Shown here: one piece after another, positions 1-64,000 of the stretch
How the letters are laid out: every line of letters starts with the position of its first letter
Position numbering within the stretch: the stretch's first letter is position 1
DNA from: Escherichia coli
GTDB taxonomy: Bacteria; Pseudomonadota; Gammaproteobacteria; Enterobacterales; Enterobacteriaceae
Direction: 5' to 3' (one strand)
Length of the DNA stretch: 64,000 nucleotides
NCBI RefSeq assembly: GCF_002854065.1
Contig: NZ_CP024151.1
Program-made: the position numbers and the translations under genes
The notes under the pieces: generated by a model
Told to the model about the DNA's origin: nothing
The model's input: the letters and a program-made list of their open reading frames with translations, nothing else
The model's database searches: none

Positions 1-549
1 CTTACCGATTGCTGCAGTGTAATAACCATGATTCTGAAGTAATTCAGACAGGAATGTTTCTTCCAGAGGGATACCATCCTGTGCATCAGAATTTGAATAT
101 ACACCGAAGCGAGCAGGAGCTCGCGCCGTCAGGATTGCGGCACGTGAAGGGCCAGAGACACCGTGTGCAACATAGCCGTTAGTGAATTTTACACCTTCGT
201 CCATCAGGGCCGCTAATGTTGGAGTGGATTTTTTTGCAGCTTCAATTGCTTTATCAATACCTATTTTGTATGTATCAACAACATTTCGGTTATCCATCGT
301 TTTAGGGTCAAATGAACTATCATCAAAAGGCAATTGTCCATACCCTAAATCATCCATTGTTAAAACAATGATATTTGGCTTACCTTTAGTGCTGTATTCC
401 GTCGGCGTGAAGTCCGCAAAGGCAACATTGGTTTTTGTTGCTTTGAGCTTAACATCATCTGCTGCATTTGCAGTACTCATCATCAGACCAGATGCTAATA
501 TAAGTGATATTGATGAGTTAAGCAGTTTTTTATTTAACTGATGTTCCAT
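1..549 (-). CDS. Sulfatase-family protein, N-terminal part (gene runs off the left window edge)
   Basis: Reverse-strand translation from ATG at 549: MEHQLNKKLLNSSISLILASGLMMSTANA (signal peptide) ... VAHGVSGPSRAAILTARAP, i.e. the S-x-P-S-R-x-x-x-L-T-x-R sulfatase signature (Ser-type). Not in the ORF track because it is truncated. Confidence 0.6.
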   Translation of the reverse strand, partial: MEHQLNKKLLNSSISLILASGLMMSTANAADDVKLKATKTNVAFADFTPTEYSTKGKPNIIVLTMDDLGYGQLPFDDSSFDPKTMDNRNVVDTYKIGIDKAIEAAKKSTPTLAALMDEGVKFTNGYVAHGVSGPSRAAILTARAPARFGVYSNSDAQDGIPLEETFLSELLQNHGYYTAAIGK

Positions 550-644
550 ATGGTATTCCTTCTGAGTTGCATCACGAACATTTATTAATAATAAAAGCCT
601 CTGATATAAATAAAAACTATGTAAATCGTTTAAATGGATACCTG

Positions 645-1781
645 TTAAAACTGATACATCATACCAACAGCAAGTATATTATCGGTTGCAACTCCAGCCT
701 TTTTGGTAAATTCGCTTTCATCAATAAGGTTAATTTTGTAATCAATAAGAAGTGACATGTTTTTGTTCAGAAAGTAGTTTGCGCCAACATCAATATACTC
801 AACAAGAGACTGATCGCCATAGTTTACTATTCCACCTTTAACATCCATCCCTTTGGACTGAACGTAAGCCAGTGAAGGACGCAGGCCGAAATCAAACATA
901 TACTGAGCCACAACTTCAATATTCCGTGCTTTATCTGCGATGCCTGCGCTACCAAATGGAGTCATATTTCGGGTTTCAGAGTAGTCAGCTGCCAGATACA
1001 GGTCATTATCATTATACTTGACCCCAACACCTGCAAACTCCGCATGTTTTCCCCCGGCAATCCAGCGAGGCGTAATAACTTCTTTTCCTTCTGAATCTTT
1101 CGATGTCATGAAACGTTTACGGCCTTCTTTTTCCTGCAGACTGGTTCTGTCGGCATTAGTGTAAGCGGCAACGATTCCAAAACCTTCATAGTCATAGCTT
1201 ACGGAGAAACCATATCCATCACCATTAGCTTCAAGTAAATTATCACGGTCATTTTTACCCTGATATTGAGCAGAAAAAGTAAGTCCATCAACAAGCCCGA
1301 AGAAATCTGTATTGCGCCAGGTCAGAACTCCGGTTGTTCTGCCGGTCATATAGTTATCAGAGTAAGTCCAGCTGTCACCACCAAAGTCCGGAAGTACGTC
1401 AGTCAGAGCCCCCACATCATAGGCAACACCATAGTTTCGCCCATAATCAAGTGAACCGAGTATATTGTGGCGAATACCTGCAAATGCCAGACGATTTTTA
1501 TCGTTGCGTACTTCACTTTCTGTCTTAAACCCCAGGAACTGGTATTCCCACTGACCAAAGCCAGTCAGGCTCTCATTAATTTGTGTTTCGCCTTTGAAAC
1601 CAAGACGTGCAAATGTTCTGTCGCCATCCATAGAACCATCAGAGATGTAATGACGGGCTTTAACGCGACCATAAAAATCCAGTTTATTACCGTCTTTATT
1701 ATAGATTTCTGCTGCCTGTGTTGCCTCACACAGCATTAATGCAGAAACGACAGAGCACACAACCACACTTAATTTTCGCAT
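645..1781 (-). CDS. General bacterial porin (OmpC/OmpF/PhoE family)
   Basis: Track ORF 645..1802, start taken at MRKLSVVVCSVVSALMLCEATQA signal peptide; 16-strand porin-like sequence with C-terminal ...AVGMMYQF, the typical terminal aromatic motif of enterobacterial porins. Confidence 0.85.
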   Translation of the reverse strand: MRKLSVVVCSVVSALMLCEATQAAEIYNKDGNKLDFYGRVKARHYISDGSMDGDRTFARLGFKGETQINESLTGFGQWEYQFLGFKTESEVRNDKNRLAFAGIRHNILGSLDYGRNYGVAYDVGALTDVLPDFGGDSWTYSDNYMTGRTTGVLTWRNTDFFGLVDGLTFSAQYQGKNDRDNLLEANGDGYGFSVSYDYEGFGIVAAYTNADRTSLQEKEGRKRFMTSKDSEGKEVITPRWIAGGKHAEFAGVGVKYNDNDLYLAADYSETRNMTPFGSAGIADKARNIEVVAQYMFDFGLRPSLAYVQSKGMDVKGGIVNYGDQSLVEYIDVGANYFLNKNMSLLIDYKINLIDESEFTKKAGVATDNILAVGMMYQF

Positions 1782-2334
1782 AAAAAAATCCCCTGTGCAC
1801 ATTTTTAGTATGGTTTTAAAAATTAAACTATGGCGAAAAAATTATCACCATGCAAATATGTAACAAAATATTTCTCGGTGATCTATGTTGTTGTTTTTAT
1901 TTGAGGTTGTATATTTTCTAGTGTATTTGACTTTTCTTTCTTAAGTGTTATTTCTCGACCTTTATCACAGAACCATCTCCCTGGATATCCCCATAACATT
2001 GCATGAAAAGCAAGTTTTACCAATCTTGATTTTCAGTGTTAAATAAGATTAATAACTGTAATTCTGCAAAAAAAAGAACACCATATGTAGTATGACTACG
2101 TATTCCACTCTGTTCGTTCACGGACTGGCATCGAAGTCTGAGGTGTACTGGCAATAGCGGATACAGTCATTTGTTCTTTTTTTAAGCATTCATCCGATGA
2201 TACTTTTCCTGAATGCTACCGGAGTGGTATTCCCCTGCCGTGATAGACTGGCCCCCTGAATCTCCAGACAACCAATATCACTTAAATAAGTGATAGTCTT
2301 AATACTAGTTTTTAGACTAGTCATTGGAGAGCAG

Positions 2335-2700
2335 ATGATTGATGTCTTAGGACCGGAGAAACGCAGACGGCGTACTACACAGGAAAAGATCGCTATTGTT
2401 CAGCAGAGTTTTGAACCGGGAATGACGGTCTCCCTTGTAGCCCGGCAACACGGTGTGGCAGCCAGCCAGCTATTTCTCTGGCGCAAGCAATACCAGGAGG
2501 GAAGTCTTACTGCTGTGGCCGCAGGAGAACAGGTCGTTCCTGCCTCTGAACTTGCTGCTGCCATGAAGCAGATTAAAGAACTCCAGCGCCTGCTCGGCAA
2601 AAAAACGATGGAAAATGAACTCCTTAAAGAAGCCGTTGAATATGGGCGTGCAAAAAAGTGGATAGCGCACGCGCCCTTATTGCCCGGGGATGGGGAGTAA
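2335..2700 (+). CDS. insC: IS2 transposase OrfA (InsC)
   Basis: Translation [56 protein letters not shown]... matches InsC of IS2; HTH N-terminal domain. Confidence 0.85.
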
Positions 2701-3563
2701 GCTTAGTCAGCCGTTGTCTCCGGGTGTCGCGTGCGCAGTTGCACGTCATTCTCAGACGAACCGATGACTGGAAAGATGGTCGCCGCAGCCGTCACTCAGA
2801 TGATATGGATGTACTTCTCCGTATACACCATGTTATCGGAGAGCTGCCCACGTATGGTTATCGTCGGGTATGGGCGCTGCTTCGCAGACAGGCCGAACTT
2901 GATGGTATGCCTGCGATCAATGCCAAACGTGTTTACCGGATCATGTGCCAGAATGCGCTGTTGCTTGAGCGAAAAACCGCTGTACCGCCATCGAAGCGGG
3001 CACATACTGGCAAAGTGGCCGTGAAAGAAAGCAATCAACGATGGTGCTCTGACGGGTTCGAGTTCCGCTGTGATAACGGAGAAAAACTGCGAGTCACGTT
3101 CGCGCTGGACTGCTGTGACCGTGAGGCACTGTACTGGGCGGTCACTACGGGCGGCTTCGACAGTGAAACAGTACAGGACGTCATGCTGGGAGCGGTTGAA
3201 CGCCGCTTCGGCAACGAGCTTCCGGCGTCTCCAGTAGAGTGGCTGACGGATAATGGTTCATGCTACCGGGCTAATGAAACACGGCAGTTTGCCCGGATGT
3301 TGGGGCTTGAACCGAAGAACACGGCGGTGCGGAGTCCGGAGAGTAACGGCATAGCAGAGAGCTTCGTGAAAACGATAAAGCGTGACTACATCAGTGTCAT
3401 GCCTAAACCAGACGGGTTAACGGCAGCAAAGAACCTTGCAGAGGCGTTCGAGCATTATAACGAATGGCATCCGCATAGTGCACTGGGTTATCGCTCGCCA
3501 CGGGAATATCTACGGCAGCAGGCCAGTAATGGGTTAAGTGATAACAGGTGTCTGGAAATATAG
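2658..3563 (+). CDS. insD: IS2 transposase OrfB (InsD, DDE domain; expressed by -1 frameshift fusion with OrfA)
   Basis: 301-aa ORF overlapping the insC 3' end in the -1 frame; DDE integrase-like sequence (..WCSDGFEF.., ..[11 protein letters not shown].., ..[12 protein letters not shown]..). Confidence 0.85.
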
Positions 3564-3974
3564 GGGCAAATCCAGTATCCGGATGTGCTGCCAGCCTTCT
3601 CAGTTAACCGATGTTTTCCGGGCTTTTTGCCATACTGAGGACTGATAACGTATTCCTGGTCGTAAAACCCGTCAATATGCGCCGGGGCATCGACAAAACT
3701 GACACAGTACGTCCGGAAAGAACTTAACGCTGCATGGCACGACAATGCTGCCTTTGTCTTTACCAACAAGGCTCGTTCCCGCATAAAAGTTCTACGCCGG
3801 GATAAACATGGCGTATGGCTGCGTCAGGCCTTCACTACTTCACACCGGAAGTCTTCCAGCCTGACACGAATATACCGTCCGGGCTCTTTCGCAGGTGCAA
3901 ACAGTTTTTCACATTCGGCGAATGTCATTTCTGAATCCTGGTAACGCAACCACTGAACCGGCATATTACCGGGT

Positions 3975-4580
3975 TTGATTATTGTCGCAGTTATTTTATA
4001 TCGTTTCCCCATATCGCCTCTCATCCTGACAACAAAATTACCGGCTGAGCCAGGGGGCCCTCACCCCCCTATAAGGGGTCCGCTTGGAAACATATCGAAG
4101 AAAACGGCCGGCGGGAGGAATACGGCGCGCTACCTGGGTCGTTATCTGAAGAAGCCGCCGATAGCAGCCTCCCGGCTGGCACATTACAACGGAGGGGCGA
4201 GCCTGAGCCTCCGTTACCTGGACCACAAAATGGGAGAAACGGCGACGGAAACGCTGACACAGCGAGAGCTGGTCGCGAGGCTGAAACAGCACATCCCGGA
4301 GAAGTTTTTTAAGATGGTGAGGTACTTCGGGTTCCTTGCCAACCGGGTGTGTGGAGAGAAGCTGCCGCAGGTGTACCGTGCTCTGGGGATGGATAAACCG
4401 GAAGCAGTGGCGAAAGTGTGCTATGCACAAATGATGAAACAGTTCCTGAGTCGTGATCCGTTCGAATGCGTGCTGTGTGGCAACCGGATGGTATACCGCC
4501 GGTCCCTTGCGGGGCTGAATGTATCAGGGCTGAAGAAAAACGCGCGGGATATCAGTCTGCTGAGGTATATGCTGGCCTGA
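3975..4580 (+). pseudogene. C-terminal fragment of an IS91-family (HUH Y2) transposase
   Basis: ORF translation ...RYLGRYLKKPPIAASRLAHYNGG...MVRYFGFLANR...CVLCGNRM resembles the C-terminal zinc-binding region of IS91/IS801-type transposases; no N-terminal catalytic half upstream. Family assignment is from memory. Confidence 0.4.
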
Positions 4581-4846
4581 CGCAGGCTAAGTGTGCCCGG
4601 GAATTGGTGCAGGAATAAAAAACAGCCTGTTGCGGTATAAGAATCGACCATGCAGAGAGATAAAACACCGGAGTGGTGGGAAAAGCAGAAGAGCTCACGT
4701 GGCATAAGGCGTGGACAGCGGTATCGTCTGGTTTTTCAATTTCCTATACGTCAAGGATATTTAATGGAATATCAAACATTTGGCCTGATAACAATGCTCA
4801 AGGATTAATACCTGCAGGCTATGTTAAAGTTGTCCCCACACACAAT

Positions 4847-5122
4847 CTACCTGTTTTCTCGTGTGTGCCACAGGCGCAATACATAAATAGTCTGGCCAGT
4901 AAGTTCGTAACGGATTTCGTACTCGCCAGCATAAATCCGTCTGACCTCCCTGGGTTCAAACTGAAACAACTGTTCTCCCATACGTGGATGAGTTAACAGA
5001 ATGACCGGTGCCTGTGTCAGGGACTGCACCGTTCTGGCTGCAGCTGGTTTACTGGCCAGCGCCAGAAAATCATATAACCGCGCCAAATCAGAAAGCGCCT
5101 TACTGGTCCACTTCAGTTCCAT
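4847..5122 (-). CDS. RelE/ParE-superfamily type II toxin
   Basis: 91 aa; ...REVRRIYAGEYEIRYELTGQTIYVLRLWHTRE is the characteristic RelE/ParE C-terminal pattern; start overlaps the stop of the upstream antitoxin. Confidence 0.8.
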   Translation of the reverse strand: MELKWTSKALSDLARLYDFLALASKPAAARTVQSLTQAPVILLTHPRMGEQLFQFEPREVRRIYAGEYEIRYELTGQTIYVLRLWHTRENR

Positions 5123-5406
5123 CAGCGAGGCACCGGTAACGGATTGTCAGTACCGAGGCTGTCCGCCCAGGCCTGTACAGCCTGATGGTCGATAACCTGT
5201 CCGGATGTCACATCGTCCAGGGCTTCCAGCGTCAGGCGATTACGCTCCTCCTCCTGGGCAAGCCATGCAGAAAGCGCCTGTTTGATAATCCAGCCCCGGG
5301 ACCGTTCCAGTCTGGCGGCCATCTGGTCGACTTTATCAGCCATAGGTAATGGCACATGCGCAGTAATTACTTTTGTTACTTGTGCGGTATTGTTTTTCAT
5401 TTGCAT
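5122..5406 (-). CDS. Ribbon-helix-helix (CopG/ParD-like) antitoxin
   Basis: 94 aa, directly upstream of and overlapping the toxin; RHH-like N-terminal region (..RLERSRGWIIKQALSAWL..). Start codon uncertain (several in-frame Met). Confidence 0.7.
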   Translation of the reverse strand: MQMKNNTAQVTKVITAHVPLPMADKVDQMAARLERSRGWIIKQALSAWLAQEEERNRLTLEALDDVTSGQVIDHQAVQAWADSLGTDNPLPVPR

Positions 5407-5949
5407 ATCCGATTAGTTGTTAATCATATTTAATCATAGTGATTACTTTCAGACGGAACAAGACAAATAATGCGCGTCAGCGCATGTAAGGCGGCATACG
5501 GTGGTTACATGTAGCACAGGAGTAAAACCGCCGAAGCCCGGCGTAAGCCGGTACGGACTGATAGATTTCACCTTACCCATCCCCAGCCCTGCCAGACCAT
5601 ACCCGCTTTCAGCCATGAGAGAGCTTCTGTGCGCGGTCGGAGTGGTCCCGACGAGGGTTTACCCGAAGTCGGGGCGTATCTCCGCGTTAGCGGGCCGTCA
5701 GGGCCGCTTACGAGCGTGTACTGAGAACTTCCAGCCAGAAGACTGACAGCAATGATAATGTAGTTACAACATTCATAATTAAAAGCGACTCTGTTCCGGC
5801 CCGAAGGGCCGGGGCGGGGCCGCTTTTCAGTTATGAGGGAGGGGCTTTGTGGTTTCAGTTCTGCGCGGGACCGGGGTTTTCCTGGTGGTTGTATTTGAGT
5901 GTTGTAACTAAAATGGCTCCGGTCGGGGCCCGCCGCTTGCGGTGGGAGG

Positions 5950-6316
5950 TGCATATCTGTCTGTCCACAGGACAGGCAGTGAATAGGTTTTCTTTTTAAA
6001 TGAATGTAGTTAAGTAGTTTAAAGGAGATATAAACAGGTGTTTAAAAGATACATTGCACCCTGTAAGGCTGGCGGATGGCGCTTTATGACATGAACGGTT
6101 GTAACCTTATGGGGAAGTCCCTTGCAGTTAAATGTGGATAAGCAAAATTCCTCGTCTGTGAGGCGTGTTTTGTATCAAAAACAGGAGGGACCGGATGCAC
6201 CTGAAGGTGGATGATGAGGTTGTTTTTTGTATGCGGTGCTGTTTTTTTGTTCGCCGACAGGCTTCAGGCGTGCAGATGCCTCCGGTGCGGGCCGGATTAT
6301 TCAGAGGAGGTCACTT
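5950..6316. other. RepFIIA vegetative origin region (oriR) downstream of repA1
   Basis: Non-coding stretch immediately 3' of repA1 with AT-rich tract (about 5990-6050) and a consensus DnaA box TGTGGATAA at 6134..6142; position matches IncFII oriR. Boundaries approximate. Confidence 0.5.
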
Positions 6317-7174
6317 TCAGGGGGAAGCTGTGGCCAGCCGGCTGTAATTACGGTTACGTGACAGAATCATGCGCTCTTTCACACGACGCTCCACTTCGCG
6401 TTTTACCGCCTCACGATTGGCAGTGAAGCGCCCTTCCGAGATTTCACGCGTCAGCTGCCGTTTCACCAGGGTGACGATATCCTGACGTTCCCTGTTCGCA
6501 TCACGACGCGCACGGGCACGCTTTATTCCACGGGACTTAAGCTCTGTCTGGTAACTGCGGAAACGCTCACGCACAAAACGCCAGGCTTTCGCTATCAGTT
6601 CATCCATACCCAGGGTATCCAGTCCCTGCTTTTTGCGCTGTCTGTTTTCCCATTCAACACGACTGCGGCGCGCAGCAACTACTGCATCCTCAGACACATC
6701 AAGGGCGGCAAATAGCGCCGGTGTGAACGTGATATCGGTCGGAATGTAGCACCCGATAAGCGGATCATATTCCGTCTGGTAGGTAATCAGTCCCAGCTCT
6801 GCAAGGAACGTCAAGGCTCGGGTGGCCCGGGTGATGGAGAGTTTTCCGGCAGCAGACTCCGTCGCCAGTCCGCACTCAATGGCCAGCGTAGTGATGGAGC
6901 ACTGGACGCGGTTGGCCAGCGGGTCATAGTGAAAACACAGCCCCTGCAGCAGCGCATCAATAGCCCGGCGACGCAGTACCGGTGGCATGCGCCGACGCAG
7001 TCCCTTCGAACGGGCATGTGCCACATGAATGGCGAAATCAAAACGGGAGGTGAAGCCCACCGCCTTTTCCATCAGTTTTTCGCAGAACTTCAGCGTTCCG
7101 GCACCTTCACGGGGTGTGAACACCGGATTCGGGTTTTTAACCTGTGAATAGTATTTTTGAAGGAGATCAGCCAT
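6317..7174 (-). CDS. repA1: Replication initiator RepA1 (IncFII / RepFIIA)
   Basis: 285 aa from [77 protein letters not shown]..., near-identical in pattern to R100/R1 RepA1; SD GGAGGGGG before ATG at 7174. Confidence 0.92.
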
Positions 7175-7250
7175 GTCCCCCTCCAACACTATTCCCCCTC
7201 CTACGGGCGGCAACTAGCTCGTCTGGGCCGACACGTAAAGTTTCGAACAT
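7167..7250 (-). CDS. Candidate repA leader peptide (tap/repA6-like), translationally coupled to repA1
   Basis: In-frame Met 27 codons before a stop (GGACATGGCTGA) that overlaps the repA1 start; position matches the IncFII tap-repA coupling. Start codon uncertain; it is the 3' end of a longer 164-codon ORF. Confidence 0.3.
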
Positions 7251-7779
7251 ATCTGGTCTGAACCAGATGGTTCCTCCATCAAAAGCGATGAGATGAAGAT
7301 CATTATCAAGAGTTTTGAGGGCTCTCCAAACACGAGTGTATGAACCTCCACTACAAACTGAAAGCTCTTTAACAGATAAGTTAACTTTGTTCGTATCAGG
7401 GATGTAGTGTGCGCACATTACTTGTACGAGGGAAACATAAAAACTAACCATCGACGCGCTGATTTTATTTTTACGTTTGCCATGCGCTATTGCAAGAAAA
7501 CCTCTGATGAAGATCAGATGCTTGAAGGAGTCAAAATGAGCCCTTTTCTGGAGAAGGCAGCAAAACGGGTGAGGATACTTGCTGGAATCAATGTGAAGAT
7601 CTGATTCAATCCCACCCGCTATTACTGAATGTGTTTCATGATTAGCCACACCATCCTGCACTTACAATGCACAGAAGGAGTGAGCACAGAAAGAAGTCTT
7701 GAACTTTTCCGGGCATATAACTATACTCCCCGCATAGCTGAATTGTTGGCTATGCGGTTTTATGGGGCCCCGGTAATCT

Positions 7780-7890
7780 TTCTAGTCGCCAAACTTGAAG
7801 AAGATTATCGGGGTTTTCGCTTTTCTGGCTCCTGTAAATCCACATCAGAACCAGTTCCCTGCCACCTTACGGCGTGGCCAGCCACAAAAT
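7780..7890 (+). ncRNA. copA: Putative CopA/CopT antisense copy-number control region
   Basis: Located in the repA leader just downstream of copB, opposite strand to repA; contains CGCCAA and GC-rich hairpin-capable sequence I associate with R1/R100 CopA/CopT. Exact ends and strand not verifiable without alignment. Confidence 0.35.
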
Positions 7891-7947
7891 TCCTTAAACG
7901 ATCAGCAATCTACCACTCACTCCTGAGATAAGCAAGAATGTGAATAT

Positions 7948-8205
7948 TTACGAAGTCGCTCTGCGTTTCAACTCTGATTCAATCAGTTTTTCAAGCATCT
8001 GCGCCTGAGTAATACCTTCCTCATCCGCAAGTTCACTCAGCCTGTCTTTTAACCGGGCCTGAATAACCGCATGAAAAGCCTTATGAGTGTTGCTTCTGCG
8101 AGCCAGAGAAGCTCTTTGCCTCTCTCTGGCCGGAACAGGGTTACCTTTCCGGTATGTACGCTTGGTGCCTGATGAGGAAGTCACTGCATTTTCTGTCTGC
8201 GACAT
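7948..8205 (-). CDS. copB: Replication copy-number repressor CopB (RepA2)
   Basis: 85 aa, [23 protein letters not shown]...; small basic protein immediately upstream of the repA leader, as in IncFII replicons. Confidence 0.8.
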
Positions 8206-8467
8206 CTCGCCTCCTCAATTCTCAAACAGGGATCGTTTCGCAGAGAATACTACAGTTTTTTGAAATCAGCGACTTGAAAGTTGTGACGATGATCTGTGTT
8301 GGCGCACAAATCATGTCTGATTACGACCGTTTAATGTGATTTTGATAATGAAATGACTGAAAAGCTGGAAATGCCTTAGCCAGGGTGCCGGCCCCGGGCG
8401 GGACCGGCTGTTTCTGGTATATAGGATGTCTGCCCCTGAAATACCTCACACTTCCGGAAAGCGGGGA

Positions 8468-8671
8468 CTTCCGTGCTTCGTAGGCCAGAGTTACCTGCAC
8501 CACTGTATTTCCTCTGTGAATATTCAGCTCACATAACCGTTCCCTGAATATCAGTGAAAAACACAACACCATGGCGCACACGGCGAGCAACCCGATAAGG
8601 GCATATTTCGTCATAAACTTTGACCTCTCTGCAAAGAAGAGGCTACAATCAGTAGTGTTAAGGTACTTCAT
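8468..8671 (-). CDS. srnB: Hok/Gef-family type I toxin homologue (SrnB-like)
   Basis: Translation MKYLNTTDCSLFFAERSKFMTKYALIGLLAVCAMVLCFSLIFRERLCELNIHRGNTVVQVTLAYEARK matches the SrnB sequence as I remember it; single TM helix plus conserved C-E-L motif. In this sequence the frame reads on to 8321 with no stop after ...EARK. Confidence 0.7.
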
Positions 8672-9619
8672 GCAGACCTCACGAGTTAATGGATTAACGA
8701 GTGGGGTCTTCGCATTTCTGGTACCTGCGTCTTGCCTGAACCAGAAAGGCTCAGACACCCGCCGCGATAATACCACATTCCCTGTTGCTGGCTATTACCC
8801 CCATTTGCCTGTTTTTGTTACAAAAACGCCGGGAGCGGGGGAAAACTTACTTTTTCCCGTTTCCGGGGGGGACAACTGAGCATTGCGAACGCGTCAGCTA
8901 CGATGTTCCGGTGATTGCTGATCAGCCCCTGTTGTATTCATAAACTAATTAACATTCATTCCGTCTGGTGCATAAATCTGCCCGTGAACATCTGCAGACA
9001 ATACCGACCATAAAAAAATAAATAATCCCAGTAGAATATATTTCCTCATATTATTATCCATAACAAATAAATGGCACCTGTACACCTGTATTTCAGGCAA
9101 TCCTGAATATTGCAGCGCACATTGAATAAGACGTTATTTCGTGACATTAATCACAAAATATAAAATCGCGACTTAATACGGAAAAAACTCTGTGCTACTC
9201 AGAACTGACTGGTCATACTGCCCGACCGGATATTAAAAAAGCAAATCTCATAAACTCCTTTCAGCCTTCTGACTCCTGGAGTAATGAAGGCTGCTTTTTC
9301 GTTACACCCTTCCCCGGCAGCGCCGGTAGCAGTGTTCAGCCCTTTTTCGGGCAAACTGCTGCCAGTCTGTCCGGGGCGCAACACAGGCAGCCCGTCGCCA
9401 TCCTTCTGCCGCTTCCATCCAGCGTCCACTGACCTCCAGAATAACGGCCCGGCTTCCGGCACGCTGCCAGCGCCAGACCTGACCGTTCCGTGAACTGTTT
9501 CTGAATCCATTCATCTTTATCACTCCTCTTTAACCCGTCAGTATTATGGTGTTAAATAATCTACTGAATTGGCTTCCTTTCGGGTACGGAAGTTTATTTC
9601 CTTTTAAGCCTTATTTCCC

Positions 9620-9650
9620 TGCCTCCTCTCTCTGATGGAGGCTTTTTTTA
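9620..9650 (+). terminator. Hairpin plus T-run (possible bidirectional terminator at the finO 3' end)
   Basis: GCCTCCTCTCTCTGATGGAGGC stem-loop followed by TTTTTTT on the plus strand, directly abutting the finO stop. Confidence 0.35.
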
Positions 9651-10208
9651 CTTCTCATCAAGCACGGCCTGAAGTTCTGCCTTTATCCGGTTCTGGCGGC
9701 GGATTTTATCCAGACGCTCTGCCGCATACGCTTCCTCCTCCTGAGAAATATGCTCCGTCACATACCCTTCCGTGTCATACCGGCAGGCACCGGCTTTCAT
9801 GGCACACAGATAGCTTTCTGAACGGGTGATGGCCTTCAGCGCCCTGCGCAGTTTTTTATGCGAGAGCGGGATATTCCGCTGCGCCACGTCTTCCAGTAAC
9901 ACGTCCCGGATACCGCAGGCCAGAAGCCGGGGGGTGTCACCGTCAAATAATCCCGGCCACCAGGGCTTCAGGGTGTTCACGGCTTCATCCAGTGTGGGCA
10001 GGTTCAGATAAATGGACAGCGCCTGTCTGGCCTGCGCTTTTTTTGCCGCCAGCTCTGCCTCCCGAGCCGCTTTCTCCACCAGCTTCTGCTTTTTCACCTT
10101 CCATTTTGGTGGCGTGGTGACATTGATGATGGTTTTCCGGTTGCGGACAGGCGCTGTTCCCTCTGTCTTCCGCTTCAGTGTCAGTACCGGTCGCTTCTGC
10201 TCTGTCAT
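9648..10208 (-). CDS. finO: Fertility inhibition protein FinO (RNA chaperone for FinP)
   Basis: 186 aa, uninterrupted; basic N-terminal region and ...[26 protein letters not shown]...; last gene distal to traX as in R100-type plasmids. Confidence 0.9.
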
Positions 10209-10262
10209 GCTGTGTTCTGCCTCTGACGAATCATCCTCTTGCGGCCAAAGATACCATACCCG

Positions 10263-11009
10263 TCACAGCGCCAGAACGTCCAGCACAGCCAGATGACAGG
10301 CATAGAACGTCGGGAAAAAATCCCCGGGCCAGAAACGGGGTAATGATTTTCCTGCACACGACACCAGACCAACGGTCAGCACCGTCATCACAAGGCCGGC
10401 CACCGCCGCTGCATCACTGGTGGCAAGGTTAAGCGCCGGAATAACAGCCAGCAGGCAGGCGACCAGCGCCAGACGTTCCATTCTGTCTTCCGCCCGGTAC
10501 AGCCTGTGGCTGACTGCCAGCATCAGCAGCCCGGCAATGCCGTAACTGGTGCCGGAGAAAGGCAACCACATTGCCAGAAGCAACATGGTCTCTGCGGAAC
10601 GCCACCAGGTGCGCGTTTCACACCATGTCAGCACCTGTGCCGTAACTGCAAAGGCAAACAGGATATTCCCCTCATACCAGGGAAAGCCGGCCAGATAATA
10701 TGCGAACTGGGCAATCACCGCCCATCCCCACAGCCGGTTAATGGCCTCCTGCCGGATATGCGTATGACGGGACAGATTCAGCCCCCACACCAGGGCAAAC
10801 AGCGGAAAGGCCCCACGCCCGACCAGAAACATCCACGACTGGTCCAGATGCAGAATGCGGTTTGCATGGTCCAGAACCATCAGCACCAGTGCCACCGTTT
10901 TGATGATATCCCGCTGTCCGGGTGACCAGACCAGCAACGACTGCAACCAGGTATCGGTCCGGGCAGCCAGTGAATCATTACGTGTTGTGTTCGTGTTATC
11001 CGTTGTCAT
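10263..11009 (-). CDS. traX: TraX, F-pilin N-acetylase (polytopic membrane protein)
   Basis: 248 aa hydrophobic protein immediately downstream of traI; matches the TraX family. Confidence 0.88.
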   Translation of the reverse strand: MTTDNTNTTRNDSLAARTDTWLQSLLVWSPGQRDIIKTVALVLMVLDHANRILHLDQSWMFLVGRGAFPLFALVWGLNLSRHTHIRQEAINRLWGWAVIAQFAYYLAGFPWYEGNILFAFAVTAQVLTWCETRTWWRSAETMLLLAMWLPFSGTSYGIAGLLMLAVSHRLYRAEDRMERLALVACLLAVIPALNLATSDAAAVAGLVMTVLTVGLVSCAGKSLPRFWPGDFFPTFYACHLAVLDVLAL

Positions 11010-11028
11010 CAGCGTTTATCTTCCTGTA

Positions 11029-14000
11029 TCAGTCTCCGCCCAGGGTTTTCTCTTTCTGCAGGGCACGAACCATATCCCGCTCCATCTGCTGCAGTCGCTC
11101 CTGCAGCAGATTTTCCCGGGCAACATCCCGGACCGCTTCCCGCACCCGTTGTGATTCACGCAGCACACTCTCCGGCAGCGCGGCTTCCCGTTCAGATATG
11201 GCAGACCGGTCACGCTCCTGCCCGGCAATCTCCCTGACAGCCTGCTCTGTTTTGCCATCCGGCAGGTCAGGTTTGTTCTCTGCCATTTTACGGACAATTT
11301 CATCCGCACGGCGTTCCGTTTCACGGCGGATGGCCTCTTCAGCTTGCCGCTGTGCCAGTACCTCTGCCGTGACCGGTTCGCCATTTCCGGCTCCCGGCTG
11401 AACGCTGTTGTCCGGGATATCCCCCCACACGCGACCACCGGTGATGGTACCGGGATTCCACGGACGACCTTCACCGGCGATTCTTACCACCACACCGCTG
11501 TCAGGATTATCACGGGCAATCCGGACACCATCCTGCATATTATCAGCCAGCAGGCTCTCTCCGTTACGGCTGCCCTGCAGGGCCACGAACTGCGCATCCC
11601 CGCTGCCTTTCACCCGGCCTTCACCACTGAAGCCCCGCAGCCCGTTTCCGTCATCCGTGGTCAGCGGATTCAGCCAGATACCGGCGGACTTGCCGTTACG
11701 GTCAAAAGCCGGCAGTGCCACATACGGCTGCGGATATTTGCGCCCGGGTGCAATAAACCGTGCAGGATTGTCTCCCCCGGCAAGTCCCGCCTGACGGAGA
11801 ACGGCACGGCCGGCCGCCACGTCCCGCAGCTCCCGCGCCGTACTGAACAGCCGCTCTGCATTCATGACCTCCCGGTCCGATTTCGGCTCAAGCACATCGT
11901 GGGCAGTTCCTTTCTGTACGGCATTGTTAATGGCATCCGTCCAGCCCTGACGGTTATCGGTATACACCTGCACATGCTGCTTCATACGCGACAGGGCCAC
12001 GTAGGCTGACTCAAAGCCGGCCATCTGTTTCCGGCTGCCTTCCGTACCTTCAAGCGCGATGGCAAAGGTTTCACTTGCCCCCTGCGCACCGTGGGCGGTG
12101 ATGGCATAGGCCAGGTCAATATGTTGCTCTGCCCGCTCCTGACCGGGGCGAATCACCCGGGTCTGCTGTCCGTCCGACAGCGTGACACTGTCACCGGAAA
12201 CCGCTGTCACCGTCCAGACGCTGTTGGCCACATAACCGCGCTCCCGGTCACTCTTCGTGAAGCGCATCCGGTCACCGGTTCCCACCCGGATGGTGTCCGG
12301 GGTGTACAGTGTGACGCCTTCAGCCACCGCCTCCCGGGGCGAAATCAGCCGCGTGTTACCTTCAGCATCCTGCAGGGTTATCAGCCCGTCATCCCTGCTG
12401 ATACCGGCAATCCGGTGATACACATTATCCACCAGGGCAAGTGCGTCCCGATGTGTCTCCCAGGTGGAGAGACGACGCAGCTCCCCGTCGCGTATATTCG
12501 CTGTGTTCAGGACAGGCACCATGACCTGCTCTTTTCCCAGCTCACCGGCCTTTTCCCGTGCATCATGAATCATGCTGTTCAGCACGCGCCGGTCCTCATT
12601 CAGGTGCGTGACAATCAGCGTCTGCTCCCGTGCTTCCGGTGTTCTGCCGGTATAGTCGCGGACAATGGCTTCATACAGTGTCATGGGGACATCCGGGAAA
12701 GCCTCGCCTTTCAGCATCGCCTTCTGCTGCGCTTCTGCCAGTTTCGCTTCCTGGCTGTGACTGAACTCCATCACGGAGTGCTCCGGTGCCCATGCGCCCT
12801 CCAGACGTGGCACCTGAGACGGTTTCACACTCTCAAGCCCGGATAGTGCCCTTTCCACATCCCGGTTAATCAGGTTGTATACCGCCTCCCGCAGTTCCGG
12901 CGTCTGACGCACAATCTCCTTCATGATGGCCACATCGGCAGCACTGCGCGTCTGCTGGAGACGGAAAGGCTGACCGGGCGCGATGGCCTGCAGCTGGTCC
13001 GTGTCACCACTGGCCACGGCACGACCGCCACCGGCCGCAATCAGGGCGTATGCCCGTGCCATGTCGGTATTGCCCACCATTGAGCTCTCATCGAGCAGGA
13101 ACAGCGTGTTGCTGAAATCCGGCGTTTCTCCGCTGCGCTGCTGCAGCTGCGTGTCATGCAGAAAAGACGCCAATGTCTGCGCATCCACGCCGGCGCTGCG
13201 CATCTCCCCGACCGCACGGTGTGTGGGACCCAGCCCAACGACACGGGGACGCTCACTCTCCGGCAGCATGTTCACGGCTGACATCACCGCCCGGAACTGT
13301 GTGGTCTTACCCACACCGGCATAGCCCTGCACCACCGTGAAGCGGTCGGACGTTTCCAGTATCATGCGGGTGGCGGCGCGCTGTCCTGATGTCAGTTTCT
13401 CCATGAGTTCGCCAGGTACTCTCTCCATCAGCGGCGTGACCGCCTCCTTACCTTCGAGAATATGGCGAAGAATGCTCTTTTCTGCCTCATACGACGCACG
13501 GGAAACCAGCAGGCCTGTGCCATAGTCTTTTGCCACATCCACATACAGTAAATCACCCCGTTTTATCTGCGCATCGATTTCCCCTCCCAGTTCAGTAAAA
13601 CTGGTTCCTTCTGCAGCAAACGACTTCGCCTCTGTCAGCAGGTCCACCATGCTGAAGGCCAGGTTTTTACTTTCCAGCACAGGAAGGGCCAGATGAATGG
13701 CCTGCTGTGCCGGCGTGTGAAGCCCGGCTTTCTGCAGACTGATAGCGGTTTCCAGCAATGTCTCACCGGCACGCGCCTTTATCTGCTCAGAAACCACCGT
13801 AAAGGAGGGATGGCGGGCAAGTTTTTCCGCAGTACGGGTTTCATCCAGTGAGGAATACAGCCGGACATCACGACCGCTGCGGGCCAGACCGTTCAGGGTG
13901 GCGTTGTCCATTGCCATCTGTGTGACGGAGGCAAAAACCTTCGCACTGTCGCTGACGGAATGCCCGGGCGTTTCCACCCAGCCGCTCTCCAGCTTCAGTG

Positions 14001-16299
14001 CCGTGAACGGTGAATCAGCCACAGGCAGGGAGGCCGGTTCAGCCCGTCCCGGCACAACAACCGTCATCGCGTCCTCGCTGACGGATGCCACCTGCAGGAG
14101 GTCACCGCCGGAGACGCGGAGTCCGGGAATTTTCCCGGTCACCCTCAGACGCTCGCCGTCTGCCACCGGCATTTTTTCCGGCCGGAACAGCGACCAGCTG
14201 CTGTCCAGGGAGGAAATACGCACCACCTGCGTTTCACCCTGCGCATCCCGCAGGGTCAGGCTGTGACTCTGCGCCGTCACCCGGTCGATAACATAGCGGT
14301 CATGACTGCGTGTCTCCGGGTTCCACTGCTCCATCACCATCCCCGGACGGTACATATCCCGCAGATAACGGCTCCGGCTGTCCAGCCAGACCGGTGACAG
14401 TGCCGTCATGGTTACCTCCGGGTGTCCGAGCACGCCCTGTGTTTTCAGCTCACTGCGAATGGCCTGTGTCAGTATGGCCTGTTCCCGTACCCCGCTGACC
14501 TGTGCCACGCTCTCTTCTCCGGCTTTCACGCTGGCCGCAAAATCTCCTGCCAGCCGGGCATAGCGGACATTACGGTCCGGTTCACTGATGATGGTGGCCG
14601 GCCGCTGTTCTCCCCCCTGCCAGCGATATGTGTTCACCCCGGCATCTTTCATGGCCATCAGTGCACTGCCTGTACCGGTTCGCTGCCCGCTGTCGGTTAT
14701 CAGGACCTGTACGTTATGACGTGCAGCACCGTCCAGCAGGGTTAACGTCTCTTTCAGGGAGAGTTTTTCGCCCTGGTCAACGATAACAGTATTGCCCGGC
14801 GTGAAGGCCATGCCCTCCTGCAGCTGACGACGTCCGGTTATCAGCTCACCGGACAGCCGTTCATCCTGCTTCAGGTTCATCTGCGAGCGACGGTCAGCGG
14901 CGATAATCTGCACCTCCCGCCCCTGCTCCCGGGCCATCATGACCAGCTCCGCCACCCGCTCACGCTGCCCGGCTGCACCGCCCTGCCCGGACACAATAGC
15001 CAGCGACGGGCGATCCTGTGCCAGAACACTGACCGCATCGCTGTAACCGGCCGTCCGGGGGACACTTTTCTCCGGATGTACGGTCACCCGGTTCTGTTTC
15101 ATGATGTCACGACTGAGTGCCCGGACTGACAGCTCATCGAGCACATGAATCCCGGACGTGAACAGCCCCTTCTCACGATCGAGGGGGATAAGCTGCTCAC
15201 GGCTGATGGCCTCATCGATACCGGCGCGTGCCCGTTCAATCACACCATTTTCCGGCGGCAGTATGCCGACCGTTCTGGCCAGCACGTCCGTGTACGTAAA
15301 CTGCACTTTGCGTTCACTTAATCCGGCAATCGCCTGTGTCACCGCCTGCTGCACATCCGGCCCGTCCGGTGAAGCAGGCCCGGGCGCCTGCGTGCGGGTC
15401 TCCGCCCGTTGATCCGCCGCGTCACGATACGCCCGGATGTCGAACCCGGTTTCCCTCAGCGTCTGCATCCATTCAGCCATTCTGACTTCAGGATCGACGT
15501 GCTGTTTGGATTTTCGCGTATCCAGTGCCGCCACATCCCGGGATTTCAGCGAGGCATCTTCCCCGACGGCCTCCCGGATAGTCTGTGAGCGTCCGGAAAA
15601 GGCCTCCACCGGTACGCCCGGCATCTCCCACATACCGTGCTTACCCACCACTTCGGTTTCATAGCCCAGCGCCTCAACCTGCTCTTTCAGTTTTTCCCGG
15701 TAGAGCCTGCCAAAGGCAATCTGATTAGCGTACACATTCTCAATGAACCCCGTTTTCCCCACTTTGTCACTGCTCAGTGTCTTCCACTCACCGTTATGCT
15801 GCGTAACATTAGCCACCACCGCATGCGTGTGTAACTGTGGTTCCTGATCGCGACTGGTGTCGTGGTTAAACAGTGCCATCACCAGATTACCGGTCAGTAC
15901 CGTTTCTGACTGTCCGTCCGTCATCACCCGTGTGGAGGCCAGCGCCTCCACCTGACGAACAGCAAAGTCCACGGCCTGGTTATGTGCATCAATCAGGCGC
16001 TTATCGCCACCTAACATGGCCATCATGGAGACACTTTTGGGGGCGGAGAAGGTCAGGTCGTAGCCGGGACGATGCTTATTACTGCCATCCTGCATGCGGC
16101 TTAGATCCGCTCCGTCCGGCAGCCTTCCCTCCAGAAGACGGGTAAAAACATCCTTATCGACACTGCCCTGCAGTCCCAGCTGTTCAGCCCCCCTGCCGGC
16201 CCAGCGTTCTCCCATGCTGCCCAGTACATAGTAATTATCCTTGTCGGTATAATAGTTACCGGCACTTCCGGCCGATCTGACCTGCGCGATACTCATCAT
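11029..16299 (-). CDS. traI: TraI relaxase/helicase (MOBF)
   Basis: 1756 aa; N-terminal relaxase region ([24 protein letters not shown]...) and Walker A GYAGVGKT in the helicase domain; size and position classic for F-like TraI. Confidence 0.95.
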   Translation of the reverse strand: MMSIAQVRSAGSAGNYYTDKDNYYVLGSMGERWAGRGAEQLGLQGSVDKDVFTRLLEGRLPDGADLSRMQDGSNKHRPGYDLTFSAPKSVSMMAMLGGDKRLIDAHNQAVDFAVRQVEALASTRVMTDGQSETVLTGNLVMALFNHDTSRDQEPQLHTHAVVANVTQHNGEWKTLSSDKVGKTGFIENVYANQIAFGRLYREKLKEQVEALGYETEVVGKHGMWEMPGVPVEAFSGRSQTIREAVGEDASLKSRDVAALDTRKSKQHVDPEVRMAEWMQTLRETGFDIRAYRDAADQRAETRTQAPGPASPDGPDVQQAVTQAIAGLSERKVQFTYTDVLARTVGILPPENGVIERARAGIDEAISREQLIPLDREKGLFTSGIHVLDELSVRALSRDIMKQNRVTVHPEKSVPRTAGYSDAVSVLAQDRPSLAIVSGQGGAAGQRERVAELVMMAREQGREVQIIAADRRSQMNLKQDERLSGELITGRRQLQEGMAFTPGNTVIVDQGEKLSLKETLTLLDGAARHNVQVLITDSGQRTGTGSALMAMKDAGVNTYRWQGGEQRPATIISEPDRNVRYARLAGDFAASVKAGEESVAQVSGVREQAILTQAIRSELKTQGVLGHPEVTMTALSPVWLDSRSRYLRDMYRPGMVMEQWNPETRSHDRYVIDRVTAQSHSLTLRDAQGETQVVRISSLDSSWSLFRPEKMPVADGERLRVTGKIPGLRVSGGDLLQVASVSEDAMTVVVPGRAEPASLPVADSPFTALKLESGWVETPGHSVSDSAKVFASVTQMAMDNATLNGLARSGRDVRLYSSLDETRTAEKLARHPSFTVVSEQIKARAGETLLETAISLQKAGLHTPAQQAIHLALPVLESKNLAFSMVDLLTEAKSFAAEGTSFTELGGEIDAQIKRGDLLYVDVAKDYGTGLLVSRASYEAEKSILRHILEGKEAVTPLMERVPGELMEKLTSGQRAATRMILETSDRFTVVQGYAGVGKTTQFRAVMSAVNMLPESERPRVVGLGPTHRAVGEMRSAGVDAQTLASFLHDTQLQQRSGETPDFSNTLFLLDESSMVGNTDMARAYALIAAGGGRAVASGDTDQLQAIAPGQPFRLQQTRSAADVAIMKEIVRQTPELREAVYNLINRDVERALSGLESVKPSQVPRLEGAWAPEHSVMEFSHSQEAKLAEAQQKAMLKGEAFPDVPMTLYEAIVRDYTGRTPEAREQTLIVTHLNEDRRVLNSMIHDAREKAGELGKEQVMVPVLNTANIRDGELRRLSTWETHRDALALVDNVYHRIAGISRDDGLITLQDAEGNTRLISPREAVAEGVTLYTPDTIRVGTGDRMRFTKSDRERGYVANSVWTVTAVSGDSVTLSDGQQTRVIRPGQERAEQHIDLAYAITAHGAQGASETFAIALEGTEGSRKQMAGFESAYVALSRMKQHVQVYTDNRQGWTDAINNAVQKGTAHDVLEPKSDREVMNAERLFSTARELRDVAAGRAVLRQAGLAGGDNPARFIAPGRKYPQPYVALPAFDRNGKSAGIWLNPLTTDDGNGLRGFSGEGRVKGSGDAQFVALQGSRNGESLLADNMQDGVRIARDNPDSGVVVRIAGEGRPWNPGTITGGRVWGDIPDNSVQPGAGNGEPVTAEVLAQRQAEEAIRRETERRADEIVRKMAENKPDLPDGKTEQAVREIAGQERDRSAISEREAALPESVLRESQRVREAVRDVARENLLQERLQQMERDMVRALQKEKTLGGD

Positions 16300-18461
16300 C
16301 AGAAATCATCTCCCGGCTCAACATCCTCCCCACGCTCCCGGTGCACATTAATGTTCACCTCTTCACGACGCTGCATCTGCTGCTGGATGTCCGGATGATT
16401 TTCCTGTTGCCATGCCTCATAAGCGGCCATATCCACCACTTCACCGGATTCACTGATCCCGGGTGGCAGTTGCTGTTCCATCTCTTCTTCCGGTTTCATT
16501 TTCAGCTCCTGCTCGATCCCCCCTGCCGGAACATTCACACCTGAATCTGACTTCTTATCGTTTATGGCAGGAGACACCGGCTGTTGCGGCTGTTGCGGCT
16601 GTTCAGCCTGAGTCACGTCTTCTCCGGAAACAACTTCCGGCACATCCGGTTCGAAGAGGCTGGCCATCTGACGACCTTCTGCTTCCCTTGCGGCAAGTAC
16701 GGCACTCAGACGGTTCTCCATTTCCGGGTTGATGTCACGCGGAATAAACTCAGGGGCAACCTTCGGACGTGCCTGATATTTCAGTGAGAGTTTTACTGCC
16801 GGATACGGTCCGGGCAGGGTGACATAACAAGTCAGATCCGGCAGAGACTGAATGTCGGAATAACTGACCAGCGTCTGGCGCTCCATATCCTTACCGGTCG
16901 ATACCCCGTCACGTACCGGATCAGCACCGTAGGAATACTGCTCGCTGGCTTTCAGGTGCTCTTTCTCACCAATCTCACCGGCAGCGAACTCTGCAATCTT
17001 ATGGCTGGGAGAACGGAAAAAGGCACGAGTGTTCATGACGTCAAACAGCGTGGCAGCCGCTTTCTCACCGTAGATATCTTCCAGCTGGGCATAGGACTGG
17101 ATACCAAACACATAACAGCCACCGAACTTACGGGCTTCCGGCAGGATCTCCACCAGGTCCGGCAGTTTGTGTAACGTGGGTAGCTCATCACAGAAAAACC
17201 ACACACGACGGTTACGGTTTTCTCCCATTGCCAGCAGACCACGAATGGCAATGGACAGCCACATGGAGATCACCGGCTTCAGGGAGGCATGGGTGTCGGC
17301 ATTCGACGAGATAAACAGCCAGCCGTTTTTCTGATCTTCCCGGACACCCCGCATCCAGTCACGGATGGTAAAAGACTCACCGTTATGCTCAATCCCCTGC
17401 AGGTAACGGATGGCTTTCACGTAGTTGGTCAGCACAGCACGGATGGAAATCGCCGTTTTCTCAATTTTCTCTTCCACCAGGTTGGCCGCCGGTGAATTAC
17501 GCAGGAAGGTACGCAGTTTTTCGATTTTGATGGAAAGCAGTGTGTCCACCAGTTTGCTGTAGCTGCGGTTGGGGTCATTACGCATCAGGTACGCCGCTTC
17601 CGCAAAAATGGTACGTCCTGAACCCTGCCAGAACGGGTCCTCTTTTGTGCCCATCGGGATCAGAGTATTTGCGGTATTATCAAAATCCGGCTGTGTCAGG
17701 CACTCCTTCCACAAATCCCAGGCGGCACAACGGGCATCCAGCGGATTCAGGATTTTATCGATGGAGGGATCATAGTAACTTTTAACAAATTCCCCTGAAC
17801 GGTCATAAATCACCACCATATCTCCACGCTGACGGGCGTAGTTGGCCAGACGACGGATAACTTCCGACTTACCGGCCCCGACCGTGCCGTGCAGACAGAA
17901 GTTCTGGATTTCGGAATCCCGGATAATCGGCAGGTCGCCAATCCGTATATCGGAGTCCTTGCCGTCTTTTTTCAGCATCCGGGCAACGTCTTTCGGGTTC
18001 TCCGTCAGCTGACGACCACCTGTGACTTCATTTTCGCTCTGTTGTTTACCCTGACGCCCCAGAATCCAGGAGACAACAAAGAAGGTAATCAGGCAAATAA
18101 CCAGTGCCACAACTGTAGCCAGAACGAATGCGGACCATAGCTGCTCTCCGCACCAGATCATATATTTATCATGCAGTACCTGAGCAGCGTTCATCCGGAA
18201 GGTTTTGCCGTAATACTGGATCTCATAGACCGGCTGGGACTTGATTAAATCCCGCATGCCTTCCAGCGTGGTACACCACCAGTAAATACAGCCGTTCACA
18301 AACGTCTGCCAGCTTATTTTTACCCATAAAACCAGACCAACGAGTATCCAGAAAAAAATAAACAGGCAGTAAAGCATGATATTGGCGATCTGGCTGAACA
18401 TGCGGATACGCATGGACGCAATCTGACCGCCCTGGGTCATATCCTTTGCGTTAAAACTCAT
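16299..18461 (-). CDS. traD: TraD type IV coupling protein
   Basis: 720 aa; N-terminal TM segments, Walker [12 protein letters not shown]; C-terminal Q/P-rich repeat (QPQQPQQP) and acidic tail typical of F-like TraD. Confidence 0.95.
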
Positions 18462-18712
18462 GATGATATTCCGAAGAAAAAAGTCAGTCGGACTGATTAT
18501 TAATGATGAAAAGATTAATAACCGTTAAATTCCGGCTTCGCCGGCAACACTTCACGGTCGCACAAAGAATTTGCACAACCGCTCAGTGTTTTCATATTTA
18601 TTTCGGAAACGCCGGGGAGAAATAAAATTTATTTTATTTCTTTCCGGGGTTGGACAACGAGCAAAGCGAGGCGTCAGTCAGGAGGCCGGTCAGACCAGCC
18701 TCCGGAAGATAA

Positions 18713-19444
18713 TCAGAGAATATTTGCGATTGATTTGGCCAGCTGGTCTTCGAGAACAGGCTTCGCCTCTTCAAATTTCAGGTTAACCTTGTTCGCATTT
18801 GAGACCACACGGGTCTGGTATTTATGCTGGTTACCTGTTTCAGTACTGGTCTGAATTTTCGCACCTGATGTGCCCTGACGCAGGGCGGCAACATTATCCG
18901 TTGTCACCGTTGCCTTAGTACGCTCTGCAATCTGCACATCCGTGATCATGGTATAGTTCACATCTTCCACCATCGCATCTGCAGCCATACCCACCAGACC
19001 GGCAGCAAGGCCCACACCGAGTGTGGCACCGGCAGAACTGGAATTATATCCGGTGATACCGGCACCTAACGCTGCACCAACTGCTGCGCCCTCATAACCA
19101 CGGTTCAGCCATCCCTGAGACTCCCGCAGATCCATCTTATCGGCCTTCAGCACATTCGCCTGAATCCAGTAGTAGGCTTTATCCGGAGAAGTCACCACCT
19201 GATATCCTTTTGCTTTCACAGCATCAGCAATTTTGCCCTGCAGCCCACTCATGTCTTTATCAGACGTGTTTTTGATCTGCAGAAATACCGTGCGTTCGCT
19301 GGCGGGTTCAAGCCAGATGGTCTCACTCATCTGAGTCTTCACCTCAAGGTTACGCTTCTTGATTGCTGTGCTCATCGCACCACACCCTGAAAGGGCCAGA
19401 GTGGAACTGACCAGTGCAACCATCATCAATTTTTTTGTTTTCAT
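18713..19444 (-). CDS. traT: TraT surface-exclusion outer-membrane lipoprotein
   Basis: 243 aa; lipobox LALSGC; sequence closely matches F/R100 TraT. Confidence 0.93.
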
Positions 19445-19457
19445 CCAAAATATCCTT

Positions 19458-19967
19458 TTAACTAACAGACTCTTTTTTGAACAGTCCTATTACTGAGGCT
19501 ATAGCTGAGAGATTATAACGATTTATATCTATGGTATACACCAAGAAAAATAATATGAATGTAATCATTAGTGCAAAAACATATAAGATAGAATGCATAA
19601 ACGAAACCATAGAAAAAACAATCAAAAACAACAAAATATATGTCTTACTCTTAGAATACATAAAATTTATTATTTTTGAATCCTTTCTGAAACTATCAGG
19701 AATCGCAAGGTATAACATCATTCCATTTGTAATAGCCACAAAAAGCAGGAACCCCATCATTCCACTAGCACATATATCAAAGCCAACATCCCTGACATCA
19801 CTTTTAACCGATACTAAACGCAGAAAAGTTGGCCATAATAAAACCCATAAAAACACATAAGTTCCCGGCTTTATGACTTGTAATAATGATGGGATATTAA
19901 CACCCTCTACAGAGAGTACCTCCTTTAGTTTTTGCATCTCCATTCTTATATCATAGTGAGTGATCAT
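19458..19967 (-). CDS. traS: TraS entry-exclusion inner-membrane protein
   Basis: 169 aa, very hydrophobic, AT-rich gene located between traG and traT (conserved position of the variable traS). Confidence 0.75.
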
Positions 19968-22789
19968 AATGGCCCCTTCAATCGTTCTTTCTTATCATCC
20001 ACCATCTGTTTTAACGCATCTTCAGACGGTGTTGGCATTAATTTCTGTCGTTTATTTTCTTCATTATATCTGTTGTTTTGTTGAATTTCTTCCTGTTTGT
20101 GATTATTTTTTAACTCTGAATATTGTCTGTCTACAATATTTTCTTCGCCATGAATACTATTCTGAGTATCTCCGATATTCCCTTTATATTCTGTGACCAT
20201 ATTATCAACCTGATGTTTTACATCATTACGGATATTACTGTCCTGCGTTCTTTGATCAATAATGGCCTGATGCCCCTGATGGTCAGCAATAATATCCTGG
20301 CTGCCACCACCCGAAGGTACGCTCTCCATTCCTTTACCAATATCCCCACGGGATTCACGCCAGGCATTATCAACACCAGGCTGCACCTGTTCCTGAACAA
20401 AAGACCATGCCATCGCCCGACGGCGTTCTGCAATCTCCGGTGAACTGGTGTTTGTCAGAATAGCTTCGGCATCCTGCGGTGCGTGTTTCATCACATACTG
20501 TGCAAACTGTTGCGACAAATCTTCGCTCATCTGCCCACTCATGCTTTCAGTACGGGATGCCATTTCAGCATATTCATGGCTGCGGGTCATATTCGTCGTG
20601 TACTGGTCGTAACTCTGTTTCGCTGAGTTCAGGGCTGCAGACAACTGGTCCACGCGGGAATCGGCATTATTGTCAGTATGGCTGCCGGATTCACTGACTT
20701 TGCGACTGGTAAAGTAATCGCTGGCCTCTTTAAAGTCCTTACTGGCTTTAGCATCGATATCATGGCGAGCATCATGGGTAGCCCTGCTGCCACTACTTGC
20801 TGAATGTGAGTCATCATCCGTTGCATCCAGGCTCCCCTTAAATCCACCTCTGATGCCTACCCCACCACCAACACCAAGAATTTTAGGTTTAACCCCCCAT
20901 TCAGCATGAGCATCAGCATACATTCCACCAGATAGCCTGGTACTTGTTGATGCCAGTTCCTGAGTCGCCTGCTCATTACTGATATTATGCGCCTTCGCAT
21001 AGCTTTCCACTGCACTGCGCATACGGCTGGCCATCATGGAGTCCTGAGCACTCATCGTGCTGTCAGCACCACCGGTGACAGAATCACTGCTCCCCCGGTT
21101 AGAACCAAACTGACTGAGCGTGTTCCAGGCACTGGCAATACTGCTGCTGAACCCATGCAGGGCACTTTCTGCTCTGTTCGATGCTTCCCGGGCCATTTCC
21201 TGTTGTGCCGCCGCAATCTGACGCGTTGCATTGATGCCGACCGGTAACCGGGACATCGCTCCGCTTGCATCCATCACCATATTACCGTCACGGGTCTGTG
21301 TGGCGGTTGCGCCACTGCCGGTCTGGTACATCATCTGACCAAACGACGTGGTGCTGTTGGTGCTCCAGCTGAAGCCGTTAACATTCTCCGTCTGCATGTT
21401 GCCGTAGGAGTAATTACCGTCAACCACACTGCCTGCTGCACTGGCGGTCGGGCTGATAGCAGAGGAAGCGAAATGGCTGTACACACTGGAAAATCCTGCC
21501 CCGAGCCCCCTGACCATCATCCAGGATAATGGCGGGATCATCATGGAAAGATACCCGGCAGTGGAAGCCAGATCGGAGTATTTCAGCTGTATCTGTGAAA
21601 TTTCCGAGAGCACCACCGGTGCACCATTCTGCTTTGCATAAAATGTCATGGCGCTGTTCAGAATGGCGTACAACATTGGCCATGACTGCAACCACATCAG
21701 GGCAAACACATAGCCTTTCAGGACGGACAGCGTCAGTTTGTTGAAGACAGCCGCCAGTACCAGGAGCGGGAAAATACCGATGGCGATCCCCGTCAGGATG
21801 GTCTGCGTCATGGGCAGTGTCCGCATCGCCACATGACCGATGGAGACATGTGCCAGACGTTGCTTCTCCATCGATGATGTGGTGGCCAGATTCACCAGGC
21901 TGGCCGAATCACCATTACGTGCGGCATAACTGGTGATCCCCTCCTTCAGCGCATTGATGGTGACATTCTGGCGGATGATCTGGCTGGCTGATTTACTTGA
22001 GCCATAGAAGTAACTGTAACTGTCGCCAATCAGCGTACTGAACAACAGGTTCGGATCAGGGCGTCCACCAAATAGCTGCTGGGCATAATAATGCCATGTT
22101 TTTCCGCCACTCTGTGTGTCCAGATTCAGCTTGTCTTTCAGCGAAACCGACGCGTCCTTACAGGTCACGAAATTATTATTGCTGTCATAAACGCCCCGCA
22201 GCGGACTGGGGCGGGAAAAAATCAGCGTGTAAGGATCAGCGGAGGCCATCAGTTCCTCCAGCGTGTATTTGTGGTTCAGGTAAATATCCCCCATCACGCA
22301 GTTCTGCACATAATCCTGGAAAAGATTGGCGATTTCCGGATTACGGGACAAAAAGTCGGTGCTTTTTGATACCAGTTCTGCGCCAAACAGCATCCCCGTT
22401 TTGCTGTAGGTGACACTGTCCGGTTGCGTGAAGATCATCTCGTAACTGGCCACCATTGCATGCCCGATACGGGTCGTCAGTGAAAGTGGCATCGCCAGTC
22501 CGACCGGCACATTATCCACCCGGTGAACTTTGACCAGGTCACTGTTATCAATAATCTGCACCGATGTGCGGACATTAACCAGCAGGCTGATAAGCACAAA
22601 CACGGCCACCCAGCCCAGCAAATCCATCACGTTGTGCCGCTGTACCCACATTACGGCCACCGCGAGAACAGACAATGTGAGCGCAATTTTTTCAATGGAA
22701 TCCCACGTCCGGGTCCCCATAAAGGCGGCAATGGCATTCAGGTTATTCCGCAACCACTCACCACCGGCAATCACATAAACTTCATTCAC
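19964..22789 (-). CDS. traG: TraG (mating-pair stabilisation / entry-exclusion partner; VirB6-like N-terminal domain)
   Basis: 941 aa; multi-TM N-terminus and large periplasmic C-terminal domain; position after traH. Confidence 0.92.
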   Translation of the reverse strand: MNEVYVIAGGEWLRNNLNAIAAFMGTRTWDSIEKIALTLSVLAVAVMWVQRHNVMDLLGWVAVFVLISLLVNVRTSVQIIDNSDLVKVHRVDNVPVGLAMPLSLTTRIGHAMVASYEMIFTQPDSVTYSKTGMLFGAELVSKSTDFLSRNPEIANLFQDYVQNCVMGDIYLNHKYTLEELMASADPYTLIFSRPSPLRGVYDSNNNFVTCKDASVSLKDKLNLDTQSGGKTWHYYAQQLFGGRPDPNLLFSTLIGDSYSYFYGSSKSASQIIRQNVTINALKEGITSYAARNGDSASLVNLATTSSMEKQRLAHVSIGHVAMRTLPMTQTILTGIAIGIFPLLVLAAVFNKLTLSVLKGYVFALMWLQSWPMLYAILNSAMTFYAKQNGAPVVLSEISQIQLKYSDLASTAGYLSMMIPPLSWMMVRGLGAGFSSVYSHFASSAISPTASAAGSVVDGNYSYGNMQTENVNGFSWSTNSTTSFGQMMYQTGSGATATQTRDGNMVMDASGAMSRLPVGINATRQIAAAQQEMAREASNRAESALHGFSSSIASAWNTLSQFGSNRGSSDSVTGGADSTMSAQDSMMASRMRSAVESYAKAHNISNEQATQELASTSTRLSGGMYADAHAEWGVKPKILGVGGGVGIRGGFKGSLDATDDDSHSASSGSRATHDARHDIDAKASKDFKEASDYFTSRKVSESGSHTDNNADSRVDQLSAALNSAKQSYDQYTTNMTRSHEYAEMASRTESMSGQMSEDLSQQFAQYVMKHAPQDAEAILTNTSSPEIAERRRAMAWSFVQEQVQPGVDNAWRESRGDIGKGMESVPSGGGSQDIIADHQGHQAIIDQRTQDSNIRNDVKHQVDNMVTEYKGNIGDTQNSIHGEENIVDRQYSELKNNHKQEEIQQNNRYNEENKRQKLMPTPSEDALKQMVDDKKERLKGPL

Positions 22790-24162
22790 AGCGTGCTCCC
22801 TCCGAAGTGATAGTTGTTCTGGTAACGACTGAGCATGCGGGCGGAAAGCTGCTGACGCATGTAGCTCATCTGACGATCGACAACCAGCAGCGCATCCTGC
22901 TGTACCTGCACCTGTGACTGAAACGCCGCAATCTGCCGGGTGGCATCATTCATGTTGTCGTTAATATGTTCGATAACTGCTTCGTCATAATTTCCTGTGG
23001 CCACCATCGCCCGGGCCTGCTGTATCAGCTCCTGAATGTACTGCAGCAGGATGTCGTAACCGATATAGTCCGTCAGCTGGTAAATCATACTGTTGGAAAC
23101 ACCGAGCATTTGCGGGTCAACCAGGTATTTGAAGACGGGGATGGTGGTACTGGAAATAAAGCCTTTTTCCTTGTCATCCAGAGGCGTGTCACTGACCGCC
23201 TTGTTCTGAATGCTGGCCAGAAGTTTAGTAATCTGAGACTTCAGTGCATTATCCCGGCTGATGGTCACCGGTGTGTCTGCCACCACTTTCAGGCATTTAT
23301 CAGAATCGTTGCAGTGATAAATTTTTGCTGTGCCGCCTTCCATCATGGCCCGGATAATTGAGCGGTCAGTGGTTCTGGCTGATAGCGGTGTGATTTCGCC
23401 GTTGGGACCAAACACCAGTGAGCCGGTCAGCGTCATCACAAATTCTTTCAGCTCTTTGTTGCCATCAAACATTCTGTTTTTGGAAAGCGCATTCCACATG
23501 ATGTTGATGTTTTTGGTCACCCGCTCCTTATCCTTGTCGCTGGCTTTATCCCTGACGCTGTCAGATTTCCCGCCAACGGTACATCCCTGCCGGGAAGCCG
23601 CCCAGTCAGCAAAAATATTGCTCTCACCGGCAATGTCCTGACAGACTTTCTGCTGGGACACCTGCGTCCGGGGGAAAAGCCCGCCGATAATCCCCTGTGC
23701 AGCCTGGCAGGAACTGAGGTTCATACTGTTAATGTCGCTTGCCATTTTCTGCAGGAAGTCTTTTGCGGTTTTGATTTCCGGCACCGTTGTCTGCAGGGCA
23801 AGGTCAAAAAAGTAACCGGCAGCATTGCTCATAATCTGCTTAACAAAACGCTGCAGCTGCTCGCCATTAATAAAACTGAACGAACCGAGGTAGGCGTCGA
23901 TGCCGCCACATCCGGCATTGATATCCGGCAGCGTCATGGAAATCAGCTGAACATTTTTGACCTGAGTACGGGCATACAGGGAGCCACCGTAAGCATAACC
24001 GGCGGCCTGCCCCTGCCAGACGCCCGGCTGTGTGGTATTGGAGGCGAAGCCCAGCTTGTTAAAGAACTGATTCATGTCGCTGTTCACATCCGCTGACGCT
24101 GCGGGTGTGACCGTCAGTAAAGCAGCACAAAGAACCAGAAGAGGTTTAATGCGTGGCATCAT
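22786..24162 (-). CDS. traH: TraH pilus assembly protein
   Basis: 458 aa with signal peptide MMPRIKPLLVLCAALLTVTPAASA; F-like TraH family by sequence and synteny. Confidence 0.92.
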   Translation of the reverse strand: MMPRIKPLLVLCAALLTVTPAASADVNSDMNQFFNKLGFASNTTQPGVWQGQAAGYAYGGSLYARTQVKNVQLISMTLPDINAGCGGIDAYLGSFSFINGEQLQRFVKQIMSNAAGYFFDLALQTTVPEIKTAKDFLQKMASDINSMNLSSCQAAQGIIGGLFPRTQVSQQKVCQDIAGESNIFADWAASRQGCTVGGKSDSVRDKASDKDKERVTKNINIMWNALSKNRMFDGNKELKEFVMTLTGSLVFGPNGEITPLSARTTDRSIIRAMMEGGTAKIYHCNDSDKCLKVVADTPVTISRDNALKSQITKLLASIQNKAVSDTPLDDKEKGFISSTTIPVFKYLVDPQMLGVSNSMIYQLTDYIGYDILLQYIQELIQQARAMVATGNYDEAVIEHINDNMNDATRQIAAFQSQVQVQQDALLVVDRQMSYMRQQLSARMLSRYQNNYHFGGSTL

Positions 24163-24461
24163 TCTTGCCCTCCCTTAATTTGTTCTCCCGGCGCATACGA
24201 CATTTCAGCAGGAATATCCTGATATTTCCGTCCAGTCCTGCGGCTGTAATATATTTCAGACACCGAAATCCATCCCACAATTGCCCCCACAAAAAACACA
24301 ACAGAAACAGAAAAGGTAAGGCACAGCGAAACGACAATTTCTACAGGGCTGGCGGGATAAAAAAGCCCCTGACGGATAAAGGGGATATTCAGGCTGACGA
24401 TTATTCCCGTCGCGATGCCGGATATTCCGGCAATGAGTAACACCACCTGCTTATTTCGCAC
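24159..24461 (-). CDS. trbF: TrbF (small membrane protein)
   Basis: Hydrophobic ...NKQVVLLIAGISGIATGIIVSLNIPFIRQ...; proposed GTG start at 24461 preceded by GGAGGA; position between trbB and traH. Start uncertain. Confidence 0.5.
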   Translation of the reverse strand: MRNKQVVLLIAGISGIATGIIVSLNIPFIRQGLFYPASPVEIVVSLCLTFSVSVVFFVGAIVGWISVSEIYYSRRTGRKYQDIPAEMSYAPGEQIKGGQE

Positions 24462-24996
24462 CTTTTTTTCCTCCGTACATCTGCAGAACGGTATCCATCC
24501 GCGCCATAAAACCGGCGGCATCCGTTGCCCCCTGTAAAAGCGGTAATGCCTCAAGCGTGTTGACGTTGACCAGGAAGGTGGTCGGTGTGGCCACCGGGAT
24601 ATTCGGGAAGAAGGTCTGCATCACGTCCGGTGGCACCGGTAATGCTTCCGGAAAGGCGGTATCCCCCTGACCATCCAGGGTGTAGGGAAAAACGGAAAAG
24701 CCGTACTGCTGTGCCAACTGCTTCAGTACCGGGTCAAACTGGTGACAGTAAGGGCAATGCCCCTGCATAAACAGCACCACCTTCCAGTCGGCCAGGTTAA
24801 CCTGCCTGCCGTTGCTGAGGCGGAACCAGCGGGGAGCCGGCTTTTCTGTCCTGGCTGATGTGTCTGCTGCCGGTTGTGCAGGCTGCGCGGCCATGCCCTG
24901 CGGATTCCAGAGTCGTTCAATTTCATCCCGGGTGGAGGCCTGCACGGCAGCGGCTGCCAGCAACAGGGTGAACAACAGTGATTTAATGAGAGACAT
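24451..24996 (-). CDS. trbB: TrbB periplasmic thiol:disulfide isomerase (thioredoxin fold)
   Basis: 181 aa; signal peptide and CPYC active-site motif (..FMQGHCPYCHQFDP..). Confidence 0.9.
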   Translation of the reverse strand: MSLIKSLLFTLLLAAAAVQASTRDEIERLWNPQGMAAQPAQPAADTSARTEKPAPRWFRLSNGRQVNLADWKVVLFMQGHCPYCHQFDPVLKQLAQQYGFSVFPYTLDGQGDTAFPEALPVPPDVMQTFFPNIPVATPTTFLVNVNTLEALPLLQGATDAAGFMARMDTVLQMYGGKKGAK

Positions 24997-25267
24997 GTCT
25001 GCCCTCCTGCTGCCCTTCCATCATGGCCTGTTGTCTTGCTTCCAGCGCCTCACGCTCTTCCCGGCTGACACGGGCAATCCATGCATCCAGCACCTGGTAT
25101 GCGCCGAACAGCACGAGAATGGCCGCAATCAACTCCGCCAGAAAAAAAGCCATCCAGGGTTTGCTGTAAACAAGACGGGCGACGATATGAAACCAGACAC
25201 CCAGGGAAAATACCCACATTCCCGTAATATCAAGCCGGGGTAAAGAGAATCTGCGTTTACTTATCAT
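24983..25267 (-). CDS. traQ: TraQ pilin chaperone
   Basis: 94 aa inner-membrane protein, MISKRRFSLPRLDITGMWVFSLGVWFHIVA...; position and size match F TraQ. Confidence 0.85.
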   Translation of the reverse strand: MISKRRFSLPRLDITGMWVFSLGVWFHIVARLVYSKPWMAFFLAELIAAILVLFGAYQVLDAWIARVSREEREALEARQQAMMEGQQEGRHVSH

Positions 25268-25385
25268 GTTAAACTCCGGTTATTATTTACATGAGAGTAT
25301 TTATGTCTGTAATATTCGCGTTTGTGTGATATTAATCAGATCAACCTCATTATTTTGTATGGTTTTTATTACCGTTTTATATGAC

Positions 25386-25733
25386 TTAGCCTGTCATAAG
25401 CCCCCTTATAAAAAACCACATCACTCCGGACCATACTGATGACAACATAATACAGATAAATATTCTTCTGAACCCGTCGAAGCTCGTAACATTCGGTAAT
25501 GAGCCAATAACCATTGGAACAACCATTGCTGCGCCCTGATTCATAATTGCACCACACAGAAACCAGAGACTGGCAGTCAGCACATATAAACACGCGATAT
25601 TAATAACAAGGAAAACCAGTGAGCTCAGGAGAAACATTTTCCTGTCATTACGCTCAGAAAAAAAATAACCGGCAATAATGACAAATATTAACAGAACAAC
25701 ACCTGTAAACAGTTTCAAATAATCTTCACTCAT
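25386..25733 (-). CDS. trbA: TrbA (membrane protein)
   Basis: 115 aa, multi-TM; position between traF and traQ. Confidence 0.75.
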   Translation of the reverse strand: MSEDYLKLFTGVVLLIFVIIAGYFFSERNDRKMFLLSSLVFLVINIACLYVLTASLWFLCGAIMNQGAAMVVPMVIGSLPNVTSFDGFRRIFICIMLSSVWSGVMWFFIRGLMTG

Positions 25734-25748
25734 AAATCAAATCCGCGA

Positions 25749-26492
25749 TTAAAAATTGGGTTTAAAATCTTCAGAAACGTTTAGGAATTGTTTTGCCAGG
25801 TCGTCCTGCGAAATAAAGCCGTATGATAACGGGCGAACACTGCCCTGTTTCGGGTCAACCAGCATCATGGCCGGGAAATATTTCACGCCGAGGCGCTGCG
25901 CCTGCCCCTGGTCAGTCCGGGAATCCGGCAACAGCGGATTAATCACACCATCCACGGAAACGGGAATAACACTCAGACCATAGGTATCCCTGAAGCCATT
26001 AATGACCTGCGCCAGCTGCCCGTCGATGGGGTCCTGCCCCCGGTAAAAGAACATGATGCCGTAGTGTTCAGCCAGTTTCGCAATGGCCTGTCGCTGCTGC
26101 ACCTGGTCTGCCGCCAGCTGGTTCCGGACCGTGCCGTTGTAATGGCTGTACTGCAGGTTATAGTCCAGTTCGGGATGCGCCAGCATGGATTTTTTGGCGC
26201 TCATGGTGAAAAGCCCGGCCTGCTGAGTCCAGTAATTCTGCAGCCGGAAATATTTCACAAAATTATCCACGCCGGGATACAGAATAGCTTCGTACAGCGC
26301 CCGCTTTGTTGCCGTCTGCAGTGCGGCCAGTTTCTGCATAATGTCCGGCTCCTGACGGGGGGCTGCAGGTACTGGTTTATTTTCTTTTTCCTTCGGATTT
26401 ATTTTCTCGTTATACCACTGCCAGCCTGCATCTTTTCCTGACGCCGGAAAAATAAAGCAGCAGAGTAACAGTGGCAGTAATGCTTTATTCAT
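25749..26492 (-). CDS. traF: TraF pilus assembly protein (thioredoxin-like, lacks CxxC)
   Basis: 247 aa from MNKALLPLLLCCFIFPASG (signal peptide); F-like TraF family. Track ORF extends 10 codons upstream. Confidence 0.9.
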   Translation of the reverse strand: MNKALLPLLLCCFIFPASGKDAGWQWYNEKINPKEKENKPVPAAPRQEPDIMQKLAALQTATKRALYEAILYPGVDNFVKYFRLQNYWTQQAGLFTMSAKKSMLAHPELDYNLQYSHYNGTVRNQLAADQVQQRQAIAKLAEHYGIMFFYRGQDPIDGQLAQVINGFRDTYGLSVIPVSVDGVINPLLPDSRTDQGQAQRLGVKYFPAMMLVDPKQGSVRPLSYGFISQDDLAKQFLNVSEDFKPNF

Positions 26493-26745
26493 CTTCATTC
26501 CTTTCATCACTTTTTCTTTCATCAGGTTTCTGCAGGTCAGTCAGGGCAGAAAAACAAAAATACAGAATAAACAGGAGCACACCGGAGTAAAAAATAACGA
26601 AAGCAGCAGCAAGTATCTCACCTGCAGTGGTTTCTTTTACCGTATCCCACGACCAGATAATTACCGGGGAAATGACAATCGCTGTAATCAAAAGCCGGAT
26701 AAGAAAATCAATAAAACGGTTCGACGTGAATATGACTTTCATCAT
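26485..26745 (-). CDS. trbE: TrbE (small membrane protein)
   Basis: 86 aa hydrophobic protein between traN and traF. Confidence 0.7.
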   Translation of the reverse strand: MMKVIFTSNRFIDFLIRLLITAIVISPVIIWSWDTVKETTAGEILAAAFVIFYSGVLLFILYFCFSALTDLQKPDERKSDERNEDE

Positions 26746-26768
26746 TTTCCCCGGTTATTTTCCCTACC

Positions 26769-28577
26769 TTACTGTCCTGCCTGTTTCAGCTGGTCAGCAA
26801 TCTGCTCTTTCACTTTCTGCGTCAGAACACCACTGTCCGGGATTTTCTGGTTATTCATCAGGTCTTCGTAGAAGTTAGTGAAATCCAGTCTGTCGAACTG
26901 AATTTTCTGCAGCTCATCAACCGTAATCCCCCGACAGTCAGGATGCTTCGCACTGCCAAAACTGATACGCAGCTGTCCGTTGCGCCCCTGCTGCTGGACT
27001 ATCTGCGCCAGCTTCGAATCAAACTGACAGTAACTGCGTTTTTTCTCCAGGCAGACACCCAGCACTTTCTTCGAACAGAACTCTCCGACACTGACGGTCA
27101 GTTTGTTTGATTTTGCTTTAGCCAGGGCTTTTTCATCACTGCTGCATTTGGCCAGCCCGATATCCTGTCCCCAGCCGCTGTCCTTACAGCAGTTGCTGTA
27201 TCCGGCTGCAGCCTTCTTACAAAATTTCGCCTGACCGGTGAAAGCACGGACATCCACCCCGTTCAGCGCCGCAACATCCTTACCTGCTGCGGCCAGTGCC
27301 GCCAGCTGAGAAACGGCTTCGGCAAAATCATTACTCTTCCCGCTCTGAGCCTTATCGCATTCGCCATCGAGACAGAAGACGTCTCCCCCACAGACCATCA
27401 TTTTCCCGGATGTTTTTGACTCACAGGAGTACGTGGCATATTCATGCAGACAGGCACCTTCTTCGGAGTAAAAGGCGCACTGGTGTGACACCAGGGTACA
27501 GGCAGGATTGTCGGTGTAGGTCTGACAGGTTCCCTTGTCTGCTGACTGTGTGACATACGTGTCCCGGTATGCCCAGCAGCTCTGGTACATGCTGTATGAC
27601 TGACCGTCTTTCACCAGCGTCCTGTTCCCGCCAGCCTCCGTACATTCTGTTTTTGTCAGTTTCCCCAGCTCCTTGCTGAACGGGCAGCTTTCAGACCAGA
27701 CAACATACGGGGTGTACGAGGCTTTTTTTACCCTGACAACCAGACGCAGCTTCATTGCCGTATGACGTCTGAATTTTGTATTCCCGACCCGGACGGGGTG
27801 AGATGACGTAAAAGCCACACCGGCAGTCAGTGTTTTCTGTACTGGTGTAAATGAGGCATCTGCTGAGTATTTGGCATTCCAGCTCAGTGGGGTTCCCAGT
27901 ACTGTAATTGTCATAGGTACACTCTTCTGCAGGTAAGTACGACTCCAGCTGTAATGCGCATCGACAATTTCACCGGTAACGGGAGAGGTAATGGAGACAA
28001 CATACTGACCATTCACTTCACGTGCAGGTAGCTGACTCATTTCATACTCCAGCGTCCGGGTTTCCCATGTGGTACTCCCCTGCAGCTCCATACGGGCAGT
28101 TCGTGTGCAGTACTGCTCCACCTGTAAATCCCGCTCACAGGAGTAATTCGTGTATTCACTCCGGCTAATCTCCTGCGCACTGCACTGCTGCCCGGTGTTT
28201 CCCACAATGCTGTCAGCCCGGTTCACCACATCCCTGCCGGTCTGGATAAACGGTGCATCCGGTGAAAGAATGTCTTTCGGCTTGTTCATGAATGACTCTG
28301 TGATGGTTTTTCCGGTTTCACCGGTCGCCCATTCCGTGGTGCCGTCATTTTTCAGGCCGCCATCCCCGCCGGCAGTCACGCCACCGTAGTATTTTGTCTC
28401 GTCCGGATTCGCGTTATAGCCGGGGATACTCTCCTGTGGCTTAAAGCCCTGAATACTGCTGCTTCCCTGTCCTTTGATCTGGTGAGCAAAATCAGAGCCG
28501 GCCCGGTAATCACTGTTGCTGTCAGCCTGTGCCATGCCGGCAACCAGAGCCAGTATCAGAGGTAAAATACGTTTCAT
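26769..28577 (-). CDS. traN: TraN mating-pair stabilisation outer-membrane adhesin
   Basis: 602 aa, signal peptide, cysteine-rich C-terminal region (numerous C-x-C spacings) typical of TraN. Confidence 0.93.
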   Translation of the reverse strand: MKRILPLILALVAGMAQADSNSDYRAGSDFAHQIKGQGSSSIQGFKPQESIPGYNANPDETKYYGGVTAGGDGGLKNDGTTEWATGETGKTITESFMNKPKDILSPDAPFIQTGRDVVNRADSIVGNTGQQCSAQEISRSEYTNYSCERDLQVEQYCTRTARMELQGSTTWETRTLEYEMSQLPAREVNGQYVVSITSPVTGEIVDAHYSWSRTYLQKSVPMTITVLGTPLSWNAKYSADASFTPVQKTLTAGVAFTSSHPVRVGNTKFRRHTAMKLRLVVRVKKASYTPYVVWSESCPFSKELGKLTKTECTEAGGNRTLVKDGQSYSMYQSCWAYRDTYVTQSADKGTCQTYTDNPACTLVSHQCAFYSEEGACLHEYATYSCESKTSGKMMVCGGDVFCLDGECDKAQSGKSNDFAEAVSQLAALAAAGKDVAALNGVDVRAFTGQAKFCKKAAAGYSNCCKDSGWGQDIGLAKCSSDEKALAKAKSNKLTVSVGEFCSKKVLGVCLEKKRSYCQFDSKLAQIVQQQGRNGQLRISFGSAKHPDCRGITVDELQKIQFDRLDFTNFYEDLMNNQKIPDSGVLTQKVKEQIADQLKQAGQ

Positions 28578-29215
28578 TTCCCGGAATCTCCTTTCCCTGC
28601 CAGTAAATCATGAGCCACCTGCCGGCAGTCACCCGTGGCGGCCACTTTCTCCAGCGCCTGGCCGACCCGCAGGTTTCCCCGGATGATGTCGTATCCCTGA
28701 CTGCAGAACACCACCAGTGCCGGTACACTGCGAATGCCGTACTGTGAAAACAGCGTCGGGTCGATCTGAACACCATCAGTCGCGCCGTCTTTCACCAGGG
28801 ACAGTACGGCTTCAGCGGTGGTCTTCAGGTCATTGTTCACCATGCCCCGCAGTGTGGCGGGTATACCGTAGTGCCGGGTTTCGCCCAGCATTCGTTTCAG
28901 CCCCTCTTCGGGAATGGAAAACGACACAAAATACAGGGCACCCTGCCGGGGTTTCCCGTCCTGCGAAGCCTGCTGTTTACGAACCAGCTCATCCAGGAAA
29001 TGGTTATCTGAACGCTGAAGGGGGTTTTCCAGCACCTGCTTCTCCGCCCAGGCTTTCAGCTGATGGTCAGGTTTTTCACGCAGTTGTCTGCTTAAATTTT
29101 CCTGCTGCTTCAGGAACTGGCGGTTTTCAGGAGTGTTCACGTTTTCTGACGCCATAACCGCCCCGTTCAGCATCATCAGCAGTGCTGCCAGAGATTTCAT
29201 ACTCAGCTTCATCAT
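28574..29215 (-). CDS. trbC: TrbC pilus assembly periplasmic protein
   Basis: 213 aa with signal peptide; position between traU and traN. Confidence 0.88.
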   Translation of the reverse strand: MMKLSMKSLAALLMMLNGAVMASENVNTPENRQFLKQQENLSRQLREKPDHQLKAWAEKQVLENPLQRSDNHFLDELVRKQQASQDGKPRQGALYFVSFSIPEEGLKRMLGETRHYGIPATLRGMVNNDLKTTAEAVLSLVKDGATDGVQIDPTLFSQYGIRSVPALVVFCSQGYDIIRGNLRVGQALEKVAATGDCRQVAHDLLAGKGDSGK

Positions 29216-29220
29216 TCACC

Positions 29221-30213
29221 TCACAGGAAGACACAGTTACGTTTACGCCACATCAGGTAGCCGAAGTTTTTCTTTGTATTGGGCGGATTTTTCCCGGTTT
29301 CCCAGCGGGTCACACTGCGCCCGAACGGGTGGCACTGTCCGCTGTCCGGGTACATATTCACCATCTGATAACGCCAGCGTTCTTTGGGCAGGATTGGGGA
29401 CGGATATTCATTACAGACGGCGTTATTTTTCCCGATGGTTTCCATAATCATGCCCTGACGGTGCAGCTTGAACGCCATGCGTTCACTGACCAGCAGGGAG
29501 GACTGCAACGGACTGGACTCATTACTCACCCAGCCATTGAACGGGTACATACTGCCCTGCGAACCGGCACACCAGAACAGAACATCGAGAGGCATATTAA
29601 AGGCGCTGGCAATGGCATCTGCTGCACAGGCCCCCTGTGCTATCGGATTGGCAAAGATGACAGCTTCCGGATTGAGAATGGTGGTCAGGCTGCTGTCCGT
29701 CCAGGTGGGGTCAATTTCAGAAAGATAAGCGATATCCAGGTCACCACCTTCCAGACAGCCCAGCGATGTGATGATGTTAAGCCAGTACGTCAGCGGGTAT
29801 TTGTACCAGTGAACGTGATAGAACGCCCCGTTCACCTGCTTCTCATCTTTTTTCGCCGTTCCCTGTGCCGTTTTACCAAAAGCCGGCAGGCTGAAGCCCA
29901 GGTTAACCATGCATCCCGGTGACCGGGTGACGTCCGTCAGCGCCATCGGCTCCCAGTAACCAATGGCCAGCCCGATACGCCTGAACAGCGGCGGCGGTGC
30001 CGGACAAATCTGAATGGGCATCGACGGGTTCGCCGTGTCGGGGACCTTACCCTGACTGACTTTGATACTGCCCAGCGAGAGCGGGAAAATACAGCTCCAG
30101 CAGATATCCGTGATCGGGTTTACAAAACGCCCCTCACAGGCAGAATCCGCAGACGCTGCAGGGACATGACCGGCGAGAAGGAATAACATCAGCAGCCACA
30201 GGCTTCGCTTCAT
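29221..30213 (-). CDS. traU: TraU pilus assembly/DNA transfer protein
   Basis: 330 aa, signal peptide MKRSLWLLMLFLLAGHVPAASA; conserved TraU family sequence. Confidence 0.92.
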   Translation of the reverse strand: MKRSLWLLMLFLLAGHVPAASADSACEGRFVNPITDICWSCIFPLSLGSIKVSQGKVPDTANPSMPIQICPAPPPLFRRIGLAIGYWEPMALTDVTRSPGCMVNLGFSLPAFGKTAQGTAKKDEKQVNGAFYHVHWYKYPLTYWLNIITSLGCLEGGDLDIAYLSEIDPTWTDSSLTTILNPEAVIFANPIAQGACAADAIASAFNMPLDVLFWCAGSQGSMYPFNGWVSNESSPLQSSLLVSERMAFKLHRQGMIMETIGKNNAVCNEYPSPILPKERWRYQMVNMYPDSGQCHPFGRSVTRWETGKNPPNTKKNFGYLMWRKRNCVFL

Positions 30214-30842
30214 TTTCTGCCCTCCTCTGCCGGAATAAATTCCACCTTCAGGAAGCGATCGCCGGGAACGGCGCTCACCCGTGCCGGGACCTGATCAATG
30301 CCGAGGCGCTGGCAGAGCACACCGTTCTGGTCAAAGTAAACACGGCTGTCCAGAGACTTCTGCATCTCCGGGATACTGCCCTGCACGAGGATAATTTTGC
30401 TCTCCAGTGTGGGCGGCGTCTGGCGTTTCATCCAGGCCACCTGCGCCGGATCATCGCCATTGATGAAATACAGCGTCTGGTTAAAAGGAACATACTGCAG
30501 CGGATTCATCACTTCACCCTGACGGGCAAACACCCGCCCTTCGTTATCCCGGATATCCGCAGCCAGTCTGACGGACGGGTCAAACAACCGGCTACCGTAT
30601 TTCTCCGTGCGTCCGATACCGGGCACGGCAGGGGGCCGCAGACTGTTGCGGATCACCCGCTCCTTAAAGGCATCCATTTTCCGGCCCATCTCACCGGACT
30701 GCTCCAGTGCCGTCAGGCGCTGCATGATCACCGTCAGCATGTCCGGCTCCTTTACCGGCCACAGATCGCCCCAGGTACCAAGATCGGCGGCGGCCACACT
30801 CTGCCCCCATATCAGCAGGGCAATCAGCCCCCGGCATCTCAT
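30210..30842 (-). CDS. traW: TraW pilus assembly protein
   Basis: About 210 aa from MRCRGLIALLIWGQSVAA (signal peptide); start overlaps trbI stop (ATGA). Confidence 0.88.
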   Translation of the reverse strand: MRCRGLIALLIWGQSVAAADLGTWGDLWPVKEPDMLTVIMQRLTALEQSGEMGRKMDAFKERVIRNSLRPPAVPGIGRTEKYGSRLFDPSVRLAADIRDNEGRVFARQGEVMNPLQYVPFNQTLYFINGDDPAQVAWMKRQTPPTLESKIILVQGSIPEMQKSLDSRVYFDQNGVLCQRLGIDQVPARVSAVPGDRFLKVEFIPAEEGRK

Positions 30843-31225
30843 GGTTCCGCCCTCATTCGCCGGGCAATATCCTGCTGGATTTCCCGGGTGATATCCGGAG
30901 CCCCCTGTACCACGGCAGGCGACACCAGAATGACCGCGTGGTGTTTCTGCTGCCACGCCTGCAGGCTGGCTTCCAGTGCCGTGTTAAAACGCGCTGAAAG
31001 GGCTTTTGACTGTGCTTCTGACAGTTGTTTCTGACTGGCGCTGTCAAAAAACGCATCCACGGTCTGTTTCATGTTGAAGGCGGCAGTCACCGGTGCGTTC
31101 AGTCTGACAATGCCGTAACTGATGGCTGCGTTCAGTAACACCATTGCCAGGTATCCCGGCACCGTCCACCACCAGTGGCTGCGTCGAGGGGCTGTAACGT
31201 CAGTCGTTTTTTGCGTTGTGGTCAT
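30839..31225 (-). CDS. trbI: TrbI
   Basis: 128 aa, single TM; located between traC and traW. Confidence 0.85.
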   Translation of the reverse strand: MTTTQKTTDVTAPRRSHWWWTVPGYLAMVLLNAAISYGIVRLNAPVTAAFNMKQTVDAFFDSASQKQLSEAQSKALSARFNTALEASLQAWQQKHHAVILVSPAVVQGAPDITREIQQDIARRMRAEP

Positions 31226-33849
31226 GCAACACTCCTGTATTTCTCATGCTCTTCAAGCCAGGCTTCCAGCGAAGCCATCTCCGGCCCTGATTTCTTCCAC
31301 GCCAGCTGCCACACCGCCTCATGAATACTCAGCCCCTCTTTACGCTTCTGCTGTACAAACTCAAAGTCCGGGCCGTCAGAGCTGTACATGGCACGGCTTA
31401 ACGGGTCCACAAACAGACGGTGCCAGGAGGAATGGTTTTCCACCTGCAGCAGGAAGGAACTGAACCACTGGTCTTTGGCCGCACCAAACTTGCCAATCAT
31501 GTCGCGCTGCAGTGGCAGGAACTGGTCCGGATACAGCTGGTTGTATTTCGCGAACTCCTTCGCACTCTGTTTGAGGATAATTTTGTAGGAGGAGTTACCC
31601 CATGCCGCACGGGCAGCACTGGATGCCTTGTCAGAGTCAAAGTCGACGATGTTCTGTGTGATGGTGATATAGGCACCGGTATGACGGCGGGCGGTACGGT
31701 AACCTTTCTCAATAAACTCACCGACCTTGTGATTTTTGAAGTCCAGCAGACGCCAGCCTTCATCAATAACGTTCAGTTTTTTGAGATTACGCGGCGTGCG
31801 GTACATCCTGTTCTCGATGTAGATAATCAGGGAGAACATCACCGCAACCAGCAGTGACGGACGGTCTTCCAGTCCGCCCAGCTCCAGCACCACCATTTTT
31901 GCGTCATCCCGCAGGGACGGCTCATCAGAGTTAAAATACTGGCCGTAAGTGCCGTTGGCAGTGTACTGGTCAAGCAGCACAATCATTTCGTCCAGACGGC
32001 TGCGGATAGTCGGTGACTCGGCATACTGCTCGCTGTCACTGGCGTTTTTCAGGAAATCCACCACGTCATCAATACGTGCCCTGTTCTCTTTGGTCCGCCA
32101 TGATGCCCTGACGGCCTGCAGCAGCAGACCTTCATGCACTTCATCCAGGTTACCGTTGGGGCTGGCCATCACCGACAGCTGGTCGCGGACACGCTCCGCT
32201 GACTGGTCAATATCGGTGATGTTCGCAAACGGGTTAAAGCGCAGGGTTTCACCGTCCAGATATACGCCCCCCATGTTCTCACACAGGGACTTGTAGCCAT
32301 CCCCCATGTCGAACACCACGGCAAAGCCCCCGGAGTCCAGCACGCTGCGGATAAGTGGCTGTATCAGCCCGGTTTTACCGGCCCCGGAGGTGCCACAGAC
32401 CGCCATGTTGTAGTTGGTGTTATTCATCCCCCGGAAGAAAATATCGATAAACGCCAGCTGGTTACGGTAGGTGGGTGCCAGCAGACCTGCCGGTGTCAGG
32501 GGGTTATCCGCCACTAACGGCATCAGGTTGGCCACATTAAAGCTCTCTGCGCGCTGTACCACTCCGGCCTCTTTCAGCTGTTTAAACAACCCTTTCCCGG
32601 CCATAAAGGGCAGACAGGTCAGGAAATTGCGCATGTGGTTAAAGCGCGGTGAAATCAGCTCAAAACCGTTTTTACGGAAGCTGTTCAGGATGTCCTGCTC
32701 CACTTCCAGCGCCGTTTCATTATTGTCCTTGCAGAAGGCTGTGATGTTGAGGAAGTAGGACACCACGGAGGACTGACCGGAGCCCAGCCGCTGACGCAGT
32801 TCCCCCCACTCCTTCGCCTCTTTCTCCACGGACGGAAACCATTTGGCATAGGAGGTCTTCGACTTTTTCTCCAGGTCCATGTACTTCAGGTTGGCTTCGC
32901 TGTGGGTTTTCACCTGGTCTTCCACCACCAGAGTCAGCGTCAGGATGAACGGACAGGAGATGGACAGTTCCGGGTTCAGCAGGTTGCTGTAGTTGTCAGC
33001 CATGTTCCACAGGAAGGCGATTTCCGGGTTACGGGCCAGATGGAAATTCAGGATGCGGGCCGTGCTGTTCCTGCCGTTCTCACGCAGGCCCAGCGTCAGG
33101 TAATCAGCCCGGACTTTCAGATCAAAACTGTCCTCCACACACTGATAATTCAGATCAGAATACGGGTCCAGCTGACGTCTTTTCGGGTACAGGGAGTCCG
33201 GGTTATGGTTAATCATCTCCCCGACAATATCGATAAAGGCCTGTGCATCCACCGTCTGTGTGGTGATACTGGCCCCCTGTAACGACGCCCGGATGATTTT
33301 CACCAGGTTTTCCATTTCCAGAATGTCGGCCCGGCTTTTTTTCTTCGAAGGAGAACAGTACGAGATAAACACCCGGTAATGGCGCAGGGTCAGGGGCAGA
33401 TTCATCCCCTCCGGCAGCGGAAACTGTGTCGCTGCCGCTTTCATATAATAGGCCCGGGTAATGGCGTTAAACCGTTCAGCCTGTTCACCTGACCAGGAGA
33501 ACTCACGCAGCCCGTATTCAATCCTGTCACCAACCAGCTGACTGGACATCAGATGGATACACAACGGAATACCGCGCGGCAGTTTGGTGCGCAGCATGTG
33601 ATCGAGGGCCTCCACAATGGACTCATTCGCCCCATTGATGGGGATGGCTTCCAGCATAAAGCCCATCGTGGTGTCATTCATGAACAGACCGGATTCCTGG
33701 TTGTAATCACGGTACGGCAGCAGACGGCTGAACTGCGGGAAGCTCATTTCGCCCAGAACTTCATTGGCCTTTGCGGATTCGTCAGGCAGTTTCAGTGCTG
33801 TGACGAGGGAGTTAACCGCCTGAGTGACGGCCTCAAGTGGGTTATTCAC
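31222..33849 (-). CDS. traC: TraC (VirB4-family ATPase)
   Basis: 875 aa; Walker A GTSGAGKT; F-like TraC. Confidence 0.95.
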   Translation of the reverse strand: MNNPLEAVTQAVNSLVTALKLPDESAKANEVLGEMSFPQFSRLLPYRDYNQESGLFMNDTTMGFMLEAIPINGANESIVEALDHMLRTKLPRGIPLCIHLMSSQLVGDRIEYGLREFSWSGEQAERFNAITRAYYMKAAATQFPLPEGMNLPLTLRHYRVFISYCSPSKKKSRADILEMENLVKIIRASLQGASITTQTVDAQAFIDIVGEMINHNPDSLYPKRRQLDPYSDLNYQCVEDSFDLKVRADYLTLGLRENGRNSTARILNFHLARNPEIAFLWNMADNYSNLLNPELSISCPFILTLTLVVEDQVKTHSEANLKYMDLEKKSKTSYAKWFPSVEKEAKEWGELRQRLGSGQSSVVSYFLNITAFCKDNNETALEVEQDILNSFRKNGFELISPRFNHMRNFLTCLPFMAGKGLFKQLKEAGVVQRAESFNVANLMPLVADNPLTPAGLLAPTYRNQLAFIDIFFRGMNNTNYNMAVCGTSGAGKTGLIQPLIRSVLDSGGFAVVFDMGDGYKSLCENMGGVYLDGETLRFNPFANITDIDQSAERVRDQLSVMASPNGNLDEVHEGLLLQAVRASWRTKENRARIDDVVDFLKNASDSEQYAESPTIRSRLDEMIVLLDQYTANGTYGQYFNSDEPSLRDDAKMVVLELGGLEDRPSLLVAVMFSLIIYIENRMYRTPRNLKKLNVIDEGWRLLDFKNHKVGEFIEKGYRTARRHTGAYITITQNIVDFDSDKASSAARAAWGNSSYKIILKQSAKEFAKYNQLYPDQFLPLQRDMIGKFGAAKDQWFSSFLLQVENHSSWHRLFVDPLSRAMYSSDGPDFEFVQQKRKEGLSIHEAVWQLAWKKSGPEMASLEAWLEEHEKYRSVA

Positions 33850-34007
33850 ATGAATTCCTTAGTTGAAAATAAAGCGAGAAATGCGGTAGCCATGAAGGGA
33901 ATACCTGTAATTAACGCGCCATTTCCCGGCGCATATACAAAGATTTCTGTTTTCTGAATATCCACTCATGTTCATCCGGAATTAAATCACTATGTTCTGC
34001 GACTGAC

Positions 34008-34229
34008 TTATGCATAATGTTTTCTCTGTCTTTCCTGATACGCCTGACATTCAACGCACAACGTCACACCGGGAAATATTTTCCGCCGGGCTTCCGGAAT
34101 AGGATTTCCGCATGCTTCACAGAGATAAACAGGAATACCATGAGCATTTATTTTCTGGCGTATCCGGTTTATTCCTGTCATGGTCAGTTGTTCTGTCACT
34201 GAATATGCTTCATCGGCTTCATCACTCAC
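34008..34229 (-). CDS. traR: TraR (DksA/TraR-family zinc-finger protein)
   Basis: 73 aa with C-x2-C-x17-C-x2-C (CEACGNPIPEARRKIFPGVTLCVECQ). Confidence 0.88.
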   Translation of the reverse strand: MSDEADEAYSVTEQLTMTGINRIRQKINAHGIPVYLCEACGNPIPEARRKIFPGVTLCVECQAYQERQRKHYA

Positions 34230-34363
34230 GGAATATTCCTCCCGACATGTTCTGACACGCTACCGCCCATCCCTTTTCACGCACAGGGCACTCGTTTTAC
34301 AGGCAGATTTTGAATACAGAAAGCCCGCCGGCATTGCCGGCTGATATACAACTTCAGGGCCAG

Positions 34364-34879
34364 TTAATTAATACGTGGTTTTCCCCACGCAGACGGTTTA
34401 ATAACAAAAAACACGCTGGATGGCTGATGATAAACATCCTGGTTATCAATATAAGGCGCTATCCATAATGCTGCCGTCTGCTCACCCGTTCTTAGCGGAC
34501 GAGGAGGTGTTACCGGCGTAACTGAACTGACCGGAACAACCGTTTTCACTTCCCGGGCAGCGGTAAACAGCGGGCGAGGTGCCAGCAGTTTCTGCTCCGG
34601 ATGTGCTGTCACCGCAGGTCTGCTGCCGGACGGAGTGGTCGCGGTGACGGTCTGCACCGGCATTGTCCGGAAGTTCCCTTCAGCCAGGCGCGGCAGTGAT
34701 GCCGCAACCGGCTTTGCTTCTGAGGACTGCTCCAGTTTTTTGGCCTTCTCATTGGCCTGCTCCATCGTCATACAGGTATCTGATGTGGTGGCGTTACACT
34801 CAAATTCCGTATTAGTTCCGGCACAGCCAGAAAGTAATAACGTCCCCAGCAGAGGAATAAATAAAGAAATCTTTTTCAT
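34364..34879 (-). CDS. traV: TraV outer-membrane lipoprotein (secretin-like core component)
   Basis: 171 aa; lipobox LLLSGC; Pro/Thr-rich middle region. Confidence 0.9.
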   Translation of the reverse strand: MKKISLFIPLLGTLLLSGCAGTNTEFECNATTSDTCMTMEQANEKAKKLEQSSEAKPVAASLPRLAEGNFRTMPVQTVTATTPSGSRPAVTAHPEQKLLAPRPLFTAAREVKTVVPVSSVTPVTPPRPLRTGEQTAALWIAPYIDNQDVYHQPSSVFFVIKPSAWGKPRIN

Positions 34880-35196
34880 TACCCTTCTCCTTTTTTATTA
34901 TTCTCCACAACAGCAGAAATTAACTCTGCTGTCAGATTTGTTTTCCCTGCACAGGGTTGTCCGAAGACTACTGTATTTCCCGGAGAAGAAAATAAGCTCA
35001 TCGACATACCCTTCTTCATCACACCGACAGCTGCCATATTAAAATTGTGCGGCAATGATTCAGAACCGAATTCCTTCAGTGCAGGAAGTACGATTCTTGT
35101 GGTGCAGTTACTGAGAACAGCATTCATAAAATCATCTGATACGCTTTTATCCGGTACAGAGCGTGCAGTAATAATATTAATATTACGCATGTTCAT
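34879..35196 (-). CDS. trbG: TrbG-like small protein (trbD/trbG region)
   Basis: ORF between traP and traV; product MNMRNINIITARSVPDK...; boundaries and identity uncertain (by synteny only). Confidence 0.4.
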   Translation of the reverse strand: MNMRNINIITARSVPDKSVSDDFMNAVLSNCTTRIVLPALKEFGSESLPHNFNMAAVGVMKKGMSMSLFSSPGNTVVFGQPCAGKTNLTAELISAVVENNKKGEG

Positions 35197-35770
35197 TTTT
35201 ATCTCCGTTGCTTCTGTTTGTTCGGTCATCAGGGAAATAAACATGGCATTTCCTGATTTTTTCCGGCAGGGAAGCATCTTCCGTAAGAACTTCCTTCAGA
35301 TGTTCATCTGCAGTTGCGACCCGGACACATTTCATTTTTCCGGGTCGCATCGGATATTTTCCGGAGATCACCGCCAGCGAGACATACATCAGTGCCAGCG
35401 TTGCCCATAATGCGGTGAACAGTTGCATCAGAAACTGGTCAGTCTCCCTGGCATATTCTGCAGCATCCCCCCGGCGAAAACCGCACGTTACAGACGGAGG
35501 CATCGCTAAATCGGAACCAAAACTGTTCGAGCAGTATCGGACTGGATACAGCCCGGCTGGCGTTCTGCCCCTTACAAACTCGATCTCCTGAACCAGCAAT
35601 TTCCCCGGTGTGGTGTTGTCCTTCCATAAAACCAGTAACGCCAGCAGAGCCATTGTGGCCAGCGGCAGAATGACGGCGTATTTCAGACACCAGAACAACC
35701 AACACAGGCCCTGGGCAACAACATACCGGGTGGCATGGCATATCTGACGGAGTGACATATTATTTGCCAT
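35183..35770 (-). CDS. traP: TraP
   Basis: 195 aa membrane protein downstream of traB; F-like TraP by synteny and sequence. Confidence 0.8.
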   Translation of the reverse strand: MANNMSLRQICHATRYVVAQGLCWLFWCLKYAVILPLATMALLALLVLWKDNTTPGKLLVQEIEFVRGRTPAGLYPVRYCSNSFGSDLAMPPSVTCGFRRGDAAEYARETDQFLMQLFTALWATLALMYVSLAVISGKYPMRPGKMKCVRVATADEHLKEVLTEDASLPEKIRKCHVYFPDDRTNRSNGDKNEHA

Positions 35771-37187
35771 CGTTGCCCCCTCCCTGGCTGCCGGACATAA
35801 ACTGCTGCGGATTCAGGTTGCCCAGCTGCTTCAGCATCTGGTCAGTATTAAAGCCGTTAAGATGACTTTCAGCCGATGGCGGAACAGAAACCGGACTTTC
35901 CGGATTGTCTTCTTCCGCTCTGCTCTGCGTGCGTTCCAGCGCCATCTCTTCCACGGTTTTCAGCTGGAAGCCGTCCTGGAACACCACGGTCACTTCGTTG
36001 CCCGCACCAATCGGTATCACCGGGTGATACTGTTCGGCACGTTTGATGTAGTAGTCACTGAGCGTCTGTGCGGCTTTCGATGCGCCGCCACCGATACCCA
36101 TTTTAAGGACATCGCCGGCCCCGTAAGCAGCGGTGGCACCCAGCCCGACAGCCGGCTGGGAGGCGCGCTCCATTCCCTGACCGATACCGTCAACAAATCC
36201 CGCGCCCCATGCCCAGCCGAGGATTTTGCCGTTACGCATCACCACTTCGCCCTTGATACCGTTTTTACCCCGGAAGCTGACATGCCCCTTAATCGGCATA
36301 TCAATGGTTTTGCCGTCCTTCAGGCAGCTGATATTGCGGGTGCGTACAATGGCACGCTCACTGGAGACATCCCCCCAGGCTTCCAGCCCCACAAAACATC
36401 CCGTTGCGTCATACGTTTTGCTGTTCGGCATTTCCACCAGGCCGGTGATACGCAGCTGCATCGGCACCGTGGATTCATTACCGGTGACCGACGCATTGGC
36501 ATCCGCCCCTTCAATCAGCATGGCTTTCGCAAAACTTCCTGACGGAATGTACGGCAGTGATGGTCCCTGTTTTCCCTCATTACGGGTAAACACCTTACGC
36601 TGTATCCGGTTAGGCACCGGCACAGACTGGTACGTCACCTGTGGTGGTGGCGTGACACCATTCCCGGGATAAAACGCCGTCGGCGGTGGAACAGCAACGC
36701 TGCCCTGCGGCGGGAAGGATACGGGGGTGTTTCCTGGCTGTGGTTCGCCTTCCGGGCCGGGCGGTGAGGCAGGCATCTGCGGTACAGGCTCACCGGTCGC
36801 CGTGACGGGATTAGCACCCAGGGCTTTCACCTGCTCTGCCAGGGCGGCATTATCCTGTCCCAGCTTTTCAATACGACGCTGGTCATCACCGCGCTGTTTG
36901 TTCAGGACATCCAGCTCGCGACGGATTTCCTCATACTGCTTCTGCATCTGCGCTGCCGTCACCTGCATCTCTGTGGTGGCATGCTGACGCACCTTGTCAT
37001 CAAAGGTCGTATCCACCACACCGGTCATATCCGGCACGGGTTCCTGTTCAGCCACGGCCTCACCGTTACCGGACATGTCCACATCAGACAGATACAGTGC
37101 ACCACCAATCGCGGAGGCTGCACCGACAACCACAATCCCCAGCCACAGGTACTGCTTGCGTTTCACAATGGTATTGATACTGGCCAT
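35760..37187 (-). CDS. traB: TraB (VirB10-like)
   Basis: 475 aa; N-terminal TM, Pro-rich linker (PQMPASPPGPEGEPQPG), conserved C-terminal beta-barrel region. Confidence 0.93.
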   Translation of the reverse strand: MASINTIVKRKQYLWLGIVVVGAASAIGGALYLSDVDMSGNGEAVAEQEPVPDMTGVVDTTFDDKVRQHATTEMQVTAAQMQKQYEEIRRELDVLNKQRGDDQRRIEKLGQDNAALAEQVKALGANPVTATGEPVPQMPASPPGPEGEPQPGNTPVSFPPQGSVAVPPPTAFYPGNGVTPPPQVTYQSVPVPNRIQRKVFTRNEGKQGPSLPYIPSGSFAKAMLIEGADANASVTGNESTVPMQLRITGLVEMPNSKTYDATGCFVGLEAWGDVSSERAIVRTRNISCLKDGKTIDMPIKGHVSFRGKNGIKGEVVMRNGKILGWAWGAGFVDGIGQGMERASQPAVGLGATAAYGAGDVLKMGIGGGASKAAQTLSDYYIKRAEQYHPVIPIGAGNEVTVVFQDGFQLKTVEEMALERTQSRAEEDNPESPVSVPPSAESHLNGFNTDQMLKQLGNLNPQQFMSGSQGGGNDGK

Positions 37188-37915
37188 CAGTTGCCCTCCC
37201 CGTCACGGATGACATACACATCCATGCGCGCACCTGCCAGTAACTGGCTGGCAGGCTGGCTGAACATCACGGCACGGGTTCCCGGCTGCCAGAAATCACT
37301 TTCCCGGATATTCAGGGCAGACAGCGTTTTATTTTCCACGGCAAAGCGGACCATCTTCAGGTGATTCCCCGTCCATACGGCATCTGCCACTGAAGACAGC
37401 CCCGCCGGGGCCTGCAGGGTTTCCTTTGTCACCGGGACCTGATACCAGCCTGCGGGTAATTTTCCGCCACGGACGGCCTGGCTGATGGTCACAAGCAGGG
37501 ATTCGTAAGGCGTGGACGTTTCCCACGCACCGGCTTCTTCTCCGGTTCCGCGCAGGTCACTGACCAGCTGAATGGTACGCCCCGCGCCTTCACGGGGAAC
37601 GGCCTGAATGGAAAGATTCAGACCACGTTCTGTTTCCAGAATGAACGTAAAGGGCTTTTTGTTGACGGTGGCCACCACCACACCGCCGGAGGCGGTCTGC
37701 TCATTATTGGTCAGGGCACCATCCAGACTGTTCACGGCGATAATCCGGTCACCGGGAACGGTAAACAGATTCGGGCTGGTATTGCTGATGGCAATACTGG
37801 CCTGACCACCGTTCACCATTGGCACCACGGTGGGGGCCAGCGTACCGTTTGCGGCCATCACGCTGCAGGAAAAAAACAGGCTGCCGAATATTATTGCCGT
37901 ATTATTTTTTCTCAT
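37187..37915 (-). CDS. traK: TraK (VirB9-like)
   Basis: 242 aa with signal peptide; position between traE and traB. Confidence 0.9.
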
Positions 37916-38468
37916 CGTCTGTTTCCCCGAAATTATCCAGCCAGGTCACCCCGTTTTCCCGCTTCAGAATAAGGATGTAATGTTTGATATCAGTGAAAGG
38001 TTTTGAATCACCAATCCAGGTTTTAAGCACACCACGAATTTCCACACGGCCATACTGAGGCCAGACACGAACACTGGTCTGGAAAAAGGCTGAGTTCACG
38101 TTATCGTTTTTAATACGCTTCGCTTCTTCAGCCAGAATAACTTTCATCTGGTTCTGTGCGCCCGGGCGGATATATTGCAGAAGCGCCTGATGTGAGGCAT
38201 CGACGGTTTCTGATGAAACATTCAGACGGAGGGCAATAAATGACAGCGCCATCTGCTGTAAATAAGAGGCGTCGGCACTGTTCTGTGACACGGCAAAGGG
38301 AGCATTAAATGCCATTGGCGTCACGGCAGTGCGTTGCTCATTCTGAAGACGGTAGTTATTCACTCCCTGAATGACGTTAACAGAGAGGCTGAGAACAATA
38401 AGCACTGACATAAATATAAAGGCGATGGCCATTACACGACTGGTACTTAAACGGGCACCGTGTTCCAT
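37902..38468 (-). CDS. traE: TraE (VirB5/VirB8-like pilus assembly protein)
   Basis: 188 aa, N-terminal TM anchor; F-like TraE. Confidence 0.9.
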
Positions 38469-38489
38469 ATAACAATCCTGGTATCAGTT

Positions 38490-38801
38490 CTATTTAATCC
38501 ACTGCCGGAAACACGAATCGGGAACATTATGAAAAATACCGCGCAGCAGGGCTGTTGGCATATACCAGTAAATCAGGTCTCGTAACCAGGAACTGCCCCG
38601 CCCTTTTTTCAGTTTTTTAATCCCGAAATAAACCAGAACCGCTGCACCAATACCGAACAGATATTTCGATGTTGTGATACCCCAGCCAATACAGATTGCT
38701 GCGGGGATCAGTTCATCCAGTGGCAGGCCAAACCAGCGGCTCTGGTTGGTCAGTGTTTCCGGGAAACGATATTTCTTAAGTTTATTCTCGTCTCCCGACA
38801 T
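38490..38801 (-). CDS. traL: TraL (VirB3-like)
   Basis: 103-aa [33 protein letters not shown]...; matches F TraL family. Confidence 0.85.
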
Positions 38802-38815
38802 CGTTTTATTTCCTG

Positions 38816-39181
38816 TCAGAGGCCAACGACGGCCATACCCACAGCAATAAATACAGAGATGATGGCGAAACCGGCCAGGAACTTGACGTTTTTGGTCATC
38901 ATGTACATGACCGCACCGACCAGAACTTCAGCCAGAACAACCCATTTAACAATACTGGAGTCCTTACCGAAGGTCGCCTTAACCGTGTTGTTACCACTTG
39001 CCATCAGGTCCTGACCACTGCTGCTAGCGGCCATCGCCAGTTGCGGGAAGAACATCATCAGAACAGCAGCCGGGATCACAGCGCGAGCCAGGCGAAGCAT
39101 ATTCAGACGAGTGAATTTGGAAAAAAACGACTTCTTTTTGACGGGCGCAGAAGCACCCTGAACACTTAAAACGGCGTCCAT
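38816..39181 (-). CDS. traA: TraA propilin (F-pilin precursor)
   Basis: 121 aa; ...[94 protein letters not shown], near-identical to F/R100 pilin with leader peptide. Confidence 0.95.
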
Positions 39182-39214
39182 ATGATTCCTCTGTTTAATA
39201 TTGATAGATAAAAA

Positions 39215-39442
39215 CTAAAGTTCTTTAAATGTTGACTCGCTCTCTTCGGTCACCTCCCTGAATATTTCTTCGTTATAGAAATCAGGAAATCGTTTCAGAT
39301 GATCTCTGAGACGGATCTGGACTTCTATCGTTTTACTTCTTCCACTACGATCTTTGGCCTTAATAAGTCGGTTATTTGTATCTTCATCGAGATACACCGA
39401 GACTGTTCTGCTTATACCGCCTCTCGCGTTACGCCTCCTCAC
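39215..39442 (-). CDS. traY: TraY (RHH oriT-binding relaxosome accessory protein)
   Basis: 75 aa basic protein between traA and traJ; R100-type short TraY. Confidence 0.85.
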   Translation of the reverse strand: MRRRNARGGISRTVSVYLDEDTNNRLIKAKDRSGRSKTIEVQIRLRDHLKRFPDFYNEEIFREVTEESESTFKEL

Positions 39443-39536
39443 TCAATTCACCTCTGTTTCCCGACTAATAAAATTATGATTGCACAGAAACCGACGAAAA
39501 AAAAACACGCCAAAATTGGCGTGCCTTATTTAACAT

Positions 39537-40223
39537 TTACTTAACGCTATAAAATTCACGAATTATATTTAATAGCAAATCTATTTTCCCTTTATAGATA
39601 CATGACACTCTGAATAAATCAAAGTGTTCAAAAAATTCTTTTATTTTCCGTTTAACTGGTTTAATTCGATCCTCAGATGCTCTGTCTGTAATACCCAATT
39701 CTCTGGCAATTGTTGCATGACCAACACCCAGCATATAAAAAGAGAAAACAAGCAATGTCCCGGGGGAAAGATCATTCCATATCGTTAATTTATCAGAAGT
39801 ATTTGTATTACTTCCACTCTGACTTAACGCAAAAAATGGATAATCAGGAAACGGATTAATTTGCCATAAAACAACAGATTCGTCATTATAAAAAGAAACA
39901 TTCTCCATCCTTATCTGATAGATTTCGCCATGAAAATTAAAACGACGACAAAATGCAGAGCCATGTCCAAGAGCCTGGCATTCCAATTCAAGTGATGAAA
40001 GAAAAATTTCAACCTGCAGACGTATATAACTCTCTCCGGATAAGGGTTTATCTTCTCTGGAAAAGAGTTCAATAAAAGCCCCATTGGCATAAAGGATTTT
40101 CCGGTTTTTGTTACGGACACAAACCGGAACGGGAGAATTTCTGTAGATATTCTGAACGTTAAGGATGTACTTATTTACAGATTGACTGTTAAGTGGCCTT
40201 TCTCTACGATCCAGCGCACACAT
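39537..40223 (-). CDS. traJ: TraJ transfer operon activator
   Basis: 228 aa from [14 protein letters not shown]...; C-terminal HTH; start at 40223 preceded by GGAGG and embedded in the FinP-complementary leader. Confidence 0.85.
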
Positions 40224-40296
40224 AGGAACCTCCGTTAAGGATTCTATGGACAGTCGATGCAGGGAGTTCAGACCTCCCTGCATCGGCGATTTTCAG
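40217..40296 (+). ncRNA. finP: FinP antisense RNA (complementary to traJ 5' UTR/start)
   Basis: Two stem-loops on the plus strand opposite the traJ RBS/start: CATAGGAACCTCCGTTAAGGATTCTATG and GATGCAGGGAGTTCAGACCTCCCTGCATC followed by GGCGATTTT (intrinsic terminator). Ends approximate. Confidence 0.6.
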
Positions 40297-40413
40297 TTTC
40301 AATTTTTAACGTGGCATTAACCACGTAATTAATATACTAATTATCTGACGTATTGTCATCTTTTTGAATCATAAAAATTCTTATATTTGAACCAACTCAA
40401 ACTTCATTTTCAT

Positions 40414-40797
40414 TTATTCATCATCATTTTTTGGAAAAAACCGGTCCATCTCAACAGACACTTTCTCTCTGATATCGTCAACCATACTGGCATATTCAAA
40501 CTTCGGGTTTCCGGAGACATGAGGACTGAGAGACTCAATACCTAAAATCTTTGCCACCGTTGACTGTGTTTTTACAACACATTCAAGAAGAAGTTTATTA
40601 AACTCTGTCTGGTTAAACGCAGACTCTTTACGCTCCATCTGTGCATCATATACGCGAAGCCCCAATTCAAGAAGCATTGAAGCAGTTCCTGAAAGGCTTA
40701 TATCTTTATCTCTTGCTCCCTCCTGACGACGCTTTTCAACAATCATGTTAATTTTTTCATGAACCTCATTACTGATATACAGATTTACTCTGGCCAT
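40414..40797 (-). CDS. traM: TraM relaxosome accessory protein
   Basis: 127 aa, MARVNLYISNEVHEKINMIVEKRRQEGARDKDISLSGTASMLLELGLRVY...; first gene distal to oriT. Confidence 0.92.
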   Translation of the reverse strand: MARVNLYISNEVHEKINMIVEKRRQEGARDKDISLSGTASMLLELGLRVYDAQMERKESAFNQTEFNKLLLECVVKTQSTVAKILGIESLSPHVSGNPKFEYASMVDDIREKVSVEMDRFFPKNDDE

Positions 40798-40829
40798 AAG
40801 ACAGTACCTTTTATATTCTGAAACAAGTG

Positions 40830-41200
40830 TTTTATTTCATTTACTAATAGTTTGGTCTGAAAAAAGAAGAGCACCCCTAGCAGCGCCCCTAGGGGCATAC
40901 TATAAAAAAACGCACGGCGCTGCTAGGGGCGGCCCTAATATATCCAAATGTTTTTCATAAAATTTGTCAGTACTGACCCTAACAAGGGTCGCCATAGGGT
41001 CGCCATAGGGTCGTCAACGCCCCTATTTAATAATGTAAAATAAATTAAAATACATTATTTAAAACATAAGCTAATGATTCAAAAAGCAAATCAGCAAAAA
41101 CTTGTTTTTGCGTGGGGTGTGGTGCTTTTGGTGGTGAGAACCACCAACCTGTTGAGCCTTTTTGTGGAGTGGGTTAAATTATTTACGGATAAAGTCACCA
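40830..41200 (+). other. oriT: oriT (origin of transfer); nic predicted between 41120 and 41121 on the plus strand
   Basis: F-type nick-region sequence TTTGCGTGGGGTGT|GGTGCTTTTGGTGGTGAGAACCACCAAC on the plus strand; upstream direct repeats GGGTCGCCATAGGGTCGCCATAGGGTCG and inverted repeats GCACCCCTAGCAGCGCCCCTAGGGGC (TraM/TraY-site-like). Confidence 0.8.
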
Positions 41201-41211
41201 GAGGTGGGAAA

Positions 41212-41721
41212 ATGAAAAAATGGATGTTAGCCATCTGCCTGATGTTTATAAATGAGATCTGTCTGGCCACTGATTGCTTTGATCTTGCAGGCAGGGATTA
41301 CAAAATAGATCCTGATTTACTGAGAGCAATATCATGGAAAGAATCCCGTTACCGGGTTAATGCCATCGGTATTAATCCGGTAACGGGATATGGCAGCGGA
41401 CTGATGCAGGTAGATTCCCAGCATTTTAACGAACTGGCCCGCTATGGAATTAAGCCGGAACATCTGACAACAGATCCCTGCATGAACATTTATACCGGTG
41501 CTTATTATCTGGCAATAGCCTTTAAAAAATGGGGCGTCTCCTGGGAGGCCGTTGGTGCATACAATGCCGGATTCAGGAAAACCGAACGCCAGAACCAGAG
41601 ACGTCTTGCCTACGCATCAGATGTTTACCGGATTTATACCGGGATAAAAAGCAGTAAAGGTATCCGGCTTCCGGCCACGAAGAAATCACTTCCGGAAATT
41701 AACAGCGAGCAGAACAATTAA
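41212..41721 (+). CDS. Lytic transglycosylase (orf169/geneX/P19 type), first gene of the leading region
   Basis: 169 aa from [12 protein letters not shown] (signal peptide) with SLT-like core ...[14 protein letters not shown]...GLMQV...AYNAG; SD GAGGTGGG before ATG 41212. Confidence 0.85.
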
Positions 41722-41974
41722 TCTTACAGACATTGTCAGATACCGGTTATGCCGCAAAAGCGGCATGGAAGGCCACACACAAAAATATCATATGAGTGAC
41801 AATACTGACTGGCCGAAGCCCCGCGAAGCGGGAACCCATCTTATATATACCCGGTAACTGCGCAGCCTCCTGCCAGACCATTTTTCGCGGGCACAATATT
41901 TACAGACAACCGGAAAGCCGGTTGATGAAATCGAGGTATATCAGACGACACAGCAATGCCGAAAAATGATAATA

Positions 41975-42003
41975 TAAGTAAAGCCCCGAAAATTTTTTCG
42001 GGG
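41975..42003. terminator. Bidirectional hairpin terminator
   Basis: AAAGCCCCGAAAATTTTTTCGGGGCTTT perfect inverted repeat flanked by A/T runs, between convergent orf169 and the DUF932-like gene. Confidence 0.55.
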
Positions 42004-42017
42004 CTTTACTTATATTA

Positions 42018-42839
42018 TCATGACTTCCACTTTCTGAACTGTTCGGCAATCACCCATAACGCCTTGTTGATTCTTATATCACCATCAATACCTGTAATGG
42101 CTCTTGTCATGGTATTTTTCCCGGAGGCACTTCGCCCCGATAATCCACCTTTTATCATATTCTCCTGAACCCGCTGCCAGGTCGTCCAGAGATCGTTCTG
42201 TTTATCCTCCCGACGACGGGGAGTAATTATCTGTTCAGGCGTCACTGGCGTTTTATTTTCATCTTCATACCTGACCATCAGTGCAGCTCTGCCAAATAAA
42301 TGTTGCTCGTCACTGTTAAGATGAATTTCTTTCATCGCCTCCATATTATCAGTGACCTTATCAAAGACACCGAGTACTTCATACGCTCCCTCGATAACCT
42401 GCCCGACAATATCACCTTTATGTGGAACGCGGATTTCGCCAAAATTATTTCCGCACACCAGGCCATTTGTGCAGACAAAACGAAAAATTCCGGGGATCAT
42501 CTGATAACTGGATGAACCATCATGTGAATTAAGCAGGATAATTTCAGGAACTTCCTGCCCGTTAATATGCCCTTCCCTGCGAAGACGTAACATATGTTTA
42601 CTGTATTCGCGACGTCCCAAATCACGAACCCGACTCTGACAGGCAAAGAATGGCTGGAAACCTTCATCACGTAACTTATTGATGATATTGATTGTTGGAA
42701 TATACGTATAACGTTCACTCCGGGACTTATGTTTATCACCGGAAAATACCGAAGGCACGAACTGCATTAATTCATCATCCGTTAAAGGACGTTCACGGCG
42801 GATGGAATTATACCGACCAAAACGGGAAGTTAATCGCAT
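42018..42839 (-). CDS. Leading-region protein, DUF932-like (function unknown)
   Basis: 273 aa from MRLTSRFGRYNSIRRERPLTDDEL...; SD AAGGAG before ATG at 42839. Family name from memory. Confidence 0.7.
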   Translation of the reverse strand: MRLTSRFGRYNSIRRERPLTDDELMQFVPSVFSGDKHKSRSERYTYIPTINIINKLRDEGFQPFFACQSRVRDLGRREYSKHMLRLRREGHINGQEVPEIILLNSHDGSSSYQMIPGIFRFVCTNGLVCGNNFGEIRVPHKGDIVGQVIEGAYEVLGVFDKVTDNMEAMKEIHLNSDEQHLFGRAALMVRYEDENKTPVTPEQIITPRRREDKQNDLWTTWQRVQENMIKGGLSGRSASGKNTMTRAITGIDGDIRINKALWVIAEQFRKWKS

Positions 42840-42957
42840 AACAGCTACTCCTTTATGAAAGAATAAATTTAATAAAAAATTTTTCCGCTTAATATAATCC
42901 CCCCCGATCTCCATTAACAAGATTGCAACAATCAGGAGGGGTATTCATCACATCCGG

Positions 42958-43245
42958 TCAGCAGATCGCCCGGATATCGAGGCCGGCACGCTTAATCTGA
43001 CGCAGGAACTGTTTGAAGTGATCGGCTTCCGCAATGTTGATATGGCGGAACTGCTTATCCACACCCTGACTGAGCGCGTAGCTATAACTGAAGGCCATCT
43101 TTTCCGGGTGGCTTTTGCGATATTTTTTCAGCTCAGTCAGGCTGCTGAATTCCAGGACGTCCCACTCTTCCCCGGTGTTTTTTTTCTTCCCGGCAACAAG
43201 AAGCGTGTACGACGCGGTGTTAACGTGGATATTTCGGGTACTCAT
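42958..43245 (-). CDS. Small leading-region protein (DUF905-like), unknown function
   Basis: 95-aa ORF directly downstream (in transcription sense) of Frpo-like repeat copy 1. Confidence 0.6.
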   Translation of the reverse strand: MSTRNIHVNTASYTLLVAGKKKNTGEEWDVLEFSSLTELKKYRKSHPEKMAFSYSYALSQGVDKQFRHINIAEADHFKQFLRQIKRAGLDIRAIC

Positions 43246-43261
43246 CCTGCTTTCTCCTCTC

Positions 43262-43885
43262 TCTGGTTTTCAGCCCCCATCATCTGTTGAGTTTCGGGAG
43301 CCGCGGTTTTGACGTTTTGCGGGGACCTGCCTTTTGTTCCCTCCGGTATTCACCATCACCTTTTTGAGAACCTTCGCCGCAAGGGGCATCACTGCCACGG
43401 CCGGAAACGACTGTCCGGGGGCAGACCGCAAAAGTTTTTGCCTGCTTTTGAGCAAAAAGTTTTGCGGGATGTGCATTTCACCCCTGGACTGGCGGAGACG
43501 GTTGTGGCTGTCTATGCCCCCGGCGACAGGGGCTTAAACAGGTGAATGGCACCGGACACAACAACGGGCAGGGACCCGCCGCAACGACGTGAAGCGCGGT
43601 TTGCGAAACGGCGTTGCCCCTTACATCCCGGCGGCCTTTTGCCGGGATGCCGGGAGCGCAGGCCACGGCGCGACAGAGGCGGCGCGACCGGAACGGTCGC
43701 TGCAAGCCCGGGGTTTTCACGCATCGGACCGTAGCGACAGCCCGAAACCGCGCCAGCGGGTTCGGCGGAGACTGGCAGGTGCGCCAGCAGCTGCCTGTCG
43801 GAGTCGGGTCTGACGACCGGATGCCGCCAGGCAGCCGGGAGCCGAAGGTGCGCCCGGCAGACAGGACAACACTGCAGTAGTCAGA
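43262..43885 (+). repeat. Dispersed leading-region repeat, copy 1 (Frpo/ssi-like candidate single-strand promoter)
   Basis: About 620 bp, roughly 98% identical to 48604..49220 by eye; GC-rich with many inverted repeats; non-coding despite multiple track ORFs on both strands. Confidence 0.6.
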
Positions 43886-44166
43886 ATCAGAGCAGGAAGA
43901 AAAAGAGAATAATCACAGGGAAGGTGATGTGATTTCTGACAGGCCATAACCAGAGAAGGCGGGGGAAAAGAACGGGCGCCGCAGGCGCGCGTTCATCCCC
44001 GTTCCTGAAGGGAAACGACCTTCCTGAAGTCAGGTTGTTCATGCCCGTACAACATCAGCAAGGAGAAAGGGGCTACCGGCGAACCAGCAGCCCCTTTATA
44101 AAGGCGCTTCAGTAGTCAGACCAGCATCAGTCCTGAAAAGGCGGGCCTGCGCCCGCCTCCAGGTTG

Positions 44167-44325
44167 CTACTTACCGGATTCGTAAGCCATGAAAGCCGCC
44201 ACCTCCCTGTGTCCGTCTCTGTAACGAATCTCGCACAGCGATTTTCGTGTCAGATAAGTGAATATCAACAGTGTGAGACACACGATCAACACACACCAGA
44301 CAAGGGAACTTCGTGGTAGTTTCAT
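44167..44325 (-). CDS. hok: Hok-family type I toxin (flmA/hok-like)
   Basis: Reverse translation [52 protein letters not shown], a 52-aa Hok; below the 60-aa track cut-off, found by reading the overlapping mok frame. Confidence 0.9.
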
Positions 44326-44383
44326 GGCCTTCTTCTCCTTGCGCAAAGCGCGGTAAGAGGCTATCCTGATGTGGACTAGACAT
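44171..44383 (-). CDS. mok: Mok (modulator of killing), overlapping reading frame of the hok locus
   Basis: 70-aa track ORF overlapping hok in an alternative frame and starting upstream, as in hok/mok/sok loci. Confidence 0.7.
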
Positions 44384-44400
44384 AGGGATGCCTCGTGGTG
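44325..44400 (+). ncRNA. sok: Predicted Sok-type antisense RNA
   Basis: Inferred from locus architecture (antisense to the mok translation-initiation region); no sequence-level confirmation, coordinates approximate. Confidence 0.35.
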
Positions 44401-44604
44401 GTTAATGAAAATTAACTTACTACGGGGCTATCTTCTTTCTGTCACACAACACGGCAACAAACCACCTTCACGTCATGAGGCAGAAAGCCTCAAGCGCCGG
44501 GCACATCATAGCCCATATACCTGCACGCTGACCACACTCACTTTCCCTGAAAATAATCCGCTCATTCAGACCGTTCACGGGAAATCCGTGTGATTGTTGC
44601 CGCA

Positions 44605-45324
44605 TCACGCCGCCTCCCGGAGTTTGTTCGGCACCATCCATCGCTCCATCTCACGGACGGCATGACCGGCCTCCCTTGCCGCCATACCAGCCTCTGCGAT
44701 GACCTGCCAGAATGGCATATCCTGCCACTGCCAGCGTTCCATTCCGGCCAGTGACGGAAAACGCTCGCCCCACTGCCAGAACAGGGTTTCCAGGTCATGC
44801 TCTGCCACCCGGTCACTCCAGCGTGCATGCCAGCTTCCGACTGTTTCCGGTGAATGAAATGCCAGTTCGATTTCAGCCTGAGCGACCAGCGCCTGGTACG
44901 CACGGGCTTTCTGCTCTGTCTCCCTCGCCTGCTGGCGGCTGTACTTCTGCATGACCAGCGCGGATTTATGGCGACTGCGTTCCCTGACACGAAACCGCAC
45001 CGACGGGAACAAGCGCTCTGCTGCATCACCGGGAAGGGGAAGGAGGCAGACCTCGCCCTGTGTTTCAATCAGCACATCGATGGCATACAGCCACTGAAGA
45101 CGGTTGCCGTGCAGTTCTTCTGCGGTCAGGGACGGCATGAAAAATCGCAGGTCAGACAGCGATATCCTGCGGCTTCCGTTCAGACAGCGGAAAAACGCCC
45201 CCGCATACGGATATTCAGCCAGCGTGTTACCCTGATGGCGGCGTTTTTCGGTCTCCGCCACCGCCCGCCATGCGGCCTGTTGCTCTGTGCTGAGAGGAAC
45301 CAGTGCCTGTGAACGTGCGCTCAT
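44605..45324 (-). CDS. psiA: PsiA (plasmid SOS inhibition protein A)
   Basis: 239 aa; sequence pattern and position directly downstream of psiB, as in F/R100. Confidence 0.88.
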
Positions 45325-45755
45325 GCCTGACCTCCTTCCGCCATCAGGATATGGATGATGTCGTTAACGCTGTATCCCTGCGTATCCAGTGACGCCGCCA
45401 GTGCCAGTGAATGGCTGACGGCTTCCGGTGCAAACCGCCGCTGTACCTGAACCACCGCAAACGGCTCACCACCGGCATTCACCAGAACCAGCACCCAGAC
45501 CTGGGAGACATCGCCCGGTGAACATAACGCCAGGTGAAAACGTTCGTGGGCAGGCGTGAAACGGACCTGGACGGGGAAAAAGCCGCCAAACTCGCTGCCG
45601 TACTCGCCGTTCATCGTCCAGTTGTCCGGCGCATCCAGCTCCCGCATCACGGCGTGTGTCAGCTCACGGCGTGCATCACTTCCGGCAGCCCGGATATCTT
45701 CATATTCCTGTGCGTTCATGGTATGTAATACATTCAGAGTCAGTTCAGTTTTCAT
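45321..45755 (-). CDS. psiB: PsiB (anti-SOS, RecA inhibitor)
   Basis: 144 aa from [73 protein letters not shown]...; near-identical to F PsiB. Confidence 0.93.
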
Positions 45756-45809
45756 CACGGTATCTCCCTTGCTGCCGCCCCGTCTCCGGCGGGGCGGTGT
45801 GGTTGTTCA

Positions 45810-47768
45810 TCAGGCGGCATCAGCCAGGTTATCGGTGCGTTCAGTGGCATCCGTCTGTGGGCGTGGTGCACACATCCAGCCAGGCACCCAGCGGTTGTCT
45901 TTCATATGGTGCTCTGCATGTTCAGCCGCATCGCCTTTCTTCATCTTCTCCGCGTCCCGTGCGGCACCGGATAGTCCTGCCTCATTCAGGGCTGCGATAA
46001 TCTGCGGCTTTTTCAGGTGTCCGAAAAAGTTTGCTTTCGTCGGCTGCCACCAGTCGCGCATGTGAAAGCCGATGGCGCTCTCCAGCGTGTCCAGCGGACT
46101 GCGTGACGTGTGACCATACTCACGGGTCTGGACACCGTGGATACTGCACGCGGTGCAGAAACTGAGCAGTGATAACAGCACCTCCTGACTGAGTGACAGG
46201 AACGTCGTCATATCCCGTGCCCATCCATCCGGCAGCAGGGCGGCAAGACGGGCTTTTTCTGCCATCATCGTCATGAATGCGGCACCTTCCTTCCCTGACG
46301 GCGCATCGCTGGTCAGCGAATAATGCTCACATTCCAGGCGGATTCTGGCGGGATTGCTGTAAGCTCCGCTGCCAAATACATTCAGACAGAGTGTCCATGC
46401 CAGAAGTGCCAGGGATTTGTCCGGCTGCTGCATCAGTGCTGCCTGGACTGCCAGCGTGCGCTCTGAGGACATTTTCGTCAGCAGTGGCAGACTGATTTCC
46501 TCCACGGAGGCTTTCTCCTGCACCTGTTCCGTGTGGTCAGCGTCGTCAGCCACATCATCCTCACTGCGTAACTGCACACCACGCTGGACACATACGTTTC
46601 CATAACGCCAGGACACCACCACGCCACTTCCGGCACGCATCTCCGGCGTCCACGCCCTGACCTTCGCCATGCAGTCAATCAGCTTCATTTCTGCTTCCAG
46701 CAGGTCGGATTCCTCACACTGGTTTTCCAGCGCATCGTAACGTGCCATCAGTTTGTTCAGGCGTTCTTCTTCTGCCTCCGTCAGCACCGCTTCCGGCTCC
46801 GGCAGACTGCGGTATGTTCCGGCATCCTCACGGCACTCACCAACGGCCTCCATGCGTCCGGCACACCATCCCCAGCCCTCGGCTTCCCGAAGGTGTTCAG
46901 CAACAGCCTGGAGTTTTTCCAGCAGGGCAGCATCGAGCGCAACACAGTCCACATAGCCACCCTCGTCGTCGCTGAACAAATCGGTGCGCAGTTCATCTGG
47001 CGAGAAGGCATCAGCCCCCACAAAGCGGAATTTAGTGTTCCCCGCCACCGCCACTTCACTTTCGGTCACCAGACGACGAATGGTCTGTACTTCCGGTTTT
47101 CCGCCCCATCCCGACTGACAGGCAGCTTCAAACACCTGCACCTGACGCGCGGTGTCGTTCTCCAGCGCCAGCGCCTGACAGTGCTCTGTGGTGATGCGGT
47201 CTTCTGCCAGCGCATCGAGGATGACAGGCGCAAGGTCTGCCAGTTTCAGCATTCGCTGAACGTGGCGGGGTGAATAGCCCAGCAAATCACCGATTTGTGC
47301 AGGCGTTTTGCCTTCCTGCGCCATTGCACGGAATCCGGCAATCTGTTCGGCAGGGTGCATATCCCGACGATGACCGTTTTCAGTCATTGATGCGGCAGTC
47401 GCCAGTTCCTGCGGAATAACCTTCACGCGGACAGGCCAGTCAGCCGGAAGGATGTTGCGCTCTGCCAGCATGTTGAGTGCTGCCAGTCGGCGACCGCCTG
47501 CGGCGACACCGTAACGGTCACCTGGCAGGGCATGAACAACCAGATTCTGCAGCAGGCCGACGCCCTTAATGGACTCTGCCAGTTCGCTGACAGACTCCGC
47601 AGAATACGGCACCGTGCGCACATTCAGCGGTGACTTAATCAGCGAGGCCAGCGGCACGCTCACTTCAGCCGTCTCCGCCAGCAGGGCCGACAGGACTGTT
47701 TCCTGCGTTTTTGCAGGTTTACGGCTGGATTTACGCTCCGTTTTTACCTTAGACTCTGTAACTGACAT
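45810..47768 (-). CDS. Large ParB/Srx-like nuclease-domain protein of the leading region
   Basis: About 652 aa from MSVTESKVKTERKSSRK...; N-terminal ParB-like region (..GLLQNLVVHALPGDRYGVAAGGRRLAAL..); SD AAGGAG before ATG at 47768. Confidence 0.8.
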   Translation of the reverse strand: MSVTESKVKTERKSSRKPAKTQETVLSALLAETAEVSVPLASLIKSPLNVRTVPYSAESVSELAESIKGVGLLQNLVVHALPGDRYGVAAGGRRLAALNMLAERNILPADWPVRVKVIPQELATAASMTENGHRRDMHPAEQIAGFRAMAQEGKTPAQIGDLLGYSPRHVQRMLKLADLAPVILDALAEDRITTEHCQALALENDTARQVQVFEAACQSGWGGKPEVQTIRRLVTESEVAVAGNTKFRFVGADAFSPDELRTDLFSDDEGGYVDCVALDAALLEKLQAVAEHLREAEGWGWCAGRMEAVGECREDAGTYRSLPEPEAVLTEAEEERLNKLMARYDALENQCEESDLLEAEMKLIDCMAKVRAWTPEMRAGSGVVVSWRYGNVCVQRGVQLRSEDDVADDADHTEQVQEKASVEEISLPLLTKMSSERTLAVQAALMQQPDKSLALLAWTLCLNVFGSGAYSNPARIRLECEHYSLTSDAPSGKEGAAFMTMMAEKARLAALLPDGWARDMTTFLSLSQEVLLSLLSFCTACSIHGVQTREYGHTSRSPLDTLESAIGFHMRDWWQPTKANFFGHLKKPQIIAALNEAGLSGAARDAEKMKKGDAAEHAEHHMKDNRWVPGWMCAPRPQTDATERTDNLADAA

Positions 47769-47832
47769 ATATTTCTCCTTTGACCGGGGTGGTTGTATGT
47801 CTGCCGGACGTGATCCCCGTCCGGCACCTCTC

Positions 47833-48580
<748 letters not shown>

Positions 48581-48603
48581 GATGTGCCTCCTTCTGTTGA
48601 TGT

Positions 48604-49220
48604 TTTCAGCCCCCATCATCTTTTGAGTTTCGGGAGCCGCGGTTTTGACGTTTTGCGGGGACCTGCCTTTTGTTCCCTCCGGTATTCACCATCACCTTTT
48701 TGAGAACCTTCGCCGCAAGGGGCATCACTGCCACGGACGGAAACGACTGTCCGGGGGCAGACCGCAAAAGTTTTTGCCTGCTTTTGGGCAAAAAGTTTTG
48801 CGGGATGTACATTTCACCCCTGGACTGGCGGAGACGGTTGTGGCTGTCTTTGCCCCCGGCGACAGGGGCTTAAACAGGTGAATGGCACCGGACAGAACAA
48901 CGGGCAGGGACCCGCCGCAACGACGTGAAGCGCGGTTTGCGAAACGGCGTTGCCCCTTACATCCCGGCGGTCTTTTGCCGGGATGCCAGGAGCGCAGGCC
49001 ACGGCGCGACAGAGGCGGCGCGACCGGAACGGTCGCTGCAAGCCAGGGGTTTTCACGCATCGGACCGTAGCGACAGCCCGAAACCGCGCCAGCGGGTTCG
49101 GCGGAGACTGGCAGGTGCGCCAGCAGCTGCCTGTCGGAGTCGGGCCTGACGACCGGATGCCGCCAGGCAGCCGGGAGCCGAAGGTGCGCCCGGCAGACAG
49201 GACAACACTGCAGTAGTCAG
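48604..49220 (+). repeat. Dispersed leading-region repeat, copy 2 (Frpo/ssi-like), upstream of ssb
   Basis: Near-identical to copy 1; immediately 5' (in minus-sense) of ssb, the classical position of the F Frpo element. Confidence 0.6.
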
Positions 49221-49246
49221 AATCAGAGCAGCAGGAAAAAGAAGAA

Positions 49247-49294
49247 CAGTAGCAGTAGCAGTAGCAGTAGCAGTAGCAGTAGCAGTAGCAGTAG
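49247..49294. repeat. Hexanucleotide microsatellite (CAGTAG)x8
   Basis: Perfect tandem array adjacent to repeat copy 2; the homologous positions after copies 1 and 3 lack the array. Confidence 0.9.
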
Positions 49295-49472
49295 CAGGAA
49301 CAACAACATCAGTAACAGACAAATGACAGGCATGAAGAAACAGAAGCCCCCATCAGAACGTCCGCGTAATGAAAGGGGCGGCGCGTGAGCGCGGCCCCTT
49401 TCAGCACCACCGGCGCGCGTTTTTTCCCGGCGCGGGCAGACAGGCATTTATCCTCCCGCCGGCCCTGTGTCA

Positions 49473-50036
49473 TCAGGCACGCAGACGAATAATCATCGTC
49501 GGGACATCGGTATAAGCAAACGTGCCGCGCGGCAGCTCCTCGCGGACGTCAGAAAACGGTAACAGCTTCTCCTGCTGGCGTGGTCCGTTGAGACAGACGG
49601 CGACCAGCACGCCACCCGGACGCAACAGGGAAAAGGCCCGCAGGATATGCCGGATATCCTGCCCGTGGCTGAACGGCGGATTCATGATAACCCGGCTGTA
49701 ATACTGCACCGGCTGCCATTCCATGAAGTCGCCACACTGAACCCTGACACCGTTAAAATTTTCCCGCAGATACCGGACCAGCCCGCTGTTGATTTCCACC
49801 GCATCACACATGGCCCCCGGCGCGGTATCCCGAATCGCCCGCAGTATGGCCCCGGTGCCGGCAGAGGGTTCCAGAATGTGATCACGGTTGCTGATCTCCG
49901 CCAGCATCACCAGGCGATCACAGACCGGGGCAGGAGTCACAAAAAGCTGAGATTCAGCCCGGATTTCAGCAACCGGCGCGGCGTTATCCAGCCTTGCGCG
50001 CATCAGCCGGATACGTTCTCTTAACTGACTGTGCAT
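49473..50036 (-). CDS. Small class I SAM-dependent methyltransferase (N6-adenine/N4-cytosine-type motifs)
   Basis: 187 aa; motif I ILEPSAGTGAI and motif IV VIMNPPF; substrate (DNA, RNA or protein) cannot be decided from sequence. Confidence 0.7.
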   Translation of the reverse strand: MHSQLRERIRLMRARLDNAAPVAEIRAESQLFVTPAPVCDRLVMLAEISNRDHILEPSAGTGAILRAIRDTAPGAMCDAVEINSGLVRYLRENFNGVRVQCGDFMEWQPVQYYSRVIMNPPFSHGQDIRHILRAFSLLRPGGVLVAVCLNGPRQQEKLLPFSDVREELPRGTFAYTDVPTMIIRLRA

Positions 50037-50083
50037 ATCATTATCTCCGTCATCCCCCGGGGATTTTCCCGGGGGGATATACC

Positions 50084-51445
50084 TTATTTCTGTGGGATTT
50101 CCGTGATTTTCATGTCGGAGATATACACATTCACCAGGCGGAAATTATTGTCCATTGTGCGGCGGTACCGGTATGCCCCGTGGTCTTCTGCTTCTGCCAC
50201 ACTGCGCACGGCCTTACAGTCCCGGGGCAGGGCGGCCCACTGTGCCTTTGTCATTTCCCGGAAACCTTCCCCCGGATAGTTGACTACCGGCGGACGCTTC
50301 GCGGCCTGACTGGCGACGGCAGCCTCTTCTGCCGATGGTGCTTTGTAGTCCGTGATGCGATCGGGCGTCACTTTCATCGTGCCGCTGTACCCGAGAAAAC
50401 TGTAATTTGGCGTTGTGACTGAACTCACCGCCCCGTTGCTTTTGTTCACACGGATGATGGTCAGCCACTCGCCCCGGCTGAAAACCTGTCCGCCCGGCTC
50501 AAAATCCTGTGTCCGGGTAACCACGCCGCCGCTTTCGTCCAGCATGGCACGCTCATAGATCAGGCGGTTCTGATAGTGGTTAACCCAGCGTTGTTGATGC
50601 TGAATCTGCCGTTCATGACAGCGGATCGCAATTTCGCGGGCCTGCTCCGTGGTGATGATGTCATCATCCAGGGCCGACCATAACGATCGACTTCCTTCAT
50701 ACTGGCTTTTTTCTGCCGGGCGCGGATACGTATCCAGCGGGAAACAGGCGCTGATATGGTCATGACTGCTGATGAGTTTTGCCATATTCAGATCCAGCGA
50801 TTCAGCCCGCCACATCGTCAGATATTTCTGCGACTGCGCGATGGTCTTTTCAGCCTTGCGCAAATCAGCTTCGATTTTTTTGATACGACGCCAGCGAACG
50901 TCCGGACGTTCTTTATACTTCGCGTGAAGCAGTGCCGACCGCGCCCGCTCTTCCCAGTATTCCGCACGTTCAAAGAGCATCACGGCTCGTTTCATGCCGT
51001 TTTCAATACGCTGCGCATCACGACGGGCGCGGCGTTCGCTGTGATGCCCCACAAGAATGGGCTGACCGGGCGGGATCATCGCGGCCAGTCTTTCCACTTC
51101 ATCAAGTGCCTGTGCGGATTCACTGGCCCGCTTTCCGCTGTATCCGGTAAACCGCTCCGCCCGTGCTTCCTGACGTTCAGCGAGCGTGCTGTCTTCATCC
51201 TCAATCTCTCCGGCAAGTGAGAGGAGCACGTCTTCCCGGCCCGGTGTCCAGGCTGGCGCGACAAACAGCGCCTGTTTGGGTGCCCAGCGAAAACCGGCAT
51301 CATGCACTTTTTTATACGTCTCCGGGTCGAGGCGTGACGCGGCATACAGGCGCAGTTTGTTGTCATCCGGTGAGTAGGTCGCGCGGTACATCTGCACAGG
51401 GCTGGCGGCTTCCGGGGCGGTCATGGTGATTGCTGCTAATGTCAT
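50084..51445 (-). CDS. Hypothetical protein, 453 aa (leading region)
   Basis: Long ORF with coiled-coil-like basic/acidic middle region; no motif recognised by inspection; co-directional and tightly spaced with flanking genes. Confidence 0.65.
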   Translation of the reverse strand: MTLAAITMTAPEAASPVQMYRATYSPDDNKLRLYAASRLDPETYKKVHDAGFRWAPKQALFVAPAWTPGREDVLLSLAGEIEDEDSTLAERQEARAERFTGYSGKRASESAQALDEVERLAAMIPPGQPILVGHHSERRARRDAQRIENGMKRAVMLFERAEYWEERARSALLHAKYKERPDVRWRRIKKIEADLRKAEKTIAQSQKYLTMWRAESLDLNMAKLISSHDHISACFPLDTYPRPAEKSQYEGSRSLWSALDDDIITTEQAREIAIRCHERQIQHQQRWVNHYQNRLIYERAMLDESGGVVTRTQDFEPGGQVFSRGEWLTIIRVNKSNGAVSSVTTPNYSFLGYSGTMKVTPDRITDYKAPSAEEAAVASQAAKRPPVVNYPGEGFREMTKAQWAALPRDCKAVRSVAEAEDHGAYRYRRTMDNNFRLVNVYISDMKITEIPQK

Positions 51446-51496
51446 AAAATGTTCTCCTTCCGTCTGTTGCCGCCCCTCGCGGGGCGGCTCACCTCA

Positions 51497-51727
51497 TCAG
51501 TTAAAAGCGCGTTTCAGTTCGAGTGTGCGGAGCACCTGCCCGAAGGCCGTGTTTTTCATGGCGGGGATGTGTACACCACGCCCCCGGTGAAAACTCCGGG
51601 CAATGTGTCGCCCGAAGGCTTTCAGCACGGGGTCAATTTCCGGCGCGGGGATGTCTTCGCGTCTGAAACGGGGATGACGGCGGGGCTTTACAGCCGCTGC
51701 GGAAGGTGAAACAATACTTACTGTCAT
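51497..51727 (-). CDS. Hypothetical small basic protein, 76 aa
   Basis: First ORF downstream (minus-sense) of repeat copy 3; Arg/Lys-rich. Confidence 0.45.
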   Translation of the reverse strand: MTVSIVSPSAAAVKPRRHPRFRREDIPAPEIDPVLKAFGRHIARSFHRGRGVHIPAMKNTAFGQVLRTLELKRAFN

Positions 51728-51964
51728 AAATGAAACTCCTTATGACAAATTGGTTAACAATGCCGTCAAAATTGGTTGTGCAATTCTTACGGCGTGGATT
51801 AAGCAGGTCCCTGACCTGCTTTTTTCATATCTGCGTCTGACGTTCTACGGTGTTTTCCTCCTTCTGTTCCTGCGTTCTCATTACCTGCCAGCCGGATGAC
51901 TGACAGAACAAATAAATGCATATTGCCGGAGCCTGAAATAAATCCTGATTTTTAAAGAACATCA

Positions 51965-52575
51965 CCCGTTGAGTTTCGGGAGCCGCGGTTTTGACGTTTC
52001 GCGGGAACCTGCTGCTGTATTCCCTGTGGTATGAACTTCACCCGTTTGAGAACCTTCGCCGCAAGGGGCATCACTGCCACGGCCTGACGCACCTGTCCTG
52101 GGCAGAACGCAAAATTTTTTACCGGGTTTTGGGTAAAAAATTTTGTGGGCTGTTCATTTACCCTGGACAGTCAGTGCGGCAGGTTGTGGCTGTATCAGCC
52201 CCCGGCGACAGGGACTCATACGGGTGTGTGGCACCGGCAGGCAATGAGCAGGGACCCGCCGCAACGACGGAGAGCGCGTGCGCGAAACGGCGTTGCCCCT
52301 TACATCCCGGCGGCCTTTTGCCGGGATGCCGGGAGCGCAGGCCACGGCGCGACAAGGGTGGCGCGACCGGAACGGTCGCTGCAAGCCCGGGGTTTTCACG
52401 CATCGGACCGTAGCGACAGCCCGAAACCGCGCCAGCGGGTTCGGCGGAGACTGGCGGGTGCGCCAGCAGCTGCCTGTCGGAGTCGGGCCTGACGACCGGA
52501 TGCCGCCAGGCAGCCGGGAGCCGAAGGTGCGCCCGGCAGACAGAACAACACTGCAGTAGTCAGAATCAGAGCAGC
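51965..52575 (+). repeat. Dispersed leading-region repeat, copy 3 (Frpo/ssi-like), 5' half diverged
   Basis: 3' about 330 bp near-identical to copies 1 and 2 (CCCGCCGCAACGAC...GCAGTAGTCAGAATCAGAGCAG); 5' half recognisably related but diverged. Confidence 0.6.
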
Positions 52576-52764
52576 AGATAAAGGAACAACAACATCAGGA
52601 ACAGTTCCATAACATAAGAAAGAAACACTCCTGAGTCAGACACATCACAGACGGGAAGGGTAACGGGCGACGCGCCAGCGTGGCCCGCTTCCCTTCCGGC
52701 AGGCGTCAGCCTGCCAGGGGTTTTCGCGCGGACTGACAGGCGGCCTCCACCGCCTGCCCCTGTA

Positions 52765-52956
52765 TCACCTGTTTCTGCTACCCTGTAAGATGTAGTGACC
52801 GCCCAGGAAAACCGCCTGCTGATTCGCCACAAAATCGCAGATTTCATCAACAATCTGCGCGGTGGTGAGCGGTTTCTGCCCCATTTCACGACGCCGCGCA
52901 TTAATCACGGCCCTGTAATTACGCAGAATTTCGCGGGTTTCTGTGCTGATATTCAT
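52765..52956 (-). CDS. Hypothetical small protein, 63 aa
   Basis: Start overlaps the stop of the upstream 144-aa gene by 4 nt (translational coupling). Confidence 0.4.
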   Translation of the reverse strand: MNISTETREILRNYRAVINARRREMGQKPLTTAQIVDEICDFVANQQAVFLGGHYILQGSRNR

Positions 52957-53387
52957 GACATCGTCTCCCCGTCCAGCGCCTGTAACACAACGTCCATTGC
53001 TTCGCGTTCCTCCCTGACGAATGCGTCACCGTCGCCCCCGTTCTCACTCCCGACGGCATACAGGCGCTTCATTTCACTGCCTGCCAGCGCCATCACTTTT
53101 TCCAGCATCACCGCCGGGACTGTCACCTGACGGCTGGCGCGCTTTTCTTCCATCAGTTCATGAACAACGCCGTGAACAACGCCGTGAACAACGCTGACAT
53201 CCGCACCATATTCAAAGGCATCGTCCAGCCGCTGCATGACGGTTTCCAGCTCATCGTCTGTCAGACTCCAGTCCTGGGCTATGTGACGCACATCCCCACG
53301 GGTCAGCACCACGGCAAAAACGCATTCACTGTCCGGCACGTCTGTATCCAGCACTTCGCGGATAATTTCTTTAACAGTACAGTACAT
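52953..53387 (-). CDS. Hypothetical acidic protein, 144 aa (paralogue A)
   Basis: Shares ends and central motif (RQVTVPA) with the 55103..55537 product; SD AAGGAG before ATG 53387; contains an in-frame 12-bp x3 tandem repeat. Confidence 0.65.
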   Translation of the reverse strand: MYCTVKEIIREVLDTDVPDSECVFAVVLTRGDVRHIAQDWSLTDDELETVMQRLDDAFEYGADVSVVHGVVHGVVHELMEEKRASRQVTVPAVMLEKVMALAGSEMKRLYAVGSENGGDGDAFVREEREAMDVVLQALDGETMS

Positions 53388-53433
53388 GTTCTCGTCTCCT
53401 TTACAGGGGCGGCATTGCCGCCCCGTCCGTTAA

Positions 53434-53859
53434 TCAGTCCAGAGCCGCGTAAATCGCGTTGCATTCGGGGTGAAATTCGATGTGACGCCACAACTGCGCA
53501 TCGCGCATCCGGTAAAGCTGGGTCAGTCCTGCATCCCCGCTGTCGTGGTACAGCCACAACTGGCGGTTAATCACAAGGGAGGTCAGGATGATGCCTGCGG
53601 CATCAGCACTCACGGTACGGTCAAACCAGTTTGCACCGTTCACCATGTGGAAACGGTCGCCATCCGGCATCATGTAACCGCCACCGTCCGGCAGGCGGAT
53701 GAAGTGCCAGAAGCCTCCCTGATATTCCGGCATCATTTTTTGCGCCAGCGCGTACACATACGCCTCGGCATACAGAAAATCGTTGCCAAACAGATACGGC
53801 AGAAAGGAGAGACGGTCGCACTCTTCAACATTCAGAGTGACAGGTTTCGCATATTGCAT
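53434..53859 (-). CDS. klcA: KlcA/ArdB-family antirestriction protein
   Basis: 141 aa; ...[21 protein letters not shown]...[18 protein letters not shown]...[27 protein letters not shown]...[12 protein letters not shown], the conserved KlcA/ArdB pattern as I remember it. Confidence 0.85.
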
Positions 53860-54275
53860 GATGTTTTCCTCCGTTGTTCACATATTCCGCGACACCGGGC
53901 GGTGCCGTGCCTCCATAAAAGCCGGGCGAACAGGCGGGGATGCAGGGGCGCAAGGGAAGCCGCAGCCTGACGCACACGGCTGACGGGAGTTGCAGGGTGA
54001 GACCGCGAAATCTGAGCGGGTGAACGACCGGAAAATCACGGCAGACGGGAAGGAGGGACCGGGTGACCGCAGCGGCGAAGCGTACCCTTGCATCAACGCC
54101 AGCCCGGCTAAGATGGAGGCACGGCACAGCCCGCACACGACGCTGAGGCCACATAACTGAAAAACCACAAGGCCATGCCCTGCATGGCCGGGTAAAGCGG
54201 AGCCGGCGGCGACTTCCTTTGTGCTCTGTCCGGGGACCGGCAGGAAAAAGGCGGGGATTTACCCCGCCAGTGTCA

Positions 54276-55103
54276 TCATTTCCGGATTTTTGCCAGGGCA
54301 TCCGCCATGCTGCGGATTTCGGTCCGGGCTTCCCGGACCACCTCCCGCAGAACACCACGGTCAAACCAGCGGCGGGGCGGTTCATCCGGTATACGCAGCA
54401 CATCGCAGGCCAGCCCACTGGACAGGATATGCTCAATACACTCACTGACCAGATACATTTCCACCGACGAAAAACGTGCTCCCCGGTTCACGATGGCATC
54501 GAGCACCACGGGCAGGTTTTCGTCATCTTCATCGAGCCAGCAGGGGTGATCGCTTTCCTTCACGACCAGGCGAAAGCGGCGCGTCTGGCGGGTCAGCAAC
54601 GTCTGACCGGTGGTGGTCAGCGCCGCACGGATACGCCGCGCATCTTCTGCCACCTGGTAACAGATGCTTCGTACCGCATCGTGCACCGCATCAAGAACAG
54701 CCTTGATTTCGTCTTCGGTCAGCCATTCTCCGGCATACGGGAAAGACACCTGCGTTCCGTCTGCCGGAAGTACCGGCAGCGACTGCCACTGACTGCCGGA
54801 CAGTACCAGTTCCGCCCCGGTTCCGGTCAGTCTCTGAATGGCGGAGGCCAGGAGCGGCGGCAGTACGCCGCCGTGACGGTTGATAAGTAACGTCGCCAGC
54901 CGGGGCGCATCCAGCCGCACGTAAATGCTGATCCAGCCCGGATAGTTCGGATTTCGCTGGTCAACATCCGTCTCTTCCGGCCAGTCCTGCGCCAGCAGCA
55001 GGTTACGGGCGTGACGACAAATCAGTGCGTTCAGCGTGCTGTTTTCGTTCATGATTAAGCGTTCTCCCTGTATCGCCGCCCGCAGGGCAGGCGGCGATAA
55101 CAT
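54276..55103 (-). CDS. Hypothetical protein, about 258-275 aa (leading region)
   Basis: Track ORF; alternative start at 55052 ([10 protein letters not shown]...). Stop/start abuts the upstream paralogue-B gene. Confidence 0.6.
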
Positions 55104-55537
55104 CAGTTGTTTTCGTGTGTGTTGTTTTTCAGCAGGGTGCGGGCCTGATTAACCACCGCCTGACGGCGGGTAACGCATTCCGGGACGGCGAGGCCGTTAT
55201 CACGGGCGGCCCACTCACGTTTCCACAGTGCCTGTTCAGCGGTCTGAATCAGGGACGCCAGCAGTTCAGCAGGGACGGTCACCTGGCGGTTTTCGCTCAC
55301 GTTGCTGATAATCTCCATCACCGCGGCGGAAGAAATACCGGATTCAGTCCGCTGGTCTTCCGGGATGTCCTCCATGCGCGCCAGGACGGTCCTGATTTCA
55401 TGATCGGTCAGAGAAATTTCCATACCGTCAGCCAGTGCCTGAATCTCTTCCGGGGACCAGATAACCAGCATCAGCGGCGCGTCTCCCGGATACTTTGCTG
55501 CCAGCTCCCGGCATAGCGTTTCGCATGTTCCGTACAT
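55103..55537 (-). CDS. Hypothetical acidic protein, 144 aa (paralogue B)
   Basis: Paralogous to 52953..53387 (same length, MY.T..E..RE N-terminus, ...LTD.E..TV..R..D..., RQVTVPA core); near-identical RBS context (AAGGAGACGAGAA-ATG). Confidence 0.65.
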
Positions 55538-55550
55538 TCTCGTCTCCTTC

Positions 55551-55772
55551 TCAATCTTTGAAGCAGGAATCCAGTTCCAGAATTTCGGTATACGCCTCCA
55601 TAAACAGGCGATTGGCGCGATACAGCGTCTGGCGTGTCAGGCGTTCAACAAGCACATCGGAATCAAAGCGACAGCGATGCTCCATATCGTTCAGCCTAGC
55701 CCGAAGGTCACACATGGTGTTGGCCACCTCCGCCACGTCGGCGCGAAGTTTTTCGTGTCCGGCATAGTTCAT
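55551..55772 (-). CDS. Hypothetical small protein, 73 aa
   Basis: ORF immediately downstream of the methyltransferase gene (adjacent stop/start). Confidence 0.45.
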   Translation of the reverse strand: MNYAGHEKLRADVAEVANTMCDLRARLNDMEHRCRFDSDVLVERLTRQTLYRANRLFMEAYTEILELDSCFKD

Positions 55773-56456
55773 TTACGCAGCCTCCGGTTCAAACCAGTTA
55801 TCATTCGCGGCCCCCTGCTGCATGGCCCGTTGCACGGCGGCCAGTCGTTGCTGTCCGGCACGGTGATACTGTTCAAGCAGCTCGATACCGATATACCGGC
55901 GTCCGGACTGGAGGGCGGCCACGCAGGTTGAGCCGCTGCCTGCAAACGGGTCCAGCACAATCGCGTTCGGATGTGTGAAGCTCTCAATCAGTGGTTGCAG
56001 GCTGGTAACGGGCTTTTCCGTCGGGTGATGGCGGTTGCCCGAATATTTCCAGCCCAGCACGTCGGGTAATGGCTTCGGAGGCAGCGCCGGACGGCCTTTT
56101 GCCAGGATATAGGCGCATTCGTGACGGTACGCGACATACGCAGATTTGGATGTGTAGCTTTTGGTGAACACAAGGTGCCCTACAACGCTGAATCCGGCGC
56201 GTTTCCAGGCTGCCATAAAGCGGTCAATACGGTTCCAGCCATAGAAACTCACCATCAGCGCATCTTTTTTTAGTACGCGGTACATCTCATTACTGGCAGG
56301 TTGCAGCCAGTCATCGTTAACGTCACCGGCAATGGTGCGCCCGGAACGGTCACGAAAACCAACGAGATATGGTGGGTCGGTTAAGATGAAATCAATGGCG
56401 TTATCAGGAATCGTGGCCATAACACGCACGCAGTCACCCAGGATAAAACGGGACAT
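55773..56456 (-). CDS. Orphan DNA methyltransferase, beta class (N6-adenine or N4-cytosine; YhdJ-like)
   Basis: 227 aa; motif IV DPPY near the N-terminus (..DFILTDPPYLVGF..), HPTEKP, and motif I DPFAGSGST near the C-terminus, the circularly permuted beta-class order; no adjacent restriction endonuclease candidate. Confidence 0.85.
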   Translation of the reverse strand: MSRFILGDCVRVMATIPDNAIDFILTDPPYLVGFRDRSGRTIAGDVNDDWLQPASNEMYRVLKKDALMVSFYGWNRIDRFMAAWKRAGFSVVGHLVFTKSYTSKSAYVAYRHECAYILAKGRPALPPKPLPDVLGWKYSGNRHHPTEKPVTSLQPLIESFTHPNAIVLDPFAGSGSTCVAALQSGRRYIGIELLEQYHRAGQQRLAAVQRAMQQGAANDNWFEPEAA

Positions 56457-56841
56457 AACAGCACTCCTCCTCTTACAGAGGGCACCGGGAGGGCGCCCCT
56501 GTGGCGCCCGTTCTCCGCTGCCTGTGGGCTGTTCACCGCGTCCGGTAACGGGTCAGGCCGACCGTGGAATACCGCAGCCGTCGTCTTTCTGACGGCGAGG
56601 ATATGCCGCGAAAGCGGCTTGAAGGGCATTCATCAGAAAAGGGCGACAGGCTGGCGTACACTGTCACCGACGCCAGCCAGGAGCGGTAAAAGCGCCCGTC
56701 CCGTGCCCGGCCGGACACGGGACACTGACCACAGGCAGCGTTCCTGCCGCGCCGCGTCAGCCGGCGCAGTAAAAAGAGGAGCACGGCGACATCCTTTGTC
56801 GGAAAAGAAACGGGCGGTTGCCCGCCCGTCTCCGTCATACT

Positions 56842-57768
56842 TCATCCGCCATAATGCGCCACCTTGTCGACTATCCACGCAGGTCCGGTGACTTCCGGCA
56901 GCTCATCGTCATCTGTCGGGGAAGACCATTCAAGTTCCCCCCACAGCACATCAACGAGCTCTCCACGCTCATACAACTGCCAGCCACAGAAATTGCAGCC
57001 TTGTTCGGCGTACCAGTGCTCCAGCGTGCAGCTGAAACGGCGGCTTAATTCTGCAACAACGTCGCTTTCCGGCTGACACCACGGCGTGTCGAAATCCACC
57101 TGAATGAAGTTTTCTCCCTGACTGCTGATATTCAGGTCATACCCACAAGGCCACTTCACGCCATACCGTTCGGTATACCAGTGATATGCAGAAGGAACAC
57201 CGTTCAGAACACCACCGTTAAAGCCATTCACTTCAACATCCAGGCGGGTCGGCAGAACCGTCAGCAGGTCAAACGGCATGGTTTTTTCCGGCAGCACGTT
57301 GTCACACAGACGGTTCCACCACACCGATACATCCTCGTTACCCCAGATGTCACACCAGTCACCTCTTTTTGCGGTGAAATGCACAGTGATGATTTCCCTG
57401 ACATCATCCGGTAATCCTTCCCAGCGACGCTGTCCAGTACCGCTCTGCAGCCAGAGTTTATGCAGCATCAGGCAGTTTTGCTCATCCAGCAGTACACCGT
57501 CCTGCAGGTATGTCAGCCAGCGGGTGAACGCGATATTCTCCGGCGATACAACGCCACGCCCGGCAGCCGTCAGTCCGGGGCATGGTTCAAACCGCACATC
57601 TTCAGTGGTCTGCAGAAGTCCGGCACTTCCGGCCAGAAACAGCTGAATACCTTCATTTGTGGCGCGGCGATAAAGCGGTGTGACTGCACCGCTGGCCAGT
57701 CGTTTAATCTCAGCAATCTGTGCCGGTTCACCAGAAAAATGCATACGATTTGAGCACCAGTTTGGCAT
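56842..57768 (-). CDS. Conserved leading-region protein (DUF1281-like), unknown function
   Basis: 309 aa from MPNWCSNRMHFSGEPAQIAEIKRL...; SD AGGAGA before ATG 57768; Trp/Cys-rich. Family name from memory. Confidence 0.7.
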   Translation of the reverse strand: MPNWCSNRMHFSGEPAQIAEIKRLASGAVTPLYRRATNEGIQLFLAGSAGLLQTTEDVRFEPCPGLTAAGRGVVSPENIAFTRWLTYLQDGVLLDEQNCLMLHKLWLQSGTGQRRWEGLPDDVREIITVHFTAKRGDWCDIWGNEDVSVWWNRLCDNVLPEKTMPFDLLTVLPTRLDVEVNGFNGGVLNGVPSAYHWYTERYGVKWPCGYDLNISSQGENFIQVDFDTPWCQPESDVVAELSRRFSCTLEHWYAEQGCNFCGWQLYERGELVDVLWGELEWSSPTDDDELPEVTGPAWIVDKVAHYGG

Positions 57769-58122
57769 GGGAATTCTCCTCTCACATGCGGCCTCTATCA
57801 GGCCGTGCCGCACCTGTAACCGGGCGACCGCATACGAATGCAGGTGCGGCCCCGAAGCCGCAGCGCGTGGAGGAGGAACGACGAAACGTGACCGGGTGAG
57901 GAGGCCGGCGACAGCGACACACTTGCATCGGATGCAGCCCGGTTAACGTGCCGGCACGGCCTGGGTAACCAGGTATTTTATTCACAGAACCGTGCGCAAA
58001 ATGCTGTGGATAAGCTGGACACAGCAGTCCACAGCAGGCATACAGCCACACCCTCAGAGAATTGAGCGTTTTTTAGTCACAATAATGACATTTGACTGTG
58101 TGTGGATTCAGTTATTAGAATG

Positions 58123-58138
58123 CTGTATATACATACAG
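58123..58138 (+). promoter_or_regulatory. LexA (SOS) box overlapping the promoter of the dinI/umuDC-like operon
   Basis: CTGTATATACATACAG (CTGT-N8-ACAG) immediately downstream of TTGACT (58092..58097) and TAGAAT (58116..58121) with 18-bp spacing. Confidence 0.8.
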
Positions 58139-58161
58139 CAATAGAAAAGGGAGATGAGAAC

Positions 58162-58410
58162 ATGATCCGCATTGAAATTCTTTTCGACCGCCAGAGCACA
58201 AAAAACCTCAAATCAGGCACACTTCAGGCGCTACAGAATGAAATCGAACAACGTCTGAAACCACACTCCCCGGAAATCTGGCTGCGTATAGACCAGGGCA
58301 GCGCCCCGTCTGTATCTGTCACAGGAGCCCGCAACGACAAGGATAAAGAACGTATCATGTCTCTGCTGGAAGAAATCTGGCAGGACGACAGCTGGCTGCC
58401 TGCAGCATGA
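58162..58410 (+). CDS. DinI-family protein (ImpC-like)
   Basis: 82 aa from MIRIEILFDRQ...; resembles DinI; SD AAGGGAG before ATG 58162; first gene of the SOS-box operon. Confidence 0.75.
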   Translation: MIRIEILFDRQSTKNLKSGTLQALQNEIEQRLKPHSPEIWLRIDQGSAPSVSVTGARNDKDKERIMSLLEEIWQDDSWLPAA

Positions 58411-58844
58411 GTACCGTTTATCACCGTCCGGCTGACCCTTCAGGCGATGACAGTTACGTGCGACCGTTGTTTGCCGATCGTTGCCAGGCCGGTTTTCCTT
58501 CGCCTGCCACTGATTATGCTGAGCAGGAACTGGATCTGAACAGCTATTGCATCAGCAGACCTGCAGCCACCTTCTTTCTGCGCGCCAGCGGTGAATCGAT
58601 GAACCAGGCTGGCGTGCAGAATGGTGATCTGCTGGTAGTGGACAGGGCCGAGAAACCACAACACGGGGACATCGTTATCGCTGAGATCGACGGTGAGTTC
58701 ACCGTCAAACGACTGCTGTTGCGCCCACGCCCGGCACTGGAGCCGGTTTCAGACAGCCCGGAATTTCGCACACTGTATCCGGAAAACATCTGTATTTTTG
58801 GTGTTGTCACTCACGTGATACACAGGACGCGGGAGTTACGCTGA
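58407..58844 (+). CDS. UmuD/ImpA/MucA-family protein (LexA-like S24 peptidase, Pol V accessory subunit)
   Basis: 145 aa; C-terminal peptidase-S24 region with ...RASGESMNQAGVQNGDLLVVDRAEKPQHGDIVIAEIDGEFTVKRL...; overlaps dinI-like stop. Confidence 0.88.
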   Translation: MSTVYHRPADPSGDDSYVRPLFADRCQAGFPSPATDYAEQELDLNSYCISRPAATFFLRASGESMNQAGVQNGDLLVVDRAEKPQHGDIVIAEIDGEFTVKRLLLRPRPALEPVSDSPEFRTLYPENICIFGVVTHVIHRTRELR

Positions 58845-60114
58845 TGTTTGCACTGGCTGATATCAACAGTTTCTACGCCTCATGTGAAAAAGTTTTCCGC
58901 CCGGACCTTCGCAACGAACCGGTCATCGTACTCAGCAATAACGATGGCTGTGTGATCGCGCGCAGCCGGAGGCAAAAGCCCTTGGCATCAGAATGGGGCA
59001 GCCCTGGTTTCAGGTGAGACAGATGCGCCTGGAGAAGAAAATACATGTATTTTCCAGCAATTATGCGCTGTACCACAGCATGAGCCAACGGGTCATGGCT
59101 GTTCTGGAGTCGCTTTCTCCCGCAGTTGAGCCCTACTCAATTGATGAAATGTTCATTGATTTGCGGGGGATAAATCATTGCATCTCTCCGGAGGTTTTTG
59201 GTCATCAGCTCAGGGAACAGGTAAAGAGCTGGACAGGACTCACCATGGGGGTGGGCATTGCGCCTACAAAAACGCTGGCTAAAAGTGCACAGTGGGCAAC
59301 AAAGCAATGGCCACAGTTTTCCGGTGTGGTCGCGCTGGAGGCAGAAAACCGTAATCGGATCTTGAAGCTACTGGGGCTGCAGCCAGTTGGTGAGGTCTGG
59401 GGAGTAGGACGCAGACTGACGGAAAAGCTGAATGCGCTGGGTATTAACACAGCACTGCAGCTGGCGCAGGCTAACACGGCATTCATCCGGAAAAACTTCA
59501 GCGTCATTCTTGAGCGTACGGTACGCGAACTCAACGGCGAGTCCTGCATATCCCTGGAAGAAGCACCACCGGCAAAACAGCAGATTGTCTGTAGTCGCAG
59601 TTTTGGTGAACGAATCACAGACAAAGATGCCATGCACCAGGCTGTTGTTCAGTATGCAGAGCGGGCCGCAGAGAAACTACGTGGGGAGCGTCAGTATTGC
59701 CGGCAGGTGACGACATTTGTACGGACATCCCCCTTTGCAGTAAAAGAACCCTGTTACAGCAATGCCGCTGTGGAAAAGCTTCCATTACCCACACAGGACA
59801 GCCGGGACATTATTGCCGCAGCATGCAGAGCGTTAAACCATGTCTGGCGTGAAGGGTACCGCTATATGAAGGCAGGAGTCATGCTGGCTGATTTCACACC
59901 ATCGGGTATAGCGCAGCCGGGATTATTTGATGAGATCCAGCCCCGTAAAAACAGCGAAAAGTTAATGAAAACACTCGATGAACTGAACCAGTCTGGAAAA
60001 GGGAAAGTGTGGTTTGCGGGGCGAGGAACCGCCCCTGAATGGCAAATGAAACGGGAAATGCTCTCGCCTTCGTATACAACACAATGGACTGAGATCCCCA
60101 TTGCTTCATTCTGA
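58844..60114 (+). pseudogene. UmuC/ImpB/MucB-family Y-family DNA polymerase gene interrupted by a -1 frameshift near 58960
   Basis: N-terminus MFALADINSFYASCEKVFRPDLRNEPVIVLSNNDGCVIAR is in one frame (58844 onward, stops at 59017); the rest (AQPEAKALGIRMGQPWFQ... to ...TQWTEIPIASF) continues in another frame from about 58960 (track ORF 58993..60114). Confidence 0.7.
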
Positions 60115-60118
60115 TATA

Positions 60119-60547
60119 TCAGAATAATTTTTGCATTTTAAGGCGCACATCATTCATTGCCTCCTGCACCGAATCAGTAGCAGAAGGAGGCATTTTTTCA
60201 GCAGATTGCAAAGCACCGAGTTCAGTCAACACAGCTCTGATATCGGCCTGAGAAGGCTTCCATCCTGTCGTCTGACTGAGTAAGGTTACAACCTGATCTG
60301 CTGAAAACTCCTCGCTCAAAATGGCAGTCAGCAATACAGGCAGGCGAGGATCAAGTTGGTGTAACGCCATTCCAGAAATAAATGCATTCCGGAACAGCTC
60401 ACCACGCTCAGAACGCGGAACGGACTCTATCGCTTCCAAAGCTTGAAAGTCTGCAGCTTTTTCCGGATGCAGATAAAGTGTGAATTTTTTCCTTTTCCGT
60501 TCATCGTCCACAATATTACTCCTCTTTGAAAGCCGCGATAGCTTCAA
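60119..60547 (-). CDS. parR: ParR-like centromere-binding protein (StbB; type II partition)
   Basis: 142-aa ORF downstream of the actin-like ATPase; central region NAFISGMALHQLDPRLPVLLTAILSEEFSADQVVTLL aligns with R1 ParR as recalled. Confidence 0.7.
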   Translation of the reverse strand: MKLSRLSKRSNIVDDERKRKKFTLYLHPEKAADFQALEAIESVPRSERGELFRNAFISGMALHQLDPRLPVLLTAILSEEFSADQVVTLLSQTTGWKPSQADIRAVLTELGALQSAEKMPPSATDSVQEAMNDVRLKMQKLF

Positions 60548-61487
60548 CCAGTGCTGTCTGTGGCGACTCCATCATCACTACTTTTTGCCCAAGATGGTGC
60601 CATGCCGTTTTTATCGAATCATAGATCAACGGGGCCCCACCACCGACAACATAAACACGATTCACATGATGAAAATCACCGAGCTCATTGACTACTTGCT
60701 CCCCCAGACTGGCAATAGCCCCCTCAATGGTATTAAGGACCAGATCAGTTTTTGTTTCGTCATTTATAACCTGCCGAACAAAGTCCGGGTCATTACGACG
60801 TTTAATCAATTCATCTGCAACGAGGAAACTGGTATCACTGGATGCCATGCGCAATGCACTCATTGCAGCTTTCGTAACTGAAGACACACCAATGCCAGAA
60901 TTACCATGAATGGCACTTACAGAGTCAAATTGACCAACGATAACACCAACATCAAGCGTAGTGCCGCCAATATCAACTACCAGCGATTTTTCGAACTGAC
61001 CAACTTTATCCATGACCAGACGAGAAAACACAGCTGGCAATGATTCAGGCATCACATCAACGTGTTCAATGGTGAAAACATCGCCTTTATTAAGACGAAT
61101 CGGCCTCATTAAATTCTCAATTTTACGCTGAATGTTGAGTTCATTTTTTTGACACTCTTTCGTGTAGAACTCACTGATAGGCAAAGTCACAGTCAATGAT
61201 ACAGGCTGAGGCGCTAATCCACTATTCAGTAAAGCGTGATGCACAGCTAACAGGTTAACATCCGTATATTGATACTCAATATGAGTCGTAAGAATAGATT
61301 GGTTGCTAACTTCATCATACGTGTATTTTTTACCATCCAGTTCATAGTTAAATGTCTGGCGAATCCCTAACCCGTCAACCTTCCATCCATGACGAAATGA
61401 GTTTTGCGACAACGACTTACAGATTTTCCCATTGTCATTCCATGCCAACTTGATTGTTGTTGAACCATCATCGCAGTATACGTTCAT
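60516..61487 (-). CDS. parM: ParM-like actin-type partition ATPase (StbA)
   Basis: 323 aa; MNVYCDDGSTTIKLAW... N-terminal phosphate-1 motif, ...VDIGGTTLDV... and ...VYVVGGGA... actin-fold motifs. Confidence 0.88.
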   Translation of the reverse strand: MNVYCDDGSTTIKLAWNDNGKICKSLSQNSFRHGWKVDGLGIRQTFNYELDGKKYTYDEVSNQSILTTHIEYQYTDVNLLAVHHALLNSGLAPQPVSLTVTLPISEFYTKECQKNELNIQRKIENLMRPIRLNKGDVFTIEHVDVMPESLPAVFSRLVMDKVGQFEKSLVVDIGGTTLDVGVIVGQFDSVSAIHGNSGIGVSSVTKAAMSALRMASSDTSFLVADELIKRRNDPDFVRQVINDETKTDLVLNTIEGAIASLGEQVVNELGDFHHVNRVYVVGGGAPLIYDSIKTAWHHLGQKVVMMESPQTALVEAIAAFKEE

Positions 61488-61715
61488 CTATAGCCCCTTA
61501 AATACTCAATCTGAGTAAATCACTGTTTCTGGTTGCAAGGTAATACTCAATTTGAGCACTATCATAGTTATGAAATCACAAAACACAAGTAATATTTATT
61601 ACATCATATGACATACTTCATATTTCATACTTCATAAATATGAATGCATGTTGACACATCAGGTTACCGTGTCAAAATATCATCATACTTCACACATCAC
61701 ATTTATGAGGTTGCA
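61488..61715. promoter_or_regulatory. Divergent promoter/centromere region between the parMR-like and parAB-like operons
   Basis: AT-rich intergenic region with short direct repeats (CATACTTCATATTTCATACTTCATAAATATGAA; TGAAATCACA motifs) between divergently transcribed partition operons. Confidence 0.55.
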
Positions 61716-62360
61716 ATGATTACTGTAGTTGGTGGGAACAAAGGTGGTTCAGGGAAAACTACCATTGCATCAAACCTGGCTATTGCTCTCGCAAATAAAG
61801 GAAGGGAAGTCTGCCTGTTAAACGGAGATCTACAACGAACAGCCGCAAAACATCATGCGGAACGAGAAGCTGCAGGACTGTTACCAGCAATAACCCTTGT
61901 TGAGAAATTTGATAACCTGACACAAACACTACAGGCTCTGAATGAAAAGTTCGATGATGTAATAGTGGATGTCGCAGGAAGAAACTCAAAGGAATTCATA
62001 ACGAGTGGAGTTGTCGCACATCAAATAATTGCGCCACTACAGTGTTCTCAACCAGATCTGGATACTCTTACAGAACTAGAACAACAGATAGACGCAATGC
62101 GTAACCTTAACCCGGAACTTAAGGTTTATTGTTTACAAAGTATGGCAACAACCAATCCGGTTTTGAGGGGAAATGAGAGAAAAGAATTCCTTGAATATCT
62201 TGAAGAATTCCCAACAATTCAAGTCCTGGATTCAGTTATTTGTTTCAGAAAAGTCTATCGCGATTGCATGAGCAACGGCACCGGTGTAGTAGAAACGAAC
62301 AATACAGCAGCCAGAGCAGAAATTGAACATTTAATGAATGAGGTATTTGGCCCATGGTGA
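61716..62360 (+). CDS. parA: ParA-family partition ATPase (small type Ib)
   Basis: 214 aa from MITVVGGNKGGSGKTTIASNLA (deviant Walker A); SD GAGG before ATG 61716. Confidence 0.88.
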   Translation: MITVVGGNKGGSGKTTIASNLAIALANKGREVCLLNGDLQRTAAKHHAEREAAGLLPAITLVEKFDNLTQTLQALNEKFDDVIVDVAGRNSKEFITSGVVAHQIIAPLQCSQPDLDTLTELEQQIDAMRNLNPELKVYCLQSMATTNPVLRGNERKEFLEYLEEFPTIQVLDSVICFRKVYRDCMSNGTGVVETNNTAARAEIEHLMNEVFGPW

Positions 62361-62629
62361 AGAAACCCAGCCAGCAAGCATTAAACAGAGCTGCAGTTAC
62401 GGTAGAACAAGCAGAGGCTCTGGCTCAGCGCCTTGCGGATAAACCATACGGCGCGCCGGAAAAACTCGAACCAGAAAAACAATGTCGGACGACAATCTCT
62501 CTTGGTGAAAGCATGCTTGTCACAATAGAAGATCTGGCATTGAGGAATAAACGCAATGGTAAAGATCCAAAAAATGTAAGTGCCATCGTCAGAGTAGCCC
62601 TTGAGCAATACTTAAAAACACTAACGTAA
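62354..62629 (+). CDS. parB: Small partition adaptor / centromere-binding protein (ParG/ParB-like, predicted RHH C-terminus)
   Basis: 91 aa immediately downstream of and overlapping parA; C-terminal ...VSAIVRVALEQYLK RHH-like. Confidence 0.65.
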   Translation: MVKKPSQQALNRAAVTVEQAEALAQRLADKPYGAPEKLEPEKQCRTTISLGESMLVTIEDLALRNKRNGKDPKNVSAIVRVALEQYLKTLT

Positions 62630-62639
62630 TAATCAAGAA

Positions 62640-62700
62640 GTTATTACTTATGAAATCACACTTATGAAATCACACTTGTGAATTCACACTGTTTAAGCAC
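62640..62700. repeat. Direct repeats downstream of the parAB-like operon (candidate second centromere site)
   Basis: CTTATGAAATCACACTTATGAAATCACACTTGTGAATTCACACT: three copies of a roughly 12-bp unit; the same TGAAATCACA motif occurs in the 61488..61715 region. Confidence 0.5.
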
Positions 62701-62780
62701 CCTTGCATACAAGAGATCACATATTGCAGTGGTCTCTTCTTTTATAGAATAAATCACAATTCATAATTATGATTTGTGAC

Positions 62781-63572
62781 TTATGCGTGTCTGTTTTTCA
62801 GCATTGTGACAGCATCGGACTCAGGCATCGAAAACTGCACCCGGTGCCGTGCAGCCACATCCAGCGCAAACACCTTCGTGTACACCTCTGTCGAACTAAT
62901 CGACTTGTGCCCCATCAGGCTCTGCAGCACCTTCAGCGGAATACCAGCATACAGCATATGCATCGCGTAGGAATGGCGGAAAGTATGTGGGGTAACCGGA
63001 ACAGAGAACGTCACGCCGTCGGCCGCAGCGGCCTCTACAGCTTCATTCAGCCAGGTGCGAACTGTGCGGTCGGTGATTCCCCAGATGCGCGCCTTCTCCA
63101 TTCTTCCGGTTCGTTTGTTTCTGCGCTCCAGTGGGATTTTCAGCGTGGCCACCATCATCTGCAGTTGGCTGACGTATTGTGTATCGGACAGGGGAACCAG
63201 GCGATGCACCTGACTGCCAGCAGGGACACGGCCTGCCGTTCTGGTCGCTTTTTCAGTCCGTTGTTTGAGCGTGGCCAGCTGTACGAACGGATATGGCGGC
63301 GCCAGAGAAAAATCTCCCCGCGTCAGCGCCAGCACTTCGTTTATACGTGCGCCCGTGTTCCACAGGGTGGCCAGCAACATTTTGCGGTGCAGATCCGGTA
63401 CATAGTGGAGCAGGGCGCTGATCTCCGGCGCCAACAGATATTTTGGTAATTCGTCCTGCACAAGTGCCATCTGACGTAGTGCCAGCGCAGCCGGGTAATC
63501 AATGGCAACAGGTAATGTTGCCGGAGGCGTTAAAAAAGAACCTGGCAGGGAAAGCAATTGTGGGCCACTCAT
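62781..63572 (-). CDS. resD: Tyrosine site-specific recombinase (ResD-like multimer resolvase)
   Basis: 263 aa; C-terminal catalytic signature ...HTFRHSYAMHMLYAGIPLKVLQSLMGHKSISSTEVYTKV (R..H-x-x-R..Y). Confidence 0.85.
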   Translation of the reverse strand: MSGPQLLSLPGSFLTPPATLPVAIDYPAALALRQMALVQDELPKYLLAPEISALLHYVPDLHRKMLLATLWNTGARINEVLALTRGDFSLAPPYPFVQLATLKQRTEKATRTAGRVPAGSQVHRLVPLSDTQYVSQLQMMVATLKIPLERRNKRTGRMEKARIWGITDRTVRTWLNEAVEAAAADGVTFSVPVTPHTFRHSYAMHMLYAGIPLKVLQSLMGHKSISSTEVYTKVFALDVAARHRVQFSMPESDAVTMLKNRHA

Positions 63573-64000
63573 GATGTCCCCTTTATGAAATCCTCAATCT
63601 CTTGCTCGGTCTTTTTAGACTTCTTTACCATTTCGTACTCCTTTTGGAGTGTTTTACCTCTGGCTTTCAACAATACCAACCTCGTTGGCGATAGTGTATC
63701 GGAAAGGCCGTGCAGAGGGAGGCCACATAACATTCTCAGTTCTCGTGATAACCGCAGTGCTTTTACTCCCAACATAGCTGCGTTTTTATGCAAACTATAT
63801 TCACCCGCTCCACCATAAGGAGTATCTTCAACAAACACATTATCTACACACACGACAGCTTCGTAGCTGAGAACAGAGAGTTCGCTGAGCCTATACATCA
63901 GGCCAGAAGGAAGGGAGCGCCAGTTACCAGATACCGGGGAATAATCGATTTCCGGTAATAAGAACTCAGCTTCTCCTCTGCCATCCTGATCGTGCTCCAC
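63569..64000 (-). CDS. Hypothetical protein, C-terminal part (gene starts beyond the right window edge)
   Basis: Open frame running to the window end, stop overlapping the resD-like start; no recognisable motif. Confidence 0.4.
   Translation of the reverse strand: MEHDQDGRGEAEFLLPEIDYSPVSGNWRSLPSGLMYRLSELSVLSYEAVVCVDNVFVEDTPYGGAGEYSLHKNAAMLGVKALRLSRELRMLCGLPLHGLSDTLSPTRLVLLKARGKTLQKEYEMVKKSKKTEQEIEDFIKGTS

Follow-up and report, generated by a model that had tools for sequence, protein, structure and literature searches.

[quoted passage not shown] The surrounding replicon is closest to the ColV and ColBM plasmids of the IncFIB-FIC type (e.g. pAPEC-O1-ColBM), which share its backbone module of an IS91-family element, a ParE/RHH pair and a RepFII/FIC replicon. 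A comparable behaviour of an insertion sequence has been described for IS150, a member of the IS3 family, in the Lenski long-term experiment: 14 of 83 IS events were insertions that lacked a target-site duplication and had lost between 14 bp and 49 kb of adjoining DNA, a loss explained by two steps in which the element first inserted and the DNA beside it was then deleted (PMC11708052).

Here, we focus on positions 1..4700 of a window, the whole stretch of 64,000 nucleotides that was analysed, from the Escherichia coli contig NZ_CP024151.1. By gene order and nucleotide identity, this plasmid segment is most likely a fragment of an LAA module II or LPA-type island, and not the island itself. 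The order hypothetical gene, sulfatase, porin, IS66 remnant and DUF1187 gene is the same at 98.9–99.7% nucleotide identity, in chromosomes assigned to LAA/LPA by gene content and by PMC6920203 rather than by a reference LAA sequence. Unlike the islands, the plasmid has only about 4.4 kb of this DNA, without iha, btuB, the AraC regulator and the island SPATE gene (lesP/espI); an IS2 stands in place of 351 bp, and the fragment lies on a conjugative IncF plasmid. The segment shares the edge of the ColV locus with the ColV/ColBM plasmids, but only 38 bp of that edge is left and the IS91-family element is truncated. As with IS150, a single IS copy without target duplication marks a site where DNA was lost; here, however, IS2 is the element involved and what is seen is a historical event.

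The sulfatase and porin genes

An earlier reading of the sequence, hereafter the original prediction, had described a porin, a sulfatase, an IS2 and an IS91 fragment in this region, and all four are present at or near the places it gave them. The cargo genes and the DNA beside them are as follows.

1..549, minus strand: 5′ part (183 codons) of a sulfatase gene (Pfam Sulfatase; RefSeq WP_000401034.1)
645..1781, minus strand: general bacterial porin gene, 378 aa (Porin_1, E = 7e-124; PhoE structure 1pho, E = 1e-110)
1782..2243, no strand: low-GC stretch 5′ of the porin gene, island DNA (GC 0.35), which stops exactly at the left IS2 joint

The window holds 549 of the 1698 nucleotides of the sulfatase gene, and the remainder of this 565-aa gene lies upstream of it. 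The Pfam Sulfatase match and the translation, which has an export signal (...STANA/ADD) and the Ser-type motif SGPSR (pattern S-X-P-X-R), identify the product as a predicted periplasmic Ser-type formylglycine sulfatase of the S1 family. Solved structures of that family match it with E values down to 1e-56, the best being S1_19 and carrageenan sulfatases. Both cargo proteins belong to families with well-known members in E. coli, namely Porin_1 (OmpC, PhoE and OmpF) and Sulfatase (the Ser- or Cys-type S1 enzymes AslA, YdeN and YidJ), and share their signal peptides; compared with the K-12 sulfatases, the plasmid enzyme is nearer to the S1_19/carrageenan type among solved structures.

The porin covers positions 1–337 of 337 of the Porin_1 profile, has an N-terminal signal peptide and finds its best solved relatives in the PhoE and OmpC structures (E ~1e-110). 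Its NCBIfam scores all fall under the curated cut-offs (OmpC 441 versus 484; PhoE 419.5 versus 599; OmpF 410.6 versus 583), which rules out orthology to any of the three; by these profiles, the protein is a member of the OmpC/PhoE/OmpF family and an ortholog of none of them. Judged from family membership, the porin most likely serves as an entry pore in the outer membrane, and the putative sulfatase most likely acts in the periplasm on sulfated host glycans and depends on an anaerobic maturase of the host. An Rfam scan of 1..4700 returned no RNA family, and promoter and terminator scans stayed at or under chance.

The island of origin

The GC content across the cargo is 0.33–0.45, and this low value is counted in favour of foreign origin. 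The original prediction was right to regard the cargo as chromosome-derived DNA on a plasmid, the sulfatase-porin pair occupying 107 chromosomal and 12 plasmid places in 5,426 complete E. coli genomes, but not to regard the two genes as typical chromosomal loci; by composition and distribution they are low-GC accessory genes of a pathogenicity island, present in about 2% of genomes. Around 100 E. coli chromosomes have both flanks of the IS2 within an island of the order iha-btuB-sulfatase-porin-IS66 remnant-DUF1187-AraC-SPATE. Its synteny is the same in the three chromosomes examined and extends beyond both ends of the plasmid fragment, and the DUF1187 gene likewise follows the porin there.

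The direction of transfer might be questioned, since pathogenicity islands are mosaic in structure, often with DNA from plasmids, and SPATE genes are found close to the module on plasmid and chromosome alike. Transfer from such a plasmid to the chromosomal islands is nevertheless very unlikely. The chromosomal copies are both more numerous and more diverse (107 places, 95–100% identity), their synteny is conserved past both ends of the fragment, and they keep the 351 bp with continuous IS66 homology; the listed plasmid copies are 99.9–100% identical to that of the window and truncated at both ends. No chromosome in the collection is 100% identical to the plasmid copy, the best reaching 99.6–99.7%, so the actual donor is not among the sampled genomes.

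IS2 and the 351-bp deletion

Downstream of the low-GC stretch lie an insertion sequence and the remnant of another.

2244..3574, plus strand: intact IS2 isoform (IS3 family), 1331 bp (IRL at 2244, IRR at 3574; transposase CDS 2335..3563)
3575..3821, plus strand: remnant of an IS66-family element (RefSeq tnpB pseudogene 3632..3821)

The IS2 ends read TAGACTGG.../...GGCAAATCCA; its length and termini (TAGACTGGCC... at the IRL, ...GGCAAATCCA at the IRR) are those of IS2, and the canonical IS2 elsewhere in the replicon has identical ends, the overall identity of the two copies being 95.4%. The two overlapping ORFs match HTH_Tnp_1 (OrfA) and rve/rve_3 (OrfB) in Pfam, the A6G frameshift motif lies at ~2651–2658, and RefSeq annotates an intact, joined CDS with a programmed frameshift (−1, as in IS2). 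Copies of this isoform at 100% identity are found in the chromosomes of host strains. That the element is intact and its flanks (CGTGA and GTATC) do not form a 5-bp target-site duplication had been noted before and holds; the copy does not have the structure of a simple insertion.

The chromosomal islands provide the empty site. Window positions 1..2243 correspond to 12001..14243 of chromosome L002 (99.55% identity) and 3575..4052 to 14595..15072 (99.8%), while L002 14244..14594, a stretch of 351 bp, is missing from the plasmid. In about 100 E. coli chromosomes the two flanks are collinear: their order and orientation are unchanged, and only these 351 bp separate them. The arrangement free of IS2 occurs in 100 genomes and that with IS2 and the deletion in 10 records, 10 of 10 being plasmids. 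In the chromosomes, homology to IS66 tnpA-tnpB continues without a break past the right end of the deletion, which marks the chromosomal state as the ancestral one; the tnpA-proximal part of the remnant has gone with the deletion. Relative to this empty site, the loss of 351 bp explains the absence of a duplication, which reflects the history of the copy and not a failure to belong to its family: on the collinearity, the missing target duplication is the mark of an IS-associated deletion. A precursor, with IS2 and an intact duplication at either breakpoint, was not found among the 5,426 E. coli genomes.

The original prediction had IS2 mediating a rearrangement, and this stands as far as a local deletion is concerned. 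It does not stand for capture: both flanks come from one collinear island, which places IS2 inside the cargo and not at a joint between cargo and backbone, and their spacing in the chromosomes makes the rearrangement a small deletion within the cargo. The lack of a target-site duplication and the IS elements around the cargo could suggest that IS2 is the recombination joint by which chromosomal DNA was fused to the plasmid; given the collinearity, and given that backbone homology begins only at 4053–4091, such a fusion is highly improbable.

Mismatched flanks may also arise by homologous recombination, as an inversion or deletion, with another IS2 of the replicon. A further IS2 was not found inside the window, and a search of the whole replicon for a partner returned only one other copy. 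The window matches the IncF plasmid pDETEC81 (NZ_CP116170.1) at 100%, and there this second, canonical IS2 is inverted and lies ~11.7 kb upstream of the window's copy. A related plasmid, L001, contains 120 bp from the IRL end of an IS2. The original prediction proposed to look for a partner copy, but the second IS2 is not a recombination partner: it shares only 95.4% identity with the window's copy and is bordered on both sides by a perfect CTGGC duplication, and its matching ends validate the boundaries 2244..3574. The flank of the L001 fragment, TGTTG, matches neither CGTGA nor GTATC, and the DNA on either side of the window's IS2 lines up with the island. Recombination between IS2 copies across the replicon was rejected on these grounds, and its probability is slight.

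IS2 occurs at up to 41 places per genome, and repeats of this kind commonly break assemblies; a collapse or mis-join at such copies could have produced chimeric junctions, as the original prediction allowed. The chance of this is negligible. At least 10 complete plasmids, each assembled independently, have these joints and match the window at 100% over 1..4700 or 1900..3900. They differ in laboratory, host and country of origin, with China and the UK among the countries. The left IS2 joint is also kept in derivatives truncated by other elements.

The junction with the plasmid backbone

The right end of the cargo and the start of the backbone comprise the following features.

3824..4012, minus strand: intact gene for a DUF1187 small protein (Pfam DUF1187, E = 2e-17), the last island gene kept
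4052..4053, no strand: right end of the island-derived cargo and joint with the backbone; chromosome homology ends at 4052
4053..4090, no strand: 38-bp scrap from the edge of the colicin V locus of ColV plasmids, identical to what lies there ~90 bp upstream of cvi
4091..4757, plus strand: IS91-family 3′ fragment, with roughly the C-terminal third of the transposase (pseudogene 4092..4580) and the downstream IS end
4847..5122, minus strand: ParE-family toxin (Pfam ParE_toxin), first backbone module together with its antitoxin
5122..5406, minus strand: RHH antitoxin (Pfam RHH_1)

The region is an IS-rich mosaic, as first described, and its breakpoints can be placed at 2243/2244, 3574/3575 and 4052/4053. 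The ORFs after IS2, described as fragmentary, include one true remnant (IS66 tnpB) and one intact gene (DUF1187). It is not IS2 that joins the cargo to the backbone; the joint lies at 4052/4053, next to the 38-bp ColV scrap and the truncated IS91-family element. Neither an IS end nor useful microhomology is present at this joint. The 38-bp segment occurs at 739 plasmid places and was ruled out as a transposon inverted repeat, since in ColV plasmids it is unique sequence located upstream of cvi; in the examined part of the replicon there are no cva or cvi genes.

The IS91 C-terminal fragment is real, although its start at about 3975 in the original prediction is not: compared with the complete element in L003, nucleotide homology (94.5% identity) begins at 4090/4091 and runs beyond the stop codon to ~4757. 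It covers positions 96–180 of 183 of Y2_Tnp and 228–355 of 356 of NCBIfam transpos_IS91. A complete element, with a Y2/HUH transposase and both ends, is not present, and by its profile coverage the fragment is a remnant that cannot encode a transposase. The backbone of plasmids without IS91 resumes at ~4752–4758, and the RepFII/FIC replicon follows the ParE/RHH module, with CopA RNA at 7734..7822.

IS91-family elements co-mobilise DNA on their terIS side. The cargo lies on that upstream side of the transposase gene, and one-ended rolling-circle transposition with read-through past terIS could in principle have carried it. This route is very improbable, for the element is truncated (positions 228–355 of 356), the ColV scrap separates it from the cargo, and complete copies adjoin the same toxin–antitoxin (TA) module in other F plasmids that lack the cargo. 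In a cargo-free relative, CP057835.1, the order is cvi-[IS421]-38 bp-IS91 fragment-TA-RepFII, and the presence there of the same 38-bp/IS91 joint indicates that the truncation predates the cargo. In cargo-free plasmids, 3575..4052 was not found as backbone DNA. The end of IS421 was ruled out as the source of the 4052/4053 joint; the window keeps two more bases on the ColV side than the copy flanked by IS421.

Distribution and the left edge

The sulfatase-porin pair is found in about a dozen of 72,556 PLSDB plasmids. The left edge of the cargo fragment, outside the window, is an IS3 end. In some plasmids an IS1 is located at this edge as a simple insertion with a 9-bp duplication; it was ruled out as the boundary of capture, being a later insertion that is missing from NZ_CP182310.1. 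No literature on the plasmids pDETEC81 and p886Rt_hybrid was found.

A proposed history of the segment

The best explanation of the region as a whole, with a probability of roughly 85%, is that an island fragment was captured once by a plasmid and that IS2 later landed inside it with the loss of 351 bp. Collinearity, breakpoints, deletion and recurrence in many plasmids are read directly from the genomes; from them we infer an order of events and a molecular route for the deletion. The source would be ~4.4 kb (IS2 excluded) of a horizontally acquired E. coli pathogenicity island, from between btuB and the AraC/SPATE genes, containing the hypothetical gene, sulfatase, porin, IS66 remnant and DUF1187 gene; the window would begin inside this fragment. 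Before capture, the 38-bp ColV relic would already have been fused to the 5′-truncated IS91-family element beside the ParE/RHH module and the RepFII replicon. Capture probably took place a single time, in a ColV-derived IncFIB/FIC plasmid lineage. Afterwards, the IS2 isoform would have inserted into the captured DNA, 462 bp upstream of the porin start codon, and an IS-associated deletion would then have removed 351 bp, consisting of spacer and part of the IS66 tnpA remnant. The loss may have come about as an adjacent deletion, or two IS2 copies inserted close together may have recombined; both routes leave one IS2 with unrelated flanks.

Significance

The region is an ordinary patchwork of an E. 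coli F-type plasmid, with little import beyond plasmid bookkeeping. The corrected joint between cargo and backbone is useful for typing this plasmid lineage. The region also shows, at base resolution, how a 351-bp deletion can leave an IS2 without a target duplication. In E. coli of humans and pigs, conjugative IncF plasmids, some with resistance genes, carry with them part of a STEC-type pathogenicity island. It is doubtful that the sulfatase-porin pair functions as a module, mobile by conjugation, through which mucin or other sulfated glycans of the host are used; if it does, it would bring a fitness gain to gut-colonising E. coli of pigs and humans, and would account for the persistence of an otherwise island-bound pair, intact, on a spreading IncF lineage.

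An IS2-associated deletion within the cargo

The features originally predicted in 1..4700 are all present, and the segment is laid out as follows.

1..549, minus strand: sulfatase, first 183 residues of 565 aa (Pfam Sulfatase)
645..1781, minus strand: porin, 378 aa (Porin_1 full length, E=7e-124)
2244..3574: IS2, 1331 bp, with canonical ends, HTH OrfA, DDE OrfB and an A6G frameshift site
4053..4090: 38-bp ColV-edge sequence (GGGGGCCCTCACCCCCCTATAAGGGGTCCGCTTGGAAA), found at 739 plasmid places in complete E. coli genomes
4090/4091 to ~4757: 3′ third of an IS91-family element, 94.5% identical to a complete copy

The 5 bp on either side of IS2 (CGTGA versus GTATC) do not form a direct repeat, as had been noticed. 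Window 1..2243 matches positions 12001..14243 of L002, an extract of E. coli chromosome NZ_CP075640.1, at 99.55% identity, while 3575..4052 matches L002 14595..15072 at 99.8% in the same order and orientation. At this site the chromosome reads ...CCTGCCGTGA|GGGAGGG...(351 bp)...CCCGGTG|GTATCCGG..., and in the plasmid these 351 bp are swapped exactly for IS2. Because both flanks are collinear in the chromosome, IS2 lies inside the cargo and is not the joint between cargo and backbone that it had been taken to be. A contiguous IS66-family tnpA-tnpB remnant (L002 14457..14841) spans the right breakpoint uninterrupted, which marks the chromosomal arrangement as the ancestral one and the plasmid as having lost DNA. 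In a set of 5,426 complete E. coli genomes, the intact, IS2-free arrangement occurs in 100 genomes and IS2 plus deletion in 10 records, all 10 of them plasmids.

The missing duplication therefore reflects an IS-associated deletion of 351 bp, and IS2 is a later insertion-plus-deletion within the cargo. The original prediction that IS2 mediated a rearrangement and not a simple insertion holds to this extent, but not as a cargo-capture event, since the DNA on both sides is island DNA. Of 83 IS events in three LTEE populations, 14 were insertions that lack a duplication and adjoin a deletion, ranging from 14 bp to 49 kb; all 14 involved IS150, an IS3-family element (PMC11708052). IS2 may have inserted first, followed by deletion of the adjacent 351 bp; alternatively, two IS2 copies could have inserted 351 bp apart and then recombined, with the same outcome. 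A precursor would be an IS2 that still has its duplication at one or other breakpoint, giving two possible joints, CGTGA-IS2-CGTGAGGGAGGG and GGTGGTATC-IS2-GTATCCGG; neither was found in the 5,426 complete genomes.

The joints are no assembly artefact: at least 10 complete plasmids, which differ in laboratory, host and country of origin, have them in identical form, and the left IS2 joint is conserved in derivatives where IS2 or the IS91 fragment was later interrupted by IS100, TnAs1 or a Tn1721-like end.

A partner IS2 elsewhere in the replicon had been proposed as a check. The whole window holds no further IS2. The window matches the IncF plasmid pDETEC81 (NZ_CP116170.1, 90,243 bp) at 100% identity, starting at record position 83523 and wrapping over the record origin, and the plasmid's only other copy lies outside the window.

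pDETEC81 record 72860..74190 (L012, a pDETEC81 stretch, 15861..17191): second IS2, canonical, inverted orientation

This copy has a perfect 5-bp duplication, CTGGC, marking a simple insertion, and is thereby ruled out as a recombination partner; a frameshifted ompP gene adjoins it. It is 95.4% identical to the window copy, so two IS2 isoforms coexist in one replicon. Copies 100% identical to the window isoform are present in chromosomes of strains hosting such plasmids. The related, near-identical plasmid p886Rt_hybrid (L001) carries a 120-bp fragment of the IRL end of IS2 with an unrelated flank.

Boundaries of the cargo

Island homology ends at 4052, 40 bp upstream of the DUF1187 start codon, and inspection of the 4052/4053 joint revealed neither an IS end nor informative microhomology. 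In ColV plasmids, the 38-bp sequence that follows lies ~90 bp upstream of cvi, the colicin V immunity gene; there, upstream of the cvi promoter region with its Fur box, it marks the edge of the locus. As an orphan relic here, it suggests a ColV plasmid as the ancestor of this plasmid lineage, with the colicin operon since lost.

The IS91-family fragment, previously placed at ~3975..4580, is real, but its homology begins at 4090/4091 and reaches ~4757. Rolling-circle transposition by such an element could in principle have mobilised the cargo. Against this, the cargo-free relative CP057835.1 has the order cvi, IS421 insertion, the same 38 bp, the same IS91 fragment, toxin-antitoxin and RepFII, so that the fusion of the 38 bp to the IS91 fragment is older than the cargo; moreover, a complete IS91-family element occupies the corresponding position in other F plasmids, e.g. 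pAPEC-O1-ColBM. In three related plasmids (e.g. NZ_CP046260.1), the IS91 remnant is interrupted at window 4140..4145 by a 38-bp inverted repeat resembling that of Tn1721, with a ~20-kb resistance region (sul2, strAB, tetA, IS26) between the cargo and the ParE/RepFII backbone; the flanking matches at the cut overlap by ~5-6 bp, consistent with a transposon target duplication.

The left joint lies outside the window. In NZ_CP182310.1, a cargo plasmid without IS1 at this edge, island homology begins directly after the right end of IS3. The IS1 at the left edge in pDETEC81 and p886Rt_hybrid has a 9-bp duplication and is a later simple insertion, which rules it out as the capture boundary.

Origin and predicted function of the sulfatase-porin pair

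The order hypothetical gene, sulfatase, porin, IS66 remnant, DUF1187, AraC regulator and SPATE autotransporter is shared by three chromosomes, one of which has iha and btuB directly upstream of the island segment. The segment is provisionally assigned to module II of the LAA pathogenicity island, a context in which btuB, a GalNAc-sulfatase and a putative porin have been described downstream of iha (PMC6920203). Chromosomes have the pair at 107 places, with 95-100% identity, and plasmids at 12, the latter 99.9-100% identical to the window among the matches listed; GC across the pair is 0.33-0.45. These counts, identities and GC values identify an accessory island module, and not the typical chromosomal loci originally supposed. 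The truncated plasmid copy is derived, and this points to a single transfer from island to plasmid.

A few chromosomes, accounting for ~7 of these 107 places, have the pair but match less than 80% of the intact segment that extends from upstream of the porin to DUF1187. Upstream of the sulfatase, at a distance of a few kb, related cargo plasmids encode a 1358-aa S6-family (SPATE) autotransporter (L001 2489..6565); the 3′ end of this gene shares ~84% identity with the SPATE gene that chromosomal islands have downstream of the module (L002 17568..21660). On the upstream side of the sulfatase, pDETEC81 has a different autotransporter gene.

The sulfatase signal peptide ends ...STANA|ADD, and the active-site motif S-G-P-S-R makes it a Ser-type formylglycine sulfatase; its nearest solved relatives are S1_19/carrageenan-type sulfatases. 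The porin has PhoE and OmpC as its best solved relatives and scores under the NCBIfam cut-offs for OmpC, PhoE and OmpF alike, and so is a family member orthologous to none of the three. The pair most likely supplies a dedicated pore in the outer membrane and, in the periplasm, a Ser-type sulfatase that would require a host anaerobic sulfatase-maturing enzyme such as AslB or YdeM, plausibly giving joint access to sulfated host glycans. The IRL end of IS2 faces the porin gene from 462 bp upstream of its start codon. No outward promoter is known at this end, so an effect on porin expression would not be expected.

The plasmid backbone

The IS91-family fragment is followed by a ParE/RHH toxin-antitoxin and then the RepFII/FIC replicon. 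Downstream of the cargo, the F-type backbone is complete for both replication and transfer, as confirmed by the standard IncF RNA set: CopA, two sok copies, FinP with the traJ 5′ UTR, and antisense RNAs to traI, traG and pHK01-type genes.

7734..7822, 8602..8760, 9222..9405, 13374..13450, 21985..22070, 40217..40326, 44323..44499, 51722..51824: IncF regulatory RNAs

In p886Rt_hybrid, a Tn3-family transposon with blaTEM-1 lies between the RepFII replicon and finO (L001 20471..25240); it is absent from the matching site in the window (~8900..9650), and the window plasmid thus represents the uninterrupted state there.

The region is a routine, IS-shaped IncF-plasmid mosaic bearing part of a known pathogenicity island.

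Follow-up and report, generated by a model that had tools for sequence, protein, structure and literature searches.

Two small genes, both read from the minus strand, occupy the first part of the interval 4847..6316 of the window, the 64,000-nucleotide stretch of plasmid DNA analyzed here. In the list of open reading frames, a toxin gene (91 aa) was found at 4847..5122(-) and an antitoxin gene (94 aa) at 5122..5406(-), exactly where an earlier reading made from the sequence alone (hereafter, the sequence-only reading) had placed them. The antitoxin gene comes first and the two genes share one base, 5122, the stop codon of the antitoxin and the start codon of the toxin lying within GCTGATGG; two small co-directional genes, antitoxin first, with overlapping stop and start, form the layout of type II toxin-antitoxin systems. 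An alternative ATG at 5400 would give an antitoxin of 92 aa, a length also observed in some members of the antitoxin cluster. A domain search of both proteins assigned the toxin to the Pfam family ParE_toxin (E=1.3e-16) and the antitoxin, over residues 14-51, to the ribbon-helix-helix (RHH, CopG-type) domain RHH_1 (E=3.7e-11), that is, a toxin fold family and a DNA-binding antitoxin domain. Together with the matches in the PDB, these assignments bear out the earlier proposal of an RHH antitoxin and a RelE/ParE toxin of type II. As judged from its sequence, the pair is a type II module formed by a ParE-type toxin and an RHH antitoxin and is common on plasmids; the locus was intact in 1,555 of the 72,556 public plasmids. 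The searchable literature yielded no experimental work on the pair itself.

The RefSeq name of the toxin, RelE/ParE family toxin, and the Pfam family (PF05016) span two classes of toxin, and RelE and ParE toxins have a common fold (PMC8706911). A RelE-type, ribosome-dependent mRNA endonuclease was therefore weighed against a ParE-type gyrase poison, and it appears unlikely. The best sequence matches of the toxin in the PDB (7etr_C, 6xrw_A, 8c24_A, and 5ceg_B) were all ParE toxins, with no RelE, HigB or YoeB among the matches, which were weak (every E-value was at least 0.014). The C-terminal LWHTR of the toxin lines up with VLHQR of ParE1, and its C-terminal His with the essential His91 of ParE_SO. 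The partner points in the same direction, being an RHH antitoxin of the ParD/CopA type whose best PDB match was CopA_SO (7etr_A, E=1.2e-4, residues 15-89); 7ETR, one solved complex, was the best PDB match for toxin and antitoxin alike. The toxin is thus placed in the ParE subfamily by its ParE relatives, an LHxR-like C-terminus and an RHH partner, at E-values that are weak, and its toxicity and target are predicted on this basis.

The nearest studied relative is ParE_SO/CopA_SO, from the prophage CP4So of Shewanella oneidensis, whose complex 7ETR has been described (PMC8706911). The two systems are only remotely related (E=0.014 for the toxin and 1.2e-4 for the antitoxin), and the layout is the same: an RHH antitoxin gene first, with a toxin-binding tail, and then the gene of a small ParE toxin that has a C-terminal His. 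Repeated operator half-sites are likewise found in the promoter of both systems, whereas the operator motif differs (TAATCA/TGATTA here, GTANTAC(N)3GTANTAC in ParE_SO/CopA_SO), as does the host element (a plasmid in this case, a prophage in Shewanella).

YacAB, the ParDE-I of pKF3-70, is a documented plasmid-stability and stress-tolerance module (Kamruzzaman and Iredell, 2019) that lies in the same place, directly after the repA4 region. Gene order is shared, sizes are similar and the toxin also belongs to the ParE superfamily; however, the toxins are 26% identical and the antitoxins have no detectable similarity. The comparison was with the pJIE512b/pKF3-70 proteins, for which that paper set a threshold of at least 80% nucleotide identity, and the published ParDE-I primers gave no match in the window. 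Identity with YacAB/ParDE-I, which is annotated as 'YacB' in IncF and IncI plasmids, was excluded by these identity and primer tests. PemIK/Kis-Kid of R100/R1, another type II addiction module, likewise lies downstream of this replicon, but its toxin is a MazF/PemK endoribonuclease and the family is unrelated. Pfam detected only ParE_toxin and RHH_1 here and the pemIK DNA of R100 did not align with the window, which sets this pair apart from that family. In R100, one gene, tir (for a CPBP-family protease), separates pemIK from the replicon, and remains of yacA (promoter and start) precede tir/pemIK. The present pair occupies the place that these elements have in R100, which agrees with the position given for pemIK/kis-kid in the sequence-only reading.

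A promoter and a probable operator of the toxin-antitoxin operon were located at 5420..5452(-) by means of a promoter scan, a direct repeat and the coordinates. The -35 element is CTGAAA (5452..5447) and the -10 element TATGAT (5428..5423), and TAATCA half-sites were found at 5421..5426 and 5431..5436 with an inverted TGATTA copy at 5440..5445. This segment was kept in other plasmids with the same cassette and was missing from plasmids with other cassettes. The cassette, approximately 4734..5472, would be a self-contained type II 'addiction' unit with its own promoter. This single promoter, whose -10 region overlaps the TAATCA/TGATTA half-sites, would drive both genes, the toxin gene lying 3' of the RHH antitoxin gene and being translationally coupled to it. 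On the model of ParE_SO/CopA_SO and other ParDE systems, a dimer of the antitoxin may bind the half-sites and repress its own promoter, and its C-terminal tail would wrap the toxin and neutralize it. After loss of the plasmid, the labile antitoxin would decay and the toxin, probably a gyrase poison, would halt growth. Exceptions to gyrase inhibition occur among ParE toxins; the target of ParE_SO itself is unproven and ParE2 of E. coli does not inhibit gyrase (PMC8706911).

BLAST breakpoints and alignment place the end of the homology to R100 and to pKF3-70 at 5473. The last conserved element of the replicon is the hairpin ATGCGC-GTCA-GCGCAT at 5470..5485(+), for which at least seven stem sequences, with complementarity kept, were found across Enterobacterales. 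What follows this junction varies among plasmids: six different cassettes were found, representing five toxin-antitoxin kinds; in plasmids sharing 5473..6316 these included pemIK, yacAB, Phd-RelE, HigB-like, and hok. Because six different cassettes follow the same junction in different plasmids, the modular exchange of addiction cassettes put forward in the sequence-only reading is supported by these sequence comparisons and is real.

The same reading had assigned 5410..5950 to the toxin-antitoxin pair as a spacer. Only 5407..5472, with the promoter and operator, belongs to the cassette, and the DNA from 5473 onward is replicon DNA, shared by plasmids without this toxin-antitoxin pair. The suggestion that 5410..5950 is a leader, terminator or small-RNA region of the cassette draws on its position next to the antitoxin gene and on its strong hairpins, one of them terminator-like. 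It is extremely improbable, since the homology with plasmids carrying other cassettes spans 5473..6316 and breaks at 5473, the region has no Rfam match, and the promoter scan found none for a transcript of either strand within 5473..5750. An Rfam scan of 4000..9000 at E<=1 returned only CopA, sok, and weak repZ/repBA pseudoknot matches, none of them in 5400..5950. The description of the spacer as GC-rich holds only mildly (54.3% GC in 5410..5950 vs. 52.4% in the window); GC content rises locally to 62-64%, and 5350..5500 is AT-rich.

The DNA at 5473..6316 is the conserved IncFII oriR/'repA4' region. From 5473 to 6400, the window was 94.6% identical to R100; the identity to pKF3-70, which likewise breaks off at 5473, was 94.1%. 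The replicon module was found in 77% of complete E. coli genomes (4,190/5,426). The order of elements is that of R100/R1 (repA, DnaA box/oriR, two inverted Ter sites, and then conserved hairpins), and the window carries an allele of the R1/R100 (NR1) repA4/ter region (terRL, terRR, 'G site', repA4 ORF) in which nothing essential differs. The differences observed were an extra ORF of 160-164 aa between tap and repA, relative to R1/R100, and the DNA past 5473, relative to R100. The origin, oriR, was placed approximately at 5955..6141(-); its DnaA box (TTATCCACA) spans 6141..6133, and AT-rich DNA lies around 5990..6060. The distal boundary of oriR was set from the 188-bp length of the R1 oriR, for which the position of the DnaA box has also been published (PMC5883639). 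The place given to the toxin-antitoxin pair in the sequence-only reading, 'directly beyond oriR', is not exact, since oriR and the antitoxin gene are separated by about 550 bp of conserved replicon DNA. In the TraDIS analysis of pEC958, the repA4 region was required for maintenance (PMC4398462). The main known content from 5473 onward is two Ter sites and the region of the leading-strand start.

The consensus of Ter sites is AGNATGTTGTAACTAA, including G6 and the GTTGTAACTA core, and the orientation in which they stop forks is established for Tus-Ter. Exact GTTGTAACTA cores occur only twice in the 64-kb window, 120 nt apart, inverted and in the orientation of a trap, and both sites match the consensus at 14 of 16 positions, with the exact core and a G at position 6. 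Ter-B (TGAATGTTGTAACTAC), recognized by its exact core at 5760..5775(-), is predicted to bind Tus and to stop forks coming from the repA/oriR side. Ter-A (TGAGTGTTGTAACTAA), recognized by its core match and the inverted repeat at 5896..5911(+), is predicted to stop forks heading to oriR and repA. The core of Ter-B was exact in 9 of the 11 aligned replicons (p2EC1-2 has one substitution and LT883139 could not be aligned there), and a site on the same strand, within 260 nt, was found in 26 of the 48 loci examined; Ter-A was found in some relatives only. This arrangement corresponds to a polar fork trap beside a unidirectional origin, as in R1, where the leading-strand start is separated from the minimal oriR by two ter sites with stated roles (PMC10331603). 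From the 94.6% identity to R100 and the published work on R1, we infer that Tus would bind Ter-A and Ter-B and arrest forks there.

Between the two Ter sites, an intrinsic-terminator-like hairpin was detected by folding and covariation at 5781..5827(+). The palindrome with a T-run noticed near 5800 in the sequence-only reading is CCGGCCCGAAGGGCCGG, at 5796..5812, and it lies within an inverted repeat with 22-nt arms (5781..5802 / 5806..5827) that ends in TTTT (5824..5827). The hairpin is bidirectional in form and much stronger on the plus strand, with RNA folds of -43.3 kcal/mol (z=-7.6) on the plus strand and -31.3 kcal/mol (z=-4.9) on the minus strand; the plus strand was the stronger in all 22 hairpin variants (22/22). 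Compensatory changes were observed in 8 of 25 predicted pairs, and many pairs are U.G. In form this is a Rho-independent terminator, with a stable GC-rich hairpin, a U-run and compensatory change, and it may act as one, chiefly blocking transcription into oriR from the variable side of the plasmid. Of the 'terminators or small RNA' proposed earlier for this DNA, the terminator-like hairpin was found, and neither an Rfam family nor a promoter speaks for the small RNA.

A near-invariant structured element of about 95 nt was identified by conservation and covariation at 5629..5723(+), between Ter-B and the proposed start. It was invariant even where its flanks could not be aligned and was present in 36 contigs from many genera of Enterobacterales. 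The proposed partners were paired in 95.9% of cells, compared with 40-57% for slid partners, and six pairs showed compensatory changes. As DNA, the plus strand folds at -28.3 kcal/mol (z=-3.6) and the minus strand at -19.9 kcal/mol (z=-1.6). Its being an undescribed functional element of IncFII-type replicons is a conjecture to which we give a low probability. Its role could possibly be that of a small RNA ending at the plus-strand terminator, or that of a site on single-stranded DNA at which helicase or primase would be loaded past the Tus block.

The first of these roles implies that the element and the downstream plus-strand terminator form one conserved non-coding RNA gene directed towards oriR, at about 5620..5830. 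Both structures favor the plus strand via G.U pairs, both covary and their spacing to the Ter core is fixed at 80-86 nt, and the U-run of the terminator is conserved. Such a gene nevertheless seems very doubtful: neither the promoter scan nor inspection of the alignment revealed a sigma-70-like promoter on the plus strand upstream of the element, the putative RNA matches no Rfam family, and a Ter site would fall inside the transcript. The same strand bias would be expected if the plus strand folded as single-stranded DNA, because it is the template of the leading strand.

The proposed start of the leading strand (G site) was assigned, on the basis of conservation, to a series of hairpins followed by CTG 5589..5591, at 5486..5595(+). 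The series includes the hairpin CCGGC-GTAA-GCCGG at 5538..5551. The start has reportedly been placed close to the 3' end of repA4, at a distance of 380-400 bp on the downstream side of oriR (Masai and Arai, 1989; Jiang and colleagues, 1993). A literature search for the coordinates of the R1 G site gave nothing usable, and a position beyond both Ter sites fits the R1 layout (PMC10331603). The CTG was kept in 44 of 45 relatives and its distance to the structured element was fixed in about 40 of the 45. Conservation of the hairpins in 5466..5596 was scored by a hairpin search in each sequence, and hairpin III was conserved as well as this CTG. The DNA fold of the hairpin region upstream of the CTG was no better than that of shuffled sequences (z=-1.7).

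In the phage G4 complementary-strand origin, a primase-only signal, a CTG likewise comes after a series of hairpins in the template strand; the candidate counterparts here lie at 5589..5591 (CTG) and 5470..5578 (hairpins). The hairpin CGGCGTAAGCCG matches stem-loop I of G4, CGGCGAAAGCCG, at 11 of 12 bases. Local alignment of 5470..5725 with the G4 oric, on either strand, gave no significant similarity against shuffled sequences, and scores for the G4/St-1/alpha3 complementary-strand origins stayed within the shuffle distributions. Nothing in G4 corresponds to 5629..5723, the most conserved structure of this region, which also lies on the wrong side of CTG 5589..5591 for a G4-type signal. Two other candidates for the G site were rejected: 5629..5723 with CTG 5721..5723, whose CTG is unconserved and which has no similarity to the G4 oric, and CTG 5558..5560 after the G4-like hairpin, which gave the best raw alignment to G4 and is unconserved, the alignment being within chance. 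CTG 5589..5591 is the most likely candidate for the priming site.

The same DNA contains the historical 'repA4' ORF of 128 aa, at 5568..5954(-), which was judged non-coding. The ORF is intact here and in R100, and RepA4 is annotated in some RefSeq records and papers, so a functional RepA4 protein had to be considered. Such a protein is scarcely credible in view of the frame, which was interrupted in 9 of 10 relatives, of the substitutions, distributed about 1:1:1 over the codon positions, and of the lack of any match to Pfam or NCBIfam. In pEntH10407, RepA4 appears as two truncated ORFs, and the peaks of conservation follow the hairpins and Ter sites, not the reading frame. The sequence-only reading, which saw no convincing ORF here, was right in substance, the 128-aa ORF not being conserved as coding.

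Gene content, homology, breakpoints, conservation, covariation, and site orientation are direct observations at this locus, and we consider it highly probable that the interval joins two modules, the toxin-antitoxin cassette and the distal half of the IncFII basic replicon, including the mechanism proposed for them. In the replicon, RepA and DnaA would open oriR, and leading-strand synthesis would start beyond the Ter sites, on the plus-strand template, proceeding from CTG 5589..5591 away from oriR. After one round, the fork would return via repA and oriR, pass Ter-A and be stopped by Tus at Ter-B, which would prevent over-replication, while Ter-A would stop any fork running back towards oriR. 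The model does not account for one step: on its way from oriR to the proposed start, a helicase would first run into Ter-B, which faces it in the blocking orientation.

Apart from the element of about 95 nt, these findings are known biology, and the toxin-antitoxin pair is real but ordinary. They avert a mis-annotation: the structured 'spacer' is cis-acting replication DNA, neither regulatory DNA of the toxin-antitoxin pair nor a RepA4 gene. The DNA past the last hairpin of the replicon has served repeatedly as a docking site, with at least six different cassettes representing five toxin-antitoxin kinds, and is useful for the typing of plasmids and for reasoning on their stability. One of the best-studied replicons also contains a terminator biased to the plus strand and a deeply conserved element of about 95 nt, and the accessible literature gives a function to neither. 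If this element were a single-stranded-DNA loading site, the start of replication beyond the origin-facing Ter site would be explained.

The toxin-antitoxin pair placed by the sequence-only reading directly beyond oriR was recovered at the same positions, with a toxin ORF of 91 aa (4847..5122, minus strand) and an antitoxin ORF of 94 aa (5122..5406, minus strand), the toxin start and the antitoxin stop having one base in common. Its typing was also correct, since Pfam assigned ParE_toxin (E=1.3e-16) to the first and RHH_1 (E=3.7e-11) to the second; beyond these, the NCBIfam scan gave just a weak BrnA-antitoxin match. The RefSeq names are 'RelE/ParE family toxin' and 'CopG/ribbon-helix-helix protein'. 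ParE_SO/CopA_SO from a Shewanella prophage (7ETR), the closest studied relative, was the top PDB sequence match of both proteins (toxin E=0.014, antitoxin E=1.2e-4), and the remaining PDB matches of the toxin were ParE proteins without exception. The C-terminal LWHTR of the toxin aligns with a ParE motif, and a toxin His aligns with His91 of ParE_SO, a residue essential for the toxicity of that protein. A promoter-like site was located by a promoter scan on the minus strand (-35 at 5452..5447; -10 at 5428..5423) and is overlapped by TAATCA/TGATTA half-sites. Judging from sequence, we read the cassette as an ordinary ParE/RHH addiction module, for which we infer toxicity, the toxin target and autorepression. 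Identity with the experimentally characterised YacAB/ParDE-I cassette (PMC6614396) was rejected, the toxins being 26% identical and the antitoxins unrelated. The published ParDE-I primers had no match in the window.

A complete IncFII replicon lies on the minus strand, comprising copB (8205..7948), the CopA RNA (7734..7822; Rfam, 93.6 bits), repA (7171..6317; Pfam IncFII_repA) and a DnaA box (6141..6133). The oriR of R1 is 188 bp long and starts at the DnaA box (PMC5883639), which puts the far end of oriR in the window near 5955. Window 6400..5473 was aligned with the IncFII plasmid R100 (94.6% identity) and with pKF3-70 (94.1%), and both alignments stop at 5473. The stretch 5410..5950, previously taken for a spacer next to the pair, is thus replicon DNA down to 5473, and the cassette's share is 5407..5472 only. 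Its description as GC-rich held mildly: the stretch has 54.3% GC and the whole window 52.4%, and GC content peaks locally at 62-64%. Segment 5473..5990 was present in 4,190 of 5,426 complete E. coli genomes and annotated 'RepA4' in some. The historical 128-aa repA4 ORF (5568..5954, minus strand) has its frame interrupted in nine of ten relatives and substitutions even across codon positions, and it is most probably no gene.

Upstream in the same replicon, an ORF of 160-164 aa (7167..7661, minus strand) is located between tap (leader peptide) and repA, overlapping both, whereas R100 has no insert there. This ORF had no Pfam match, is a distant paralogue of the RepA central part (34% identity, 98 aa, E=3e-9), and is annotated as hypothetical in pPM4-5-103k, an identical plasmid. 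A sok antitoxin RNA was also detected (8602..8760, minus strand; Rfam, 94.5 bits, E=4e-21), so that a hok/sok type I locus, the plasmid's second addiction system, lies just upstream of the replicon.

The cassette found directly after the hairpin at 5470..5485 differed among plasmids. In R100 it is a yacA remnant followed by tir and pemIK; in pKF3-70 and p67_100, yacAB; in the window, OZ040766 and p20AR0300C, the RHH/ParE pair; in LT883139, a RelE/ParE toxin with an HTH (helix-turn-helix) antitoxin; in p1_115106 and pEntH10407, Phd/YefM-RelE (stbDE); and in pE32511-2 and pNMBU, hok. Such differing cassettes at one junction support the modular exchange proposed earlier. The exchange point falls where the last conserved cis element stops, and the left boundary of the cassette is at about 4734..4752, where the match of other plasmids ends. 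R100 (~8515..8600, compared with pKF3-70 12570..12640) retains the yacAB promoter region and, just past the replicon junction, a degenerate yacA start (ATAGGACAAGTTAA versus ATGGCACAGGTTAA in pKF3-70), suggesting that an earlier yacAB cassette was replaced by tir-pemIK. The DNA left of the cassette (2658..4580) is a mosaic of an IS3-family (IS2-like) transposase ORF (2658..3563), a DUF1187 gene (3824..4024, minus strand) and a truncated IS91-family transposase remnant (3975..4580).

The 560-bp locus was covered at 80% or more in 1,555 of 72,556 public plasmids, mostly with 95-99% identity, and plasmids with truncated remnants were roughly equal in number to those with an intact locus. Many of the former come from Klebsiella. 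The sampled remnants (hits H52-H63) kept nothing of the locus but its first 240 nt (window 4847..5086), from the 3' portion of the toxin gene; being unannotated and without the antitoxin gene, they look like decayed copies of the cassette. Some plasmids (e.g., NZ_CP075633.1; hits H17-H21) matched the query in two pieces; they have roughly 800 additional bases with genes for another RelE/ParE toxin and for an HTH regulator, which makes two toxin-antitoxin cassettes in tandem beside the replicon. In the Shigella dysenteriae plasmid NZ_CP026787.1 (2906..3878), the cassette and the distal part of the replicon alone (window 4752..5726) adjoin the stb partition genes, without Ter sites or oriR; it resembles the remains of a replicon with the pair retained.

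The 64 kb contain exactly two copies of the Ter core GTTGTAACTA, Ter-B (5760..5775, minus strand) and Ter-A (5896..5911, plus strand), an inverted pair of candidate Tus-binding sites 120 nt apart. The exact Ter-B core was present in nine of the 11 aligned replicons, and Ter-A in some only. Tus-Ter blocks a fork that meets the G6 end first; by this rule Ter-B would block forks arriving from repA/oriR and Ter-A those returning to oriR, and the two sites form a predicted fork trap. The arrangement agrees with a review's description of R1, where the minimal oriR is separated from the leading-strand start by two ter sites, of which one imposes unidirectional replication and the other arrests the fork after a full round, thereby preventing over-replication (PMC10331603, PMC7174701).

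The palindrome pointed out earlier was confirmed between the two Ter sites, at 5796..5812, as part of a longer inverted repeat with arms at 5781..5802 and 5806..5827 that closes with a T-run. It is shaped like an intrinsic terminator, in keeping with the terminator thought possible in this stretch, termination itself being predicted from the fold. The RNA fold was stronger on the plus strand (-43.3 kcal/mol, z=-7.6) than on the minus strand (-31.3), as it was in 22/22 hairpin sequence variants from several genera. Compensatory changes were found in eight of 25 pairs, and U.G pairs were frequent. The hairpin would mainly stop transcription that runs into oriR from the plasmid's variable side, with weaker termination in the opposite direction.

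Downstream of Ter-B, a block of about 95 nt (5629..5723) was near-invariant in an 11-replicon alignment, even in places where its flanks could not be aligned. A pattern scan of species-representative genomes, in which the invariance of one helix was imposed by the search pattern itself, recovered the block from 36 contigs; Pantoea, Serratia, Erwinia, Pectobacterium, Yersinia and Klebsiella were among the genera represented. Its plus strand folds into a closed structure of several helices, with 95.9% paired cells against 40-57% with slid partners, compensatory changes in six pairs and a covariation score reached by none of 500 shuffles. Its DNA fold was also stronger on the plus strand (-28.3 kcal/mol, z=-3.6) than on the minus strand (-19.9, z=-1.6). 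The element was also present in assemblies labelled Streptomyces, Clostridiales, Lachnospiraceae, Sporosarcina, Collinsella, Ignatzschineria and Capnocytophaga. Most of these copies are near-identical to that of E. coli, and the assemblies are probably contaminated or mis-binned. Beyond the block lies a series of hairpins, the final one (5470..5485) occurring with at least seven distinct stem sequences in which complementarity is preserved.

The plus strand is the template of the leading strand heading away from oriR. Masai and Arai in 1989 and Jiang et al. in 1993 are said to have placed the leading-strand start about 380-400 bp past oriR, near the repA4 3' end. The best candidate for this start is the CTG at 5589..5591, which 44 of 45 relatives keep; its distance from the oriR end is about 365 bp, and it stands 20 nt ahead of the repA4 stop codon. 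Phage G4 oric had no significant similarity anywhere in the region, and the fold of the hairpin region was not better than shuffles. On the template strand the ~95-nt block is located 3' of this CTG, and therefore a G4-type signal does not explain it. It is a puzzle that a helicase from oriR would meet Ter-B, in blocking orientation, ahead of the proposed start region.

The finding is real; the cassette is widespread and already annotated, and the adjoining replicon elements have been on record from R1 and R100 for decades. Experiments might be worthwhile only on the ~95-nt element and on the strand-biased terminator.

Follow-up and report, generated by a model that had tools for sequence, protein, structure and literature searches.

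Antisense-RNA control of plasmid copy number has its textbook model in the IncFII-type replicons, which in Enterobacteriaceae also drive the F-type plasmids of virulence and resistance. In IncI-alpha/IncB (repY-repZ) and IncL/M (repB-repA) plasmids, a short leader ORF is under antisense-RNA control, and its translation is required for that of the initiator; these systems comprise two cistrons and a pseudoknot and, unlike the locus described here, are not known to have an intercalated initiator paralogue. The RepFIC replicon of P307 and F was reportedly described by Saadi, Maas and Bergquist in 1984 and 1987. In that older literature, the ORF that follows the leader is said to be the 'repA1 of RepFIC', with ~40% similarity to the RepA1 of RepFIIA, and a minimal RepFIC fragment of P307 reportedly replicates autonomously. 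The RepFIC of F is classically stated to be interrupted by Tn1000. In the RepFIIA plasmids R1 and R100 the order is copB - CopA/CopT - tap - repA, and the coupling of tap to repA as well as the action of CopA have been described in R1 (PMC5717011).

Here, we analyzed a 64,000 nt stretch of Escherichia coli DNA from contig NZ_CP024151.1 (the window), in which the same genes and the same RNA were found at curated thresholds, together with an additional cistron, ORF160, between tap and repA1 (Table 1). With a probability of about 0.65, we read the locus as a RepFIC-type variant of the IncFII replicon with the four cistrons copB-tap-ORF160-repA1, in which a translational relay would lead from tap through ORF160 to repA1, ORF160 would have a role of its own, and the extra cistron would have travelled as a recombined cassette.

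Organization of the replicon

The components of an IncFII-family replicon, namely the CopB/RepA2 gene, the CopA RNA, tap and a RepA initiator with a DnaA box downstream, were all present. RepA1 shares 95% of its amino acids and 92% of its nucleotides with RepA of R100, tap is 95% identical to R100 tap at the nucleotide level, and CopT, the target within the leader of the repA mRNA, is given by the minus-strand complement of CopA. Identity to R100 is 94% over the 300 nt that follow repA1, and this R100-like region with its DnaA box is the putative oriR. A second Rfam candidate, PK-repZ (7696..7821), reached 27 bits, below its gathering score of 44, and was rejected; the weak match arises because the stem-loop is shared among CopA/Inc-RNAs. 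In the PGAP annotation of an identical plasmid, the copB/repA2 product carries the name 'replication regulatory protein RepA'. The intact tap was absent from a preliminary description of this DNA.

Table 1 Features of the replicon in the window, listed from copB to the origin region
Feature	Position	Strand	Basis
copB/repA2, 85-aa transcriptional repressor of the repA promoter	7948..8205	-	Pfam PF10723 (RepB-RCR_reg), E 3.1e-31
Promoter-like site TTGAAA-17-AATATT at the copB end, position of PrepA as in R1	7943..7971	-	Consensus scan only; assignment from R1 literature (PMC5717011)
CopA antisense RNA	7734..7822	+	Rfam RF00042, 93.6 bits vs gathering score 60, full length
Promoter-like site TTGAAC-17-TATACT just upstream of CopA	7699..7727	+	Consensus scan
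tap, 24-codon leader peptide, intact	7642..7716	-	TIGR03475, 59.4 bits vs cutoff 35.05
Predicted hairpin CTCCTTCTGTGCATTGTAAGTGCAGGATGG at the tap/ORF160 junction	7647..7682	-	RNAfold on the window and on R100
ORF160, extra cistron	7167..7649	-	Longest ORF from GTG 7661, 164 codons
Predicted hairpin at the ORF160/repA1 junction	7146..7194	-	dG -19.9 kcal/mol, z -4.5, 0/200 shuffles fold as well
repA1, 285-aa replication initiator	6317..7174	-	TIGR03474, 582 bits vs cutoff 446.9
DnaA box TTATCCACA, R100-like origin region downstream of repA1	6133..6141	-	Direct sequence reading

The one hallmark that was missing is the direct tap-repA overlap present in R100: here, the tap stop meets ORF160 and repA1 follows 475 nt further on. 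Because copB/repA2 occupies 8205..7948 and the repA1 ATG begins at 7174, the interval between the copB stop and the repA1 start spans 7947..7175, that is 773 nt, with all features on the minus strand except CopA and its promoter-like site. In R100 (NC_002134), the gap between the copB end (88507) and the repA start (88812) is 304 nt. The preliminary description had noted an unusually long interval (774 nt by its count) against a remembered 300-400 nt for R1/R100, and both the excess and the remembered spacing proved right. The nucleotide alignment with R100 that it had called for placed the extra ~470 nt exactly between the end of tap and repA1, inside flanks that are 91-95% identical; the left boundary coincides exactly with the start context of repA, and the right one lies ~33-50 nt inside repA1, where the first ~11 codons are recoded (MADLLQ here, MTDLHQ in R100). 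The earlier suggestion that the leader contains an insertion is correct relative to R100, but it did not identify the extra DNA as a conserved cistron homologous to RepA. Insertion of a mobile element was considered and rejected: the extra DNA holds no transposase, and it is bounded not by inverted repeats but by a start-codon context on one side and a conserved part of repA1 on the other. The companion suggestion, that control departs from the textbook arrangement, applies to the architecture, in which tap is coupled to ORF160 and not to repA1, whereas tap itself is intact.

A 164-codon ORF (7661..7167) had likewise been reported before. It exists and ends in GGACATGGCTGA, with its TGA 8 nt inside repA1 (ATGGCTGA), but its GTG (7661) lacks conservation. 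The conserved start, a GTG at 7649, gives 160 codons; homologues have GTG or TTG there, and PGAP (NCBI) starts the gene at this point in an identical plasmid. This start occupies the slot of the R100 repA start: it overlaps the tap stop (TAA; 7642..7649, GTGGCTAA) by the same 8 nt, and the same hairpin masks the Shine-Dalgarno (SD) sequence. Unlike in R100, a second stop-start overlap and second hairpin link ORF160 to repA1. Seven more lineages, found in Salmonella, Citrobacter, Klebsiella and metagenomes, keep the 8-nt overlap at either junction, except that a 4-nt ATGA overlap occurs in one lineage (L008).

The product of ORF160

Judged from sequence comparison and a structure model, the ORF160 product is a diverged, C-terminally truncated RepA paralogue with a winged helix-turn-helix (wHTH) core. 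It matched RepA in BLASTP with 34% identity over 98 aa (E 3e-9) and in hhalign with a probability of 97.4% (E 1.2e-11), ORF residues 22-153 aligning with RepA residues ~23-172. The homology covers the N-terminal 60% of RepA, the end of ORF160 being equivalent to RepA residue ~172, and the C-terminal third is missing: the C-terminal helical region (~175-285), to which the long helices 163-183, 191-247 and 255-282 of the RepA1 model belong, has no counterpart in ORF160. The AF2 model has the wHTH fold at moderate confidence (pLDDT 68.9). There was no Pfam domain in ORF160, and its score against TIGR03474 (NCBIfam) was 17.8 bits, far from the curated family cutoff of 446.9. A full-length RepA with an ORF160-like N-terminus was found neither in a search of 5.8 billion proteins nor in a profile search of 1.84 billion representatives; the relatives were all ≤241 aa long. 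ORF160 is probably a copy, old and by now diverged, of the first ~172 repA codons, which would have kept the winged helix along with the helical N-terminus, lost the long C-terminal helices and come to fill the exact repA slot of R1 and R100.

ORF160 could be a relic with an inert product: recombination would have left the 5′ part of an earlier or duplicated repA, kept open only as a translated spacer that carries the tap signal to repA1. That it is a truncated RepA homologue within a mosaic region fits this explanation, as does a selection more relaxed than that on repA (omega 0.04-0.26). Conservation is also poor in the N-terminal ~25 and the C-terminal ~18 residues, which are disordered in the model, and interrupted copies persist in multi-replicon plasmids: the F' plasmid has an interrupted ORF160 and some rare natural variants a truncated one, and these plasmids carry other replicons. 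Additional replicons (FIB, FIA etc.) were present on most carriers inspected, and no single-replicon carrier was among them.

A spacer, however, needs only a stop-free frame, yet omega of ORF160 was 0.25-0.42 with a bootstrap CI below 1, while the other two frames lay around 1 (0.5-1.3), and variable sites were in excess at third codon positions (52/43/86 by codon position, p 2e-4). Across 15 homologues, 55 columns were invariant, concentrated in the wHTH and including the recognition-helix motif S-Y-x-R-V-W-R-x-L, whose counterpart in RepA is SITRATRAL. The length stayed at 157-160 aa down to 66% identity, and both length and synteny were retained in homologues at 66-82% identity. Moreover, the two start contexts TGGCTAATC and TGGCTGATC are near-identical, and an exact deletion from one to the other would recreate the R100 layout, but ~500 plasmids still keep ORF160. 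These substitution patterns indicate that ORF160 evolves under purifying selection, and purifying selection on the protein points to a role of its own. We consider the relic unlikely, although it is the most serious competitor of the four-cistron reading. The label of a tap-like leader peptide does not suit a product of 160 aa with this omega and, as modelled, a conserved wHTH core. Its most plausible role would be to modulate initiation by binding DNA, with synthesis at a constant ratio to RepA1.

Junction hairpins and the expression of repA1

In the hairpin predicted at the tap/ORF160 junction, the ribosome-binding region of the next cistron, here ORF160, is paired with tap codons. The same structure was obtained at the tap/repA junction of R100 (dG -17.8, z -3.2), whose hairpin has been characterized by experiment, and the function of this type of hairpin in R1 is known from the literature. 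The hairpin at the ORF160/repA1 junction, predicted from conservation and energy, encloses the repA1 SD sequence GGAGG (7184..7180) together with the ATG (7174..7172). Its 3′ arm consists of repA1 codons 3-6, GATCTCCTTCAA (~7167..7156), and in its outer stem AATAGTG is paired with ACTATT. The topology is opposite to that of the R100 hairpin, with the anti-SD arm lying downstream, inside repA1; this arm is missing from R100 repA. The hairpin was found in 8/8 lineages, where compensatory changes occurred at none of 19 pairs, the arms being invariant and so offering no covariation support. Synonymous sites in the 3′ arm were frozen in four of five codons, as compared with 13 of 140 comparable codons across the gene.

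From this arrangement, a two-step termination-reinitiation relay is the most likely mechanism. CopA would bind CopT and block the translation of tap; ribosomes ending tap would reinitiate on ORF160; and ribosomes ending ORF160 would open the second hairpin and then start anew on repA1. By virtue of these two steps, RepA1 synthesis would still be under the control of CopA.

Alternatively, repA1 might be translated from its own SD regardless of ORF160 and tap, and the replicon would then have partly escaped CopA control. The GGAGG lies 5-6 nt before the ATG, and reinitiation is something we infer; because this SD is strong (GGAGG-N5-ATG), some independent initiation on repA1 is possible. As the principal route it appears improbable: SD and ATG are buried in a hairpin of -19.9 kcal/mol that every lineage keeps and whose 3′ arm is frozen at synonymous sites, the ORF160/repA1 stop-start overlap is likewise kept across lineages (as ATGA in L008), a consensus scan revealed no promoter-like site inside ORF160, and loss of copy-number control would, from what is established for R1, be deleterious to a low-copy plasmid.

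A third route to RepA1 would be a prfB-like +1 frameshift where ORF160 ends, with the SD-like element GGAGGGGG as the stimulator and an ORF160-RepA1 initiator of ~445 aa as the product. The repA1 frame is indeed +1 relative to ORF160, and a G-rich SD-like element precedes the ORF160 stop, but the last sense codon, GGC (GAC in relatives), cannot re-pair in the +1 frame; the distance from SD to stop is 7 nt versus 3 nt in prfB, a spacing that suits initiation at the ATG; L008 differs in its overlap; and the fused protein does not occur among the database homologues, which are all ≤199 aa, so that frameshifting is very improbable.

Finally, the preliminary description had pointed to a 22-codon micro-ORF on the plus strand (7536..7604), which is present with a well-formed AAGGAG-N5-ATG, and a stop-free antisense stretch of ~74 codons runs through five of seven lineages; but a functional plus-strand element, be it this micro-ORF or a longer 65-codon antisense ORF, is hardly credible, as the micro-ORF ATG, which is complementary to a His codon (Gln in most homologues), becomes CTG in four of seven related lineages, the AAGGAG occurs in the window alone, the antisense stretch is interrupted in L002, L010 and L003 (in the last by an internal stop in the micro-ORF), and the codon-position pattern matches the minus-strand frame, all of which marks the micro-ORF as a chance feature.

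Distribution and related arrangements

The arrangement is not peculiar to the window but is the common RepFIC type, with ORF160 carried by ~500 plasmids in PLSDB that are typed IncFIC; MOB-suite typing of plasmids with identical DNA also gave IncFIC. Among the carrier lineages, ORF160 was the best-conserved segment, with 77-87% nucleotide identity versus 66-75% for repA, and the flanks in the window match R100 closely although R100 has no ORF160. Under the four-cistron reading, ORF160 and its hairpin would form a cassette exchanged by recombination between otherwise divergent IncFII replicons.

In other plasmids, the leader peptide precedes a short RepA of 183-190 aa and then a long one of 337-339 aa, an analogous tandem that we found in ~470 Klebsiella and Salmonella plasmids. 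In such IncFII-type plasmids with repA annotated twice (for example NZ_CP067256 and NZ_CP019175), the order is copB - tap - short RepA - 8-nt overlap - full initiator; the short RepA in this order has 183 aa, ends at the same point of the RepA fold as ORF160, and its tail codons resemble those of ORF160 (AAT AGT G.., then a G-rich SD). The short RepA is a much less diverged N-terminal half, however, with 44% identity to RepA and 27% to ORF160, and the downstream initiator belongs to a different, 337-339-aa branch of PF02387.

More tentatively, ORF160 and its Klebsiella-type counterparts may constitute an unrecognized third, protein-based layer of IncFII control. In this possible scenario, a trans-acting 'half-initiator', with the recognition helix of RepA but without the effector C-terminus, would be produced upstream of the cis-acting RepA1, at a constant ratio, by means of the three-cistron relay, would dampen initiation or interfere with rival IncFII replicons, and would spread as a cassette with its own coupling hairpin. 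If the relay operates, CopA control would reach the initiator via two successive reinitiations, and the gain and noise of copy-number control should change. If the truncated RepA is active, it would be a new regulator of plasmid replication or incompatibility and a possible target for plasmid curing; to our knowledge, curing strategies currently use only copA and copB.

The assignment to RepFIC follows from the IncFIC typing and from comparison with F. The F' plasmid F128 keeps, at 98.9% identity, copB and tap as well as the initial 265 nt of the insert, and a transposon (resolvase) comes after the retained 265 nt, which fits the classical interruption of the F RepFIC by Tn1000. In contrast to the older RepFIC account, the ORF following the leader is here a truncated paralogue of 160 aa, which is followed by a complete R100-like repA1. 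Literature searches on ORF160 returned only genome papers with a passing mention. In RefSeq, the extra gene appears only as 'hypothetical protein', the label of ORF160 itself, or as a second 'repA'. The carriers include ColV/ColBM virulence plasmids such as pAPEC-O1-ColBM.

An additional cistron between tap and repA1

The replicon, whose relevant genes all lie on the minus strand, has 773 nt between copB and repA1, compared with 304 nt in R100, the standard IncFII reference plasmid with the order copB - tap - repA. The spacing that the preliminary description gave for R1/R100 was therefore right, and the interval is indeed ~470 nt too long. In a blastn comparison, R100 matched the window from copB through the tap end (8259..7640) and again over repA1 and the sequence beyond it (7173..6200, 92%), and 7639..7174 had no match.

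Features of the replicon and further matches in the window
Feature	Position	Strand	Evidence
copB/repA2	8205..7948	-	PF10723, E 3e-31
CopA antisense RNA	7734..7822	+	RF00042, 93.6 bits (gathering score 60)
tap, intact, 24 codons	7716..7642	-	TIGR03475, 59.4 bits
repA1 initiator, 285 aa	7174..6317	-	TIGR03474, 582 bits; 95% identical to R100 RepA
Predicted junction hairpin	encloses repA1 Shine-Dalgarno GGAGG (7184..7180) and ATG	-	folding
Hok/Gef toxin ORF	8674..8468	-	PF01848, E 1.6e-7
sok	8602..8760	-	Rfam, 94.5 bits
Second sok match	44323..44499	-	Rfam
AS-pc02, AS-traI, AS-traG, AS-pc01, FinP and traJ 5' UTR (jointly)	9222..9405 (+), 13374..13450 (+), 21985..22070 (+), 51722..51824 (+), 40217..40326		Rfam

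The extra DNA is a cistron occupying the slot where repA normally begins. Its longest reading frame has 164 codons (7661..7167). Counted from the conserved start, GTG 7649, it has 160 codons (ORF160); homologues carry GTG or TTG at this position, and PGAP places the gene start at this GTG in an identical plasmid. The tap stop and the ORF160 GTG share 8 nt (GTGGCTAA), the same geometry as the tap/repA overlap of R100 (GTGACTGA), and the R100 hairpin masking the ribosome-binding site is kept. As the preliminary description had noticed, the frame ends on the repA1 start, its stop lying 8 nt inside repA1 (ATGGCTGA). The interpretation offered there held only in part. The plus-strand micro-ORF antisense to the leader was judged to be due to chance. 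No promoter-like sites were found within ORF160.

ORF160 resembles a truncated RepA

ORF160 aligned with RepA1 in BLASTP (34% identity over 98 residues, E 3e-9), and profile-profile comparison matched its residues 22-153 to about 23-172 of RepA (97.4% probability, E 1.2e-11). Pfam returned no domain and the NCBIfam RepA model just 17.8 bits; ORF160 is therefore a RepA homologue outside the family by curated thresholds. In the RepA1 model, long helices (163-183, 191-247 and 255-282) extend C-terminally from the core common to both proteins; ORF160 lacks them but keeps the motif S-x-T-R-x-x-R-A-L from the putative recognition helix of RepA. Database searches yielded homologues 66-97% identical in Escherichia, Salmonella salamae, Citrobacter, Lelliottia, Klebsiella and metagenomes, nearly all of 156-163 aa and two of 198-199 aa through an N-terminal extension; none of these matches was a full-length, RepA-sized homologue.

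Pairwise dN/dS of ORF160 was 0.20-0.48, with bootstrap 95% intervals below 1, compared with 0.5-1.3 for the other two frames of the same DNA, and variable sites were distributed 52/43/86 over the codon positions (p 2e-4). The amino-acid sequence is therefore selected, and the frame is not just kept open. On these comparisons, ORF160 is a RepA paralogue that has been truncated and evolves under purifying selection. The main rival explanation, a relic serving as a "translated spacer", accounts for the open frame but leaves the amino-acid-level selection unexplained. Since the motif is kept and the C-terminal helices are missing, we favour, while holding it loosely, a DNA-binding modulator made at a fixed ratio to RepA1, such as a competitor acting in trans against this cis-acting initiator.

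A probable second coupled junction

Every diverged locus recovered has the order copB - (tap) - ORF~159 - repA (285 aa), and the ORF/repA overlap is 8 nt except in one lineage, where it is 4 nt (ATGA). In the hairpin predicted at this junction, the 3' arm is formed by repA1 codons 3-6 (GAT CTC CTT CAA) and AATAGTG is paired with ACTATT in the outer stem. The dG of the hairpin is -19.9 kcal/mol (z -4.5; 0 of 200 shuffles as stable), compared with -17.8 (z -3.2) for the well-studied tap/repA hairpin of R100. The hairpin was predicted in all eight lineages; none of its 19 pairs showed covariation, because the arms are invariant. Over the whole repA gene, 13 of 140 amino-acid-invariant degenerate codons are identical in all lineages; within the first ten codons this holds for four of five, a strong conservation at the nucleotide level. 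R100 repA, with no ORF160 upstream, lacks the anti-SD arm and reads GAT CTT CAC CAA.

In R1, translation of tap is blocked by CopA, and that of repA depends on tap through translational coupling (PMC5717011). The anatomy described here implies a relay in which CopA would block tap translation, and translation of tap would lead to that of ORF160 and, in turn, of RepA1. A ribosome at the ORF160 stop would necessarily have unwound the 5' arm of the junction hairpin and would cover its 3' arm, so that the repA1 Shine-Dalgarno sequence and the ATG, 5 nt upstream, would become free for reinitiation. Both overlaps, the predicted hairpins and their conservation are shown by the sequences, and from them we infer reinitiation.

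Probable exchange and possible origin of ORF160

Among ORF160-bearing lineages, ORF160 is the best-conserved segment (77-87% nucleotide identity), compared with the copA region (77-83%), tap (71-88%), repA (66-75%) and copB (60-73%). R100, although devoid of ORF160, is 91-95% identical to the window flanks. Relative to R100, the left boundary of the extra DNA falls exactly at the start-codon context and the right one ~33-50 nt within repA1, the first ~32 nt of which resemble ORF160-bearing lineages and the remainder R100. Given this conservation, the R100-like flanks and the boundary positions, ORF160 plus hairpin behaves as a cassette that IncFII replicons would exchange through homologous recombination. 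Such exchange would explain the low dS of ORF160 (0.2-0.6, versus 0.7-2.2 for adjacent repA; loci L002-L019), which may also reflect an additional RNA-level constraint within the ORF. The start contexts of the two genes nearly repeat each other (GTGGCTAATC and ATGGCTGATC), consistent with an origin of ORF160 by partial tandem duplication of repA, and would permit its precise loss.

One ORF160-family lineage (L008:3001-3600 and the 198-aa protein P0017) carries a ~40-residue N-terminal extension (MAEQNKSQAKWDGVPSDEQIRLPNL...) and overlaps repA by ATGA instead of 8 nt. The extension is similar to the N-terminal sequence of RepA in the 339-aa branch (HWSQL..EEQ.RFWQ), which may point to further recombination. 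Rare natural variants (P0065, 182 aa; P0003, P0053, P0057, P0063) include one in-frame tap-ORF160 fusion, and in several others ORF160 continues into C-terminal tails of unrelated sequence, suggesting that insertions or deletions created the junctions.

Related tandems and distribution

Only 20 hits came from a profile search against 1.84 billion representative proteins, the distant ones being short RepA-like proteins of 176-241 aa, and the contexts inspected had the same plan as this replicon. Locus L013 runs from copB through a tap-like leader to a short RepA of 183 aa and, overlapping the latter by 8 nt, a RepA of 339 aa. L015 has a leader of 17 codons that shares 8 nt (GTGAATGA) with the gene for a short RepA of 188 aa, and this gene abuts that of a 339-aa RepA. 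The short protein of the L013 type shares 44% identity with residues 1-178 of RepA and 27% with ORF160. Copies 60-80% identical to it are present in 468 PLSDB plasmids, mostly of Klebsiella, where PGAP annotates two consecutive "repA" genes. Together with L020 and L021, these loci (Klebsiella, Salmonella and metagenome plasmids) form a second, larger replicon family, with a truncated RepA of 183-190 aa translationally abutting a RepA of 337-339 aa.

The same or nearly the same replicon DNA is present in ~500 PLSDB plasmids, among them pAPEC-O1-ColBM, and identical plasmids carry the type IncFIC. The exact ORF160 protein occurs on 269 contigs as "hypothetical protein" in RefSeq, and the literature searched contained no functional study of it. 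The sequence and the IncFIC label are thus already known; what appears to be new is to read it as a half-RepA that is intercalated, under selection and coupled at both ends, and the ORF160-type replicon is widespread but uncharacterised. The F' plasmid F128 (NZ_CP014273.1 56454-59570) retains copB, tap and no more than 265 nt from the start of ORF160, followed by a transposon with a recombinase (resolvase) gene, so this RepFIC copy lacks repA1. The arrangement agrees with the classical description of RepFIC of F as interrupted by Tn1000. Saadi et al. reportedly described in 1987 a RepFIC "repA1" ~40% similar to RepFIIA RepA1 within a non-homologous region, which would fit ORF160.

A srnB-like hok/sok type I toxin-antitoxin locus (8468..8760, minus strand) lies just upstream of copB. 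Rfam further matched the antisense RNAs AS-pc02, AS-traI, AS-traG and AS-pc01, FinP and the traJ 5' UTR, a combination usual in F-type conjugative backbones; the window is an F-like conjugative plasmid.

Follow-up and report, generated by a model that had tools for sequence, protein, structure and literature searches.

The locus described here lies on the minus strand of an F-like plasmid of Escherichia coli, in a 64,000-nt stretch of contig NZ_CP024151.1 that was analysed as a whole and is henceforth called the window. It is placed between finO and the RepFIC/FII replicon (repA2 (copB), copA, repA1), i.e., in the context in which F carries srnB. Plasmids with identical or near-identical DNA are F-like as well (IncFIB/IncFIC) and have the gene order finO, small ORF, srnB locus, repA2 (copB), tap, and repA1, and CopA RNA was matched in the window at 7734-7822 via Rfam. 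Based on sequence and position, the locus was identified as the F-type srnB/srnC module, a type I toxin–antitoxin system of the hok/sok family, because F has srnB at the same position and the product of F srnB (49 aa, WP_001312851.1) differs from the core encoded in the window by T14M as the sole difference. Met14 is also present in the intact allele of MSB1_9I. The SrnB/Hok core CDS itself (8468..8614, minus strand, 49 codons, MTKYALIGLLAVCAMVLCFSLIFRERLCELNIHRGNTVVQVTLAYEARK) is intact, and HOK_GEF (Pfam PF01848) was matched with 29.5 bits (cutoff 22) at amino acids 23-64 of the 116-aa frame described below. A second hok/sok locus of the R1 type is located in the window at about 44.1-44.5 kb and is apparently intact.

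The toxin mRNA promoter was placed at 8767..8794 (minus strand; TAGCCA, 16-nt spacer, TG-extended TATTAT) by a promoter scan, with a predicted +1 at about 8760; in the Rfam alignment, the sok model begins (position 1) at 8760. The toxin mRNA leader including the antisense target (8602..8760, minus strand) was matched by Rfam RF01794 ‘sok’ with 94.5 bits; the match falls on the mRNA-sense strand, and the leader region hardly varies among nine plasmids. A promoter-like site for the SrnC antisense RNA was detected on the plus strand at 8620..8649 (TTGACC, 18-nt spacer, TACAAT; promoter scan, 10/12 matches). This putative SrnC promoter is identical in F, and transcription from it is predicted to run opposite the leader. 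An in-frame leader ORF, the counterpart of mok, occupies 8615..8671 (minus strand, MKYLNTTDCSLFFAERSKF), and the frame of its ATG at 8671 is continuous with that of the Hok ATG at 8614, as in F, predicting coupling of the two; RefSeq starts its 116-aa call at 8671. The 5′ element GGGUGUCUG (8752..8760, minus strand), equivalent to ‘tac’ of R1 hok, is predicted to pair with the 3′ fold-back element CAGACAUCC (8424..8432, minus strand), equivalent to ‘fbi’ of R1 hok, in which a lineage-specific C>T at 8426 changes one G-C pair to G-U. The +1, the truncated end, and the full-length end of srnB were set by reference to R1 hok, the promoter scan, the Rfam alignment, and folding. Taken together, the promoter, the 5′ and 3′ end-pairing elements, the leader ORF, and the SrnC region are predicted to be intact.

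Compared with srnB/srnC of F (NC_002483 2926..3075), the window has the same site and shares the toxin promoter, both end-pairing elements (5′ and 3′ fold-back), the leader ORF, and the putative antisense promoter. It differs by the C>T in the fold-back element (8426), by a few neutral-looking substitutions, and by the absence of 24 bp, which leaves no stop after Lys49 and no post-stop hairpin. Apart from this gap, no other disabling change was found in the Hok core, the promoters, the leader, or the end-pairing elements, an observation that by itself counts against decay of the locus.

The preliminary description of this DNA had reported a SrnB/Hok-like core without a stop after its Lys, with TCC as the next codon and a frame open to 8321 over about 48 extra codons. 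Minus-strand translation agrees with this: the codon after the final Lys of the core is TCC, and 48 more sense codons (SPLSGSV...HIKRS; 8324..8467, minus strand, SPLSGSVRYFRGRHPIYQKQPVPPGAGTLAKAFPAFQSFHYQNHIKRS) were counted up to the first in-frame stop, a TAA at 8321..8323 (minus strand) that follows the fold-back element at a distance of 101 nt and a second hairpin (see below) at 64 nt. The comparison drawn there with a 52-aa Hok at 44167..44325 was likewise found to be correct on inspection of the R1-type hok of the window. The maximal ORF (8321..8776, 151 aa) opens with a GTG at 8776..8774. As this GTG shares bases with the TGn of the extended -10 box in the toxin promoter and precedes the predicted +1 (about 8760), it is not a plausible start; realistically, translation would begin at the leader ATG (8671, giving 116 aa) or at the Hok ATG (8614, giving 97 aa). 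A run of 48 open codons past the lost stop has a probability of p = 0.10 with random codons and p = 0.08 with shuffles of the local sequence. The length of the tail is unremarkable, and the non-random part is its cause, a clean 24-bp deletion between 8-bp direct repeats.

Members of the family encode a small toxin of ~50 aa that ends soon after the conserved C-terminal region and have a stable stem-loop just 3′ of the stop; in the window, there is no stop after Lys49 and no such stem-loop. As two of the features that define a working member, the stop after a ~50-aa toxin and the terminal stem-loop, are both absent, the locus is better classified as a disrupted srnB than as a gene for a Hok toxin.

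The 24-bp deletion and RNA folding

Alignments of the window with pAPEC-O1-ColBM, MSB1_9I plasmid 2, and F yielded one clean 24-bp gap and nothing else notable. Intact alleles read ...GAAGC ACGGAAGT AAGCTGCCGGGCGGGG ACGGAAGT CCCCGC..., with the two copies of ACGGAAGT 24 bp apart. The window retains a single copy, which forms the deletion junction (8467..8474, minus strand), and the other copy is gone together with the 16 bp between the copies. Both the TAA stop and the 5′ arm of a 9-bp GC hairpin fall within the lost 24 bp. As the repeat holds the last codons, ..Ala-Arg-Lys is regenerated and the 49-aa core is kept. The preliminary description had noticed the missing stop and missed the lesion itself, which is a 24-bp deletion between ACGGAAGT repeats and not an altered stop codon; the alignment with F srnB that it had proposed shows that F has the stop and that the window is 24 bp shorter at this point. 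Repeat detection returned CGGAAGT three times in F, with start-to-start spacings of 24 and 17 nt. The third copy is found in the window at 8450..8456 (minus strand) and, together with copy 2, is the substrate of a 17-bp deletion in other plasmids. A gap flanked by repeats in this way is what slipped-strand deletion between short direct repeats classically leaves behind, and we infer this to be the mechanism. The deletion, its repeat flanks, and the loss of the hairpin are directly observed.

In intact alleles, the post-stop hairpin comprises 9 bp and a GGAA tetraloop (-19.3 kcal/mol), and in F its arms are the inverted repeat GCGGGGAC/GTCCCCGC with a 4-nt loop. The hairpin of the R1-type hok in the window (44157..44140) is equivalent in position and almost equal in strength (-19.5 kcal/mol). 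In the srnB locus of the window, the 3′ arm GUCCCCGC (8461..8468, minus strand) is orphaned, its partner arm being deleted, and the best local structure reaches -5.9 kcal/mol. When the 66-nt stretch was compared with shuffles, z was +0.83 in the window and -1.94 in the intact allele; the fold of the window stretch is thus no more stable than that of its shuffles. The structure of -5.9 kcal/mol is a weak alternative hairpin, and the fact that it persists counts, as a separate observation, against decay.

Full-length folds were calculated for the transcript from the +1 to just past the fold-back element. In the predicted minimum-energy folds of the window and of two intact alleles, nt 1-9 pair with CAGACA(C/U)CC, and the variants of the end-pairing elements are wobble-compatible transitions. 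The full-length fold of the window (-125.3 kcal/mol) differs from that of the intact allele (-151.4 kcal/mol) only by the absent hairpin. The same pattern of tac/fbi end pairing has been described for R1 hok mRNA (PMC9841398). A second GC-rich hairpin (GCCGGTCCCGCCCGGGGCCGGC; 8387..8408, minus strand) is placed like the R1 hok terminator, without a T-run, and a scan returned no terminator-like site 3′ of the locus. The RHB28 and E. albertii alleles have lost this second hairpin.

Occurrence and independent origins

Alleles were counted using junction queries of 31 to 43 nt that the intact allele cannot seed. These replaced the identity bands of a 301-nt query, which could not separate alleles on divergent backgrounds. 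The 24-bp deletion junction was found in 16 plasmids of PLSDB and in 15 of 5,426 complete E. coli genomes, always on plasmids, while the intact stop and hairpin were found in 2,647 PLSDB plasmids including F and the 17-bp deletion junction in 77; the 24-bp allele accounts for ~0.6% of these loci in PLSDB. With the stop present in about 2,650 plasmids including F, the earlier statement that the toxin family normally ends at this Lys holds, and the extension is not the normal state in homologues. The 701-bp region was recovered at 100% identity from seven PLSDB plasmids and from four plasmids of complete E. coli genomes (three of them being the same records), and a 301-bp query centred on the junction at 100% identity from eight PLSDB plasmids. 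Contigs on which the product is recorded number 231 for the 97-aa form and 48 for the 116-aa form. The allele occurs in plasmids of several hosts and countries; its persistence across them speaks against decay, but hitch-hiking could explain it.

Haplotypes were compared over about 450 nt of flanks. The deletion allele of JBAGPU010000037 shows 0 substitutions relative to the intact allele of F and 13 relative to the window, and the window itself shows two substitutions relative to the intact allele of MSB1_9I. The deletion allele of pE1246_1 is one substitution away from pZH193 and about 40 from the others; in pZH193, the hairpin is intact and the same 2-bp frameshift as in pE1246_1 is present. 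The deletion allele of E. albertii is separated from all others by at least 16 substitutions. Recurrence of the deletion is thus directly observed, and since the same deletion sits on unrelated flanking haplotypes, the flanks point to at least four independent origins, with RHB28 perhaps being a fifth or else derived from the lineage of the window.

The hairpin is also hit by other deletions. The 17-bp deletion (copies 2 and 3) removes the hairpin loop and the 3′ arm and leaves the ORF intact. It was found on at least two backgrounds, with 66 of the 77 plasmids coming from Shigella and 11 from Escherichia, and the Shigella alleles examined are short remnants in virulence plasmids. In one further plasmid, the same hairpin is struck by a 10-bp deletion. 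The two commonest deletion sizes (24 and 17) are the two repeat spacings. Slippage would also predict a 41-bp deletion between copy 1 and copy 3; a junction query of PLSDB found none, and slippage over the longer distance is possibly rarer.

Predicted fate of the toxin and alternative explanations

The effect of the deletion was judged against the saturation mutagenesis of R1 hok/Sok by FASTBAC-Seq (Le Rhun et al. 2022, PMC9841398). In that system, six substitutions of the hok stop codon, which add 17 aa, were loss-of-function, and an 8-aa C-terminal FLAG tag on Hok abolished toxicity (PMC9841398). In the 3′ UTR of R1 hok, 19 of the 22 loss-of-function substitutions disrupt CG pairs in the stem that terminates the truncated mRNA; this mRNA form was absent in G345A and C358A, which was ascribed to 3′-to-5′ exonucleases such as PNPase (PMC9841398). 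The R1 numbering (stop at 330-332, stem around 343-359) fits the sequence of the hok copy in the window. The laboratory mutants of R1 hok fall into two lesion classes, i.e., loss of the stop or extension, and disruption of the terminal stem-loop, and the srnB allele described here has both. They are laboratory-selected single-nucleotide substitutions, whereas the lesion here is one 24-bp slippage deletion in the srnB paralogue that is recurrent in nature. As either defect alone abolishes killing in R1 hok, the toxin arm is very probably dead.

Of the explanations considered, we regard it as highly probable that this is a decay allele, in which the toxin arm would be inactivated at both the RNA and the protein level and the antisense arm left intact. 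The preliminary description had offered an inactivating read-through, an extended variant, and a sequencing difference, and the first of these is the best supported. Slipped-strand deletion between the ACGGAAGT copies would have removed the stop and the 5′ arm of the hairpin and spared the 49-aa core. The full-length mRNA would still be made and would still be closed by pairing of its 5′ and 3′ ends. Trimming 3′ exonucleases would then meet no block at the normal end of the truncated mRNA, such that the active form would fail to accumulate, and any translation would yield Hok with a 48-aa basic tail. As the first stop lies beyond the fold-back element and the second hairpin, translation of processed transcripts that lack it may give a non-stop product, to be dealt with by ribosome rescue; with no canonical terminator detected, however, this non-stop step is uncertain and is a secondary and the weakest part of the scheme. 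Both the loss of toxicity and this fate of the RNA are what we infer by analogy with R1 hok. The analogy likewise predicts that post-segregational and rifampicin-induced killing would be lost. Because the same deletion arose independently in several plasmid lineages, the allele is best seen as ordinary decay of a known type I locus at a slippage hot spot.

Decayed hok loci of E. coli K-12 likewise keep recognisable parts and have probably lost killing, and redundant hok copies decay. Their lesions are said to be IS insertions, point mutations, and rearrangements. The K-12 hok loci are chromosomal and mainly IS-disrupted, whereas the srnB locus here is plasmid-borne and carries a repeat-mediated microdeletion at a recurrent site. 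A passage of the Hok-diversity preprint, citing Pedersen and Gerdes 1999, gives the chromosomal hok loci of K-12 as reported inactive.

The read-through tail is a translation of the 3′ UTR, the fold-back element, the second hairpin, and intergenic DNA. It contains 3 Lys, 4 Arg, 3 His, and 0 Asp/Glu (net charge +7), and a Pfam search of the tail gave no domain match. The C-terminal end of Hok should be periplasmic and must cross the membrane; a basic tail is an unlikely appendage for such an end. The tail also varies among alleles with the same 24-bp deletion: in RHB28-E3-C06, a further 16-bp deletion shifts the frame into a different 46-aa tail, in pE1246_1 the frame stops already upstream of the deletion, and in the E. 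albertii allele a further 58-bp deletion changes the tail again. The tail was considered as a real domain or selected ORF and rejected as such, given no Pfam match, unremarkable length, and no conservation.

A dead toxin is compatible with a second explanation, namely that the locus is selected as an SrnC antitoxin-only module with an anti-addiction role against srnB of competing F-like plasmids, in which case the recurrent hairpin deletions would reflect selection besides mutational bias. The fact that the 24-, 17-, and 10-bp lesions all lie at the 3′ end and leave the antisense promoter and its almost invariant target untouched would fit this, as would the at least four independent origins of the 24-bp deletion, and anti-addiction by chromosomal toxin–antitoxin homologues is discussed in the Hok-diversity preprint. 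However, mutational bias suffices for a pattern in which the deletion sizes are the repeat spacings (24 and 17 nt), the frequency of the allele is low (0.6%), and several lineages carrying the 24-bp deletion have gone on to lose further parts of the locus, as neutral decay predicts. We consider such selection very unlikely. A related idea, that the triple CGGAAGT repeat across stop and hairpin is a built-in, contingency-like off-switch of high frequency that yields a selected antitoxin-only SrnC locus, is likewise very unlikely; if it were true, the cost of the toxin would be removed and protection against competitor plasmids carrying srnB kept.

That the 97- or 116-aa product is a working toxin, perhaps retargeted and still mediating post-segregational killing, is very unlikely. 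Extension by 17 aa or by an 8-aa tag abolishes the toxicity of R1 Hok (PMC9841398), and the tail here is translated UTR with no domain match, a charge of +7, and no acidic residues at a presumed periplasmic end, is of unremarkable length, and is not conserved between lineages in which this deletion arose independently. In any case, the hairpin on which the active mRNA depends has been destroyed, and the allele makes up under 1% of srnB loci. These points stand against an intact Hok core with its HOK_GEF match, an intact promoter, leader, and antisense region, the RefSeq name ‘Hok/Gef family protein’, and the presence of the 97-aa form on 231 contigs. A sequencing or assembly artefact, for which the GC-rich and repetitive region raises a prior possibility alone, is excluded for practical purposes by the same junction in 16 PLSDB plasmids and 15 complete E. 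coli genomes from various laboratories, hosts, and countries, by the identical 701-bp and 301-bp matches, by the product on hundreds of contigs, and by a 24-bp loss that is unlike a homopolymer-type error.

Annotation and significance

RefSeq annotation of identical DNA varies, with a 116-aa ‘Hok/Gef family protein’ given in one record and an 83-aa ‘hypothetical protein’ in a second one; no gene is listed at the locus in the corresponding PLSDB gene tables. No description of this lesion was found in the searchable literature, which covers little of the older hok work. Comparative plasmid papers simply score srnBC as present, and in surveys of this kind, dead copies will be taken for functional addiction systems. 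In the Hok-diversity preprint, ORFs are discarded only if they are short or contain an internal stop; extended alleles and protein-intact alleles without the hairpin would pass filters of this type. The lesion is an annotation trap, and the 17-bp and 10-bp alleles seem fully intact as protein though the RNA element is gone.

In biological terms, this is a small point, i.e., a known addiction module that has probably been knocked out in a plasmid with another hok/sok copy. The system itself is already known from F (srnB/srnC), and the interest of the allele is modest and lies in its recurrence, in the natural corroboration of the R1 mutagenesis in a paralogue, and in the caution it calls for in annotation. 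One natural event reproduces both lesion classes of R1 hok and has done so at least four times, and the 17-bp and 10-bp deletions hit the same hairpin. This recurrent loss of the hairpin provides natural evidence that the post-stop hairpin is also important in the srnB branch.

Deletions and other lesions of the srnB locus

A 17-bp deletion (CGGAAGTCCCCGCTTTC), distinct from the 24-bp deletion of the window, joins copies 2 and 3 of the CGGAAGT repeat in other copies of srnB, the F-type Hok-family toxin locus. It was found in NZ_CP091047 (p3_STEC346; about 560–600 of the compared locus), in Escherichia fergusonii NZ_CP057230, and in CP027641, in each case at the equivalent of window positions 8450..8468. 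The loop and the 3′ arm of the hairpin following the stop codon are lost, the 49-aa open reading frame is unaffected, and these loci carry a normal Hok/Gef annotation despite the missing RNA element. The deletion junction was present in 77 PLSDB plasmids representing at least two backgrounds. It was carried by 66 PLSDB Shigella plasmids, mostly of about 180–250 kb and including NC_004851 and NC_002698; strains 301 and M90T were represented by their virulence plasmids. For NC_004851, the single Shigella record inspected, the match (74429–74480) was a short remnant without annotation that covered 15% of the srnB query.

In pZH193 (NZ_CP014498) and pE1246_1 (NZ_CP025574), unrelated sequence was found in place of the toxin promoter and the 5′ end element, and a 2-bp deletion (TGGCCT--GAAGC) cuts Hok to 44 aa (WP_023144756.1), a product nonetheless labelled “Hok/Gef family protein.” On top of this 2-bp deletion, pE1246_1 has gained the 24-bp deletion. 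Further independent damage to the locus is represented by a 10-bp deletion in the hairpin (NZ_OZ039654), a 1-nt frameshift combined with a replaced 3′ end (CP057208), the loss of 16 bp within the second hairpin (CP099153), and a 58-bp deletion by which both the fold-back element and the second hairpin were lost (E. albertii BJWN01000111). In the E. albertii sequence, a TacA-like/acetyltransferase gene pair adjoins the locus where repA2 would be.

Compared with its nearest intact relative, the window lineage carries two private substitutions besides its deletion. At position 8426 (minus strand), a C>T change in the 3′ fold-back element converts a G–C pair of the end-pairing helix to G–U, and at position 8790 (minus strand), a T>C change in the toxin promoter turns its −35 hexamer from TAGTCA into TAGCCA. 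Because there are only two such changes, relaxed constraint and drift are not separable for them.

Annotation of identical srnB sequences

DNA identical to srnB of the window is annotated inconsistently across NZ_CP096835, NZ_CP045999, NZ_CP055056, and CP101797. One of these records lists a 116-aa Hok/Gef family protein (WP_373415215.1), and another an 83-aa hypothetical protein (WP_434781854.1) whose start lies within the transmembrane segment. The PLSDB copies of two of the records list no gene at srnB and have one locus tag missing from the series, the skipped tag probably being the trace of an earlier pseudogene call.

Antisense RNAs of the window

The window has strong Rfam matches to antisense RNA families known from plasmid pHK01 (AS-pc02, 177.7 bits; AS-traI, AS-traG, and AS-pc01), located on the plus strand at 9222–9405, 13374–13450, 21985–22070, and 51722–51824. 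Together with the usual FinP/traJ 5′ UTR pair at about 40217–40326, they are consistent with an F-like transfer region. Rfam also reported the “sok antitoxin” model RF01794 at 8602–8760 and 44323–44499, both on the minus strand. As both matches lie on the toxin mRNA strand, what the model represents is the leader of the hok mRNA rather than the antisense RNA; the promoter-like site for the antisense RNA lies on the opposite, plus strand at 8620–8649.

The second hok/sok locus

A second hok/sok locus, of the R1 type, is situated at 43990–44500 on the minus strand and appears intact from its sequence, with a 52-aa open reading frame ending in a stop codon, the hairpin GGCGGGC-GCAG-GCCCGCC, an AAGCGCC element complementary to the 5′ element GGCGCUU, and a terminator that includes a T-run. 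The redundancy provided by this locus could leave srnB free to decay.

Follow-up and report, generated by a model that had tools for sequence, protein, structure and literature searches.

The 34-codon open reading frame (ORF) between finO and the Hok/SrnB gene of this F-like plasmid is, with a confidence approaching certainty, a neutral and non-functional pseudogene relic, which by sequence comparison would have arisen from an SNase-type thermonuclease gene through two deletions and a nonsense mutation and appears to be still decaying. The homology, the deletion junctions, the nonsense change, an intermediate allele, and a relaxed pattern of substitution are matters of direct observation; the remnant presumably makes no product that matters. 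The ORF is already flagged as an incomplete pseudogene by RefSeq, and what is added here is the identity of the parent gene together with the exact mosaic structure of the remnant. The right label is thus a thermonuclease (SNase-family) pseudogene fused to the tail of a DUF2726 gene, not a hypothetical small secreted peptide. Beyond correct annotation, the remnant itself matters little.

Locus and reading frame

In the window, i.e., the whole stretch of 64,000 nucleotides of Escherichia coli contig NZ_CP024151.1 that was analyzed, the ORF lies at the end of the transfer region of an F-like plasmid, where the genes are on the minus strand:

16299..11029, minus strand, traI
11009..10263, minus strand, traX
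10208..9648, minus strand, finO
9514..9302, minus strand, 70-aa ORF between finO and the remnant
8945..9049, minus strand, 34-codon ORF including its TAG, the thermonuclease pseudogene remnant in its present-day form
from 8614, minus strand, Hok/SrnB gene
8205..7948, minus strand, repA2

The original prediction had described a 34-codon frame opening at the minus-strand ATG at 9049 in the finO-srnB spacer. Both its coordinates and its translation were reproduced exactly: the frame runs from that ATG to a TAG at 8947-8945 and reads MRKYILLGLFIFLWSVLSADVHGQIYAPDGMNVN, followed by the stop, and it is indeed flanked by finO and by the Hok/SrnB ORF. A mechanically produced ORF list contains a longer frame of 51 aa (8945..9100), which begins at an upstream TTG at 9100; judging from homology to the intact nuclease gene, ATG 9049 would be the ancestral start. 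Plasmid p1916D18-2 (NZ_CP045999.1) is 100% identical.

The parent gene

When 72,556 plasmids were searched by tblastn with the 34-aa peptide, 3,076 records gave matches, identical copies scoring E=4e-15. The whole peptide was covered in 476 of these records. Most of the others matched through residues 1-25 only, at 68-72% identity, and these matches correspond to the N-terminus of what is annotated as a “thermonuclease family protein”, which was found in this way in more than 2,000 plasmids. The original prediction had proposed that homologous plasmids be searched for a longer intact gene at this position, and that homologues revealing a fragment of a disrupted gene would speak against a small peptide; a gene for a 153-aa thermonuclease family protein is present at the same position, and the ORF is a fragment of it.

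Two intact genes served as references, those of Salmonella plasmid pCFSAN017963_01 (L001) and of the plasmid of E. coli 2015C-4498 (L002). The gene order in L001 is finO, 70-aa ORF, thermonuclease (153 aa), hha, Hok gene, and repA2; the order in L002 is the same, with a DUF2726 gene in the place of the Hok gene. The L002 order is also the one published for pEntH10407, namely, finO, 70-aa ORF, thermonuclease, YmoA/Hha, 196-aa ORF, and repA2 (PMC2762410). The thermonuclease family protein (WP_177238920.1 / WP_159028797.1, 153 aa; ORF074 of pEntH10407, PMC2762410) is encoded at the locus of the remnant, with hha on one side and, on the other, the 70-aa ORF that follows finO. Its gene has the start codon and the upstream region in common with the remnant, and over codons 1-23 and 92-105 the two are homologous, with a DNA identity of 85-94%. 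In contrast to the intact gene, the remnant is devoid of codons 24-91 and 106-153, contains a nonsense codon, and is without a recognizable SNase domain. A literature search for the remnant and for the function of the F-like plasmid nuclease returned nothing on either, only the gene table of pEntH10407 and an unrelated reference to a thermonuclease on a plasmid.

The intact 153-aa protein matches the Pfam SNase family (PF00565) with E=5.5e-30 (104 bits) and solved structures of the S. aureus nuclease with E of about 1e-14 over aligned residues 25-141. Alignment with the PDB SNase places its motifs at residues 30-33 (DGDT), 46-54 (RLxNIDAPE, conforming to RLxxxDxPE), and 86-88 (YGR). In S. aureus numbering the motif positions are Asp21, Arg35, Asp40, Glu43, and Arg87, which are known as the catalytic and Ca2+-binding residues. 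The parent is thus a clear homologue of S. aureus nuclease A (PF00565; PDB 3sr1), and the tail of the remnant, QIYAPDGMNVN, aligns with “AYIYADGKMVN” of the SNase. Unlike the parent, however, the remnant keeps only this 11-residue strand region, all of the catalytic and Ca2+-binding positions lying in the deleted block.

A short frame with a weak Shine-Dalgarno sequence, situated in an intergenic-looking stretch, could also be a chance ORF in spacer DNA, its hydrophobic N-terminus being fortuitous. We give this explanation practically no weight at all, as it is contradicted by the base-by-base match of three separate segments to known genes, by the tblastn E-value of 4e-15 for identical copies, and by the consistency with which thermonuclease N-termini were matched.

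Mosaic structure of the remnant

The junctions were set to the base by blastn and by ungapped base-by-base comparison with the intact genes. The pieces and the lesions that separate them are as follows:

8981..9049, minus strand, piece A: thermonuclease codons 1-23, comprising the signal peptide MRKYILLGLFIFLWSVLSA and DVHG; ungapped against L001:2743-2811
8980..8984, minus strand, crossover zone of deletion 1: exact microhomology CGGGC
8939..8980, minus strand, piece B: thermonuclease codons 92-105 (QIYAPDGMNVN, stop, FM)
8945..8947, minus strand, TAG stop: nonsense mutation of an ancestral CAG, Gln103 of the nuclease
8894..8938, minus strand, piece C: last 14 codons and TGA of a DUF2726-domain gene (NTTGADQQSPEHRS, then the stop)

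The parent would have been a periplasmic or secreted nuclease, encoded in an accessory module (thermonuclease, hha, and DUF2726 gene) between finO and hok/repA2. At the piece A end, blastn aligns window positions 9650-8980 with L001 2145-2812 at 89% identity, and the four mature residues that follow the signal peptide are DVHG in the remnant (DIHG/DVHG). Deletion 1 comprises 204 nt, i.e., codons 24-91 (68 codons), is in frame, and joins codon 23 to codon 92. The CGGGC at its junction belongs to an imperfect direct repeat, 15 nt in length, in the intact gene (ATTCACGGGCGGGTT / ATTCTCGGGCAGGTT), and slippage or illegitimate recombination at CGGGC may have produced the deletion, with loss of the catalytic core. 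Because the DGDT, RLxxxDxPE, and YGR motifs, and so all of the catalytic positions listed above, are within the deleted codons 24-91, no nuclease activity could remain even without the truncation.

Piece B is likewise close to the intact genes: window positions 8988-8939 align with L001 3008-3057 and with L002 3009-3058 at 92-94% identity, and codons 24-34 of the ORF are codons 92-102 of the nuclease. The original prediction had noted a tail of 15 residues after the signal peptide. The length is right, but the tail is not arbitrary: DVHG continues the nuclease N-terminus, and QIYAPDGMNVN represents nuclease residues 92-102. The apparent signal peptide with its short tail would thus be the ancestral signal peptide followed by 4 and 11 nuclease residues. 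The stop that ends it is a single-base change, the intact genes having AAT CAG TTT ATG where the window has AAT TAG TTT ATG. The CAG of codon 103 is found in L001 and L002 (both intact) and in the remnant of L006, and TAG in the window and in L003-L005 and L008-L011.

Deletion 2 lies eight bases after the stop, at a TG microhomology (8940-8939), and after nuclease codon 105 the frame continues into the tail of the DUF2726 gene. Measured on L002, the loss comes to about 984 nt and takes in the 3' third of the nuclease gene, hha, and the greater part of the DUF2726 gene; a single deletion of ~1 kb would account for the fusion and for the absence of all three. The suggestion that the ORF is the decayed 5' end of a gene for an exported protein is therefore borne out by the aligned homologous pieces, the parent being the SNase-family thermonuclease gene, although it told only part of the story, in that the remnant also contains an internal piece of the same gene and is ended by a nonsense mutation.

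An allele in NZ_CP078136.1 (L006) is instructive in this regard. Its two deletion junctions are identical to those of the window, but it reads through codon 103, has non-synonymous changes of its own, and differs from the window in its Shine-Dalgarno mutation. With CAG kept, its frame is a fusion ORF of 51 aa, MRKYIPLVLFIFSYPALSADIHWQVYALDGMNVNQFMNITGDDQQSPEHRS, which ends at the DUF2726 gene's own stop. The presence of both deletions together with CAG in L006 confirms that the TAG of the window arose secondarily, as a nonsense mutation in a tripartite fusion of 51 codons; the CAG-to-TAG change cut that ORF to 34 codons.

Alleles with a single deletion were sought in PLSDB by tblastn with synthetic “deletion-1-only” and “deletion-2-only” junction peptides, and no deletion-2-only form was found in this search. 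Three candidates for a single-deletion intermediate were rejected: L013 is a full-length gene with a frameshift, L014 is truncated by an IS21 element and merely happens to start near codon 91, and L015 has a different, out-of-frame deletion. All three are independent lesions.

With respect to family membership, the remnant resembles a functional SNase/thermonuclease (PF00565) neither on the domain profile nor in the catalytic residues. As a pseudogene by descent it does belong to the SNase family, pieces A and B being 89-94% identical to the intact genes and the synteny being the same.

Signal peptide

The N-terminus of the ORF consists of an MRK n-region, 14 hydrophobic residues with a mean Kyte-Doolittle value of 2.46, and V-L-S-A before an Asp. 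A Sec signal peptide with an A-x-A-type cleavage site had been proposed for it. The N-terminus is signal-peptide-like, as claimed, but the c-region (V-L-S-A|D) has Ala at -1 and Leu at -3, so that the site is L-S-A and not a strict A-x-A. The h-region of the remnant is more hydrophobic than that of the parent. Homology to the annotated thermonuclease N-terminus of thousands of F-like plasmids indicates that the hydrophobic stretch is not a product of chance, and by descent from the parental N-terminus it would qualify as a signal peptide.

Selection and translation signal

Remnant alleles of L003-L006, L008-L011, and the window were compared. Between the window and L003, 5 non-synonymous changes and 1 synonymous change were counted (pN/pS about 1.3), and between the window and L006, 12 and 2, respectively (pN/pS about 1.5); these ratios rest on 6 and 14 differences and have a wide error, though they point in one direction throughout. 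For the two intact genes, by comparison, the count over 153 codons is 9 non-synonymous against 11 synonymous changes (pN/pS 0.25). Several of the changes in the remnants are non-conservative: Y4D in L005, G30R in L003, and G23W and P27L in L006.

The region upstream of the ATG contains two features of note:

9056..9059, minus strand, degraded Shine-Dalgarno sequence: GGAT in place of an ancestral GGAG, six bases before the ATG
9075..9090, minus strand, tandem octamer TACAGGTG in two copies, in the former upstream region of the nuclease gene

The sequence around the Shine-Dalgarno site is ATGGAGAATAA in L001, L002, and L007, all with an intact site, and in the L003 remnant, ATGGATAATAA in the lineage of the window, and ATAGAGAATAA in L006. 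Thus, the site was lost by different changes in two remnant lineages, to GGAT in that of the window and to AGAG in L006. The absence of a strong Shine-Dalgarno sequence, observed in the original prediction, is real and is explained by the replacement of the ancestral GGAG with GGAT in the window lineage (9059-9056). The octamer TACAGGTG is present in one copy in the intact genes and in the L003 and L006 alleles, in two copies in the window, and in at least three visible copies in L009 (c. 1720-1760; the match is 16 nt longer). Such variation in copy number is typical of slippage in unconstrained DNA.

Scans of the 34-aa and 51-aa products against Pfam and NCBIfam matched no family. An Rfam scan of positions 7900-10300 at a permissive E-value gave no credible family over the ORF; a match to the L19 leader there (19.7 bits, with a gathering score of 36; E=0.66) was rejected as chance. 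PGAP labels the same 102 nt a pseudogene ([quoted passage not shown]) in NZ_CP045999.1 (GJD92_RS24530) and in NZ_CP128583.1 (QUS02_RS24475). These features cover the same ORF as is described here but do not include the parent family, the internal deletion, the nonsense change, or the DUF2726 fusion.

These data bear on the alternative raised in the original prediction, namely, that the ORF encodes a genuine small exported peptide. Co-option of the relic would yield a 34-aa pre-peptide targeted to the Sec pathway, either releasing 15 residues into the periplasm or persisting as a small membrane protein. In this scenario the old nuclease promoter would still drive transcription of the relic, translation would be weak, and the pre-peptide in the inner membrane, or the 15 residues released into the periplasm, would affect the host envelope or plasmid biology. 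If true, the ruins of a larger gene would have given rise to a small protein. The ORF is open from its ATG, both deletions are in frame, and the n/h/c layout is intact, with an h-region above the parent's in hydrophobicity, so that translation and membrane insertion are physically possible. The architecture is, moreover, widespread, which can be read as retention, although it can equally be read as clonal spread. Against these points, pN/pS is about 1.3-1.5 between remnant lineages, with the changes mostly non-synonymous and with replacements such as Y4D, G30R, G23W, and P27L; the C-terminus varies, the product being 34 aa in some alleles and 51 aa in another; the Shine-Dalgarno sequence was weakened differently in two lineages; some related plasmids do without the segment; no protein family is matched; and PGAP calls the ORF a pseudogene. 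The remnant thus has neither the purifying selection and conserved frame nor the initiation signal that a selected small ORF would have. In our opinion, a co-opted peptide is very improbable, and the chain of events by which it would come to act on the envelope or the plasmid equally so. The small-peptide claim was accordingly abandoned in favor of a pseudogene relic.

Distribution and repeated loss

A 281-bp segment spanning the junctions was covered to at least 80% in 471 PLSDB records, while about 2,000 more match the internal 50 nt only, i.e., carry the nuclease gene. Among 5,426 complete E. coli genomes, a 601-bp query was covered to at least 80% in 488. The exact peptide allele of the window is rare by tblastn (8 records at 99% or more), and the L003 type dominates the 414 records in the 80-90% band. 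Such abundance of the remnant is expected from clonal spread of IncF backbones and is not, taken alone, an argument for function. The segment would now evolve neutrally and persist by hitch-hiking on successful plasmid backbones, and lineages of IncF backbones could be tracked by its deletion junctions.

The segment is also dispensable in its entirety: in L012 the whole of 9235-8843 is missing, whereas hok and repA2 are kept. This plasmid is relevant to another explanation, admittedly speculative, according to which the DNA is kept for a role in cis, with the former promoter and 5' region of the nuclease gene feeding into, or insulating, srnB/hok-sok. The former upstream region is retained in the remnant, which precedes the Rfam sok match (8760-8602) by some 180 nt and the start codon of hok (8614) by about 330 nt, and a consensus scan finds a weak promoter-like site at 9077-9050, abutting the ATG. 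This match is 9/12, however, and the number of matches in the region is close to that expected from shuffled sequence. In addition, the variable number of 8-bp repeats would alter promoter spacing, plasmids with the intact module have hok or repA2 about 1 kb farther away, and L012 has both without the segment. A role in cis therefore seems to us a slim prospect, and neutral decay of a pseudogene the far better reading.

Apart from the deletions described here, the thermonuclease gene was inactivated independently in many other F-like plasmids: by an IS3 insertion after codon 80 (L007), by 5' truncation by an IS21-like element (L014), by a 1-nt frameshift near codon 93 (L013), and by an out-of-frame deletion inside the gene, between about codons 40 and 99 (L015); in L012 the thermonuclease segment is wholly lost. 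These independent inactivations fit a gene under weak or intermittent selection. The nuclease/hha/DUF2726 module downstream of finO is thus dispensable and has been lost repeatedly, through microhomology deletions, IS insertions, and frameshifts.

Neighboring features

Two Rfam matches lie near the remnant:

9222-9405, plus strand, RF02876 AS-pc02 (“antisense to pHK01_099”), 177.7 bits, E=7e-47
8602-8760, minus strand, RF01794 sok, 94.5 bits

The AS-pc02 match covers, in antisense, the 3' end of the 70-aa ORF together with the DNA that immediately precedes the former promoter of the remnant; it does not overlap the 34-codon ORF. The 70-aa ORF (9302-9514, minus strand) is itself rich in Arg and Trp. 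RefSeq records differ on its name, some giving “ANR family transcriptional regulator” and others “hypothetical”, and its score against NCBIfam ANR_neg_reg, 28.3 bits, falls short of the 32-bit cut-off. The spacer at this ORF diverges more between plasmids (about 87%) than the remnant region does (about 94%). The sok match is on the hok strand, not antisense to it, which probably reflects how the Rfam model was built.

The srnB/hok gene (window 8321-8614, minus strand) has a lesion of its own. A 24-nt deletion between 8-nt direct repeats (ACGGAAGT), with its junction near 8468/8467, eliminates the TAA stop along with one half of the GGGGAC-GGAA-GTCCCC hairpin that immediately follows it, extending the 49-aa Hok frame to 97 aa. 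The Hok of the window also has T15M in its transmembrane segment. PGAP annotates an 83-aa “hypothetical protein” at hok in the identical plasmid L004, and L011, which is 99.5% identical, has a normal hok. The toxin-antitoxin locus of this plasmid is thus probably also defective or altered.
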